DNA of 49,369 bases from Vulcanimicrobiota bacterium. GTDB lineage: Bacteria > Vulcanimicrobiota > SpSt-956 > JAKJGF01. Below are positions 1 to 49,369 of this stretch, one piece after another. Each line of letters begins with the position of its first letter. Position 1 is the first letter of the stretch. The position numbers and the translations under genes are program-made. Location: the NCBI GenBank assembly GCA_040217665.1, contig JBEHWP010000002.1:1-49369 (forward strand), given 5' to 3'. Below the pieces are notes generated by a model. The model was not told where the DNA came from and ran no database searches. It saw only the letters and a program-made list of their open reading frames with translations.

Positions 1-10
1 TAGAGAGACA

Positions 11-113
11 GTTTATCTAAATAATTTAAGAGCATAGGAATTTTCATTTTTAATGGCGTAAAATAAGGCTTTAGATGAAAATTAAGTAGAAGCAATTTAT
101 CTAAATAATTTAT
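11..113 (+). repeat. Dispersed ~80-bp intergenic repeat (family 1): partial unit 11-29 plus full unit 34-113
   Basis: ATAGGAATTTTCATTTTTAATGGCGTAAAATAAGGCTTTAGATGAAA-N15-TTTATCTAAATAATTTA. TTTAGAT.AAA and TTTATCTAAA form an internal hairpin. Confidence 0.85.
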
Positions 114-205
114 ATTGTCATTATTCTTTAAAGATCATATACTGATATGACGATAAATAATATATATACGTCTTATGAATTATACCGGTTATATTCTTTA
201 TCATC

Positions 206-1930
206 ATGTCTTATGAGGTTATTAATCAGATGGACATAAACATTTTAATAGTGGAAGATGAAAAAATTCTAGCAATGACTATGAAAAAAATGTTAATTAG
301 CCTTGGTTATAAGGTAGTTGGTACAGTTTCTTCAGGTGAAAAAGCACTTCAGAAGATTTCAGAAGAAAAACCATCTTTAGTCCTTATGGATGTGAGGTTA
401 AAAGGCCCTATAAATGGAATAGAAGTTGCTGAGAAATTAACAGGATTTTATAATATACCTGTAATATATATTACTGCTTATGAAGATAAAGAAACCTTTG
501 AAAGAGCAAAATTAACAGCACCTTTCGGTTATATTATTAAACCCTTCGACGAAAAAATACTTCATATGACAATAGAAATAGCACTTTATAAACACCGGCT
601 TGATATTAACATGAAAGAACAGGCCATTAATAAGGAGAAAGAAAAATATCGTTCCAACGTGGAAACAATTTTTAGCTGTCTTGAAGAAGGAATAATTACA
701 GTAGATAAAGATATGAATATAACAGAGATCAATCCTTCTATAGAAAAAATATTTGGTTTTTCCCGTGATATTATAGGTAAATCTTTTTCTTATTTTATTA
801 AGGGCCCTATGTTTATCAATATTTTAAATGAAACTCTGATAAAGAAAAAACCTGTTAAAATAAATCGTATTGAAGTTAAAGATAGCAAAATTTTGACCAT
901 TAATACTGCTCCTCTTATAGATCCTGATGGTATATGTTCAGGTGTAATTATGGTAATAAGGGATGAAACTCATGTGGTTGAACTGGAGAAAAAACTGGAA
1001 GTAAGACAGTCTTTTCATAATATAACAGGTGAAAGTGAAAAAATTCAGAAGATTTATTCCCTTATAGAATCTCTCTATTCTGTTCAGACTACAGTCCTTA
1101 TAACGGGAGAAAGTGGTACAGGAAAAGAGCTTGTAGCAGAAGCTATTCATTATAAAGGAGGGAGAAAAAGTAAACCTTTTGTAAGAGTAAACTGTTCTTC
1201 TCTATCTGAAAATCTGCTTGAAAGTGAACTTTTTGGCCATGTCAGAGGTTCTTTTACGGGAGCCTTCAGGGATAAAATCGGGCGCTTCGAAATGGCCCAT
1301 GGCGGGACAATTTTTCTCGATGAAATAGGGGATATTTCTCCTTCTATGCAGTTACATCTTTTAAGAGTCCTGGAAAATCATGAATTTGAAAGGGTTGGCG
1401 ATAATAAAACTATTAAAGTAGATGTCCTTATTATTGCAGCTACAAACCAGGATTTAAAAGAAAAAGTAAGAACAGGAACGTTTCGTGAAGATCTTTATTA
1501 TCGTCTTAAAGTAATAGAAATTAAATTACCGCCTCTCAGAGAAAGAAAAGAAGATATTCCATTGTTAATATTACATTTTCTCAGGAAATTTAATAACAAA
1601 TTTAATAAACATATTACACATATATCAGAAGAAGTGGAAAGACTCTTTATGAAATACAACTGGCCCGGTAATATAAGAGAACTGGAACATGCACTGGAGC
1701 ATGCCTGTATATTATGCCGTAATTCTCTTATCTTACCTGAAGATTTGCCTGAAGATTTTAGAGATATGTTAAATGGTAATGAAGAAAATAACTGGGATAA
1801 CCGTGATATGATTATTGAAACACTCGTAAAATCTGAAGGAAATAAATGCAGGGCATCGAGAATGCTCGGTATAAGCCGCCAGACCCTTTACAGAAGAATT
1901 AAGGAATATAATATTAATTATGACATGTGA
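206..1930 (+). CDS. Sigma-54-dependent response regulator (REC - PAS - AAA+ - Fis-type HTH; NtrC family enhancer-binding protein)
   Basis: N-terminal receiver motifs (ILIVEDE ... LVLMDVRL ... ITAY). Walker A GESGTGKE, ESELFGH, GAFTGA-like loop GSFTGA, FLDEIGD Walker B. C-terminal HTH (RMLGISRQTLYRRIKEY). ATG at 230 (MDINILIVEDE) has a GAGG about 8 nt upstream and may be the true start. Confidence 0.9.
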   Translation: MSYEVINQMDINILIVEDEKILAMTMKKMLISLGYKVVGTVSSGEKALQKISEEKPSLVLMDVRLKGPINGIEVAEKLTGFYNIPVIYITAYEDKETFERAKLTAPFGYIIKPFDEKILHMTIEIALYKHRLDINMKEQAINKEKEKYRSNVETIFSCLEEGIITVDKDMNITEINPSIEKIFGFSRDIIGKSFSYFIKGPMFINILNETLIKKKPVKINRIEVKDSKILTINTAPLIDPDGICSGVIMVIRDETHVVELEKKLEVRQSFHNITGESEKIQKIYSLIESLYSVQTTVLITGESGTGKELVAEAIHYKGGRKSKPFVRVNCSSLSENLLESELFGHVRGSFTGAFRDKIGRFEMAHGGTIFLDEIGDISPSMQLHLLRVLENHEFERVGDNKTIKVDVLIIAATNQDLKEKVRTGTFREDLYYRLKVIEIKLPPLRERKEDIPLLILHFLRKFNNKFNKHITHISEEVERLFMKYNWPGNIRELEHALEHACILCRNSLILPEDLPEDFRDMLNGNEENNWDNRDMIIETLVKSEGNKCRASRMLGISRQTLYRRIKEYNINYDM

Positions 1931-1960
1931 TGAAAAGAAAGGGAATATTAATTTAAGATT

Positions 1961-2041
1961 ACAGGAATTTTTCATTTTTAATGGCCTAAAATAAGGCTTT
2001 AGATAAAATTTAAGTAGAAGTAGTTTATCTAAATAATTTAA
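1961..2041 (+). repeat. Family 1 repeat copy
   Basis: ACAGGAATTTTTCATTTTTAATGGCCTAAAATAAGGCTTTAGATAAAATTTAAGTAGAAGTAGTTTATCTAAATAATTTAA. Near-identical to 34-113. Confidence 0.85.
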
Positions 2042-2067
2042 TTTTTAATTCTATATAAAAAACTAAT

Positions 2068-2262
2068 TTTTCTTCTCCAGAGCCTGCCAGACAGAAGCTT
2101 TTTATGGTTATCATCCTGTCCCTGGCCGGGCTCTGGAAGAAAAGATATGCCGTATTAAAAGAGAGTTATAAATTAAATAGACGCAAAATATTAACAGTCT
2201 GCAAAACCAGTTTGCCACGCAATAGGATCATATCTTTTCCGGAAGAGTCCGGCCAGGGACAG
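2068..2262 (+). repeat. Family 3 long palindromic element (GCTCTGGAG type), copy 1
   Basis: Arms CCTGTCCCTGGCCGGGCTCTGGAAGAAAAGATA (2115-2147) and TATCTTTTCCGGAAGAGTCCGGCCAGGGACAGG (2231-2262) flank an ~83-nt loop. An extra upstream arm TTCTTCTCCAGAGCC (2070-2084) is complementary to GGCTCTGGAAGAA. Confidence 0.8.
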
Positions 2263-2300
2263 GTTTTAGAAATGGGTACGAACTTATCTGGAGCATTACT

Positions 2301-2350
2301 TGGTGTACCAAGTTACAAAAACTGTAACTTATATGGTGTAACTTGGTACA
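2301..2350 (+). promoter_or_regulatory. Perfect 12-bp inverted repeat (possible enhancer/UAS for the activator, or a hairpin terminator)
   Basis: TGGTGTACCAAGTTACA (2301-2317) and TGGTGTAACTTGGTACA (2334-2350). GTACCAAGTTAC and GTAACTTGGTAC are exact reverse complements. Followed by ATTTTTT. Located 90-140 nt upstream of the -24 element. Confidence 0.4.
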
Positions 2351-2440
2351 ATTTTTTATACCTCCTGAACAATCGTCTCACATGGTTTTCATAAATTTAT
2401 TTCTCTGTAAATAAAAGGTTTGTATTCTTTTTTTATCTAC

Positions 2441-2456
2441 TGGCACGTAACCTGCT
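2441..2456 (+). promoter_or_regulatory. Sigma-54 (-24/-12) promoter candidate upstream of the chemoreceptor/kinase gene string
   Basis: TGGCACGTAACCTGCT versus consensus TGGCACG-N4-TTGCW. The GG and GC are correctly spaced and there is a single mismatch. It lies 104 nt upstream of the ATG at 2560, and a sigma-54 activator gene sits immediately upstream. Confidence 0.7.
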
Positions 2457-2559
2457 TTATAATTTTTAAATATACGGGAATGTTGATTTTTGTTAAGTTC
2501 CTTCATAATTGTCCCGTGACAGGCATTAAAATAATAAAAACATACAAGGAGGGTATTAC

Positions 2560-4893
2560 ATGCTCAACAATATTAAAATAGGCAGCAAGCTGATAGCCGG
2601 ATTTTTGATTGTCTCTCTTATTTCTGTTGTTATAGGTATTATTGGAACCATAAGTATTTACAGTGTTGCAAAAAATGATACACAGTTATATGAGAATACT
2701 ACTGTTCCCATTTCTGAATTACTCAATGTATCTGTATCTTTTCAACTTGTCAGGGTTTATATGATGGAAATGATTTATGCAAACAATCAGGAAGAAATAA
2801 AAAAATATGGAGATAAAATACCGGCACTCTCGGAGATAATAACAAAGAATATAGAGGACTTTGAAAAGAGAATTTTATCTGACGAGGAATTAAAGAAAGC
2901 CAATGAAGAATTTGGCGAAACCAGAAAGGTTTACAGAGCACATCTTAACACTATGAGAGAACTTGCAACAGCTAATAAAGATGCAGAAGCACTGGCATTA
3001 CTCAGAGGAGATGCCTATAAGTCTGCCATGGCAGAACAGGATGCAATAAATAAGCTTGTAGATATTATGATAAAAAATGGTAAGGAAGCAGCAAAACATA
3101 ACAGGGATATTGCATGGAATTCTATGATTACTATGATATGTGTAATAATCATTGGTCTGATAATAGCTGTAGGTATGGCTATCTATTTCGGCAGGAATAT
3201 TGGCACCATAATAACCGGGCTTTTAAGCGAAATAAATTATCTGTCATCTTCTGCTGTTTCCGGAAAACTTGATGCCCGTGGCAATGCTGAAAAAATTAAT
3301 TTTGAATTCAGACCTGTAGTAGAAGGTTTTAATAATACCCTTGATGCAGTAATAGGCCCTTTGAATGTGGCAGCAGAATATGTTGACCGTATCAGCAAGG
3401 GAGATATTCCTCCGAAGATTACAGACAGGTATAATGGTGATTTTAATGAAATAAAAAATAATCTTAATACATGTATTGATGCTATAAATGCCCTTGTTTC
3501 AGATGCACATATGCTTTCAAAAGCTGCAATGGAAGGGAAACTGGATATAAGAGCAGATGAAGGAATACACAGCGGAGATTTTAAGAAGATTATAGAAGGA
3601 GTAAATGGTAATCTTGATGCAGTAATAGGCCCTCTGAATGTGGCAGCAGAATATGTAGACCGTATCAGCAAGGGAGATATTCCTCCAAGGATTATAGATA
3701 CCTATTACGGTGATTTTAATGAGATAAAAAATAATTTGAATGAACTTATTGATTCTTTGAACAATGTATCCAATATAGCAGGTGAGATTGCAGAAGGAAA
3801 TCTCAAAGTTGAGGTACTTCCCAGGTCCGGAGAAGATACACTTATGAAGAGATTGAAAGAAATGGTTTCCTATCTGCAGGAAATCGCTTCAATTACCAAT
3901 GATCTGGCCGGTGGTAATCTTATGGTTCAAGTAAATATGAGATCGGAAAAAGATATGCTTATGAAGTCTCTTGACGAAATGGTTACAAACCTCAGAGATG
4001 TTGTTATGAATGTTCGTAATGCATCGGATAAGGTTGCTTCTGGAAGTCGTGGCATGAGTTCTTCTTCTGAAGAGATTTCTCAGGGTGCCACACAGCAGGC
4101 CGCTTCTGCAGAAGAAGCATCTGCCTCTATGGAGGAAATGACTGCAAATATAAAGCAAAATGCAAGTAATGCACAGTTTACTGAAAAGATTGCCATAAAA
4201 GCGTCCGATGATGCCAGAGAAGGAGGTAAAGCAGTTGCTCAGACAGTTAATGCAATGAAAGATATTGCGGGAAAGATCTTTATTATTGAGGAAATTGCAA
4301 GGCAGACAAATATGCTTGCCCTTAATGCGGCTATTGAAGCTGCAAGAGCAGGTGAACATGGCAAGGGATTTGCTGTAGTGGCTGCTGAAGTAAGAAAACT
4401 TGCAGAACGCAGTCAGGAAGCTGCCAAAGAAATAAGCCTTCTGTCAACTACCAGTGTGGAGATTGCAGAAAAAGCAGGACATCTGTTTGAAAAAATTATT
4501 CCAGATATACAGAAAACGGCAGAACTGGTTCAGGAGATAAATGCTGCAAGTAACGAGCAGAATTCCGGTGCAGAACAGATTAATAAAGCCATACATCAAC
4601 TTGATCTTGTAATTCAGCAAAATGCCGGTTCAGCTGAAAAGATGTCTTCTACTGCTCAGCTTCTGTCAGAAGAAGCACAGGATTTACAGAAAATCATATC
4701 TTTCTTTAAGCTGGAAAGTTCTGCTGTAAGATTTATGACTGGTCCCCTTCAGGATGACGGTGGAAATGGAAAAAAAGCTTTAACTTTTTTAAATCAGAAA
4801 AAACAGCTTGTTGATAAAAAATCTATCGATAACAGAGCTGTAATAACTCTTACCACATCAGATACTCACGATGGTGACTATATGAGATTTTAA
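2560..4893 (+). CDS. Methyl-accepting chemotaxis protein (N-terminal helical sensor, TM, duplicated HAMP-like linker modules, MCP signalling domain)
   Basis: Strong RBS AAGGAGG 8 nt upstream. Two TM segments. Conserved MCP hairpin region [43 protein letters not shown]. Methylation-helix-like Q/E-rich heptads. Confidence 0.9.
3340..3743 (+). repeat. Intragenic 273-bp (91-aa) duplication inside the chemoreceptor gene
   Basis: 3340-3470 and 3613-3743 are near-identical at the DNA level. Protein: [25 protein letters not shown](K/R)[14 protein letters not shown] occurs twice. Confidence 0.9.
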
Positions 4894-4942
4894 ACTCTAT
4901 ATAATCGGTCACTTTTTTGAAGATTAATCAGGGGGGTAATAT

Positions 4943-7225
4943 ATGAAAGACGTAAAAATTCTTATAGTCGAAGATGAATGGATTGTTGCAAAAAGTATAA
5001 AGAAAATGCTTTGCAATTTTGGTTATAATGTTTCTTATATAGCTTCATCAGGGGAAGAGGCTATCAAAAGAGCAGAAGAATTGAAACCTGATCTTATTCT
5101 TATGGATATTATTTTAAAGGGTTCTATGGATGGTATAGAAGCATCTATGAAGATAAAATCTCTTTTCAATATTCCTGTTATATATCTTACCGCCAATGCA
5201 GATGAAATTACCCTTGAAAGGGCAAAGATTTCAGAACCTTATGGTTATATTCTGAAGCCTTTCGAGGAAAGGGATCTTCAGATTTCCATCTATATGGCTC
5301 TTTATAAACATTCTATGGAAAATAAATTGAGGGAAAGTGAAGAAAGATTTCGACTCATGGCAGATACTGCTCCTGTCATGATATGGATGACAGATTGTGA
5401 ATTCAAGTATATTTATTTAAGTAAGCCATGGCTTATCTTCACTGGCGGTTCTCTGGAAGAAGAGATTTCTAAAGAATTTCTTCAGGATATCCATCCTGAA
5501 GATTTCGAGAAGTCTTTTGAGATTTATAGAAAAGCCTTTCTTGCCAGAGATAGCTTTCGACTGGAATATAGAAAAAAGGATTTTTCCGGTTTATATCACT
5601 GGTTTCTGGATACAGGTGTTCCCAGGTTTACTTCTGATGGTGAGTTTATTGGTTATATAGGGTCAGCTATTGATATTACAGAGAGGAAATCGATTGAAGA
5701 AGAACATATAAAGCTTATTTCATCCATAGAACAGAGCGGGGAAAGTATTATAATAGTTGATATAAACGGTATTATTGAATATGTCAATTCCGGTTTTGAA
5801 AAAATTTGCGGCTATTCCCGTAATGATGTTTATGGCTATCATATCAATATTCTTCAGAGAGATAAAAACTATATTCCTTTTTATGATGATATATGGGATT
5901 CTATTAAAGACAGACATGATGTATGGTCGGGACATGTTGTAATCAAAAAGAAAAATGGAAACCTTATAGATATGGAAGGAACTTTTGCTCCTATTCGTAA
6001 TAAAGAAGGAATAATTATCAATTATGTATCTGTAATGCATGACATAACGGAAAAACTTAAAATAGAAAAACATTTGAGACAGGCTCAAAAAATGGAAGCT
6101 CTTGGCACACTTGCAGGAGGTATTGCTCATGATTTTAATAATGTACTGAGTGGAATTATAGGTTATATGGAACTTATTGAACTGGGTCTTCCGGAAGACA
6201 GCAAGTATTATCAATATTTACAGAAAGCTCTTTCTGGCTCTATGAGAGCAAAGGATTTAGTCAGCCAGATCCTCACGTTCAGCCGTCAGAGTGAACAGCA
6301 ATTCAGAGTTATCAATGTAATTCCTATAGTAAAAGAGGTAATTAAATTTATCAGAGGAACTTTTCCTAAATCAATAGATATAAGGCAAAATATAAAAGTA
6401 ACTTCAGATGCAATTACAGGTGATCCCACTCAAATCTATCAGGTTCTTATGAATCTCTTAACAAATGCTTTTCATGCCATAGGAGAAGAAAAAGGACTTA
6501 TTGAAATAAGTTTGAATGATCTTGATCTTATAGCAGGTGATATGGCAAAATACCCGGGTATGAATCCCGGGAATTATATTGAATTAAGTGTGAGGGATAC
6601 AGGCTGTGGTATGGAACAGAATATACTTGACAGAATTTTTGAGCCTTTTTTTACTACCAAAAAACAGGGAGAAGGAACAGGTATGGGACTTGCAGTAGTA
6701 CATGGTATTATTAGAAGTCATGAAGGATTTATCTTTGTTTACAGTGAACCATTACAGGGAAGTATTTTTCAAATACTTTTTCCAAAGATTGAGAGCAGGA
6801 TTAAAGAGGTAAAGTGCCCTGTTTCTTCCATTCCTAAAGGTAAAGGACGTATACTTTTTATTGATGATGATGAAGATATGGTTAATCTCGGACAGGAATT
6901 ACTGCAAACACTTGGCTATGATTTTATAAGCAGGACGGCCAGTAAAGAAGCACTTAAATTGTTCAGTTCAAATCCAGAGGACTATGATTTAATTATAACA
7001 GATCAATCTATGCCTGATATGACAGGTATAAGACTTACTGAAGAGGTTTTAAAGATTAGGAATGATATGCCTGTTATACTATGTACCGGCTTCAGAGATA
7101 TACCTTCAGAAGAAGATTTTAAAGAATATGGTATCAGAGATATTATTCTCAAACCTATCAGATTAAGGGAGATTGCAGAAAAAATTTATAATACACTTTA
7201 TAATCATAATGTTTTGACATCTTAA
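4943..7225 (+). CDS. Hybrid sensor histidine kinase/response regulator (REC - PAS - PAS - HisKA - HATPase_c - REC)
   Basis: RBS GGGGGG upstream. Receiver motifs at both ends (ILIVEDE..LILMD; ILFIDDD..IITDQSMPDMTG). H-box GGIAHDFNNVL. N box LLTNAFHA. G boxes DTGCGM and GTGMGLAVV. Confidence 0.9.
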   Translation: MKDVKILIVEDEWIVAKSIKKMLCNFGYNVSYIASSGEEAIKRAEELKPDLILMDIILKGSMDGIEASMKIKSLFNIPVIYLTANADEITLERAKISEPYGYILKPFEERDLQISIYMALYKHSMENKLRESEERFRLMADTAPVMIWMTDCEFKYIYLSKPWLIFTGGSLEEEISKEFLQDIHPEDFEKSFEIYRKAFLARDSFRLEYRKKDFSGLYHWFLDTGVPRFTSDGEFIGYIGSAIDITERKSIEEEHIKLISSIEQSGESIIIVDINGIIEYVNSGFEKICGYSRNDVYGYHINILQRDKNYIPFYDDIWDSIKDRHDVWSGHVVIKKKNGNLIDMEGTFAPIRNKEGIIINYVSVMHDITEKLKIEKHLRQAQKMEALGTLAGGIAHDFNNVLSGIIGYMELIELGLPEDSKYYQYLQKALSGSMRAKDLVSQILTFSRQSEQQFRVINVIPIVKEVIKFIRGTFPKSIDIRQNIKVTSDAITGDPTQIYQVLMNLLTNAFHAIGEEKGLIEISLNDLDLIAGDMAKYPGMNPGNYIELSVRDTGCGMEQNILDRIFEPFFTTKKQGEGTGMGLAVVHGIIRSHEGFIFVYSEPLQGSIFQILFPKIESRIKEVKCPVSSIPKGKGRILFIDDDEDMVNLGQELLQTLGYDFISRTASKEALKLFSSNPEDYDLIITDQSMPDMTGIRLTEEVLKIRNDMPVILCTGFRDIPSEEDFKEYGIRDIILKPIRLREIAEKIYNTLYNHNVLTS

Positions 7226-7249
7226 TAATTTTCTGAAATCAGTAAAAAA

Positions 7250-8989
7250 ATGAAAGTACAGACAAAAATAATTTTTTTAATAGGTTTTCTTGTTATACTC
7301 TTTCTTGTTATAGTTAGTTTATTGAAGGATTCCAGAAGTTATAGATTATTTCTACTTATAGAAGAAGCGCAAAAAGAGAAAACTGTAATGTTTGATAAGG
7401 TACTGGACCTTAAAGGCAGGTCATTACAGATGGGTGTTAACGATTACACTTTATGGGATGACATGGTAAATTTTATAAATAATCCTTCTCAAAAATGGGC
7501 CATAGAATATATGGATAATTTTCTTTATATGTACAACACTGACATGTTATGGGTCTACAGGCCTGATAATTCTCTTGTTTATTCTGTCAACTTGATGAAA
7601 GATAATAATTTAAAAGAAATCCCTCTTCCTGAAGGATTTATAGGAATCTTATTCGAAAAAACAAAGTTTTGCCATTTTTTTCTTAACAGTTCCAGAGGTT
7701 TAATAGAGATTTATGGTGCTGCCGTACACCCTGTAAAGGATAAAGAAAGAAAAACACAGTCTCATGGATATCTGTTTGCAGGTTTGATATGGGATGAAAC
7801 ATATATTAAAGAGCTTTCATTAATTACAGATAGTGTAATAAAAATTACCCCTGTTAATAAAAAGGGAATCTTTATTTCCAATCCGGAAAAAGGCACTATT
7901 ATTTTTTCAAAGATTCTCAATGATTGGAAAGGTGAACCTGTTGCCAGTGTTAATGTCTGTTCAGATTCTTTCATACTCAAAAATTTTGTCAGTATATCGA
8001 ACTGGAATTTTTTACTTTTTATTGTTTTTCTGGTTTTTCTAATAATGTTTCTTTCTGTTTTTCTTACTTTATGGATAAATATACCGCTAAACAGGATTGC
8101 CAGAGCATTGAATACAGGAAATCCGGAATATCTTCTTGTTCTGGAGAAAGATAAAGGTGAATTCGGTTATATTTCCAGGCTTATAATGCAATTTTTCATG
8201 CAAAAGGAAGACCTTGCAAAGGAAATCACAGAAAGGATATTGATAGAAAAGCAGGTGAGAGAATTTAATACAGAACTTGAGGAAAGAGTTATACAGAGAA
8301 CTATAGAGCTTGCTGTTTCAAATAATAAACTCAAAGAAGAAGCTCACGAAAGAGAGAGAGCGGAAAGACAGATTCTCCTGTCACTTAAAGAAAAAGAAGT
8401 TCTTATAAAAGAGATACATCACAGAGTTAAAAATAATCTTCAGATTATTTCGAGTCTTTTATATCTTCAATCTGATTCTTTAAAAGATGAATATGATCGA
8501 CTGGTGTTTAAAGATACTCAGAGCAGAATTAAGTCAATAGCACTGGTTCATGAAAAATTATACGGAACCGGTGATTTCAGTAAAATTGATTTTCAGGCCT
8601 ATCTGCAATCTTTAATGGTTTATTTACGAAATACTTATAAAGTAAAGGATTTCATTAATGTTAATATAGATGTTTTACCTGTATATCTCGGAGTTGATAA
8701 AGCAATACCATGCGGGCTTATTGTAAATGAACTTGTTACCAATTCCTTGAAATATGCTTTCCCTGATAGCAGAGAAGGAGAAATTTATATCAGATTTTAT
8801 ACGGGAGGTGATAAAAAGGTTATTCTTGAAATAGAAGATAATGGTATAGGATTACCGGAAGATTTTGATATAAACAATATATCTACTCTCGGACTGGATC
8901 TTGTGAATAATCTGACCAGACAGATTGACGGGTATATAGATATTCAAAGTTGTAAGGGTACGAAAATTAATATTAATTTTACATTATAA
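7250..8989 (+). CDS. Membrane sensor histidine kinase, HisKA_2 family, with a CHASE4-like extracytoplasmic domain
   Basis: N-terminal TM, ~230-aa loop containing [10 protein letters not shown] (CHASE4-like), second TM, coiled coil. HisKA_2 H-box [20 protein letters not shown]. HATPase N box [12 protein letters not shown] and DNGIGLP. Confidence 0.8.
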
Positions 8990-9026
8990 TGTATATTAAC
9001 AATAATTATAAAAAAGGTGTATCATT

Positions 9027-10568
9027 ATGAATAATAAAAATATTCTTATAGCAGATGATGACAGAGAGATTTTATCTTTTTACGAACAATTGTTCAATGA
9101 ATTTAATTATCTTCAGATAGAGAATGTGAATGAACATTATAATATAAAAACCTTTGAAGACGGACTGTATCTCCTGGATTATTTTCAGAATGAATATAAA
9201 AAAGGTAAGAAAGTTCCTCTCTGTATACTGGATATGAAGATGAATCTTCTTGACGGTTTAAGAACTGCCAGACTTCTGAGGCAGGTGGAACCTGATATAA
9301 TTATCGTTATCATCACAGCCTATCTTGATGAAATATCTTTTGATACTATAAAAGAGAATTTAAAAAACGATATATATTACATAAAAAAACCTTTTAATCA
9401 AAAAGAGTTTTATTGTCTTGTAGATTCTCTCATTAAGGGATGGAACAAGAAAGAAGAACTCAAAAAAAATGAAGAAAAATACCGGAGAATATTTGAATCT
9501 TTTCAGGATCTTTATTGCTGCACAGATATGAACGGTATTATTACATTAATTACTCCTTCTGTATTATCTCACTGTAGTTATGGTATCGATGAATTAACCG
9601 GTAATTCTATTTTGAAACTTTATGCAGACCCTCAGGAATATGACAGCCTTTTAAAAGAATTAAAAAAATCCACCAGTGTTAACGGGTATGAAGTAAGATT
9701 TCTGGCAAAAGACGGAACAGTTATTTATATGTCGGTAAATGCTCAGATTATTTATGATGAATCCCGTTCCGTTCCTTTATCCATTCAGACTATATATCGT
9801 AATATTTCTAACCGGAAAAAATGGGAAGAAGAACTGACAAAATATCGCTCCAGGCTTGAAGATATAGTAAAAGAAAGAACAAGAGAACTTCAAAGGTTAA
9901 ATAAAAAACTTGAACATGAAATTTTTGAACATATAAATGCAGAAGAAAAAGCCAGATTTTCCCTTCAGGAAAAAGAAACACTTCTTAAAGAAATTCACCA
10001 CAGAGTAAAAAATAATCTTCAAATTATTTCAAGTCTTTTATACCTCCAATCCGATTCGATTGGAAATAAAAATGACAGGGAAAAAATCAGAGATAGCCAG
10101 AACAGGGTAAAATCCATAGCCATAGTTCATGAAAAACTATATAATTCCAGGGATTTTTCAAGAATAGATTTTCATGAATATGTAGAATCTCTGGTTTCTT
10201 ATTTACTGGGTACCTATAATATAAATAAGGATTCTATAAATGTAAAAATAAAAATAAAGAATATATATCTTGATATAGAAAGAGCAATCCCATGCTGCCT
10301 TATTATAAACGAACTCGTTACAAATTCTCTGAAATATGCTTTCACTGAAGGCAACGGTGAGCTTTCCGTTGAAATGTGCAGTAAAGATCATAAATATATG
10401 CTTAAAGTTAAAGATAACGGAACAGGTTTACCTGATGATATTGATTTTGAAAATATTAAAACTCTCGGTCTGGAACTGGTATTTAATTTATCGGAACAGA
10501 TTGAAGGCACTGTAGAGATTGTCAGAGATAAGGGAACAACATTTAATATTGTTTTTCCTTCTCAATAA
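9027..10568 (+). CDS. Response-regulator/sensor histidine kinase fusion (REC - PAS - HisKA_2 - HATPase)
   Basis: Receiver (ILIADDD ... ILDMKM ... ITAY ... KKPF). PAS segment. H-box [20 protein letters not shown] nearly identical to both neighbours. [19 protein letters not shown]. Confidence 0.85.
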   Translation: MNNKNILIADDDREILSFYEQLFNEFNYLQIENVNEHYNIKTFEDGLYLLDYFQNEYKKGKKVPLCILDMKMNLLDGLRTARLLRQVEPDIIIVIITAYLDEISFDTIKENLKNDIYYIKKPFNQKEFYCLVDSLIKGWNKKEELKKNEEKYRRIFESFQDLYCCTDMNGIITLITPSVLSHCSYGIDELTGNSILKLYADPQEYDSLLKELKKSTSVNGYEVRFLAKDGTVIYMSVNAQIIYDESRSVPLSIQTIYRNISNRKKWEEELTKYRSRLEDIVKERTRELQRLNKKLEHEIFEHINAEEKARFSLQEKETLLKEIHHRVKNNLQIISSLLYLQSDSIGNKNDREKIRDSQNRVKSIAIVHEKLYNSRDFSRIDFHEYVESLVSYLLGTYNINKDSINVKIKIKNIYLDIERAIPCCLIINELVTNSLKYAFTEGNGELSVEMCSKDHKYMLKVKDNGTGLPDDIDFENIKTLGLELVFNLSEQIEGTVEIVRDKGTTFNIVFPSQ

Positions 10569-10580
10569 ATTTTCTGGAGC

Positions 10581-10833
10581 AGTACTAAGGATCTGTCAGA
10601 AAATAACTACATCATAGTTACAGTTTATATCGTGACGCGTGACGCGTAACGCGTCACGCGAGGATATTAAAATTTCTAACAATTTGCCGGAGTTGTTTTT
10701 CTTGCAGTCCTAAGTATCCGTCAGGAAATAAATATATCTTAATTACAGTTTATATCATGACGCGTGACGCGTGACGCGAGAATATTGATTGTTCTAAAAA
10801 TTTGCCGGAGTTATTTTTCTTTCAGTCCTAAGA
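10581..10833 (+). repeat. Family 2 element: about 2.1 tandem copies of a ~120-bp unit, each containing a GC-rich heptamer array
   Basis: Unit boundaries AGTACTAAGG (10581), AGTCCTAAGT (10706), AGTCCTAAGA (10824). Cores CGTGACGCGTGACGCGTAACGCGTCACGCGAGG (10631-10663) and ATGACGCGTGACGCGTGACGCGAG (10757-10780). Shared tail TTCTAA.AATTTGCCGGAGTT.TTTTTCTT.CAG. Confidence 0.85.
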
Positions 10834-10857
10834 TACAAATAATATTCAGGAGTAATA

Positions 10858-12435
10858 ATGAAAAAAGATGAAGAAAAAACAAAAAAAGAACTGATAGAAG
10901 AATTAAATAATCTAAGAAAAGAGATAAAAAAACTTGATTTTTTCAAACAGTCCGAACATAGATATAGGATGATAGTGGAAAATATTTTTGATGTTGCCTA
11001 TGTTTACAGACCGGACGGTATAATCACTTTTGTTACATCCAATGTATTTTTTCTCGCAGGGTATGTGCCTGAAGAGATTATGGGCCATCATATAATCGAG
11101 TTTATTTATCCTGATGATATAGAAAATGTTCTCTCTGACTTTCATGAAGCTCAATTTTCAGGAAAAATCTCTCCTACCTGTTGTCGTCTCCTGACAAAAG
11201 GAGGAGATATTATCTATATAGAGGAAATAGCAAGACCTCTACTCGATATCAGGGGAAACGTATCTCAATTTATCGGTATTATTCGTAATATTACAGATCG
11301 TAAGCTGGCAGAGGAAGCATTGAAGAAGAGTGAAAAGTTATTCAGAAGTTATTTTGAACTGCCTCTGACAGGTATTGCTATTGTTTCACCTGATAAAAAA
11401 TGGATTGCCGTAAATGATAAACTCTGCCATATTCTCGGATACACAAGAGATGAACTGTTAATGCTGACCTGGCCTGATATTACAGTCCAGGATGATCTTA
11501 TCGGAGAAATGACTGATTATGAGAAAATGATTTCAGGAGAATTAAAAATCAATAATCTGGAAAAGAGATATATAAAAAAAGACGGAACTATTATTTATGC
11601 AAAATTAAGTTCTACATGTGTAAGAAAATCCGATGATTCTGTCGATTATATTGTTGCATTAATAGAAGATATTACAGGACGTAAAATGATAGAGGAGGAA
11701 CTGATTAAACATAGAACACATCTTGAAGAACGTGTCATAGAAAGAACAGAGGAATTAAACCTTATAAATAAGAGACTTCAAAAGGAAATTGAGGAAAGGA
11801 AAATAGCAGAGGAAAAACTAAAATCTTCCCTTAAGGAAAAGGAAATACTCCTTAAAGAAATACATCACAGGGTGAAAAATAATCTTCAGATTATTTCGAG
11901 TCTCCTCTATATTCAGAGTGATTATATTCACGATGAAATTGCTCTTACTAAATTTAAAGAGAGTCAGAGTCAGATAAGATCTATAGCGCTGGTTCATGAA
12001 AAATTATATCAGTCTACTGATCTGTCCAGAATTGATTTTTCAGAATATATTAAACGTCTTTCATCATATTTGTTCTATACGTATAATATAGATAACAGGT
12101 TGATAAAATTAAGAATTCAGGCCCGTAATGTATATCTCACTGTTGATAAAGCAATACCATGTGCTCTTATTATAAATGAATTGATTACAAATTCACTTAA
12201 ACATGCCTTCATTAACGGGAATAGAGGTATAATATCTATTAAATTGTATGTAAAAGATAGCAAATATATATTGCAGTTCTGTGATAATGGCACAGGTCTG
12301 CCTGAGGGTCTTGATATTCACAATATAAACACGATAGGTTTTGATCTTATAATCAATCTCGTAGAGCAGATTGATGGTTTTTTAGAACTGGATAAACATA
12401 AAGGAACATTATTTAAAATTACGTTCCCTCTGTGA
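10858..12435 (+). CDS. Cytoplasmic PAS-PAS sensor histidine kinase, HisKA_2 family
   Basis: RBS AGGAG upstream. Two PAS-like segments each ending in ..ITDRK / ..ITGRK. H-box [39 protein letters not shown]. Confidence 0.85.
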   Translation: MKKDEEKTKKELIEELNNLRKEIKKLDFFKQSEHRYRMIVENIFDVAYVYRPDGIITFVTSNVFFLAGYVPEEIMGHHIIEFIYPDDIENVLSDFHEAQFSGKISPTCCRLLTKGGDIIYIEEIARPLLDIRGNVSQFIGIIRNITDRKLAEEALKKSEKLFRSYFELPLTGIAIVSPDKKWIAVNDKLCHILGYTRDELLMLTWPDITVQDDLIGEMTDYEKMISGELKINNLEKRYIKKDGTIIYAKLSSTCVRKSDDSVDYIVALIEDITGRKMIEEELIKHRTHLEERVIERTEELNLINKRLQKEIEERKIAEEKLKSSLKEKEILLKEIHHRVKNNLQIISSLLYIQSDYIHDEIALTKFKESQSQIRSIALVHEKLYQSTDLSRIDFSEYIKRLSSYLFYTYNIDNRLIKLRIQARNVYLTVDKAIPCALIINELITNSLKHAFINGNRGIISIKLYVKDSKYILQFCDNGTGLPEGLDIHNINTIGFDLIINLVEQIDGFLELDKHKGTLFKITFPL

Positions 12436-12742
12436 AAAAAATAATCAATTTGCAATAATAATAAAAACCTTGTATAATATATAACCGAAATTACAGGTTT
12501 ATAATTTTACGGCTTTGTACAAAATCTATCAGGCAGTTGCCTCTGTTTATCAGGGTAAATATGAGAATATCGTAAACAGATTTCTGATAATTGTACATAT
12601 ATCAAAAGACTCAGACTGGAGTCTTTGAGTAAGATTACTCTAAAAGCCCATACCCTATAGTAAAGCAATAGCAGATCGATTGTCGGTGTGGGAACAGTCA
12701 CATGATAACATATTGGTTAATTATATTAATGGGGGGGCTCAT

Positions 12743-14140
12743 ATGGCAGAGGACGAGAAATATCAGAAACTTTTAAAGTATCTTACTCCCAGAAGTCTTT
12801 GCTGGATAATACATGATTTATTAACTCAGAGAGAATTACAGGTAATTTTAAATAAATCCGGTATTAAATATGGTGGTAGAGAATTTAGCTCTATACCTTC
12901 CAGTGTTGTAGTGGAAGATCTTGCACAGCTTTTCTTTAAAAAATCCGATTTTGGTAATTTTATGACCAGGACTTTTTTAAAGAAGAGATTAAAAGAGAAA
13001 AGTAAATTGACAAAACTGGATCTTCCTGCTATTAAGGACTATACAGGTGATTGTAAGAATATTTTCAATCAGAACAGAGTCGGAAAAGTTCTTTGGGTTA
13101 TTCTGACAGATGAAAGACCTGATGTTAATGATTACGGTCTTGAATTTATTCAGCACGTTGAAAATATAATAAGATCTCTGGAGAAAAAAGAAGTAAGAAA
13201 AGTGAAAAAAGTTTCCAGACCCAAACAGGAAGCAGTGAAACCCAAAGATGATACCCTGTACAGGGAACAGATTAAAAAGCTGGAAGAAAAGCTTAAAAGT
13301 CAGGATAATACACTTAACCAGCTTTCAGATGTTAATAAAAAATTCAGAAAGGATACGACAAATCTTAATCAGAGAATTGAGTTGTTGCAGAAAGAAAAAC
13401 AGAAAATTTTTGAAGAACTTGAAGATGCCAAGAAAGCTCTTTTTGATCAGGAAATGCTTTTTAAAGATAAAAAAAGACTTGAAAAGGAAAGTAAAGAACT
13501 CAGAGAGACTCTCAATAATCAGCATGATATATACAGTTCTTTAATTCTGCTTCAGAGAAAAAATTTACAGCTCAGAGGGGATCTTATCAGGGCGGAAATA
13601 AAATATAAAAAGGTCCAGAGACGTATTATTCCTGAAAGTCATGAAGAAATTCAGACCGCTACGGATAACCCGAGAGTCGGCGTTTTTGTAGATGTTCAAA
13701 ATATATATTATGGTGCTAAAATTGGCTATCAGGCAAAATTGAATTTTGAGACTCTTTTAAATCTTGTTACTAAAGACAGAGAAATAGTAACAGCCATAGC
13801 TTATATAGTTCAGACTCCGGAAATAAACCAGGATGAATTTATAAAAACGCTGGATAGAGTCGGTTATACGGTAAAATCAAAAGATTTAAGACGGAGAGCC
13901 GATGGCTCTGCTAAAGGAGACTGGGATCTTGGTATTGCTATGGATATAATATCTTTACAGGACAGACTCGATGTTGTTGTTCTTGTAAGCGGAGACGGTG
14001 ATTTTACCGAACTTATAAAGGTTCTTAAGAGAAGTAACATAACTGTTGAAGTAGCAGCTTTCCAGCATAATACATCGAGAGATTTAATAGAGATTGCAGA
14101 TACTTTTTATCCGATGGAAGAAGATATGATAATTATATAA
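12743..14140 (+). CDS. NYN/LabA-like (PIN-related) domain protein with a long N-terminal region and K/E-rich coiled coil
   Basis: C-terminal VGVFVDVQNIYYGA ... VVLVSGDGDFTELIKVLK is the NYN/LabA signature. I chose the ATG at 12743 (GGGGGGG run 5 nt upstream) over the TTG at 12680 given by the ORF track. Confidence 0.75.
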   Translation: MAEDEKYQKLLKYLTPRSLCWIIHDLLTQRELQVILNKSGIKYGGREFSSIPSSVVVEDLAQLFFKKSDFGNFMTRTFLKKRLKEKSKLTKLDLPAIKDYTGDCKNIFNQNRVGKVLWVILTDERPDVNDYGLEFIQHVENIIRSLEKKEVRKVKKVSRPKQEAVKPKDDTLYREQIKKLEEKLKSQDNTLNQLSDVNKKFRKDTTNLNQRIELLQKEKQKIFEELEDAKKALFDQEMLFKDKKRLEKESKELRETLNNQHDIYSSLILLQRKNLQLRGDLIRAEIKYKKVQRRIIPESHEEIQTATDNPRVGVFVDVQNIYYGAKIGYQAKLNFETLLNLVTKDREIVTAIAYIVQTPEINQDEFIKTLDRVGYTVKSKDLRRRADGSAKGDWDLGIAMDIISLQDRLDVVVLVSGDGDFTELIKVLKRSNITVEVAAFQHNTSRDLIEIADTFYPMEEDMIII

Positions 14141-14214
14141 AGAACAGGGGGGAATGTTCCGGGATTATTTTTTTGTGTAAGAGACACAACTTTATCCAAG
14201 TTTCCGGGATTTTT

Positions 14215-14454
14215 ATGGAAGATTTTAACTATGAAGATTTTTCCTGGGATATGGTAAAATCTGAAAACAAAGCTCTGGCCGGATATATTGCAGATAAGAT
14301 TCCTGTGGAATTTACTTTCCTGGACGGAGAAGTACTGATTGGAACAATAAAATGGTTTGATGAAATGAGTCTTGGTATTTCAAATGACAGTGACGAAGAA
14401 ATTTATATTGATAAACGTTGTCTGAAATGGTTTAAACCTCTGATTAAATCATAG
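14215..14454 (+). CDS. Small hypothetical protein, possibly with an Sm/Hfq-like fold
   Basis: PVEFTFLDGEVLIGTIKWFDEMSLGI....IYIDKRCLKWFKP follows the Sm1/Sm2 spacing of Hfq (V.i.L.nG..l.G.i..fD.f.l.l....q.iyKhai). This is pattern similarity only. The start is taken at the internal ATG (MEDFNYEDF); the ORF track starts at 14173. Confidence 0.4.
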   Translation: MEDFNYEDFSWDMVKSENKALAGYIADKIPVEFTFLDGEVLIGTIKWFDEMSLGISNDSDEEIYIDKRCLKWFKPLIKS

Positions 14455-14497
14455 GGTATGACCGGTAATGAGTTTTTCGACTGTGTCTTAAAATTCA

Positions 14498-15655
14498 TTA
14501 CCGGCCATGACTCATTATTTTATCAACAGTATCCAGTAATTTTTCTCCTGCTCTGTGCCATGTAAAAGTTTCCCTGGCTTTAAGAGAGCCTTTTATTCCG
14601 ATTGTTTCCATCATTTCAGGATTCTCTGCCAGTCTTAATATGGCATGGGCCAAATTTTCTTTATCTGCTGTGTTACATAATATTCCATTTATGTCATGAT
14701 CTATAATTTCCCTTACACATGGTATATCGGAAGCTATTACCGGTCTTCCGCAGGACATATATTCCAGAATTTTTAAGGGACAGCAACCCTGTATTAAATT
14801 TCTATCCGAATATTCCAGAGGAGAAACACCTATATGGGATTTCGATATGACAGAAGCAACTTTTTCTTCTCCTGCCGGTTCGAGGAATTTTATATGTTCT
14901 GTAAGGTTTAATCGAGAGACATAATCTGTAAGAGGTTTTTCAAATTTTTTTTTTCTGTCAGAAAGAATGTTTAATATAAAAAATATCCTTTTTTCTTTTA
15001 TTATATAAAGAGCATCGAGTAAAGAAAATATACCCTGCCAGGGGGTAAGAGTGCCTACATAAATTATTTTCAGCGGTAAAGCAGGCATGGGGCATACGTT
15101 AAAGATATCTGTATTTACGCCATTGGGAATAATTCTTACTTTATCTTCTATTATTCCGAGAGATGTAATGTAATCTTTTATCACCCCGGAAGGACATATA
15201 ATAAAATCTGCCTCTTTAAGGCAAATTATTTCATTAAGACGGATTTTCTTCAGTATCCCTTTATTTTTCAACCATGGATAGTGGTAGGGAAGTTCTATAG
15301 ACGGAAAACCGTTTGCTTCATATAGAGTCTTATATGATCTATTTTGTTTGTTCACAATAGAAATACCGTCCCAGATAGAACGAAAATGAACTAAATCATA
15401 ATTTCTCTCCAGTTCTTTTTCCACTGCTCTGGAAAAAACAACAGTTCTCTTTAAAAAATTATCTTCTTCTATCTTTACTCTTTTTATTTCTGCTCCCATA
15501 TAAATATCTTGTTCTTTTTGATTTTTACCGGCAGGTGTAAATAGAGTAACATTATAACCCTTTTCTGTCAGTGCTTTTGTAAAATATGAAATATGGACAC
15601 CTGCCCCTTTGGGAGCAGGAACTGTGTCAAAAGATGTATAGAGAATTTTTGGCAT
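14498..15655 (-). CDS. Glycosyltransferase, GT4 (GT-B fold, RfaG-like)
   Basis: N-terminal GG-type loop (PAPKGAGVHISYF). C-terminal E-x7-E-like region (SPLEYSDRNLIQGCCPLKILEYMSCGRPVIASD) typical of GT4 enzymes. Confidence 0.8.
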   Translation of the reverse strand: MPKILYTSFDTVPAPKGAGVHISYFTKALTEKGYNVTLFTPAGKNQKEQDIYMGAEIKRVKIEEDNFLKRTVVFSRAVEKELERNYDLVHFRSIWDGISIVNKQNRSYKTLYEANGFPSIELPYHYPWLKNKGILKKIRLNEIICLKEADFIICPSGVIKDYITSLGIIEDKVRIIPNGVNTDIFNVCPMPALPLKIIYVGTLTPWQGIFSLLDALYIIKEKRIFFILNILSDRKKKFEKPLTDYVSRLNLTEHIKFLEPAGEEKVASVISKSHIGVSPLEYSDRNLIQGCCPLKILEYMSCGRPVIASDIPCVREIIDHDINGILCNTADKENLAHAILRLAENPEMMETIGIKGSLKARETFTWHRAGEKLLDTVDKIMSHGR

Positions 15656-15668
15656 AATTTTTTAAATC

Positions 15669-15699
15669 GTAAATGGTGAAGCAACTCTTCACCATTTAC
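15669..15699 (-). terminator. 13-bp perfect hairpin downstream of pepC
   Basis: GTAAATGGTGAAG - CAACT - CTTCACCATTTAC. No clear U-tract. It shares the TAAATGGTGAA motif with the hairpin at 19697. Confidence 0.4.
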
Positions 15700-15702
15700 A
15701 TG

Positions 15703-17034
15703 TTAAATCATAGGGAACCACCTGGGTAATTTAACAGGTTCCATTTTAAAAAGTTCCTTATCTTCTTCAGTAACATATGTTCCGGGAACCATTAATTCAA
15801 AGGCATGTTCGCCGAACCATTCATCACACATAATAAAATACCCTTTTTTCCCGTGTTCATTACCCCAGCTGTTTTCTATTTTCCATTTTGTCGGTTTGTT
15901 ATTAACAATATCTACCCCTGAAAGAACCATCATATGATTCATAAAAGACTGACAGTAATCGATTCTCATGCCTTTATCAAGATGGAATTTCTTCTGAAAG
16001 ACGAGATTATAATCATAGAGATCAGAACACAGGAGCCCTTCTTTTGTGTTGCTTTCCTGAAGAACATCACATCCGAACATGGATGCTTTATTGTCTTTAA
16101 GCATTTTAACTGCATAGTTTCTCAATTTTTTAAAGGGAAGATTGAGAGCTTTTAATTCTTTACCGCCTGTCATATAGGCCGCATGTTCTATCATATAGGT
16201 CTTATTGAAAGGGGTTTTTTCCGAAGGACAGCTCCAGAGTATATAAACATCATCCACATCAAGAGGCAGATATTTCTTTGCAAATTCCACAGGAGTTATA
16301 TCTCTTTCTCTATGAAAATTTTTATCGCTGTCTCTGTAGGCCCAGTCGAATTTTTCAGGAGGCACTCCCAGGAATATGGACAGTATTCTATAGAAATCAT
16401 CTAAAAATTCTATTTTTTTCTTTCTTATCTGTTCGGTATTTTTACAGTCTTTATGCATTTTTCTTATGATTGCAGTACATTCCCTTAACTTACTGTAAAG
16501 CATAGAATTCAGAAATTTGGAATTTTCCAGATTGAAAGTATTTGGCATGACCGATTTTGGTATGAGTCCGTATTTTTTCACCAGGTTTGCAATCATATGC
16601 CATTCACCGTCATCAGGGACAGGATTTTTAAGAAGGAAATTCATAAGTCTGTCATCAAGGTCTCTGTCCAGAAATTCAATCATAAGTTCAAGAAAATAAT
16701 TTGCCTTCTCGATTTTATCCCAGAATACAAGATGGTTTGCAGAAAATTCAAAATCTTTTATTTTGAAGGTTTCTTTTGTCATTGTTCGGAACCAGTTAAG
16801 TCCTGCAAAAAGCCAGCATGTATTTGCCTGTTTCTGGGCAGTGACTTCCGATTGTTCAATTTCATGGGAAAAACAGAAATTTACATTATTCAGTATGTGT
16901 CTGTTTATTGTAATATCCTGAATATTTCCCCTGGTGACAGCATTCATGAGCACTTTATTCGAAGTGTCTGACGTGAAATTTTTTTGAAATTTTTCTATGT
17001 GTTTTCTTTCCAGAAACTGGTTTTTTTCTGTCAT
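15703..17034 (-). CDS. pepC: Aminopeptidase C / bleomycin-hydrolase-type cysteine peptidase (family C1B)
   Basis: Catalytic Cys context QKQANTCWLFAGLNW. His region NHMMVLSGVD. ENSWG Asn/Trp motif. Length 443 aa is typical. RBS GAGGAG upstream. Confidence 0.85.
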   Translation of the reverse strand: MTEKNQFLERKHIEKFQKNFTSDTSNKVLMNAVTRGNIQDITINRHILNNVNFCFSHEIEQSEVTAQKQANTCWLFAGLNWFRTMTKETFKIKDFEFSANHLVFWDKIEKANYFLELMIEFLDRDLDDRLMNFLLKNPVPDDGEWHMIANLVKKYGLIPKSVMPNTFNLENSKFLNSMLYSKLRECTAIIRKMHKDCKNTEQIRKKKIEFLDDFYRILSIFLGVPPEKFDWAYRDSDKNFHRERDITPVEFAKKYLPLDVDDVYILWSCPSEKTPFNKTYMIEHAAYMTGGKELKALNLPFKKLRNYAVKMLKDNKASMFGCDVLQESNTKEGLLCSDLYDYNLVFQKKFHLDKGMRIDYCQSFMNHMMVLSGVDIVNNKPTKWKIENSWGNEHGKKGYFIMCDEWFGEHAFELMVPGTYVTEEDKELFKMEPVKLPRWFPMI

Positions 17035-17244
17035 AATAATTTACTCCTCAGTATAAGATTATTTTGAATATATATTATAGCAGTAATTTATTCTTTTTTT
17101 CAATCTTTTTACACACTTATGCAGATTAACACGTCTCACTAAAGAAAAGATAAAATGCTGTAATATATCATAACAGCTTAATTAGAAGATTTATATGATT
17201 TTTGTTAATTATAATTTTATTTTGTTTTTACATATTTTAAAGGT

Positions 17245-17324
17245 ATAGGAATTTTCATTTTTAATGGCGTAAAATAAAAATTTAGATAAAATTTTATCTG
17301 GAGACAAATATCTAAATAATTTAA
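17245..17324 (+). repeat. Family 1 repeat copy
   Basis: ATAGGAATTTTCATTTTTAATGGCGTAAAATAAAAATTTAGATAAAATTTTATCTGGAGACAAATATCTAAATAATTTAA. Confidence 0.8.
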
Positions 17325-17805
17325 CAAAAAAAATTTTTTTTAACATAATAACTATTAAAATATGGAAAGGTTAGTTAATGAAAAAAATCCTACTTATGAC
17401 GGTAACCTGGAAGAAGAGGTTATTGCCCCTGTAAATAACACTTTCCCTGTTTTCACTGATTATAAATCAGATGACTGATATGTTTCAGAAGTAATTTTTT
17501 ATTCATTAAAATTAAATTAAAGTGAAAAAAATAAAATTCCAAAATTATATATTTAAAAACTTTGTTTTGATATTTATAGTGTATTCCATAACTTATTAGA
17601 ATTTAATAAGAGTAAAAAGTGAAAGGTGAAAAGAATAGGACACTATTGACTACTCACTTTTCACTCCTTCTTAATTATGAATTGTTATGAAATTAACTAT
17701 AATTTTAATAAAATAAAAGTTCCTTACTTTAAGAAGGAGAAATCATTTTTACTTAGAATTACCTATATTGCGGGGGTGTGATAGTTGGTATAAGGAGATA
17801 TTCAT

Positions 17806-19689
17806 ATGTCATTATACTGTGAATGCGGGCGGGAAAATAATACCTCTGCACAGACCTGCACAAATTGTGGCCGTCCTCTGTTAAATCCCACATTAAATTG
17901 TAACTTAAAAACGGGAGCAATCCTGAATAAACGTTACGTCATAAAAAAAGTCATAAAAGATATAGGTACAGACGCACTCTATGAAGCTATAGACGAAGGT
18001 GTCGGCAATTCCCTCTGTCTTATAAAAGAAATTTTTATATCAGATTCTTTAACTGAAAGGGAATCACCGTCAGAACTTTTTATGAGAGAAGCAAACATTC
18101 TTAAGACATGTAAACATAAAAATCTTCCTGCTCTGAGGGATTATTTTATGGAACAGGACAGATATTATCTTGTCATGGATTATATTGACGGCAGTGATCT
18201 TGAAACCCTTATTGTGAAATATATACCTGAGAATGTGCCTGAAAATAAGGTAATTGAATGGGCAAAACAACTTATAGACCTTATGGAATATCTTAATGAA
18301 AACTGTTCCTCTATGTATAAAGATTTAAATCCGGCGAATATAATGGTAGATAAACATCATGAAGAACTGAAATTATTGGATGCAGGTATATCTAAGACGG
18401 GTAAAACAGAAAAATGTAACATGTCAAATGATATTTACTCCCTTGGTGTTATTATGTACTGCCTGCTTACGGGGAAGTTTTCTATGGATCTTAAACCTGT
18501 GGCAGTAAAAGATATTAACAGCCATGTTTCCGATGAACTTAATAGAATAGTCATGAAAAGTCTTTCCAAAAAAGAAGAAAGATACAGAAGTTTTAGAGAT
18601 TTAAAAGATGATCTTGCTATGGTTCCCGGTAAAAAAGAACGGGAAACCAGCAAAATTTCCATATCACCGTTGATCCCTAAAAAAAGGCATATACCATATT
18701 ATTCTTATCGCAGGAAAAATGGGAAAAATCTCTTTAATAAAGTAAAAACATTATGTGCGGTGATAGTATGTTTATGTGTCATTATTGGAGGAAAATATTT
18801 TATAGACTACTATAGCAGGTCTTCTGTAATGCCGGTTCCTGAACAAACTCCTGGCAAAATTTTAACCGGTCATACACCGGAACAGACAAAAGTCCCTGAT
18901 GTTTCTTTTAATGATAAAACAGACAGTGACGGAAAAAAGAAAGAAGAGAAAGTAGAAAAAAATAATATATCTTCTCTGAAAAGTCTGAGTAATTCATATT
19001 TTGAAAGCAGAGATTATAATAAAGCTATTTCAGTGAATAAACAGATTATTTCTGCCTGTCCTTCTGATATTTCTTCCCATATATCTATAGGAACATCTTA
19101 TTACAAAATTGATGAATATAAAATGGCAGAAAAATGGTTTAAGAAAGCTCTTTCTCTTAAGCCATCCGAAAGAGACAGAACTTTCATTGTTTCAAGAATG
19201 ACTGCTATTTATATGACAGAGGGACAGAAAAATATGTCAAAACAGAAATATGATGAAGGTGCCCTCTGTTTCAGAAAGGTTTTACATATAGATGGGAATA
19301 ACAGTAAGGCAAAGGAAGGTCTGGCAACATGTTTTTTACATAAAGGTATATTAAGTTTAGATGCACATAATTATATGGAAGCAAGAACATGGTTTAATCG
19401 GGTTATATCATTGAATATAAATGGACAGCTCATAAAAGATGCAAAAAACTATATCTCTTCCATAGAAAGAGATCTCGGTTATGCTTCAAATAATTATTAT
19501 AAGAGTGATTATTATCAACAGACCTATTATAATGATTATAATTATGAGTGTCAGGACTCCGGTAATCAGAAGAGCAATAAGTCCCCTGTAAATTCTGAAT
19601 TACATTATGATAATATTTCTGCAGGTGGAAGTCAGGGAAAGTCGAATAATTCAGAAAGAAATTCTGATACTGAACTTCATTATGAATAG
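17806..19689 (+). CDS. Ser/Thr protein kinase with N-terminal zinc ribbon, one TM segment and a C-terminal TPR region
   Basis: CECG..x11..CTNCG zinc ribbon. Kinase subdomains (LIKEI Lys, YKDLNPANIMV catalytic loop, LLDAG for DFG, DIYSLGVIMYCLLTG). TM LCAVIVCLCVIIGG. TPR-like repeats. RBS AAGGAG. Confidence 0.8.
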   Translation: MSLYCECGRENNTSAQTCTNCGRPLLNPTLNCNLKTGAILNKRYVIKKVIKDIGTDALYEAIDEGVGNSLCLIKEIFISDSLTERESPSELFMREANILKTCKHKNLPALRDYFMEQDRYYLVMDYIDGSDLETLIVKYIPENVPENKVIEWAKQLIDLMEYLNENCSSMYKDLNPANIMVDKHHEELKLLDAGISKTGKTEKCNMSNDIYSLGVIMYCLLTGKFSMDLKPVAVKDINSHVSDELNRIVMKSLSKKEERYRSFRDLKDDLAMVPGKKERETSKISISPLIPKKRHIPYYSYRRKNGKNLFNKVKTLCAVIVCLCVIIGGKYFIDYYSRSSVMPVPEQTPGKILTGHTPEQTKVPDVSFNDKTDSDGKKKEEKVEKNNISSLKSLSNSYFESRDYNKAISVNKQIISACPSDISSHISIGTSYYKIDEYKMAEKWFKKALSLKPSERDRTFIVSRMTAIYMTEGQKNMSKQKYDEGALCFRKVLHIDGNNSKAKEGLATCFLHKGILSLDAHNYMEARTWFNRVISLNINGQLIKDAKNYISSIERDLGYASNNYYKSDYYQQTYYNDYNYECQDSGNQKSNKSPVNSELHYDNISAGGSQGKSNNSERNSDTELHYE

Positions 19690-19696
19690 GTTCCGG

Positions 19697-19738
19697 TAAA
19701 TGGTGAATAGCCATTTACCAATGGCTATTCACCATTTA
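19697..19738 (+). promoter_or_regulatory. 19-bp perfect hairpin between the kinase stop and the FGE-gene RBS
   Basis: TAAATGGTGAATAGCCATT - TACC - AATGGCTATTCACCATTTA. The 3' arm ends at the first base of the Shine-Dalgarno AGGAGG (19738-19743) of the gene starting at 19749. Confidence 0.5.
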
Positions 19739-19748
19739 GGAGGCTATT

Positions 19749-20975
19749 ATGCAAAGATTTATATTTTCTGTTATTCTTTTAAGCCTGTTAATAACACCGG
19801 CTATAATCCTGAAAGCATCTGAAAGTGACGATCTGCTGAAACAGGCTGTAGAGCTTATAAAAATCGATAAACTTGACTGGGCTCTCGAACTTGTAAGAGA
19901 GGTTATACAGAAGGATCCCCATAACCCGAAAAGTTATCACTGTGCCGGTATGATCTATTTCAAGAAAAAGAATTATCCCCTTTCGATAAAAGAGTATAAA
20001 ATAGCCATATCTTTTAAGCCCGATTACAGTGTTGCCTGGTACAATCTCGGTCTTTCCTACGAAAAGCTTTTACGGTATCAGCAGGCATGTGATGCTTTTA
20101 CAAAAGCAAGGGATCTTTATAAAGCACAGAAAAATAAAAGAGATTATGAAGATGCACTGCAAAAACTTGCCCGTCTTCAGGAAATGGGTTATGTTTCCAC
20201 ATCTCCTGAAAAAGTTAATGAAACAGAAATGATCTTTATTGAAGAAGGAGAATTCTTTATGGGAAGTGATAGAGCCGGTTCTGAAACAGATGAAAAACCA
20301 TGTCGTAAAGTATATCTTTCTTCTTACTGGATAGATAAATATGAAGTGACAAACGGTCAATACTGTAACTTTTTAAATAGTAAGGGTAAATCATGTAATA
20401 ACGGACATGTATGGATTCATATAGATGACAGATCAGGGGAATGCAGAATTAAAAAGGTCAATAACACCTTTGTAGTAGTTCCCGGCTATGAAAACCATCC
20501 TGTAACCTTTGTAACATGGTACGGTGCTTCTTCCTATGCAAAATGGCTGAATAAAAGATTACCTACAGAAGCTGAATGGGAAAAAGCAGCCAGAGGAACA
20601 GACATAAGAATCTTTCCCTGGGGAAGTAACTGGGACAGTGGCAGATGTGCAAATAAATATAATTGTTTCGATAAAAAGACAAAGCCTGTCGGATCCTATC
20701 CGGAAGGAGCATCTCCCTATGGAGTAATGGATATGGCAGGAAATGTTCTCGAATGGTGTTCCGACTGGTACGGATATTACACTGTAATGGAAGAGCCGGT
20801 AAAAAATCCTCACGGTCCTTTTGCCGGTGTAACAAAGATTTTACGGGGCGGTAGCTGGGATGATAATTATTATTACTGCAGAATTACCTTCCGCGGTAAT
20901 TACAGCCCTGATAATTATGATAATGATATAGGGTTTCGATGTGTAACATCGGCACTTACAGATAAAAAGAAGTGA
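19749..20975 (+). CDS. Secreted TPR + formylglycine-generating-enzyme (FGE/SUMF1) domain protein
   Basis: Signal peptide. TPR repeats. FGE motifs: MIFIEEGEFFMGSD, YWIDKYEVTNGQY, HPVTFVTWYGASSYAKWLNKRLPTEAEWEKAARG, GNVLEWCSDWY, RGGSW, GFRCV. RBS AGGAGG. Confidence 0.85.
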   Translation: MQRFIFSVILLSLLITPAIILKASESDDLLKQAVELIKIDKLDWALELVREVIQKDPHNPKSYHCAGMIYFKKKNYPLSIKEYKIAISFKPDYSVAWYNLGLSYEKLLRYQQACDAFTKARDLYKAQKNKRDYEDALQKLARLQEMGYVSTSPEKVNETEMIFIEEGEFFMGSDRAGSETDEKPCRKVYLSSYWIDKYEVTNGQYCNFLNSKGKSCNNGHVWIHIDDRSGECRIKKVNNTFVVVPGYENHPVTFVTWYGASSYAKWLNKRLPTEAEWEKAARGTDIRIFPWGSNWDSGRCANKYNCFDKKTKPVGSYPEGASPYGVMDMAGNVLEWCSDWYGYYTVMEEPVKNPHGPFAGVTKILRGGSWDDNYYYCRITFRGNYSPDNYDNDIGFRCVTSALTDKKK

Positions 20976-21027
20976 TATTCTTTAATAGAGTAGACAGTTT
21001 CGATAAAGCAGTTCGGGACTATTTATC

Positions 21028-21072
21028 GTGAATAGTGAGTAGTGAAAAACTGTCTCACTACTCACTATTCAC
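21028..21072. terminator. Perfect 18-bp hairpin between the convergent FGE-domain gene and gdhA (probable bidirectional terminator)
   Basis: GTGAATAGTGAGTAGTGA - AAAACTGTC - TCACTACTCACTATTCAC. The arms are made of 7-mers (GTGAATA GTGAGTA GTGA). Confidence 0.6.
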
Positions 21073-21075
21073 TGA

Positions 21076-22434
<1,359 letters not shown>

Positions 22435-22506
22435 TTAATATAAGATGTATATCAATTTTAATTGATAATTAAATGGATTCATAGAAAAGAAAAATCTATA
22501 ATTTTT

Positions 22507-22719
22507 TTATTCGGAATGATTATTTTCATTGCCACCGTATGTCATACCATTTAAAAAATCCTTGAGGTTGTCTTCTGTTACATACCATTTATTCCCAACT
22601 TTTCTGCCTTTAAGTTTGCCATGATGAATATATGTTCTTAAAGATGTTGGTGTAACCTGAAGAGCTTCAGAAAGTTCCGTGAGGTTATAAAGTTTTATAT
22701 CTCCTATTTGTCTGGGCAT
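22507..22719 (-). CDS. Small helix-turn-helix DNA-binding protein (excisionase/MerR-like HTH_17 type)
   Basis: LTELSEALQVTPTSLRTYIHHGKLKGRKVGNKWYVTEDNLKDFL matches the excisionase-family HTH pattern. Strong RBS GGGAGGAG. Confidence 0.6.
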   Translation of the reverse strand: MPRQIGDIKLYNLTELSEALQVTPTSLRTYIHHGKLKGRKVGNKWYVTEDNLKDFLNGMTYGGNENNHSE

Positions 22720-23140
22720 AAATATCTCCTCCCTTTAAAAATATTATTCTCTTATAATTAGTCTCTTATATTTTTTGATGTTATCACGAAATATTTATAA
22801 TTGTCAATATTTATTTTAAAAATACTCTTATTTTTTTATCTTTCTAAAGGGAACCGAAATAGAGACAGTAGTGTGTACCATATGCCGGGTTACCAATTTA
22901 CCTGTTACGGTAATTAGCTATTAGAGATTAGCTTTAATTATTAACGGAAAACTAAAAACTAATTGCTATTTTATTAAATGTGACATTGTCAAGCTAATAG
23001 ATTTACAAAATTAAGTGTAATTCCAGTAGAAGTGAATTTACCTGTCATAAAAAAACATTATCGTATGTGACGACTTTTCGGATAAGCTCTTAATATAAAT
23101 TGAATTTTCTGATATAATTAATTTACTGTAAGTTAAGAGT

Positions 23141-23220
23141 ACAGGAAATTTTATTTTTAATTGGCCTAAAATAAAGCTTTAGATGAAATTATTAAAAGGC
23201 AGTTTATCTGAATAATTTAA
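23141..23220 (+). repeat. Family 1 repeat copy
   Basis: ACAGGAAATTTTATTTTTAATTGGCCTAAAATAAAGCTTTAGATGAAATTATTAAAAGGCAGTTTATCTGAATAATTTAA. Confidence 0.8.
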
Positions 23221-23261
23221 TTTTACTGAAAAATTCATTTTTTATGGCTTAAAGAATAGGT

Positions 23262-24245
23262 ATGTGGGACATGAATATTAATAAACGAAGAATTTCTTCA
23301 ATAATGACAGGTATTTTTTATCTTTTTCTTACCATTTATTTCTCTGTATATTTCTGGGATAGAGATTATGATATAGCAAAATACTGGGTTGAACAGAAAA
23401 CAAAACCTTTTTACGGAATTTTTATGAACAGAACCATTTTTGACGGGGAGGGGTTCGGCGGACAGGATTTTTCAAATATAGCTATTGCTATGGCACTTTT
23501 TTTATATATTCTGTCTTTTAACAGACGATTTCAGGAAACCCTCTTTTTTACTCGAAAATACACAGGCTTTATGCTTGGCGTCGCTCTCATAGAAACACTT
23601 AATATATCCCGTCTGTTGAGAGGTTTTTTTGGCAGAGCCAGGCCATATCATGTTGTGGAAGGCAAAGAAATATTTACTCATATGCTTACCTTTGGCCCTT
23701 ATACTTTGGATGAAGCTTTAAATCATGGTTCTTTTCCTTCAGGTCATACTTTTTCGGCTATGTTTTTACTTACTCTTGCTTTTATTTTTCTCAGATCTAA
23801 AAGACCATTTTTTATTATTCTGATGTTTCTTATGTCGATTTCTTACGGTATAGCTATGGGAGCAGGCCGCGTTATGTTCGGTGCTCATTATCCGGGAGAT
23901 GTACTCTGGTCTATAATATTCAGTATTCCTGTAACTGCGTGGCTTTATTTTAAAGGTTTTCAGATTCCGGATCAGGAGAAAGGGAGCTTAAAGATAAATT
24001 ATACCCCTTCAGAAGGCAGGGGTATAATTATACATTTTATGAATTTAACAAAATCTCTGTGGGAACTATATTACAGTATCTTATTTATTTGTCTATCTAT
24101 ATCAATTTTTATCGGCCTTTCTGCACTTAAATATACATTTCTGGATTTTAAATATTACTGGCCATGTATAAGTTTATGCGGAATAGTTATGTCCATTAAA
24201 TTTTACAGTAAACTTTACAGATTCAAGCGTGACCTTTCTGAGTAA
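23262..24245 (+). CDS. PAP2-family membrane phosphatase with extra C-terminal TM segments
   Basis: Acid-phosphatase motifs: RARP (K/R-x6-RP region), PSGHT, and GRVMFGAHYPGDV (SR-x5-H-x3-D). Multiple TM helices. The alternative start at 23271 is equally plausible. Confidence 0.8.
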   Translation: MWDMNINKRRISSIMTGIFYLFLTIYFSVYFWDRDYDIAKYWVEQKTKPFYGIFMNRTIFDGEGFGGQDFSNIAIAMALFLYILSFNRRFQETLFFTRKYTGFMLGVALIETLNISRLLRGFFGRARPYHVVEGKEIFTHMLTFGPYTLDEALNHGSFPSGHTFSAMFLLTLAFIFLRSKRPFFIILMFLMSISYGIAMGAGRVMFGAHYPGDVLWSIIFSIPVTAWLYFKGFQIPDQEKGSLKINYTPSEGRGIIIHFMNLTKSLWELYYSILFICLSISIFIGLSALKYTFLDFKYYWPCISLCGIVMSIKFYSKLYRFKRDLSE

Positions 24246-24268
24246 ACAGATGGTAATACTTTAAAGGT

Positions 24269-24283
24269 ATAGGAATTTTCATT
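24269..24283 (+). repeat. Family 1 repeat, 5' fragment only
   Basis: ATAGGAATTTTCATT preceded by AAAGGT, as in the copy at 17241. Confidence 0.5.
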
Positions 24284-24301
24284 CCGATTAAACTATTATA
24301 T

Positions 24302-24343
24302 GGTTTAGAGTTTATAGTTTAGGGTTGATTTCAACTCTAAACC
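24302..24343. terminator. 11-bp hairpin made of GTTTAGA-type 7-mers between the convergent PAP2 and proline dehydrogenase genes
   Basis: GGTTTAGAGTT (24302-24312) ... AACTCTAAACC (24333-24343). Surrounding sequence GTTTAGAGTTTATAGTTTAGGGTTGA. Confidence 0.4.
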
Positions 24344-24408
24344 TTCAGCTCTCAACTTTAAACAACTCGCCTGAAGGGCGTTAAGTTCTTCCATAGTTCA
24401 CTCAGTAA

Positions 24409-25335
24409 TTAATCAAGCATAAGATTTCTCAATATAAATGTTATATTATCAGTTCTTTCGGCAAGTCTTCTCAAATAATAAGGATACCATTCAGTGCCAT
24501 AGGGTACATAAATTCTCATATTATAACCTTCTCTGACCAGTATTTTCTGTAAATCCCTTCTTACTCCATATAACATCTGGAATTCAAACTGATCAGGTCT
24601 GATTTTATTCTCTTTTACATATTTTTTTGTAGCTATTATCATTTTTACATCATGTGTGGCCATGGCAGGATAATAACCGGAAGCAAGAACGTCCGGAGCC
24701 ATAACCATTTCCATGAGTTTCAGATAATTTTTTTCTACATCCTTTTTACCCTGGAAAGCTATGGATGAAGGTTCTTTATAGGCTCCTTTACAGAGTCTCA
24801 CAAAAGCTTTCTTTTTTATAAGTTCTTTAATGTCATCTTCGCTTCTGTGGAGATAGCCCTGTATAACGATTCCTACATTTTCATATTTTTCCCTGAGGGC
24901 ATAAAATGTATCCAGTGTCGGTTGTGTGCAGTCGGAACCTTCCATATCTATACGAACAAAAGTTTCATATGTTCTTGCCTGTTTAACTATCCTCTCTACA
25001 TTCTCCATACAGAAATTTCTGTCTATGGCAAGTCCCATCATGGTAAGTTTTACGGATACGTGAGCTCTCAGGTTTTCTTTTTTTATGGTATCCAGCAGGT
25101 GAAGATAAGAATTTGCAGATGCTTCAGCCTCTGCTCTATCCTTTACATGTTCTCCTAGATGATCCATCGTAGCTGTCATGCCCATATTATTTAATTCTTT
25201 AACCTTCGGTATTGCCTCTTCAAGTGTTTCTCCTGCAACGAATCTGGATGCCATATCCTTTGAAATTTGAAAATAAGTAACCATTTTTCTGATAGGCTTA
25301 TTATCAGATAAAAATATTAAAAAATTCCTCAACAT
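24409..25335 (-). CDS. Proline dehydrogenase (monofunctional PutA-like)
   Basis: 308 aa. TIM-barrel PRODH pattern including LCKGAY, QMLYGVRRDL and C-terminal YLRRLAERTDNITFILRN. RBS AAAGGAG. Confidence 0.8.
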   Translation of the reverse strand: MLRNFLIFLSDNKPIRKMVTYFQISKDMASRFVAGETLEEAIPKVKELNNMGMTATMDHLGEHVKDRAEAEASANSYLHLLDTIKKENLRAHVSVKLTMMGLAIDRNFCMENVERIVKQARTYETFVRIDMEGSDCTQPTLDTFYALREKYENVGIVIQGYLHRSEDDIKELIKKKAFVRLCKGAYKEPSSIAFQGKKDVEKNYLKLMEMVMAPDVLASGYYPAMATHDVKMIIATKKYVKENKIRPDQFEFQMLYGVRRDLQKILVREGYNMRIYVPYGTEWYPYYLRRLAERTDNITFILRNLMLD

Positions 25336-25533
25336 ATAAGGGAATACTCCTTTCTTCCTGGGAGAAGAAATATAAAGATTTCATGAAAATCTATTATTTC
25401 ATGATTCGGAAATCACTTTTTATGACTGTTTATAAATTTTGTGTAACCCTCTATTAATCTTTTATTCCCCGGTAAGTTTACACAAAAGATTTAAAACCCT
25501 CATTTTTAACTGAATATTTTTTCAGATAAAGGA

Positions 25534-26007
25534 TTATTTTACCTCTTCCTTATTGTCTTTTTTTTTAGGAAGTGAATCTTTTATATCCTTGATGGCTATA
25601 TATCCCTGGTCCTGCATATTTTTTATGGCTCTCATAATTCTGGATCTCGGATCTTCCACTCTTGAAGCAAGATCCTCCATCTGCCAGAGTTCTTCCGCAT
25701 CAAGCCATATACCGCCGCATTTGTCGCATCTATCGATAACAAGATTACCTTCAGGTACATATTTCATTTCCTGTAACATGCCCTGGCATTTCGGACATGT
25801 ATATTCTGTATATTTTGCCTGTGAGAGAACTTCCTCCAGTTTCGGTATATCATCTGCAAGCTCGGTAAAAGTAGCGGCTTCACCTTTATCCATCCATATA
25901 CCTTTACAGGAATCGCAGAGATCAATATCTATCCCTTCAGGTGTATTAAAAGAATAAAGGGTATTTTCATTACATTTGGGACAGTTAAATTTTTGTTTTT
26001 CAGACAT
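25534..26007 (-). CDS. Double zinc-ribbon protein (two TFIIB-type zf modules)
   Basis: Two copies of CPKC-x(14-18)-C-x2-C-G-IW(M/L)D: CPKCNEN...CDSCKGIWMDKGE and CPKCQGM...CDKCGGIWLDAEE. Confidence 0.6.
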   Translation of the reverse strand: MSEKQKFNCPKCNENTLYSFNTPEGIDIDLCDSCKGIWMDKGEAATFTELADDIPKLEEVLSQAKYTEYTCPKCQGMLQEMKYVPEGNLVIDRCDKCGGIWLDAEELWQMEDLASRVEDPRSRIMRAIKNMQDQGYIAIKDIKDSLPKKKDNKEEVK

Positions 26008-26204
26008 TTTTTATCGAGTAACTCAAAAAATTTTTATATAAAAAAATCACTGAGTGTATTTCAATATTTAATAAATACAAAAATATATCACATAACATAA
26101 TCTATATAAGATCGTTTAAATATGAAAATAGAGTTACTCTACTCCTTTCTTAATAAATATTATTATATCCAAAAACACTGATTAATTCAATAAAAATCGT
26201 AAAA

Positions 26205-27995
26205 TTACCTGGCTTCCTTTCCTATTTTAAATCTTTTTTGCAGTCTTTCTATCCCTGCCTGCAGTTCATTTTTTAATAGTTCCTGCCAGTATACTCCTGT
26301 TACACCCATTTGGTTGAACTTTTTATATCTTTCATTTAAAAGATTATTAATGGAATGTTTCTTTAACGCTTCAATATTTTTCAATAGCTCCATCTTTATG
26401 AGCTGAGATGAAGTAAGTATATCAAAATGTGCCCCTCCCTGTGCTTCGGGGATAATCTTATCTATAAGCTGCAGATTATATAAATCAAAAGCTGTAAGCT
26501 TTAAAAATGGTGCCAAATCTTTTGCCTTTTTTGCATCCCTGTAAAGTATGGATGCCGCTCCTTCAGGAGAAATAACGGAAAAGATAGCTCTTTCCTGCAT
26601 GAAAACCCTGTCAGCTACTGACAGAGCAGAAGCACCTCCGCTCCCTCCTTCTCCTATAACTATACTCAATGTAGGAGTCATAAGGGTAGACATTATGCTG
26701 AAACAGTGAGCAAGAGACATAGCAATCCCTCTTTTTTCAGATTCAAACCCGGGGAATGCCCCCGGTGTATCAAGAAAAGTGACAAGAGGTATCTGGAATT
26801 TTTCTGCCATATGCATCATCCTCTGGGCTTTTCTGTAACCTTCCGGCATGGCCATTCCTTTGCGTCTGTATTTTTTTTCTTCTTCATTCCTTCCTTTTTC
26901 CTGTGCTATTATTGCCACCGTCTGCCCTTCCAGATCGCCGACTCCGATAATTACTGCAGGATCGTCACCGAAATAACGGTCTCCTTTGAATTCCACGAAA
27001 TTTGCAAATATTCTTTCAATATAATCGATGGATGTAGGTCTTTCCGGATTTCTTGCCGCTTCTACTGCTTCCCATGGATCAATATGTTTCAGAGGCTGAT
27101 GCTGAGGAGGTCTCAACCTGGGGAATTTTACCTGTCCTCTTCTGGTAAGATGTTTTATCAGGTGAGAAATTCTGAGTTTCAAATTTTTTCTCTCCACTAT
27201 TTTATCAATCATACCATGATCCATAAGGAATTCTGCAGTATGAGATTCTGGAGGCAGTTTCTCACCTATGGTCTGTTCTATAACCCTTGGCCCTGCAAAC
27301 CCGACCAGTGCCCTGGGTTCTGCAATAATTACATCTCCCAGAGAAGAAAAACTTGCAGCAATACCCCCTGTAGTGGGGTTTGTCTGCACAGATATATAGG
27401 GAAGTCCTGCCTTGTGGAATCTTGCCACTGCAGAAGCAGTTTTTGCCATCTGCATCAATGAAAGCATACCTTCCTGCATTCTGGCTCCGCCACTTGAAAC
27501 TACACTGATAACAGGGAGTTTCTTTTTAATGGCTCTTAAAAATGCATTTGATACCTTTTCTCCGACTACTGAACCCATAGTGCCGCCCATAAATTCAAAA
27601 TCAAGTACACAGAACACAGCTTCCGTTCCGTCAATTTTTCCTGTTCCTACAATAACTGCATCTCTCATACCTGTTTTTTGAGTTGCTTCTTTCAGTCTTT
27701 CCAGATAAGTTTTCTTGTCAACAAAGTGAAGAGGATCTACAGATGTTAAATTTTTATCCCATTCTTTAAAAGTACCCGGATCTACGAGCAATTTTAATCT
27801 TTCATTGGCAGATATATGCATATGATAATTACATTCCGGACATACATTCAGATATTTTTCGAAAGATTTTTCACTCACGTCAAATTTACATCCGGGGCAT
27901 GATGAACTGGAGTTTACTTCTTCTGCAGATGGATTTCCAGGGGGATTTGTCCGGGGAGGAGTTTTCTCTGTTGTCAGGTCTGAGCCTTCTTTCAT
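26205..27995 (-). CDS. Acetyl-CoA carboxylase carboxyltransferase, fused beta (AccD) and alpha (AccA) subunits
   Basis: AccD zinc ribbon CPGC..x15..CPECNYHMHISANERL and GGARMQEG. AccA part ERPTSIDYIERIF, AMPEGYRKAQRMMHMAEKFQIPLVTFLDTPGAFPG. Start placed at ATG 27995 (GGAGGA 7 nt upstream). The ORF track opens at TTG 28025. Confidence 0.9.
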   Translation of the reverse strand: MKEGSDLTTEKTPPRTNPPGNPSAEEVNSSSSCPGCKFDVSEKSFEKYLNVCPECNYHMHISANERLKLLVDPGTFKEWDKNLTSVDPLHFVDKKTYLERLKEATQKTGMRDAVIVGTGKIDGTEAVFCVLDFEFMGGTMGSVVGEKVSNAFLRAIKKKLPVISVVSSGGARMQEGMLSLMQMAKTASAVARFHKAGLPYISVQTNPTTGGIAASFSSLGDVIIAEPRALVGFAGPRVIEQTIGEKLPPESHTAEFLMDHGMIDKIVERKNLKLRISHLIKHLTRRGQVKFPRLRPPQHQPLKHIDPWEAVEAARNPERPTSIDYIERIFANFVEFKGDRYFGDDPAVIIGVGDLEGQTVAIIAQEKGRNEEEKKYRRKGMAMPEGYRKAQRMMHMAEKFQIPLVTFLDTPGAFPGFESEKRGIAMSLAHCFSIMSTLMTPTLSIVIGEGGSGGASALSVADRVFMQERAIFSVISPEGAASILYRDAKKAKDLAPFLKLTAFDLYNLQLIDKIIPEAQGGAHFDILTSSQLIKMELLKNIEALKKHSINNLLNERYKKFNQMGVTGVYWQELLKNELQAGIERLQKRFKIGKEAR

Positions 27996-28261
27996 AAAAT
28001 TGTCCTCCATTCTCATTGTAGTCAACTTTATAATTATTCTATAAATGCCTACTCACAGTAGACTATTTATAAAAGGTTGTTTGAAAAATCTATAATAAAT
28101 TCTTTCTCTCTCTCTATTTTAATTGTTAAATACTTGAAAAGTCAATACAGGGAAAGATAAATCTTACTTTATTATTAAGATAATATTTTCAGGAGAATTG
28201 AATTCTTTGAGTTTATTGTGATTGGTTTTATGAAAACTTATTACCGTAACAGGTAAAAAGG

Positions 28262-28422
28262 TATCCATTTCTAAAACCTGTCCCTGGCCGGACTCTTCCG
28301 GAAAAGATATGATCCTGTTACGTGGTAAACTGGTTTTACAGACTGTTAATATTTTGCGTCTATATCATTTACAACTCTCTTTTAATACGGCATATTTTTT
28401 CCTCCAGAGCCTCACACACCGG
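28262..28422 (-). repeat. Family 3 element, copy 2, inverted relative to copy 1
   Basis: The reverse complement of 28262-28365 matches 2170-2275 almost base for base (ATAGACGCAAAATATTAACAGTCTG.AAAACCAGTTT.CCACG.AA.AGGATCATATCTTTTCCGGAAGAGTCCGGCCAGGGACAGGTTTTAGAAATGG). Confidence 0.85.
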
Positions 28423-28615
28423 AATGGTGTAGAATAAATATTACTTTTCAGATAGGTCTTTACAGGCTTTCAGGACGAAATTCTTTTCTCCAGGGACTGG
28501 CTACTGAAATTCTTCAGTGATATAATAAGTTCAGTAAATGTGTAAAGAAGTAAAAATGAAAGGTAAGTTAATAGAAGAATATATATAATATAAATAATAG
28601 ATAAATTGAAATTAT

Positions 28616-30325
28616 ATGGAGATTTTAAAAAAGTATTTAAGACAACTTAAACGTGTTTTATTGAGTGAAGAAGAAAGTAAGAAAGTTGTTTATTTTTTCC
28701 TGAAATTAGCCAGAGAAGGAAAAGATCTTTCCCCTGTAATTCCCGATCTTATAAAATTTTTTTCCACGTGTAATACTGTTACTATTATGGAACCTCTTGC
28801 CAATGTAATTATACTGAACTGTCTCAAAAAATCTGATTTTAAAAATCTTGAAGTATTATTAAAAAGAGAAGATTTCAGAACGTTTCTTCTGGACAGTTTT
28901 GACAGCCCCGATATAGGTGATCCTGTTCCGGTCATAATAAAAATAATTAAAAAAGCTCTTTTTCAGAATATTTCCATAAGAAGGTTCCTTGTTTTATATA
29001 TAAAAAAAGATATGGAGAGATTAAATCGGGTCATTGAATGTATGTTAAAAGAACCATCTGTCAGGTTATATGTGCCAGATTTTTTAAAAATATGTTTAAT
29101 ATTAGAAGGTATAGATATTTCTTGCTCACTGCCTCTGCTGGCAGATTTTCTTAGTGAAAAAAAGGAGAATGTCAGAGAGGATACATCTCTTGTGTTCAGT
29201 TTCGCAGCAGAAAAAGGGTTATCACTGGCAAAGGTTTTACCGGTGCTGAAGAAATCCCTTCACGATAAAAATAATAAAGTATGTAAAAATCTCGGTTATA
29301 GTATAGCACTCTTCTTTGCAAAGAAAGACAGGTTAGATGAAATAGATAGACTGATAAAACATAGAAACTATTCCGTAAGAGACGGTGTATTAAGAGGCAT
29401 AGCCCTTCATTTCCTGAAAAGCCAGAAACATAATCCGGTTCTTCTTTCCAGAATAACTATTTTTCTCGTAGATAAAGATAAAAGGATCAGGGAAAATACT
29501 CTTGCCATTCTTGAGGGAGCAGTATCAAATGGACTGGACATAGAACCGGAAAAGGATGTATTTAATGTTCTTCTTTATAATCTCAAATATAAGACCAAGA
29601 GGGATGTTATTCTAAAATATCTCTATTGTTTTACAGGTGATAGTAGAGAGAAAGCCTTTATAGTTCTTAAGGTAATTGAACCTTTTACAGACAGAGGGAT
29701 AGAAATGATTGATAATCTTAAAAAAGCCTGTAAAGAAATAATCTCGGAAGAACATATAAGGATCTGTACTATTTGTGAACATATTCCCAGAATTGGTACC
29801 TTCTATTATGAAGGAAGTCTTCCTGCAAACATAAAATATCTTATATCCCTTATGCCACCTGACGGCTATCTTAAAAAGTGTCCTCAATGTGGAGTTTACT
29901 ACATATATGATTACTCTGTCGAATATGACATTGTATCTTCCTTTGAAACTTATTATATCAGGCGGTTAAGTCCCACAGAAGCATTAAAAAAATTGAAAGG
30001 AGAAGAACTACAATTATTACAGAAAGATTATGAGAAGATAATAGAAAAAAATTTTAAGAATCTAAATCATTTTCATCTTTACTCCAGAAGAGAAGGAGCA
30101 TGGGCGTTAACATTACATTTTCTTGATAGAGGAAACTATGAATACATAAATGACCTTTTGCTGAAACATAGAGATCCTTCTGTCAGATTGGAAACTCTTG
30201 AGACACTTGAAAAGAGTGAAAATATAGATATAAAACCATTGATATCAACACTGAAAAATTTATTGTCAGATGAAGACAGGAAAATCAGAAAATCTGCTAC
30301 ATGTCTTCTGAGTTTCTATTTATAG
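28616..30325 (+). CDS. HEAT-repeat protein with an embedded C4 zinc-ribbon-like motif
   Basis: Repeated HEAT/PBS-lyase-like units (HRNYSVRDGVLRGIAL, DKDKRIRENTLAILEG, HRDPSVRLETLETLEK, DEDRKIRKSATCLLS). CTICEH..x40..CPQCG. Weak RBS. Confidence 0.6.
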   Translation: MEILKKYLRQLKRVLLSEEESKKVVYFFLKLAREGKDLSPVIPDLIKFFSTCNTVTIMEPLANVIILNCLKKSDFKNLEVLLKREDFRTFLLDSFDSPDIGDPVPVIIKIIKKALFQNISIRRFLVLYIKKDMERLNRVIECMLKEPSVRLYVPDFLKICLILEGIDISCSLPLLADFLSEKKENVREDTSLVFSFAAEKGLSLAKVLPVLKKSLHDKNNKVCKNLGYSIALFFAKKDRLDEIDRLIKHRNYSVRDGVLRGIALHFLKSQKHNPVLLSRITIFLVDKDKRIRENTLAILEGAVSNGLDIEPEKDVFNVLLYNLKYKTKRDVILKYLYCFTGDSREKAFIVLKVIEPFTDRGIEMIDNLKKACKEIISEEHIRICTICEHIPRIGTFYYEGSLPANIKYLISLMPPDGYLKKCPQCGVYYIYDYSVEYDIVSSFETYYIRRLSPTEALKKLKGEELQLLQKDYEKIIEKNFKNLNHFHLYSRREGAWALTLHFLDRGNYEYINDLLLKHRDPSVRLETLETLEKSENIDIKPLISTLKNLLSDEDRKIRKSATCLLSFYL

Positions 30326-30326
30326 A

Positions 30327-30941
30327 TTACCATTGTAAATTTTCTTTTTTACCTGTGAGTTCATCCAGTCTCTGTTGAACTATTGTGTCTTTATTTTTTT
30401 TCCTGTTATTGAGACTTTCTTTAAGACGGGCAAGTTCCTGTTCCAGCTGTTTTATTCTTCTTCCTCTTTCTTTTTCTCTCAGATCAAAAAGTTCATTCAA
30501 TATTGTTTTCAATTTTTTTGTAATCTGTCCTTTTTCATCTTCTCCCGTGGCTTTTCTGTACTGTTTTGCAAGTTTTAAGCTTTCATCTTCCAGCTTTACG
30601 GCCTTTAAAGAATCCTTATAGGCTTCCGTATCAATTTTTGCCAGTTCTTTAAGTTCTGTCATAATTCTGTAATTTTCCAGAAGGATCTGATTATACCGGC
30701 CCGGATCTGCTTCTTTTATTTCTCTCAGGGTTTCGTAATTAGAAGGCATATATTTCTGAATAAATGAAATAACTTCAGATTTCTGTTTATCATTTAATAC
30801 TGGCGGAGGGCCGGGATGGCCTCCTGGTACAGGAGCCTGGGCTATATCACCCGTATATAAATCTTCTTCCATGGCAAATGTGTCTGTCTGTAATAAACAC
30901 AGGCAAATCAGGATTAACAGGATTACAGAGAAAATTTTCAT
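30327..30941 (-). CDS. Secreted coiled-coil protein, last gene of the ECF sigma cluster (possible periplasmic stress protein)
   Basis: Signal peptide MKIFSVILLILICLCLLQTDTFA. K/E-rich helical remainder. RBS AAGGAG. Function inferred only from its position after the sigma/anti-sigma pair. Confidence 0.55.
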   Translation of the reverse strand: MKIFSVILLILICLCLLQTDTFAMEEDLYTGDIAQAPVPGGHPGPPPVLNDKQKSEVISFIQKYMPSNYETLREIKEADPGRYNQILLENYRIMTELKELAKIDTEAYKDSLKAVKLEDESLKLAKQYRKATGEDEKGQITKKLKTILNELFDLREKERGRRIKQLEQELARLKESLNNRKKNKDTIVQQRLDELTGKKENLQW

Positions 30942-30988
30942 TTTACTACTCCTTTATTTAAATTTTATATACCCTTATGGCGGGCTAT

Positions 30989-31579
30989 TTAAAAACTCTC
31001 ACATTCTTTCTTTAATTTTTTTACCTCTGTTTCCATGGCCGTCATTTTACTGTCTATAGAAGATACGTCCCATGTACTTTTTTGCTTTTCAATACCGAAA
31101 GAATAATAATTATCAGAAAAAGAAGCTGTGTTGACTTCAATGTTTTTTATGTCTTTATCCAGTTTTTTTCCTTCGTAAAGGGCTGTTATATTATTCTCGT
31201 TGTTTATGGTATTATGTCTGAGAGAAATATAATTTATAAGACAGGTAATTCCTATCAGAAACAGCAAAATAGAGGCAAAAACCAGTCTTCTCTGACTGTA
31301 TAGCAGAAGATTAAGAATATTTTTTATATATTCTCTGGCTGAATTTCCGGTGCAAACCCGGTGTCTTCCTGCATATTCCCTTACTTTATTCAGAAGATGG
31401 TCAGGCGGTTCCGGTCTTTCTATATGTTCAAAAATAGATTTTGTTTCTTTCGTTTCTTCAAAGAGATTTCTGCAGTGCCGGCATGAAGACATATGTTCCG
31501 TACAGGCCGATATTTCATCTTTATTTAATTCTTCATAGATCATAAGTATATAATTTTCTTCAAATTCTTTACATGTCAT
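30989..31579 (-). CDS. Anti-sigma factor (zf-HC2 type, single TM)
   Basis: N-terminal H-x3-C-x2-C motif (CTEHMSSCRHCRN). Central TM LVFASILLFLIGITCLINYI. Starts 4 nt after the sigma gene stop. Confidence 0.7.
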   Translation of the reverse strand: MTCKEFEENYILMIYEELNKDEISACTEHMSSCRHCRNLFEETKETKSIFEHIERPEPPDHLLNKVREYAGRHRVCTGNSAREYIKNILNLLLYSQRRLVFASILLFLIGITCLINYISLRHNTINNENNITALYEGKKLDKDIKNIEVNTASFSDNYYSFGIEKQKSTWDVSSIDSKMTAMETEVKKLKKECESF

Positions 31580-31582
31580 AGT

Positions 31583-32173
31583 CTAGACCTCCAGTTCTTC
31601 TGTGAGTTTTTCCTTTAATTTTTTCATGGCACAGTGCATCCTGCCGAGAGCTGTATTTAAAGGGCATTTCAGTAAGTCCGCTATTTCTTTAAAGGACATT
31701 TTGCTTTCATGTCTCAGAATAAATATTTCTTTCTGTTCTTCTGTAAGACTTTCTATGGAGTTTTTCAGTATATGCTGCAATTCCTTATGTTCTAAAATTT
31801 TCTCAGGGCCGTGAGAAGCAGATTTTAATGTGTCTTCCACTTTAATGGATTTTCCTTTCTCTTCAAAGATTTCCTCTTCTATGGAAGAGGTTTTCCTTCT
31901 TTTTATACTTCTCAGATGATCTATGGCAAGATTATTTGCTATACGAAAAATCCAGCTTTTAAATTTATCTTTTGATTTATAGTCAGGCAGGGATTTTATG
32001 ACCCTGAAAAAAACCTCCTGAAAGAGATCTTCTGACACTGTTTTGTCTGATACCATTCTTACAAGAAAGGAGAAAAGAGAATTTTTATAACGGGTCAGAA
32101 TGGTTTCAAAGGCTTCATTATTGCCGGATTTTTTATATATCTCTATTAATTCCTCATCTGATAGGTGAGTCAT
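31583..32173 (-). CDS. ECF-type RNA polymerase sigma-70 family factor
   Basis: Region 2 (EDLFQEVFFRV ... FKSWIFRIANNLAIDHLR) and region 4 HTH (SFKEIADLLKCPLNTALGRMHCAMKKLKE). RBS GGAGAAGGAG. Confidence 0.9.
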   Translation of the reverse strand: MTHLSDEELIEIYKKSGNNEAFETILTRYKNSLFSFLVRMVSDKTVSEDLFQEVFFRVIKSLPDYKSKDKFKSWIFRIANNLAIDHLRSIKRRKTSSIEEEIFEEKGKSIKVEDTLKSASHGPEKILEHKELQHILKNSIESLTEEQKEIFILRHESKMSFKEIADLLKCPLNTALGRMHCAMKKLKEKLTEELEV

Positions 32174-32274
32174 CTCCTTCTCCTGTTTGTGAGAATTCTG
32201 CCTTTATATATAACGTATAAGTTTTAAAAATATTGTGTTTTAGAGAATTTTTTGTGATATATTTATATGAGAAT

Positions 32275-32335
32275 CGTGACGCGTAACGCGTAATGCGTGA
32301 CGCGAGGATTATCTATAATTTGTTGTAAACTACAC
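32275..32335 (+). repeat. Family 2 heptamer array plus flanking module
   Basis: CGTGACGCGTAACGCGTAATGCGTGACGCGAGGATTATCTATAATTTGTTGTAAAC. About 100 nt upstream of the ECF sigma gene start (minus strand). Confidence 0.8.
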
Positions 32336-32401
32336 TGATAAATAAATATACACTGAATTGTATTGAAGACAGGTTTCCCATATTTTTAAATCTCTAAAGG
32401 T

Positions 32402-33319
32402 TTATATAAAATAGCCCACAGTATAAATCCCAAGTTTTTTTGTTTTGATTATAACATAACCTTCTGAAATTTCTGCCGGTATGGATTTCCAGAACTTTCT
32501 ATCAGGAATTGCTTTCAATTCATTGGAAATAAATTTAGATAAATTTTCATCTGCTGTTATCTTTGAATAGATTTTTGTATATGATATTTCATTTAAAGTG
32601 TAACCAGCCAGTCCCTCCCGTTTTACCAGAGGGAAGTATATACTGATTTCTTTGTTAAATTTTGTATTTATGGGAGTGAATTGAACCAGCCCGAGATAAA
32701 TGAAATTATTTTTATAATTTACACCTGATGGAACTATAAGTTGAATTGTTATTGTAGCTTCTTTAATTGAATCATCTGGAATGATGACTTTTAAACCTAT
32801 ATATTTATAGAGGATAGTTTTACCCTGAGCATGTATCTTTTCAGTTATTATAGATTTATAAAGTTCTGGAGTTGCATTTATTATTGGATGGCTGGACGGC
32901 TGAGCATATGGTATATCAATTCCTTCTGCAGGTGTAATTTCGGGATAAGGATAATCAGGTCTGATGCCATAGGTCGGGTCAATATTATTATCTCCGCCTG
33001 CCAGAACTGAAGACAATGGAACCAAGGACGCACTTATTACAAAAGCAGCAGATGCTGCCGCACCTTTAATAAAATTTCTTCTTGAGTTTTTCTGGGTTAT
33101 AAAATGTTCGATCATGTCATTGAGCTTTTGGGGAGGAATATTATTGAGAAATATTTTATCTACTTCAGACAGAGAAAATTCCGTATTTTCTGTGACAGAT
33201 TTTTTATCTTTAAGGATCTTGTCTCTGAAATCTTTGTTTGTAGCTGCTCTCAGAAGAATTTTTTCTATATTTGAAATTTTTTTATTCAAAATAATCAGCC
33301 CTTTCTCGGATTTATACAA
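32402..33319 (-). CDS. Hypothetical protein with an internal twin-arginine (Tat) signal-like motif
   Basis: SRRNFIKGAAASAAFVISASLV lies at residues ~79-100, preceded by ~68 aa. Start is uncertain (TTG at 33319, or ATG at 33115 giving MIEHFITQKNSRRNFIKG...). The mature part has no recognisable family. Confidence 0.5.
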   Translation of the reverse strand: MYKSEKGLIILNKKISNIEKILLRAATNKDFRDKILKDKKSVTENTEFSLSEVDKIFLNNIPPQKLNDMIEHFITQKNSRRNFIKGAAASAAFVISASLVPLSSVLAGGDNNIDPTYGIRPDYPYPEITPAEGIDIPYAQPSSHPIINATPELYKSIITEKIHAQGKTILYKYIGLKVIIPDDSIKEATITIQLIVPSGVNYKNNFIYLGLVQFTPINTKFNKEISIYFPLVKREGLAGYTLNEISYTKIYSKITADENLSKFISNELKAIPDRKFWKSIPAEISEGYVIIKTKKLGIYTVGYFI

Positions 33320-33407
33320 AAATTATAACATCTGTTTCAAGTCTATGCCAGAATTAATCTCTGTTATATAATAAAAAATTAATAAAATCTTTTCTTTATA
33401 TGTCTTC

Positions 33408-33812
33408 GGCTCTCCGGTGCTCTGGAGAAAAAAATATCATGGCACTACAGGTGTATTCGAAGGTTTTATAATAATTCTAAAAAGAAAAGTCTCAAATTAA
33501 TCATCAGTGATTTAAGAAAAATCCGGTTACCCGGTGCTACGTAGAAAAAATATCACGCAGCACCGGTGTATACGGCCGGATCATAATGTAAAGCAGCATG
33601 ATGCAATCTGTAACATATATAGACGCAGCAGTTTAGATTTTTTCGGAGGAGCACCGGGTAACCGGATTTGATCCGGTTAATATTTAGGACAAGACTTTTT
33701 AGAATTACTCTATAACTTAAAGTGGCATGATGTAAGCTGTAAAATATATAAACGTTCCCAAACGTTCCAGTTTAGATTTTTTTTTGGAAGGAGCACCGGA
33801 GAACCGGAGAGG
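33408..33812. repeat. ~400-bp nested palindrome built from two family 3-like units
   Basis: Outer arms 33408-33437 (GGCTCTCCGGTGCTCTGGAGAAAAAAATATC) and 33774-33812. Middle arms 33465-33491 and 33692-33715 (AATTCTAAAAAG...AGTCT / AGACTTTTTAGAATT). Inner arms 33518-33554 (AAATCCGGTTACCCGGTGCTACGTAGAAAAAATATC) and 33636-33669 (GATTTTTTCGGAGGAGCACCGGGTAACCGGATTT). Confidence 0.8.
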
Positions 33813-33956
33813 GGGCTTTATAATAGTATATTTGATAGCGAAATGTTATCACCGCTCACCAAAATTATTTCTCCCTATAAAAAGGTTTTTCCCTGCTAAC
33901 TAGAGAATTTTCAGAGAAATAAGGCCTGAATTCTGCAGGCCTGTTCATAAACATCC

Positions 33957-33987
33957 CCGCGTCACGCGTCACGCGTCACGGGTCACG
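33957..33987 (-). repeat. Family 2 heptamer array (reverse orientation)
   Basis: CCGCGTCACGCGTCACGCGTCACGGGTCACG. It ends 23 nt upstream of the ATG at 34010. Confidence 0.8.
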
Positions 33988-34009
33988 AAACAAAAAGAGG
34001 TGACTATTT

Positions 34010-35728
34010 ATGTCTTATGATGACGAAATCAATCTCGAAGATAATGATGAAGAAGAAGATTTACTCGACAGTGACGATACTGATGATGGTACTTCGAATA
34101 AATCTCAGACAAAATCTGTTTATGTAATATCCTTTTTACTCGGTGTTATACTCTGCCTGGGAGCTGTTATATTTTACCTTTCAACAAGAGATACTCTTCA
34201 GGAACTTTCCTTTATGCCTGAAGAATCTCAAATGATTTTGAAAATGCAGGTTGAACCGGGTATAAAAAAGGTAATATTTGCGGAACAGTATAAAAAAATC
34301 CATGAAAATCCTGATACAGAGAAGGGCATATATGCAATCATTGATAAACTTATGATAACGGTCTTTTTCAGAGAACCACGGCAGGGTATTAACATAACGG
34401 CAGATTTCCTGCCCTATGTTGACCCGGAAATGGCAGTGGCAGGGTTTAATATGGGAGCAAACCTTGCTGTAAAAATGCTGAGGCTTAATAACCCGGTAGA
34501 TAAAATTTTTACACTTGGCGCTTTCCGTATAAATAACAGAGAAAAAGTGGATGAATTTTTTAATAAGGTTCAAGTCCAATACGGAGCAACAGAGCAGGAA
34601 ATGAACGGTCATAAAATATTTGTTTCCACAAATTTTTCCTATGTTTTTTACAGGGATTTTATTCTTATGGCAACCACACCTGATAAACTACTTCTGTCTC
34701 TTGATACGGTTCAGAAAAAACATAAATCCATATTGACAGATGAAAAATTTCAGCTTTACAGAAAGAAAATATCTAAAGATACCGTAGGGTTTGCTTATGT
34801 CAATTTAAATTATTTAAGAGAAGAATTCTGTAATATTTCAAAGATGTCACAGGAGTCTAATTTTGTTCAATTTTTTAAATCAGTAAAAATTATGGGTGCT
34901 GCTCTGGCACTTTCCGAGAAAGGACTTTCACTGGAAACACTGATGATTCCAGAAGAAAATATAATAAATCCTGTGGCGGTAAAATATTTTTCACAGACAG
35001 CAAAGGAACCTGTGAGTCCGACCTTTTTTGCAAAGGACAGTACTACAAATCTTATTGTTCTTAGCAATATAGTCGAATTATTTGAAGTATATACAGGCCT
35101 TACTGAGGATATAATGCCGGGGTTAAAAGATAATATGGAAAATCTTGTAGAAAGTAGATTGAGTCTTAATCTGGAAAGAGATATATTTGCATCACTTACG
35201 GGAGAACTTGCCATAAGTTACCCTTCCAGAAATGCAGCAGAATTAGGTATAACTCTACTTACAAACCCTCAGAAGCTTTTGCAGGGACTCATTGTAATGA
35301 TTGGAGTAAAACAGGATTCACGCCTTGAAAGCCTTATTGCCGGTGCAGACAGTCTTATGTCTTTACTTGCTCCTCCTCCTCAGTTTAAAGGTGTGAGTAT
35401 TATTACTGCTCCTGACGGCAGTATTTCCTATGCCTGTACCGATCATTTTATAATACTCGGTATGGGTAATTCCCGTGCCAGAATACAGGAACTTATACTG
35501 ACGAAAAAAGATAATCTTCAGTCTGTAAATAATCTTTATAAAGAAAGAACCCTGGTTTATTCAAAGGAAGTACTGGGACTTACCTTTATAAACATTAAAA
35601 TGCTCTATGACGGACTGGGAGCAGGAGCGGGTAAATCTGTGGAAAAAACTCCTGAAATATGGCTTGTAAACAGTAAAGCAGATAAGGGGATAAAAGCCAC
35701 TCTCTATATTCCCTTTAAGATTATTTAA
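34010..35728 (+). CDS. Hypothetical membrane-anchored protein (acidic N-terminus, one TM, large extracytoplasmic domain)
   Basis: Long ORF with RBS AGAGGTG. D/E-rich N-terminus, then TM VYVISFLLGVILCLGAVIFYL. Size and layout recall DUF3352-type proteins, but I cannot verify that. Confidence 0.6.
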   Translation: MSYDDEINLEDNDEEEDLLDSDDTDDGTSNKSQTKSVYVISFLLGVILCLGAVIFYLSTRDTLQELSFMPEESQMILKMQVEPGIKKVIFAEQYKKIHENPDTEKGIYAIIDKLMITVFFREPRQGINITADFLPYVDPEMAVAGFNMGANLAVKMLRLNNPVDKIFTLGAFRINNREKVDEFFNKVQVQYGATEQEMNGHKIFVSTNFSYVFYRDFILMATTPDKLLLSLDTVQKKHKSILTDEKFQLYRKKISKDTVGFAYVNLNYLREEFCNISKMSQESNFVQFFKSVKIMGAALALSEKGLSLETLMIPEENIINPVAVKYFSQTAKEPVSPTFFAKDSTTNLIVLSNIVELFEVYTGLTEDIMPGLKDNMENLVESRLSLNLERDIFASLTGELAISYPSRNAAELGITLLTNPQKLLQGLIVMIGVKQDSRLESLIAGADSLMSLLAPPPQFKGVSIITAPDGSISYACTDHFIILGMGNSRARIQELILTKKDNLQSVNNLYKERTLVYSKEVLGLTFINIKMLYDGLGAGAGKSVEKTPEIWLVNSKADKGIKATLYIPFKII

Positions 35729-35755
35729 TTATAGCAACGTTGAGGAGTTTGTGTC

Positions 35756-36355
35756 ATGAAAAAGATTATAATAAGTGGTTTTGATCCTTTTGATAAAATG
35801 AAAATCAATCCTTCTATGGAAGTAGTTAAAGAACTTCACACTATTGCCGTAGACGGTGCAGAGATTTACCCTCTTATTCTTCCTACTGTTTACGGGGTTT
35901 CTTCTGAAATAGTTATAGAAAAAATAAAGGAAATAAAACCTGACAGTATTATAAACCTCGGTCTGGCAGGGGGAAGAAAAAAAATTTTTCTTGAAAGATT
36001 TGCCCTTAACATAGACGATGCAAAAACTAAAGATAATAAGAAAATACAGAGAAGAGGTCTTTTAATAGCAGAAGACGGCCCTCATGCCTATGCTTCTACT
36101 CTCCCTGTTACAGATATATTGAAGCAGTTACACAGATATAAAATTAAAGCAGGTATATCTAATTTCTGCGGCACCTTCGTGTGTAACCATGTTATGTATT
36201 CAACACTTCATTATATAGCTAAAAATAATCTCCCTGTAACATGTGGTTTTATTCACCTTCCGAAATTATCAAAGGGGAAAAATGAAGTAACAGTTGAAAA
36301 ATTGTTGAAAGCTATAAAGATAATAATATCTTTCCTGGTAATTGATAATGAATAA
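35756..36355 (+). CDS. pcp: Pyroglutamyl-peptidase I (family C15)
   Basis: ISGFDPF...NPS N-terminus. GLAGGR. Catalytic Cys in GTFVCNHVMY and His in GFIHLP. RBS GAGGAG. Confidence 0.9.
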   Translation: MKKIIISGFDPFDKMKINPSMEVVKELHTIAVDGAEIYPLILPTVYGVSSEIVIEKIKEIKPDSIINLGLAGGRKKIFLERFALNIDDAKTKDNKKIQRRGLLIAEDGPHAYASTLPVTDILKQLHRYKIKAGISNFCGTFVCNHVMYSTLHYIAKNNLPVTCGFIHLPKLSKGKNEVTVEKLLKAIKIIISFLVIDNE

Positions 36356-38141
36356 TCGGTCTGAATATTCACCGATTAGCCTGATAGGTCATCCTCTGTT
36401 ATGGATAATTATCTGGACTGTCGTAATTTATATACATGTTTTTAACGGTGATTTTCTTAACTGGGACGACAGGTTTTTCATTGAAAATAAATATGTTGAG
36501 AATCTGAACTGGCATAATGTAAAATTACTGCTTAACCCTGCAAATCCTGTTGAAACAGGGAATATGTATCATCCCGTTCTCTTTCTGTCTTTATCCTTTG
36601 ACTTCTACCTGTGGCATCTAAACCCCTTCGGGTTTCATCTGTCCAATTTTATTATGTTTCTTATAAATATTTTCTTTATTTATCTTGTTACTCTGAAGTT
36701 ATTTAATGAAAAATTTATTGCTTCTATGACTGCTTTATTATTTGCCATTCATCCTGTTCATGTTGAACCGGTTGGATGGATTTCTGCAAGAACATTTCTT
36801 CTTGCGGGAATGTTTTCTTTTATGTCTTTTTATTTTTTTATAGATTCTTTTAAAGGCACATATAGATATGTCAGATATAGTTTTTCAGTAATTTTATATA
36901 TATGTGCATTGCTCTCCCAGCCTGTCGTTATGCTGTACCCGGCCCTCCTTGTTTTTTATTTATATTATTTCCCTTCCAACACGGATATAAAGAAAGGTTT
37001 TCATAAGATACTTTCTGGAATACCATATTGTATGTCCGTAATTGCCTATATGGCAGTTCTATATTTTTCCCATGCTCAGAGAACACGTAATTTAATTGAT
37101 TTTACTATTTATGATAAAATTTTTACGGCTATAGTTATTTTTTCCAGATATATGAAGTTACTTCTATGGCCCTCGAAGTTATGTATTTTATATACGGTAA
37201 ACATAGCAGAAAGTTTTCATGATTATTCTATTATTATTTCAATTATAGCAGTACTATTATTTTTCTCACTTGTCATATACGGTTTTTTTAAAGACAGGCA
37301 ATTATTGTTTCCCCTTATATGGTTTGCTATATTTTATATACCTGTATCCAACATGTTTATCTTTTTAGATTTTTCCATGGCAGACAGATATATTTATATA
37401 GCTTCTTTCGGAATTTATCTGTTTTTTTCTCTAATCTGCTACAGACTTATGTCGAATAGTAGAAGGATTATGACTCTATTCATGTATGGTTTATTAATTA
37501 TTATCTTTTCTGCTTTTTCTGTTATGACCTTTAATAGAGTAAATGTATGGCAGAACAGTTTCAATCTCTGGAGTGATACTGTGAAAAAGAGCCCATCCTA
37601 TGCTCATGCTCATATGGGACTCGGTATTGAATATGAGAAAAAGGGCATGATAGATGAAGCTATCCGGGAATATGAGAAGGTAATTGAACTCGAACCTGAT
37701 TCCATTAAGGGACATATGAATCTGGCTGCATGTTATTATTCGAGAAAATGTTACGATATGTCTATTATACATTCAAAAAAGGCTTTAACTATTGATCCTT
37801 CTCTTGTACTGGCAAGGAATTTTTTACATGATTCATATACAGGTAAAATGAAAGACATGTCAGGTTCTGAAGAAGCATTTTTAAATATGTCCATGGAAGT
37901 GGAGAAATATATGCTTCTTGGCAGAAAATTTAAAGAAGAAGGTAATAAGTACCTGGCAATTAATGAATTTACAAAGGCATTAAAATTAAATCCTTTTTGT
38001 GAACAGGCATGTTATAACCTGGGATTACTTTATATAGAAAAGGGAGATAAGGAAAAAGGACAGAAATTTTTATTGTATCTTCTGGAACTCTACCCGGACA
38101 GGAAAGAAGATGTAAAAAAATTTTTGGACGATTTTCAGTGA
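36342..38141 (+). CDS. Polytopic membrane protein with C-terminal TPR repeats (GT-C / PMT-TMTC-like glycosyltransferase candidate)
   Basis: About 10 TM helices with an early loop motif FNGDFLNWDDRFFIENKYV (DD/DE motif of GT-C enzymes). C-terminal TPR units (GLGIEYEKKGMIDEAIREYEKVIELEPD ...). Overlaps the pcp stop by 14 nt. Confidence 0.7.
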   Translation: MIMNNRSEYSPISLIGHPLLWIIIWTVVIYIHVFNGDFLNWDDRFFIENKYVENLNWHNVKLLLNPANPVETGNMYHPVLFLSLSFDFYLWHLNPFGFHLSNFIMFLINIFFIYLVTLKLFNEKFIASMTALLFAIHPVHVEPVGWISARTFLLAGMFSFMSFYFFIDSFKGTYRYVRYSFSVILYICALLSQPVVMLYPALLVFYLYYFPSNTDIKKGFHKILSGIPYCMSVIAYMAVLYFSHAQRTRNLIDFTIYDKIFTAIVIFSRYMKLLLWPSKLCILYTVNIAESFHDYSIIISIIAVLLFFSLVIYGFFKDRQLLFPLIWFAIFYIPVSNMFIFLDFSMADRYIYIASFGIYLFFSLICYRLMSNSRRIMTLFMYGLLIIIFSAFSVMTFNRVNVWQNSFNLWSDTVKKSPSYAHAHMGLGIEYEKKGMIDEAIREYEKVIELEPDSIKGHMNLAACYYSRKCYDMSIIHSKKALTIDPSLVLARNFLHDSYTGKMKDMSGSEEAFLNMSMEVEKYMLLGRKFKEEGNKYLAINEFTKALKLNPFCEQACYNLGLLYIEKGDKEKGQKFLLYLLELYPDRKEDVKKFLDDFQ

Positions 38142-38153
38142 CATTTTAAGGGT

Positions 38154-38320
38154 ATAGAAATTTTTTATTTTTATAGTTTAGTTCACAACAAATTACAGAT
38201 AATCCTCGCGTTACGCGTTACGAAGCACTTAATTTCTAATAAGTTATGAAACTAACTATAATGTTGTAAAATAAAGCTTTAGATGAAACTTATATATAGG
38301 CAATTTATCTAAATATTTAA
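38154..38320 (+). repeat. Family 1 repeat copy split by an insertion that carries family 2 sequence
   Basis: 5' part ATAGAAATTTTTTATTTTTATAG (38154-38176) and 3' part GTAAAATAAAGCTTTAGATGAAACTTATATATAGGCAATTTATCTAAATATTTAA (38266-38320). A heptamer-array module lies between them (38186-38222). Confidence 0.7.
38186..38222 (-). repeat. Family 2 module (reverse orientation)
   Basis: ACAACAAATTACAGATAATCCTCGCGTTACGCGTTACG is the reverse complement of the 32290-32330 type (GCGAGGATTATCT.TAATTTGTTGT). Confidence 0.75.
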
Positions 38321-38460
38321 AAGGATTTTTATAATTCAAAATGGAATTTATATATTCAGAATAAAGGAGTGTGTCTTCAGAATTGACCGGAATGTCCCTC
38401 AATGTTGAAGTCTGACTCCTGTTATTATGTCCAATTTTAATTGAAGGGGGAGTTACGATT

Positions 38461-39669
38461 ATGATAGATCTTGTTAAAAACTATGGTATCCATGCAAGAA
38501 GAATAAAAAAATCAGTCATAAGAGAATTGTTAAAACTTACAAACAAACCTGAGATGATTTCTTTTGCAGGAGGACTTCCTGACCCTACACTGTTTCCCAA
38601 GGAAGATATAAAGGATATATGTGCAAAAGTTATTGATGAGTATGGAAACTCTGCTTTTCAGTACAGCACTACAGAAGGTGAGCCTCAGTTAAAAAGAGAA
38701 CTGATAAAACTTGCTGAAAAAGACGGCCTGACCATCAATGAAGATAATATACTCATAACTGTTTCATCCCAGCAGGGCCTTGACTTGATTGGGAAAGTCT
38801 TTATTGATCCCAGTGATCCTGTTATAGTAGAACTGCCGAGTTATATAGGAGGGCTTCAGGTTTTTCAGGGCTATGGTGCTCATATGCATGGTATAGCGAC
38901 AGATCATGACGGTATTCTTGTAGATGTTCTGGAACAAACCCTTGAACAGCTTAAAGGGACGGAAGAACATTACAAATTTATCTATCTTGTTCCTGATTTT
39001 CAAAATCCTGCAGGCGTAACTTTATCTTTAGAAAGAAGAAAAAAAATAATAGAACTCAGCAAAAAATATGATATACTTATTATAGAAGATACTCCATATA
39101 GAGAACTCAGGTTCGAAGGACAGAGTCCACCTTCTCTTATGTCTCTTGACGATACAAATAATGTAGTAATGCTTCACACCTTTTCCAAAATATTTGTGCC
39201 TGGATTCCGCCTGGGGTGGGTAATAGCACATGCTGATATTATAAGGAAACTGGCTTTTGCAAAACAGTCTGTAGACCTCTGTACCCCTGCCTTTACTCAG
39301 CTTATAACCTATGAATACTGCCGCAGAGGATTACTTGAAGAACATATAGAAACAGTAAAGAGTGTATATCATAAGAAAAGAGATGTAATGCTCAGAGCTC
39401 TTGAGGAATATATGCCGAAAGTTGAAGGGGTCAGATGGACCAGGCCACAGGGAGGATTATTCCTGTGGATTATGTTACCGGAACATATAAACTGTGATAA
39501 ACTCTTCTATGAAGCAGTTGAACAGAATGTTGCCTTTGTTATAGGTTCTGCTTTCCATTGTGACGGACGGGGACAGAATACGATGAGATTGAATTTCTCA
39601 TATCCGACACATGAAGAGATAGATGAAGGAATAAAAAGACTGGCAAAGGTTATAAAGGCGAAGTTGTAG
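38461..39669 (+). CDS. PLP-dependent aminotransferase, class I/II (2-aminoadipate/aromatic transaminase-like)
   Basis: ISFAGGLPDP, PSYIGG, DTPYRELRF, PLP-lysine context HTFSKIFVPGFRLGWVIA, RPQGGLFLW. RBS GGGGGAG. Confidence 0.9.
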   Translation: MIDLVKNYGIHARRIKKSVIRELLKLTNKPEMISFAGGLPDPTLFPKEDIKDICAKVIDEYGNSAFQYSTTEGEPQLKRELIKLAEKDGLTINEDNILITVSSQQGLDLIGKVFIDPSDPVIVELPSYIGGLQVFQGYGAHMHGIATDHDGILVDVLEQTLEQLKGTEEHYKFIYLVPDFQNPAGVTLSLERRKKIIELSKKYDILIIEDTPYRELRFEGQSPPSLMSLDDTNNVVMLHTFSKIFVPGFRLGWVIAHADIIRKLAFAKQSVDLCTPAFTQLITYEYCRRGLLEEHIETVKSVYHKKRDVMLRALEEYMPKVEGVRWTRPQGGLFLWIMLPEHINCDKLFYEAVEQNVAFVIGSAFHCDGRGQNTMRLNFSYPTHEEIDEGIKRLAKVIKAKL

Positions 39670-39709
39670 TGAGTAGTGAGTAGTGAATAGAACAGGTTTA
39701 TTCACTACT
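39667..39709. terminator. Heptamer array (TAGTGAG)x2-TAGTGAA forming an 11-bp hairpin between convergent genes
   Basis: AGTAGTGAATA (39679-39689) - GAACAGGTT - TATTCACTACT (39699-39709). It begins at the aminotransferase stop codon. Confidence 0.5.
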
Positions 39710-39720
39710 TGCTATTTATT

Positions 39721-39802
39721 GAAGACTGCAAGAAAAACAATTCCGGCAAATTGTTAGAACAATCACTATCCTCGGGTCACACGTCACGTGTTACACGTCA
39801 CG
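39721..39802 (-). repeat. Family 2 ~120-bp element, reverse orientation, diverged heptamers
   Basis: GACTGCAAGAAAAACAATTCCGGCAAATTGTTAGAACAATCACTATCCTCGGGTCACACGTCACGTGTTACACGTCACG is the reverse complement of the 10631-10705 pattern. It abuts the stop codon of the tandem kinase-like gene. Confidence 0.8.
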
Positions 39803-39803
39803 A

Positions 39804-42800
39804 TTAATGTTCTCCCAGTGTTATCTTGTCTGCATAATTTTGAAGTGGTATTTTAGCAAATATCTTCTTATTATTTCTATCGAATACAGCTATCGAATAA
39901 TATCTTTTTCCCTGACTTCCAAGTTCTGTAAGATATATATATATATAGCCTCCGGGATTAATAACTAAATCAACAGGATAGCCGGGGAGTTTAAAACGTT
40001 CTTTTAATGCCATGTCAGATATTTGTATAAAAGCAATTTCCTGGGTTGTTTGATTGAGAAGGTATAATTCCTGATTATTTGCAGTGATTATAATTTTAAC
40101 AGGGCTGAATTTTTCTGAACCGGTAGAAATTTTTTTTATGTCCTCTTTGCCTGTACCGATATCTATAATACCTATTTCATCAGTGTTATTATAAATTATA
40201 AATACCTTTTGAGCACCTGCAGTAATATCACATGCCCCTTCTTTTATTGGAATTTCACTTTTTATGGTGAACGTATCCGTCTCAATAGTCGTAAGAAGAC
40301 TATTTTTTTCATTGCTGTTTATAATATAAAAATATTTTCCGTCAGTTGAAAGGGTTGCTCCTGAAGAATTTACAGGTATATCTTTTTCTGCAATCGTTGA
40401 TCTGGTAGTTAAATCTATGACCTTAAATTTGTTATTGCTGTTACTTAAGAGATAAAGTTTTGTTTCATCAGGTGATAAAGCCATAAATGTAATCCTTATG
40501 CCACTGTCAAATTTAGATAAAAATTTACCTGACGATTTATTGCTTGTTGTATCCAGTATATATACCATACTGCCCTTATCTGTAACAAACAACTGTTTTT
40601 TCTTTAAAGCACCGGACACAAGATTACTGTCGAAACTTAAATTAATTTTTTGATTTATTCTATTTTTATTTATATCCAGTACGGAAAGTATTTTCTCAGA
40701 ACTCATAGAAATATATATTTTTTTACCTTTTGCAGGGATATTTTTATAATAGGTGTAACCGAAATATCCGCCTGTTAACACACATACAATAATTGTCGCT
40801 ATGAGTCCGTATTTCAGGAATAATTTCCCCAGTTCTACACTGAGAGGTGTAATATTTCCTATTTCTTCCATAGAAGCTTTTCTCTTATCCTGCATTTCTT
40901 TCTGCTTTTCAAGCAGTGAAGAGTCAAGCTCAACCATGGTGATTTTGTTCATTCTCTCCCTTATTGTTTTAATATCTCCTCTTTCTGCAGGGTTTATTTT
41001 GACACATAAATCTACTATTGCTTCAACATTACCCGATATATAAGGATTGAGTTTTCTTACAGGACTGAATTCATAGGGTTGTTTTTCCGGGTTAACACCT
41101 GTTAATAAATAATAAATAGTAGAGCCCAGTGCAAACACATCGGCTTTTGTATTGGTTATATCAACTTCTGTTTGTTCAGGAGCAAAATAACCTATAGTTC
41201 CATACATAGGAAACACAAGTTCCTGTTCAACAAGAAATATCTCTCTTAATCCGTAATTTATGAATTTTACTTCTCCGTTATAAGAGATCAGTATGTTTTT
41301 GGGATTTAAATCACCTGCTACAATGGGAGGTTTCTGGCTGTGCAGATAATAAATAGCTTCACAGACCTTTGTTAATATTGCAAAAACTGTTGTAGAAGGC
41401 ATACGGCTCTGTTTCTCCAGGTGACTTTTTATTATTTCTTCCAGGGTGTAACCTTCTACCTGTTCCATAACAATAAAAAGCCTTATAATACTTCTGTCAC
41501 CGGAATAATTGAAGAAATAATCTGTTACTTTAACCAGGTTCGGGTGGTTTAGATTTTTTAATTTACCACCCAGCTTGACGAAATTTGAAATAACTCTTTC
41601 TCCGAGTCTTGCATTCTCTTTAGGTGGTTTGTACTGTATTTCTTTAATAATTTTTGATACTTCCTGTCCTTCTGTATTATCCTGTTCACTCGTATCAAGC
41701 ACCATGTAAACTGCTCCGGAGTAATCCTTATGGAGAATTTCAGCAATTTCATACCTTTCTTTGATGGATGTCCCTTCCTGAAGTGGTGAAAGCAGGGGAG
41801 GTGTATCAGGTTTATTCTGACATATAGATTGTTTTTGTTCTCTCCAGTCTGCTGCAATGCCTTTCAGGGGAGGTCCTTTTTTTGCCGGTGGTGGCAGAAG
41901 CGATTCCACTGATTGTGTTTCCTGTTCTTTTTCATCCTGTTTTTTTCTTGCATATTTCTGGGCCAGTTTCTGTGCAAGACTTGCTCCACTTTTCTTTTCT
42001 TCGGAGGGCTTTTCTTCTGTCTCTTTTTTCTTTTCTTCGGAAGGTTTTTCTTCTATCTCTTTTTTCTTTTCTTCAGAAGGTTTTCCTGGAGCAGAAGGAG
42101 AGGGCTTGACAGGAGGAAGTTTTGATGTTAATTTTGCAAATAATTCGGCACTTTTTTCTCTTGATTCCTTTGCCTTCTGGGCTACCAGCTCAGGACTGGA
42201 TGATGTATCTGTGTCTTCTACTTTTTTAAGTTTAAGTGCTTCTGCTGCTGCCATATATTGTTTAACATCAAATCTCCTGGTCCCTCTCTTGGGAGCGCTG
42301 TGGAATTTACCTTTTAGACCGGTATCATCATAGCTTTCTTCATCATAAAAAACAGGTTTTTCAAGGCCGGGACTCACAGATTTTTCATCTGATAATGTGA
42401 ATATATCAACAGGTTTTGCTTCCGGTGGAGCCTCAGATGGCTCTGCTATATGGGCAGAAAAATCGGAAAGCGTATCTATTTTTACTTCTTCCTGTGTTGA
42501 TGGCCCATGGCCTTGAGGTGTTTTGGAAAAAGAAAAGCTTTTTTTACTTAATTTTTCTTTAATATTTGTTACAAATTTATCAACCTTATCAGGTGTGGGA
42601 GTAGCTTTGGCCTGTGGAGATTTCCCCGGTGATATGGCAAAAACAGATTTCGGTCTCTTGCCCATAGAAAACTGGAGAAGAAAATTGGAAACTTCCTGTA
42701 ATCCCGGTCTGTCTTCCTGTCTTGGTGAAAGACATCTTGCTATGAATTCATTCAGTTCTGGAGATGCCTCTTTGTTATAATGTGAAACCTGTGAGAAAGC

Positions 42801-43475
42801 TCCTGGATATTTTTCGGGATTTCTGCCTGTAAGGAGATAATACATAGTAGCACTGAGGCTGTAAACATCTGTTTTTTCATTCATTACCCCCTTGCCAATC
42901 TGCTCTATCGGACTGAACCCCGGCGTTTTACTGCAGTAGCCTGTCCTTAACAGGTTGCCAAGACCATAATTAAACAGTTTGATCTGTCTGTCCGGCGTTA
43001 ACATGATGTATTTCGGTTTTAAAACACCGAAAGCAACCGGTTCCGTATGCTGTGTGTTTAAATATTTCATGGCACCGCATACCTTGATCATATGTTTCAT
43101 CAGTACTTTAATCGGTAGAGGCTCTTCGTGTAAATCAGTCTGGAATATATCCTGAAGTGTTCTGCCTTTAATATATTCCATGACGACATAATGTCTTTTC
43201 TCGGATTTTCCCTCAGGTATTTCTGTAAAATATTCATAAATTTTTATCAGGTTCGGGTGTCTTACTTCCGAAAGTGTAGCCAGCCTTTTCCAGAATAACT
43301 CATTTCCTTCAATTTCTTTCTCCGACTGAGGAATAAATTCTTTGAGTGTTAGCTGCTCATGTGGAGGGTCAAGATCTTCTACCAGATAATGGACTTCTTT
43401 CCCGTCACATACTATTAAATCTCTGATTTCATATCGATCACAGAGTATACATCCTGCATTTAACATTTCAGACAT
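39804..43475 (-). CDS. Tandem kinase-like protein: two Ser/Thr-kinase-fold domains (both atypical), low-complexity linker, TM segment, C-terminal YVTN-type beta-propeller
   Basis: Domain 1: LTLKEF, VAFGVLKPKYIML, KLFNYGLG, DVYSLSATMYYLLTG. Domain 2: IIKEI, VAGDLNPKNILI, KFINYGLRE, YFAPEQ, DVFALGSTIYYLLTG. TM GLIATIIVCVLTGGYFGY. About 6 repeats of the type KLYLLSNSNNKFKVIDLTT. Start set at ATG 43475 (AAGAGAG upstream); the ORF track gives GTG 43484. Confidence 0.85.
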   Translation of the reverse strand: MSEMLNAGCILCDRYEIRDLIVCDGKEVHYLVEDLDPPHEQLTLKEFIPQSEKEIEGNELFWKRLATLSEVRHPNLIKIYEYFTEIPEGKSEKRHYVVMEYIKGRTLQDIFQTDLHEEPLPIKVLMKHMIKVCGAMKYLNTQHTEPVAFGVLKPKYIMLTPDRQIKLFNYGLGNLLRTGYCSKTPGFSPIEQIGKGVMNEKTDVYSLSATMYYLLTGRNPEKYPGAFSQVSHYNKEASPELNEFIARCLSPRQEDRPGLQEVSNFLLQFSMGKRPKSVFAISPGKSPQAKATPTPDKVDKFVTNIKEKLSKKSFSFSKTPQGHGPSTQEEVKIDTLSDFSAHIAEPSEAPPEAKPVDIFTLSDEKSVSPGLEKPVFYDEESYDDTGLKGKFHSAPKRGTRRFDVKQYMAAAEALKLKKVEDTDTSSSPELVAQKAKESREKSAELFAKLTSKLPPVKPSPSAPGKPSEEKKKEIEEKPSEEKKKETEEKPSEEKKSGASLAQKLAQKYARKKQDEKEQETQSVESLLPPPAKKGPPLKGIAADWREQKQSICQNKPDTPPLLSPLQEGTSIKERYEIAEILHKDYSGAVYMVLDTSEQDNTEGQEVSKIIKEIQYKPPKENARLGERVISNFVKLGGKLKNLNHPNLVKVTDYFFNYSGDRSIIRLFIVMEQVEGYTLEEIIKSHLEKQSRMPSTTVFAILTKVCEAIYYLHSQKPPIVAGDLNPKNILISYNGEVKFINYGLREIFLVEQELVFPMYGTIGYFAPEQTEVDITNTKADVFALGSTIYYLLTGVNPEKQPYEFSPVRKLNPYISGNVEAIVDLCVKINPAERGDIKTIRERMNKITMVELDSSLLEKQKEMQDKRKASMEEIGNITPLSVELGKLFLKYGLIATIIVCVLTGGYFGYTYYKNIPAKGKKIYISMSSEKILSVLDINKNRINQKINLSFDSNLVSGALKKKQLFVTDKGSMVYILDTTSNKSSGKFLSKFDSGIRITFMALSPDETKLYLLSNSNNKFKVIDLTTRSTIAEKDIPVNSSGATLSTDGKYFYIINSNEKNSLLTTIETDTFTIKSEIPIKEGACDITAGAQKVFIIYNNTDEIGIIDIGTGKEDIKKISTGSEKFSPVKIIITANNQELYLLNQTTQEIAFIQISDMALKERFKLPGYPVDLVINPGGYIYIYLTELGSQGKRYYSIAVFDRNNKKIFAKIPLQNYADKITLGEH
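41994..42085 (-). repeat. 36-bp in-frame tandem repeat (~2.6 copies) in the linker of the tandem kinase-like gene
   Basis: Plus-strand units start at 41994, 42030 and 42066 (CTTTTCTTCGGA.GG.TTTTCTTCT.TCTCTTTTTT). They encode KPSEEKKKEIEE / KPSEEKKKETEE / KPSEEKK. Confidence 0.85.
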
Positions 43476-43609
43476 AAATTTCACTCTCTTAAAGAAAAAA
43501 TTGAAGGATTCTTCTAGATTCTAGAAATTTTTCTATTTTCCTTTTTAAGATATTATGTGGTGTGAAGAAAGTTCTTCTATATGTTCTTTATAGAAATGAA
43601 CAGTTTTTA

Positions 43610-44170
43610 CTAACGTTTACATATGATGTTTTCTTTATATAATTTATAGATAGACTTTATTACACCCGTATATTCTCTTACCATTACCTGTCCTATTTCT
43701 CTTATAGAGGTTTTCCCGTCAACCCATGGAAGAACTGTCAGTTCAGCTGTTTTTATATACATAGGCTTGCCTGTATTTATAACTTCAAATACAAGGTCCA
43801 ATGAATAAATTAAATCCTTCATTTTTGAAATTTCTGCAAGTTCTTTATTTATAGTCTCTATTAAAAATGGTGTTTCATAGGTAACATTTTTTTTGAATTT
43901 TTCTGACTCTTTGAAGTCTGTAAATTTTCCACTGCCATGAACCCAGGCAATGAAAGATAAAATAGCTCTTTCTCCTTCCAGAGCACCCAGTTTTGCATAG
44001 ATAATATTACCGTCATGGAGATAAATTTCTCCTTTCTCTTTATCATCTTCCATTGTTAATAGGCCGGTAAGCTTTTGTTTATTTAATAAATCAATAATAA
44101 GTTCAGGTCCTGTTTCAGAGAGATCGAATTCTTTTGTTGTATATTCGCCGGTTTGATTGGATAAGTTCAT
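43610..44170 (-). CDS. DUF4388 (PATAN-like) domain protein
   Basis: LIIDLLNKQKLTGLLTMEDDKEKGEIYLHDGNIIYAKLGALEGERAILSFIAWVHGSGKFTDF follows the DUF4388 pattern (l.dllq....tG.L.......g.iy...G.i..A.....G..A...ll.w..G.F.f). Confidence 0.7.
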   Translation of the reverse strand: MNLSNQTGEYTTKEFDLSETGPELIIDLLNKQKLTGLLTMEDDKEKGEIYLHDGNIIYAKLGALEGERAILSFIAWVHGSGKFTDFKESEKFKKNVTYETPFLIETINKELAEISKMKDLIYSLDLVFEVINTGKPMYIKTAELTVLPWVDGKTSIREIGQVMVREYTGVIKSIYKLYKENIICKR

Positions 44171-44230
44171 AAAATAATGTGATAAAACTCCTTTCCGACC
44201 TGGATTAATAGGATTAAAAGATTACCACGT

Positions 44231-44343
44231 TAATGGCTTTAGATGAATAATATATTTAGAGTATAGGAATTTTCATTTTTAATGGCATTAAATCAATCTT
44301 TTAGGATTAATTTATTTAAAGGGAGTTCATCTAAATAATTTAA
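44231..44343 (+). repeat. Family 1 repeat: partial unit (44231-44261) plus full unit (44263-44343)
   Basis: TAATGGCTTTAGATGAATAATATATTTAGAG followed by ATAGGAATTTTCATTTTTAATGGCATTAAAT...GTTCATCTAAATAATTTAA. It lies between the DUF4388 gene and the Ntn-like gene. Confidence 0.8.
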
Positions 44344-44384
44344 TCATCCTGATAATCTCATAATCCTGAAATTCCCTGTCAAAT

Positions 44385-45419
44385 TTATTTTTTATAACCT
44401 CTTAATATTCTCTTGAGTTTAACCGGATTGGGACAATTTTTTTCCAGAAGTGAGTTAACTTCTTCAAAGGATTCATGTTTAAATAAGATTTTATCAATAA
44501 GTCCATAGGCAGTATCATAGGAGATTAAATTCTTATCTTTTGCATATATTATTTCCGATGCAAGTTTTGATCTGTGATCATGGATTTCTACCATTCTTTC
44601 CCTGTAATCTGCTCTGCCGTTAAATAATATTATATTATAATAGCCTCCTATACCAACGTTTCTTCTTGACGCAGTGTTCAGTGCAGAAAGTAGTTCCATA
44701 GAACCTTCTACACGATCTATATTGCCACGTCTTTCAGGTAAGGATTTATGTGATGTATAATCTGAAAGAAGGAGGTTAACAGTATCATATCCCGAACCGT
44801 CTGCAAGATATATGACCTGAACTGCTTCCCGGAAGAACTGTATCAAAGAAAAATGAAATATACGGAATCCTTCTTTATTATCGTAACCTGCAAGAAGGCC
44901 GGCATTTAAAAATATCGGTTTTACATCCCCTCCCCGGTCCTTCCAGGTAATAAGATTATGTACCTGGCTTATTGTGTCTTTATCTTTTATTTCCACTTTT
45001 TTTCCTTTTTCCTCATAAGAGCCTTTGAGATAATCAAGAGCATTAAAACCAAACTTACCTTTGAGCTGCTGATCTATATGATTTCTTTTCATATTTCTGA
45101 TAATATCGAAGACCGTAACAGAAAGCTCTTCTATTGTTTTATATTGTTTCGGAACCTTAGAGCATTTATCTTTAAAATTTTGATAATCTTCTCTGAGTGT
45201 TTTAAAAATGGTAAATTTTATTTCGTCTCCCACTGTTGATGTTCCTGTATTTCCATAAGCAGCAACAAGACCTGTATCCACTGTAATTTCAGGAGGGATA
45301 CATGGTTTTATCTTGTCCGATACATATATTTTCATATCTTCTTCATTCCAGCCACGCTGTTCGTCACACATCATAATACCGGAATAATCATTGAATTTCA
45401 TTGCATTTATTGATGTCAT
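44385..45419 (-). CDS. Proteasome-beta-like Ntn-hydrolase-fold protein (long form, Met-Thr N-terminus)
   Basis: By-eye alignment to proteasome beta/HslV. MT-SINAMKFNDYSGIMMCDEQ (Thr1, acidic residue ~17). SDKIKP (Lys33-like). AAYGNTGTSTVGDEI (Gly47 region). LADGSGYDTV (Ser129-Gly130). ASRRNVGIGGYYNIILFNG (Asp166/Ser169 region). About 345 aa, with a central insertion and a C-terminal helical tail. Confidence 0.7.
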   Translation of the reverse strand: MTSINAMKFNDYSGIMMCDEQRGWNEEDMKIYVSDKIKPCIPPEITVDTGLVAAYGNTGTSTVGDEIKFTIFKTLREDYQNFKDKCSKVPKQYKTIEELSVTVFDIIRNMKRNHIDQQLKGKFGFNALDYLKGSYEEKGKKVEIKDKDTISQVHNLITWKDRGGDVKPIFLNAGLLAGYDNKEGFRIFHFSLIQFFREAVQVIYLADGSGYDTVNLLLSDYTSHKSLPERRGNIDRVEGSMELLSALNTASRRNVGIGGYYNIILFNGRADYRERMVEIHDHRSKLASEIIYAKDKNLISYDTAYGLIDKILFKHESFEEVNSLLEKNCPNPVKLKRILRGYKK

Positions 45420-45473
45420 ATATGTTAAATTCGCTCTCTTTCTTTAAGTAAGTTATTGTAAATAATTTCCTAT

Positions 45474-46520
45474 CTAAGACACCACACTTTCTTCCAGAGC
45501 AACATCTTTATAACCTCTTAATAAGAGTTCCAGTCTCCTGTGATTTTTAGCATAGTGCCACATGTTCTCTTCTACTGCTTCTTCTGTTTTTTCTTCAAAG
45601 AGCAGATCATTCAGCATTTCATAGGTTTTGTCTTTACTTAATTCATTATTAAGAAATCCTGTGACAATTTCAGTGGCCAGTTTTACTCTGTCATGACATA
45701 TTTCTTTATATCTTTCACTGTGACTGTCTTTTTCTCCGTCAAGATAGATAATATTGAAATATCCGCCAACTCCCAGGTAATAATCTCTTGCTTCTATGGC
45801 AGAAGCTATTAAAAGACACATACCTTCAACTCTGTCCATTCCATCTCTTCTCTGAGACAGATATTTATCTTTGAAATAATTTCCGAAAGCCCTTCCTGCT
45901 CCGTACACACCTTTACCGAGTGTTTCAAATCCTCCTGAAACCAGGGAAAGAACTCCTATGTCTGCCTTTATACAGTAAGTAGTAAGACCGTAATCTCTGT
46001 CATAGGCCATGAGACATACTTTATTTTCAAATACCGGTTTTAAGTAATCCCTTTTATCTTTGAAAGAAATTATCTTTCTGGCATCATCTTTTATAGCATC
46101 CTGCTTTATATCGATCTTTTTGCCATCAATTTCTACATAACCCTGATTAAAATCATCTGTAGTAAATCCGTAGAGCAGTTTTAAAATATCATCAACTTTT
46201 CTTCTTGTAAGTTCATGAATGGATGAAAGGGTTATATTTCCTATATCACCTGCCGTTTGTATTTTTTCTTTTCCGTCCGGCCCTGATACTATTGTATCTA
46301 TTTGCTTCTGAACCTTATTTATCACTTCATAATGTACTGAAGGATTCCCTACTCCTCCGTACACAGCTTCCATTTTAAGCAGATCAGCACTCTCACCTGA
46401 TAATAATGAATGAATACTATCAAGATAAAAACATCTTCGCCATCTTACATCTATATATTCTTCATCACTTAACATGGCTCCCGAATGCTTATTGAATTTT
46501 AACATATTAACTATGGCCAT
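45474..46520 (-). CDS. Paralog of the proteasome-beta-like protein, lacking the Thr nucleophile (MA- N-terminus)
   Basis: Collinear with its neighbour: MAIVNMLKFNKHSGAMLSDEE vs MTSINAMKFNDYSGIMMCDEQ; DRVEGMCLLIASAIEARDYYLGVGGYFNIIYLDG vs DRVEGSMELLSALNTASRRNVGIGGYYNIILFNG; both end ...L(L/I)LRGYK. Ala replaces Thr1, DSIHS replaces DKIKP, GKG replaces GSG. Strong RBS GGAGGA 7 nt upstream. Confidence 0.65.
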   Translation of the reverse strand: MAIVNMLKFNKHSGAMLSDEEYIDVRWRRCFYLDSIHSLLSGESADLLKMEAVYGGVGNPSVHYEVINKVQKQIDTIVSGPDGKEKIQTAGDIGNITLSSIHELTRRKVDDILKLLYGFTTDDFNQGYVEIDGKKIDIKQDAIKDDARKIISFKDKRDYLKPVFENKVCLMAYDRDYGLTTYCIKADIGVLSLVSGGFETLGKGVYGAGRAFGNYFKDKYLSQRRDGMDRVEGMCLLIASAIEARDYYLGVGGYFNIIYLDGEKDSHSERYKEICHDRVKLATEIVTGFLNNELSKDKTYEMLNDLLFEEKTEEAVEENMWHYAKNHRRLELLLRGYKDVALEESVVS

Positions 46521-46794
46521 TATAATTCCTCCATCTGACTGGTTATATTATTTTTATAAAACACATAATCTAGATAATAATTACATGAAAAAACATATCC
46601 AATATTATATATCACATATTGAATTCTTGCAATGATTGCGTTTAAAAATGACCGGTGATTTTACATATAGATGAAATTAATTAAATGCCCTTACGTTCTG
46701 AGTTCCGGGTTTTGGAGCTTATTAACCCATCATTTATCACCCTATCACCGGAGACTCTTATTCTACAGACCTGATGCCCGGTCATATAAAATAT

Positions 46795-47412
46795 TCATCT
46801 GGTAATAAATATATCTTCATATTCAAGGCTTTCCCCTGTATGAAATTCTATTTCTTTTTCGTAGAATTCTATGGATACCAGTTTCCCCCCGGCATTGCCA
46901 TCTATATGAATTAACTCTGTTCCCGGTTTTACTACAAAGAAAAGCTGTCCTTCTCCTCCTTCTATGGAAACCTCTCCTGTTTCCGTTACAAATACTTTAT
47001 AGTTATTTATATCTACTGTTTTCCCTACTTTTAATTGGGTTCTGTCAGGCACAGATGTTTTAATTTTTTCTTTGTTGAAGAGGGCACATTCTCCCTCTTC
47101 TTCCGTTAACCATCCCGGTTTCCCGTCTTCAAAAGTAAGATACCATTCATCCCAGAAACAATCTTCTCCTCTGTAACGTACTCTTCCTACAACTTCAAAA
47201 TTTTTCCCTTTAATTTTCCCTTTAACCCCTATGGCAAATCTGCTGGGATAATCGGCAAGTTTAGGATATTTACCTGCCACACTCAGACCGAAATCCTCAA
47301 TATAAAGCGTTTGATCACAGTATGGGCATACTGTGCTTCTTACATATACACTTGTGAGTTTCAATACTCCGCCACATGCCGGACAATCCATTTCTCTTAT
47401 TTGCATTTCCAT
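46795..47412 (-). CDS. DUF4178 domain protein with N-terminal zinc ribbon
   Basis: CPACGG..x13..CPYC followed by GKIKGKNFEVVGRVRYRGEDCFWDEWYLTFEDGKPGWLTEEEGE, the characteristic DUF4178 core (W.EW.l.f.dG...WL.e). Confidence 0.7.
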   Translation of the reverse strand: MEMQIREMDCPACGGVLKLTSVYVRSTVCPYCDQTLYIEDFGLSVAGKYPKLADYPSRFAIGVKGKIKGKNFEVVGRVRYRGEDCFWDEWYLTFEDGKPGWLTEEEGECALFNKEKIKTSVPDRTQLKVGKTVDINNYKVFVTETGEVSIEGGEGQLFFVVKPGTELIHIDGNAGGKLVSIEFYEKEIEFHTGESLEYEDIFITR

Positions 47413-47674
47413 AATAGTAATTACCGTTGATTTATATTTATGTAAATTCAGGTAATATCACTTAAACCTACATAAAGACAACGTTAACCAAAAATGTTCT
47501 TATCCAATCCCATTATTATGTAAACATACATAAATCATGCTCGCTTTTGATTACGTTATTTCAACTTTCTCCTTTCTTTATCAGTAAAATTCTGGCTTTA
47601 CTATCAATCATTTACTTATCTAAGTGTTGCCAGCAGTAATTACAACACCGGATAATCTGTGATTTTGTTCCTTC

Positions 47675-47691
47675 CCGTAACGCGTAACGCC
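47675..47691 (-). repeat. Short family 2 heptamer array
   Basis: CCGTAACGCGTAACGCC, between the speE-like stop and the DUF4178 start. Confidence 0.6.
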
Positions 47692-47742
47692 TTTTTCATT
47701 CTTTATTATGCCTGATTTACTGTACAAAGTAATGTTCACTGT

Positions 47743-49369
47743 TCATTGATCATTTTCCTGCCATTTAGACCAGTCTTCATTATAATAATAGGTAATTATA
47801 CTGTTATCAAGTGTGTTTACCTGAGTTTCCCGCCATTTCATATCTTCGCTGAATACAAAAAGACTTTTTATTGTTTCTTCATTTAGATATTTGACAGGCA
47901 CTTTTACTTTACATCTGTTTATGTCAAATCTTTCATTCGAAGCAATGACAAACCCCCAGTCACCGAAGCTTGGTACAAGAGTATGGATCGGTTTGACATT
48001 AAATCCTGCATGTTCTATTGTATTATATATACACCAGTAAGTATTTACGGAAAAAAAGGTTGAAGTGCTCTGAACTACCATAATACCGCCTCTTGACATG
48101 TGGTGACCTGTTATCTGATAAAATGTTGTACTATAAAGTTTTGATAGTTTTTCATTACCCGGATCCGGTAGATCTACAATTATTACATCAAATTTTTCAT
48201 TTGTATTTCTCATGAATGTCCATGCATCCTGAGAAATATACTCTACTTTCGGATCTTTAAAAGAATTTTTATTGAGAGAAGCTATAATCGGATAAGTAGA
48301 ACATAATTTTACCATGTCAGGATCTATATCTACGAGTTTTACCTTTTTCACATCACTGTATTTTAATATCTCCCTCAGAGCAAGGCCGTCTCCGCCACCG
48401 AGAACAAGTATGTTTTCCCTTGAAGGGGCCAGAGTCATTGCAGGATGAACCAGTGTCTCATGGTAACGGTATTCATCAATGGAACAGAATTGTAAATTCC
48501 CGTCAAGAAAGAGATTGACTTCTTCTTTCCATTTTGTAAGAACTATTCTCTGATATTTTGTCTGAAAGGCATATATAATATCCTCTTCATAAAGTGCACT
48601 TTCGGCAAAAGATATTATTTTAAAAGAAAAAATAAGTCCCGTTATAAGCAGGATGCCTGATATGGTTGTCCATATAATAAGTGTATTCCTCCAGAGAAGT
48701 TTTTTGTAAAAATATATTATATTTGCTGCAGTAACTGCTATATTTAATAATCCGAAGAAAAAAGCTGATTCCATAAGTCCAAAATGGGGGAGAAATAATA
48801 TTGGAAAACCTATAGAAGCTACAAGGGCTCCGAGATAATCAATAGACAGTACTCTTGCAAGGTTTACTTTAAGCGTTCCATATTCCTGTATTATTCTCGT
48901 TATAACAGGTATTTCAATACCAATAAGAGAACCTACTATTATCAAAAGACCATACATGAAAAAAGAATAAACCTCTGTATAGGCAAAGGCAAAAAAGAGA
49001 ATGAAAGCAGAAAAACCTCCTGATATAGCAATCCAGATTTCTATGGCAATAAAATTATCTAGCAAATTATGTTCTATATATCTGGACAGATAGGAGCCGA
49101 GGCCCATGGCACTCATAAATACTCCTATGGTTATGGAAAATTGAAATATTGTATCTCCAATAAGGTATGATGAGATTGTGCCAAAAAGAAGTTCATAGCT
49201 TATACCACAGACAGAAATAAAAAAAACAGATATCAGTAATAATAAATGTTCATTTTTAATATTTTTTTCCGAAAATTCTGTCAGAGATTTTTCAGCTTTT
49301 TCCTCATTATTCTCCGAAGATTCTGTCGAGGAATTTTTACTTTTTCCCTCCGAAGATTCTGTCGAGGAA
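47743..49369 (-). CDS. Spermidine-synthase-like polyamine aminopropyltransferase with an N-terminal multi-TM domain (5' end outside the window)
   Basis: C-terminal SpeE motifs: YHETLVHPAM, VLVLGGGDGLALREILKY, VKLVDIDPDMV, DVIIVDLPDP. N-terminal TM bundle. My manual translation upstream of the track start (49116) stays open to 49369 (...HLLLLISVFFISVCGISYELLFGTISSYLIGDTIFQFSITIGVF-MSAMGLG) with no Met, so the gene is truncated by the window edge. Confidence 0.85.
   Translation of the reverse strand, partial: SSTESSEGKSKNSSTESSENNEEKAEKSLTEFSEKNIKNEHLLLLISVFFISVCGISYELLFGTISSYLIGDTIFQFSITIGVFMSAMGLGSYLSRYIEHNLLDNFIAIEIWIAISGGFSAFILFFAFAYTEVYSFFMYGLLIIVGSLIGIEIPVITRIIQEYGTLKVNLARVLSIDYLGALVASIGFPILFLPHFGLMESAFFFGLLNIAVTAANIIYFYKKLLWRNTLIIWTTISGILLITGLIFSFKIISFAESALYEEDIIYAFQTKYQRIVLTKWKEEVNLFLDGNLQFCSIDEYRYHETLVHPAMTLAPSRENILVLGGGDGLALREILKYSDVKKVKLVDIDPDMVKLCSTYPIIASLNKNSFKDPKVEYISQDAWTFMRNTNEKFDVIIVDLPDPGNEKLSKLYSTTFYQITGHHMSRGGIMVVQSTSTFFSVNTYWCIYNTIEHAGFNVKPIHTLVPSFGDWGFVIASNERFDINRCKVKVPVKYLNEETIKSLFVFSEDMKWRETQVNTLDNSIITYYYNEDWSKWQENDQ

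Follow-up and report, generated by a model that had tools for sequence, protein, structure and literature searches.

Among the bacterial relatives of the proteasome, HslV is a compact homo-dodecamer (~175–176 aa) without inserts, and its gene adjoins hslU. Anbu consists of a single subunit of ~240 aa, whose gene shares an operon with those for ATP-grasp, alpha-E and transglutaminase-like proteins. Beyond these families, Fuchs, Alva & Lupas (2021; Bioinformatics 37:4694, PMC8665760) catalogued 22 further proteasome-like subfamilies, some of which have insertion sites such as those described here. In that catalogue, a long insertion follows H1/H2 in PHI as well as in PMI-3 and PMI-4, a placement which could clash with ring assembly, while an H3–H4 insertion is found in PMI-2 to PMI-6; the PMI-4 cluster comprises 411 nr70 sequences. 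Connectase, which is confined to methanogens, has lost H1/H2, has two helices inserted between S3 and S4 and is monomeric (PMC8665760). The catalogue gives no gene pairing, genomic context, co-occurrence pattern or function, and the word 'paralog' is absent from it. Our search of the literature yielded no later characterisation of PMI/PHI-type homologs. A preliminary description of the locus studied here, which recognised only HslV, Anbu, BPH and 20S subunits of 180–280 aa as bacterial families, is thus out of date on this point. Its proposal of an undescribed type was overstated, since the existence of the 22 further subfamilies means that no such type can be claimed at the level of fold or superfamily.

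The window, i.e., the whole 49,369-nt stretch of Vulcanimicrobiota DNA that was analysed, encodes two collinear paralogs, hereafter A and B (Table 1). As originally noticed from the open reading frames, both lie on the same strand and are separated by a short spacer; BLASTP aligned them as full-length paralogs (28% identity over the whole length, E = 4e-35). The strong ribosome-binding site assigned to B was also confirmed, and no in-frame start was found in the A ORF beyond position 45419, in agreement with the claim that A has no propeptide. The promoter-like site upstream of B is to be taken as a candidate only, because the 23 such sites in the region do not exceed the shuffled expectation (19.2 ± 4.8); the promoter and terminator scan around the pair was uninformative, with counts at shuffle level. 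All 42 B homologs are annotated as hypothetical.

Table 1. Features of the B–A locus, in coordinates of the window
Feature	Coordinates	Strand	Description	Basis
Gene A	44385..45419	minus	344 aa, putative catalytic subunit; start MTSINAMKF..., end LRGYKK	ORF
Gene B	45474..46520	minus	348 aa, putative inactive proteasome-beta-fold paralog; start MAIVNMLKF...	ORF
B–A intergenic spacer	45420..45473	minus	exactly 54 nt	sequence
Shine-Dalgarno GGAGGA	46527..46532	minus	6 nt 5' of the B ATG	sequence
Candidate sigma-70-like promoter TTGCAA-17-TATAAT	46604..46632	minus	10/12 match, ~84 nt upstream of B	

The proteasome/HslV-type Ntn fold suspected for both proteins was borne out by structure prediction and Foldseek searches. 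The AlphaFold (AF2) models reached a pLDDT of 92.8 and a pTM of 0.89 for A, and a pLDDT of 89.4 for B. Against the PDB, 991 matches at E ≤ 1e-3 were obtained with A, the best 50 being all proteasome or Anbu chains with a probability of 1.0 and target-normalised TM values mostly between 0.7 and 0.83. For B, there were 899 matches at the same threshold, and the 50 listed were again proteasome or Anbu chains (probability 1.0, TM 0.63–0.79). At the level of predicted models, this confirmed that A and B share the proteasome-beta/HslV-type alpha-beta-beta-alpha sandwich (S1–S11, H1–H4). Foldseek comparison with viral structures returned generic phage HslV/proteasome-like proteins only.

The central insertion of 80–100 aa proposed in the preliminary description exists, but is smaller: in the secondary structure of the A model, H1 (61–85) and H2 (96–123) are present and somewhat lengthened, an insert of ~45–50 aa (residues ~124–172) follows H2, and a short insert of ~12 aa (~224–235) with a short helix (227–230) separates H3 (211–223) from H4 (236–253). 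About 68 additional residues thereby separate the Gly47 equivalent from strand S6. The predicted helical tail of ~60 aa proved correct, as the C-terminal extension forms three helices (301–339) and ends in LRGYKK. B keeps the fold in full, with the family-specific insert as part of it and, as in A, an LRGYK motif at the C-terminus.

Sequence comparisons were far less sensitive. Neither A nor B of the window matched Pfam PF00227 at E ≤ 1 or reached its gathering score, and nothing usable came from Pfam, NCBIfam and PHROGs scans; among 49 family members, there were three weak PF00227 matches (best E 0.02). Two archaeal members of a sister clade exceeded the PF00227 threshold (29 bits vs 22.4), a sequence-based result that would tie A and B to the Pfam family by a transitive link only. 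With the A-family profile, PDB sequences gave only marginal matches, to PSMB6 (E 0.01), the N-terminal stretch lying below threshold, and we used this alignment to map residues, without taking it to prove homology; a profile of the archaeal clade brought no improvement (E 0.23). Alignment of the A and B profiles to the E. coli HslV sequence with hhalign gave no significant similarity (probability <1%); one sequence by itself makes too weak a template. The phmmer matches of A and B among PDB sequences, which were designed repeat proteins only, were discarded as spurious.

Conservation across 72 A orthologs supports A as the predicted catalytic subunit, with a Thr/Asp/Lys/Ser set and no propeptide. 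The landmarks first picked out by eye are all there (D19/E20, SDKIKP with K36, AAYGNTGTS, DGSG at 207–210, RRNVGIGG and the LRGYK end), and conservation of Thr2, which had been put forward as a check, was observed in 71/72 orthologs, the remaining one having Ser. D19, K36, G56, T58, G59 and G208 are each present in 72/72, G210 in 71/72, and E20 and S209 in 70/72. In the profile alignment with human beta1 (PSMB6), T2 falls on Thr1, D35-K36 on D32-K33, and G208-S209-G210 on G128-S129-G130. Asp17 is aligned to E20 and not to D19, so the Asp17 equivalent could be either residue. The assignment of an Asp166/Ser169 strand held for the first position, proposed as residue 254 (Asn254 in A; N/D/E in 70/72, with Asn commoner than Asp), and failed for the second, where V, C or I occurs and Ser is not conserved. 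G56, the candidate for the oxyanion-hole glycine (Gly47, at the end of S5), is invariant across A and B and sits at the end of strand 52–57 in the A model.

In B, the counterparts originally listed were all found: Ala2 for Thr2, DSIHS for DKIKP, with Ser at the Lys33 equivalent, and GKG for GSG. Asp19/Glu20, Gly55/Gly58 and the LRGYK end are retained. This B-type signature is present in ~78 ORFs, with Ala, Gly, Ser or Pro at the Thr position, and across 162 family ORFs, Thr2, Lys36 and Ser209 are retained or lost jointly, with one exception. Judged by these residues, the reading of B as a catalytically inactive family member, like the alpha subunits, is supported.

The proposed survey of gene-pair conservation covered 80 loci in MAGs of Vulcanimicrobiota, CSSED10-310, Planctomycetota, Ignavibacteria/Bacteroidota, Wallbacteria, Sumerlaeota and Gemmatimonadota; at ~72 of these, B directly precedes A on the same strand. 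The 54 nt between the two genes of the window compare with a spacer in relatives that is usually −4 or −1 nt, or <35 nt; among 75 pairs, the distance was −4 nt in 32 and −1 nt in 5, i.e., with overlapping stop and start codons. Such overlap in about half of the pairs, together with strict 1:1 adjacency, is a typical trait of proteins that assemble into one complex. With the same coupled arrangement at about 70 further sites in uncultured bacteria, the pair has the look of a two-subunit protease, so far unstudied, that imitates the active/inactive design of the proteasome. Alternatively, A and B might form no complex, A being a homo-oligomer, as its solitary archaeal relatives presumably are, and B a separate pseudoenzyme (assembly chaperone, inhibitor/decoy or binding protein) that is merely co-regulated. 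In keeping with this, A stands without an adjacent B at a few bacterial loci (L009–L011, L013, L065, L068) and in Woesearchaeota, and B has invariant residues of its own (R28, G227 and E317) and evolves 1.3 times as fast as A. However, the overlapping codons and the strict adjacency across phyla argue against independence, the MAGs with a solitary A also hold B+A pairs elsewhere, and B, still foldable and conserved, retains the whole fold, the insert and the shared C-terminal motif; we therefore regard separate action as quite improbable. The ORF upstream of the solitary A at L010 was examined as a cryptic B and rejected.

Beyond the pair itself, flanking-ORF clustering and a Pfam census of 101 immediate neighbours in 54 dereplicated groups of related loci revealed no universal third gene, only lineage-specific synteny. 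The statement that no AAA+, HslU or Anbu-type partner lies nearby was upheld on this wider basis: no AAA+ unfoldase, HslU, Mpa/ARC/PAN or Pup genes were found in the window or among the 101 neighbours, the only AAA+ protein in the window being an NtrC-type sigma-54 activator 42 kb off, and ATP-grasp, alpha-E and transglutaminase-like families were absent both from the window and from the top 25 Pfam families of the census. Ser/Thr kinases of several architectures recur beside the pair; this association was downgraded, as it concerns 5/101 neighbours and the background is high, given that another kinase lies in the window, 25 kb from the pair.

These observations bear on a second alternative, in which A, with or without B, would be a sequence-specific transpeptidase/protein ligase or a processing enzyme acting on one or a few targets, like archaeal Connectase, rather than a general degradative protease. 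Ligases do exist in the superfamily and lineage-restricted homologs can have narrow targets, as exemplified by Connectase (PMC8665760). The missing unfoldase partner would suit such a role, as would large inserts and a C-terminal helical bundle that may preclude a closed barrel, and the small size of the family (379 representatives at 50% identity among 1.84 billion proteins) with 3–4 loci per MAG fits a specialised rather than a housekeeping function; the recurrent kinases could hint at regulatory targets. Yet the hallmarks of Connectase are absent, since A has H1/H2 and its insert follows H2 instead of lying between S3 and S4, no conserved candidate substrate gene stands beside the pair, and the kinase association is weak. 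The ligase function that the preliminary description had allowed is possible, but nothing tested favours it, and we consider this alternative unlikely.

Some neighbourhoods would suit a third role, in which the pair, as an Ntn amidohydrolase, would have as its substrate a small molecule or a short peptide or amide metabolite instead of proteins. Ntn enzymes of this sort include penicillin acylase and glutamine amidotransferase. In Ignavibacteria/Bacteroidota, the pair is located between a PF04199 cyclase (kynurenine-formamidase-like) and a kynureninase with an FAD monooxygenase. Scattered elsewhere among the neighbours are M20 peptidases, TldD/PmbA and oligopeptide transport or binding proteins, which might likewise accord with such a role. 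However, these contexts are lineage-specific, each representing essentially one evolutionary event, and A retains the full proteasome-type Thr/Asp/Lys/Ser set, which within this fold family is known only for peptide-bond chemistry on polypeptides (proteasome, HslV, BPH, Connectase). A metabolic amidohydrolase is thus very hard to credit.

With regard to the origin of the pair, B was monophyletic in 200/200 neighbour-joining bootstraps, which points to one ancient duplication. The distance matrices of A and B are correlated (r = 0.85, Mantel p ≤ 5e-4), although a correlation of this kind is expected for any two co-inherited genes and is no proof of contact. The sister clade, from Woesearchaeota (DPANN), is solitary and all-active, and in the solitary archaeal homolog, T/K/S and the invariant Arg occur together, whereas A has T/K/S without the Arg, and B has the Arg (100%) without T/K/S. 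Given this clade and the solitary bacterial loci, A-type proteins can probably function alone. More tentatively, B–A might represent an independent bacterial re-invention of the inactive/active design of the proteasome, in which an ancestral homomeric Thr-protease, still represented by the solitary gene of Woesearchaeota, was duplicated once and the copies, A retaining Thr/Lys/Ser and B the invariant Arg and other residues, subfunctionalised into an obligate, ATPase-independent hetero-oligomer, with a new quaternary structure to which the post-H2 insert and the C-terminal helical bundles would give its form; we hold this extended scenario to be rather doubtful. If it were true, the 3–4 paralogous pairs per genome would permit mixed assemblies.

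Taken together, adjacency with translational coupling, co-evolution and complementary residue retention strengthen the initial notion of an active/inactive heteromeric module, and a heteromeric Thr-Ntn peptidase independent of ATP is the most probable reading of the pair. We propose, with a probability of roughly 0.7 for the whole explanation, that B and A are the two genes of an operon encoding a heteromeric proteasome-like Ntn-hydrolase. Methionine aminopeptidase would remove Met1 of A, which, as in HslV, would leave Thr at the N-terminus as the nucleophile and make autoprocessing unnecessary. This Thr, with Asp19/Glu20 and Lys36 completing the Thr1-Asp17-Lys33 triad, would then hydrolyse peptide bonds with the help of Gly56 in the oxyanion hole and of Ser209. 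B would have arisen by a single duplication of an A-like gene, losing Thr, Lys and Ser while keeping the fold along with some ancestral residues no longer present in A, and may serve as an obligatory non-catalytic partner in structure, gating or substrate binding, analogous to proteasome alpha or inactive eukaryotic beta subunits, with translational coupling setting an A:B ratio of about 1:1. The complex probably has no dedicated AAA+ unfoldase and would act on peptides or on unfolded or specific proteins; a proteasome-like barrel is not assured, since ring assembly could be obstructed by the insert after H1/H2. In this proposal, we infer the removal of Met1, the peptidase rather than ligase chemistry, the oligomeric state and the substrate, as well as, from genomics only, the physical association of A with B.

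The origin of the inactive/active alpha and beta subunits of the proteasome is an old open question, and there are few natural intermediates with which to address it. At the present locus, a tightly coupled active/dead pair appears to have come from a second, independent duplication within the superfamily, and an unduplicated DPANN sister clade is available for comparison. Two soluble proteins of ~345 aa could offer a tractable system in which to study how heteromeric self-compartmentalising proteases emerge via duplication and complementary loss. Our analysis also supplies the gene context that the 2021 catalogue of proteasome homologs explicitly lacks, and flags a protease family unannotated in Pfam and NCBIfam in poorly known phyla (Vulcanimicrobiota, CSSED10-310, Planctomycetota, Ignavibacteria). 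Should A be a specific ligase like Connectase, a biotechnological use would be conceivable.

Among known systems, the pair resembles in its architecture PMI-3, PMI-4 and PHI, which likewise combine a proteasome-beta core, Thr1/Asp17/Lys33 and the lack of a propeptide with a long insert after H1/H2 and an H3–H4 insert, a resemblance that is no proof of cluster membership. These subfamilies also occur in PVC bacteria, 'other bacteria' and archaea, and also have no AAA+ partner. The named cluster representatives (OGZ26396.1, HDY66466.1 and WP_012956871.1; clustering criterion BLAST P ≤ 1e-10; PMC8665760) did not match any of the accessions recovered for 20 family members that were looked up (OQA18071.1, HPZ09567.1, HPQ39039.1, MBD3355034.1, MBW2964981.1, MBW3015471.1 and MFH1174956.1), and identity with PMI-4 as a whole is disfavoured because our family has only 379 representatives vs 411 nr70 sequences. 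Unlike PMI/PHI as described (PMC8665760), the inactive paralog is here nearly always in an operon with the active one.

The 20S proteasome resembles the pair in that one fold is duplicated, one subunit being catalytic (Thr1) and the other inactive, and both are encoded side by side in actinobacterial prcB-prcA; among the structural matches listed, Mycobacterium and Rhodococcus beta subunits were the best. In contrast to 20S alpha, B has no N-terminal H0 extension, its start being in register with that of A, with which it also groups in the tree, and in contrast to the 20S system as a whole, there is no beta propeptide, the length is 344–348 aa vs ~200–280, and Mpa/ARC/PAN or Pup genes are not nearby. 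HslV is likewise bacterial, with a Met-Thr start and no propeptide, whereas A and B are twice as long, with a dead paralog as partner and no HslU neighbour. Anbu (5nyw), a high-ranking structural match, is similar in being bacterial, in having no propeptide and in its extended C-terminal helix, but the pair has two paralogous subunits, and the Anbu operon partners are absent from the top neighbour Pfam families. Connectase (DUF2121) is a comparably divergent, lineage-restricted homolog that likewise has Thr1, inserts and an extended C-terminus; A differs from it by the presence of H1/H2 and the large insert following H2. On the evidence of the predicted structures, the pair is a member of the proteasome-like superfamily, in which the gene pairing, and not the fold, is new.

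Both minus-strand reading frames of the pair, termed A (putative catalytic subunit) and B (its paralog), were re-derived at exactly the positions where the preliminary description had placed them. The 54-nt gap between them, the GGAGGA motif ahead of B (46532–46527) and the lack of an in-frame start farther 5' of A were likewise upheld, and their paralogy is real, since BLASTP aligned the two proteins end to end (28% identity, E = 4e-35). Neither protein matched any Pfam, NCBIfam or PHROGs model, nor any PDB sequence by phmmer. AlphaFold2 models were built from alignments of the homologs of each protein: 175 of A (E ≤ 0.001), all of them 'hypothetical' by name and free of Pfam domains, and 42 of B. 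The resulting models had a pLDDT of 92.8 and a pTM of 0.89 for A, and of 89.4 and 0.87 for B. Foldseek against the PDB (E ≤ 0.001) returned 991 matches for A and 899 for B, and the best 50 of each set were proteasome or Anbu chains throughout, with a probability of 1.00. The leading matches were Mycobacterium and Rhodococcus 20S beta subunits, Anbu (5nyw), Thermoplasma beta and eukaryotic beta subunits, and the target-normalised TM for A was mostly 0.7–0.83 among the matches listed. These confident models and matches show that the fold, originally assigned by eye, was correct.

Features of the window (nucleotide positions) and structural elements of the AlphaFold2 model of A (residue numbers)
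Feature	Position	Strand	Remarks
Signalling cluster	1-14140	+	dense
NtrC-type sigma-54 activator	206-1930	+	in signalling cluster
NYN-domain protein, 486 aa	12680-14140	+	in signalling cluster
Second Ser/Thr kinase	17806-19689	+	Pkinase + TPR
TPR + FGE-sulfatase-domain protein	19749-20975	+	after second kinase
Dual Ser/Thr kinase, 1226 aa	39804-43484	-	Hanks-type Pfam matches at 56-268 and 641-801
DUF4388 protein, 186 aa	43610-44170	-	between A and dual kinase
A	44385-45419	-	ORF, 344 aa, begins MTSINAMKFNDYSG
B	45474-46520	-	ORF, 348 aa, begins MAIVNMLKFNKHSG
Zinc-ribbon + DUF4178 protein	46795-47412	-	upstream of B
Membrane-anchored polyamine aminopropyltransferase	47743-49116	-	NCBIfam PRK03612, 557 bits; upstream of B
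A, S1; S2; two short strands; S4; S5	3-8; 13-18; 21-32; 37-39; 52-57		
A, helices H1; H2	61-85; 96-123		
A, post-H2 insert (~45-50 aa)	127-132; 134-143; 147-158 + 167-170		helix; hairpin; helices
A, S6-S9; H3; short inserted helix; H4	173-208; 211-223; 227-230; 236-253		
A, S10 + S11; H5	262-279; 282-295		
A, C-terminal extras	301-339		three helices

With regard to catalysis, a weak alignment (E 0.01) of the A-family profile with mature human beta1 placed T2 at Thr1, D35-K36 at Asp32-Lys33 and G208-S209-G210 at Gly128-Ser129-Gly130. Among 72 A orthologs, position 2 was Thr in 71 and Ser in one, D19, K36, G56, T58, G59 and G208 were invariant, S209 and G210 were kept in 70 and 71, respectively, and position 254 (the proposed Asp166) was N, D or E in 70; conservation was absent at the Ser169 equivalent. 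A family-HMM scan of six-frame ORFs from the window and from homologous loci of other genomes (L001–L084) yielded 162 member ORFs, which fell into two clean classes with a single mixed exception. Thr2, Lys36 and Ser209 were jointly present in the active class (~82 ORFs), and the dead class (~78 ORFs) had Ala, Gly, Ser or Pro at position 2, Asn, Ser, His or Thr at position 36 and no fixed residue at 209, while still having Asp19 and the glycines. Together with the conservation among A orthologs, this split upholds the earlier proposal: on residue patterns, A can credibly be taken for a Thr-Ntn enzyme and B for a dead paralog.

When one genome per GTDB species was scanned, 80 loci were found, MAG-derived without exception, from Vulcanimicrobiota, CSSED10-310, Planctomycetota, Ignavibacteria/Bacteroidota, Wallbacteria, Sumerlaeota, Gemmatimonadota and others. 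Three Vulcanimicrobiota-type MAGs, one of them labelled Synergistia, were 95–99% identical to the window, and 3–4 loci often lay within a single MAG. At about 72 of the 80 loci, an A-type gene was immediately preceded by a co-directional B-type gene; 32 of 75 pairs had a 4-nt overlap of stop and start codons and 5 had a 1-nt overlap, and the remaining spacers were mostly below 35 nt, a pattern characteristic of translationally coupled subunits. A census covered 101 genes immediately flanking the pair, drawn from 54 dereplicated groups of loci, and none of their families occurred more than 7 times. As the preliminary description had stated for the surroundings of the pair, AAA+ unfoldase, HslU and Anbu-operon genes were found neither in the window nor among these neighbours. 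The pair itself is the conserved unit, all other neighbours being lineage-specific.

A genes without an adjoining B occurred at L009–L011, L013, L065 and L068, and the MAGs with the L009–L011/L013 paralog have B-A pairs elsewhere too. The ORF upstream of the solitary A in L010 (4502–5566, +) was rejected as a cryptic B (hhalign probability 0.2%); this 355-aa ORF, with an HExxH-like 'HEYGH' motif and no Pfam match, may encode an unannotated metallopeptidase. In CSSED10-310 and related MAGs (L016, L017, L021–L024, L026, L028; L003 by called genes), a polyprenyl synthetase gene lies just 3' of A, and its start, at −6 to +6 nt from the end of A, suggests a three-gene operon in the CSSED10-310 lineage. 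At Ignavibacteria/Bacteroidota loci (L001:6107–11726, L050–L052, L057, L066, L075, L077), a PF04199 cyclase upstream and a kynureninase (Aminotran_5/KYNU_C) and FAD monooxygenase downstream make the pair look embedded in a kynurenine-pathway cluster.

Within the window, 901 nt separate A from the dual kinase gene, which is downstream and co-directional; the C-terminal part of the kinase resembles, by eye, a membrane segment and, after it, beta-propeller-like repeats. Kinases of other architectures (AAA_16-TPR, PAS, beta-propeller) flank B-A in several unrelated lineages (L014, L020, L030/31, L034/37, L047, L061/62, L063), and kinases made up only 5 of the 101 neighbours; the second Ser/Thr kinase shows that they are frequent in this genome. 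Both the DUF4388 neighbour (7207–7806) and an upstream DUF4178 protein recur in the orthologous Vulcanimicrobiota locus L007, and the DUF4178 protein and the aminopropyltransferase may form a separate polyamine-related module. The signalling cluster also encodes a methyl-accepting chemotaxis protein and four PAS/HisKA-type histidine kinases. A DUF3352 protein lies ~5–9 kb from the pair in the window (34010–35728, +) and in a CSSED10-310 MAG (L003:174–1826), which may be coincidence. The 'Synergistia'/'Bacillota' MAGs (L005, CAYSLJ010000084.1; L008–L009, L043 and L063, JAKJGF01; L049 and L065, JAJTBE01) carry genes 85–99% identical to Vulcanimicrobiota genes or have, as is typical of that phylum, several paralogous loci, and their labels may be unreliable.

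Among 1.84 billion representative proteins, searched exhaustively with an HMM, only 379 were relatives at E ≤ 0.001, of which 188 reached E ≤ 1e-30. A second tier, of 305–327 aa, came from Candidatus Woesearchaeota (DPANN archaea); all those examined were A-type, and the gene was solitary, flanked by rpS15 and alanyl-tRNA synthetase (one member, two contigs with the same gene). Two archaeal proteins exceed the Pfam gathering threshold for PF00227; through them the bacterial forms, which have no PF00227-level link of their own, are tied transitively to canonical proteasomes by sequence. The neighbour-joining tree comprised 51 A, 45 B and 15 archaeal sequences, and both B and the archaeal clade were monophyletic in 200/200 bootstraps. 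B was more divergent than A in 98% of comparisons (rate ~1.3x). The A and B distance matrices of 43 loci correlated (r = 0.85, Mantel p ≤ 5e-4), as is expected for co-inherited genes and is no proof of contact. More telling is the complementary residue pattern: an invariant Arg occurs alongside the Thr2/Lys36/Ser209 set in the solitary archaeal protein, bacterial A retains the set and has lost the Arg (Met being commonest there, 45%), and B has the Arg in 100% of sequences and has lost the set. Such a division is what one would see if a homomer had subfunctionalised to become an obligate heteromer; separate, independent roles for A and B are less well supported.

Thr is a permissive second residue for methionine aminopeptidase, so Met1 of A would be removed, which, as in HslV, would expose the alpha-amine and hydroxyl of Thr. 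This Thr, with Lys36, Asp19/Glu20, the Gly56 backbone NH and Ser209, would then cleave peptide bonds, and B, equimolar with A, would join it without a catalytic role of its own, serving in structure, gating or substrate binding. Since there is no sign of a dedicated ATPase, the complex most likely acts on peptides, on unfolded proteins or on specific targets; a Connectase-like specific ligase or processing enzyme, or a small-molecule amidase, is less well supported. The post-H2 insert sits at the 'pore loop' site, which lines the proteasome cavity and where an insert may block ring formation or form a cap (PMC8665760).

Identification of the pair as HslV, Anbu or Connectase was rejected in each case, as was a 20S alpha/beta pair: the H0 extension is missing from B and the propeptide from A, and in the tree B groups with A. 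The small total family size (379 relatives) speaks against equating the family with PMI-4, a large cluster. One bacterial member, OQA18071.1, presumably dates from ~2017, judging by its accession series, and at least this member would have been in nr before August 2020. That was the snapshot used by Fuchs, Alva & Lupas (2021), whose clusters required at least 10 nr70 representatives and whose 22 added proteasome-like subfamilies leave the earlier list of known families (HslV, Anbu, BPH, 20S) incomplete (PMC8665760). C-terminal extensions occur in several of these subfamilies, and all are without a propeptide, a known function and an AAA+ partner; the study states that it found neither a genomic context nor a co-occurrence pattern, and it makes no mention of active/inactive paralog pairs (PMC8665760). 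No later characterisation of such homologs was found in the literature. Compared by description only, the architecture of A and B fits the 'multiple insertions' of that study (PMC8665760). The pair is thus real and of a known kind at the superfamily level, and the earlier claim of an undescribed type was overrated; what appears to be new is that a dead and an active gene form a conserved, translationally coupled pair of single origin, that the two retain complementary residues when set against their solitary sister clade in archaea, and that the pair has expanded to several loci inside single genomes.
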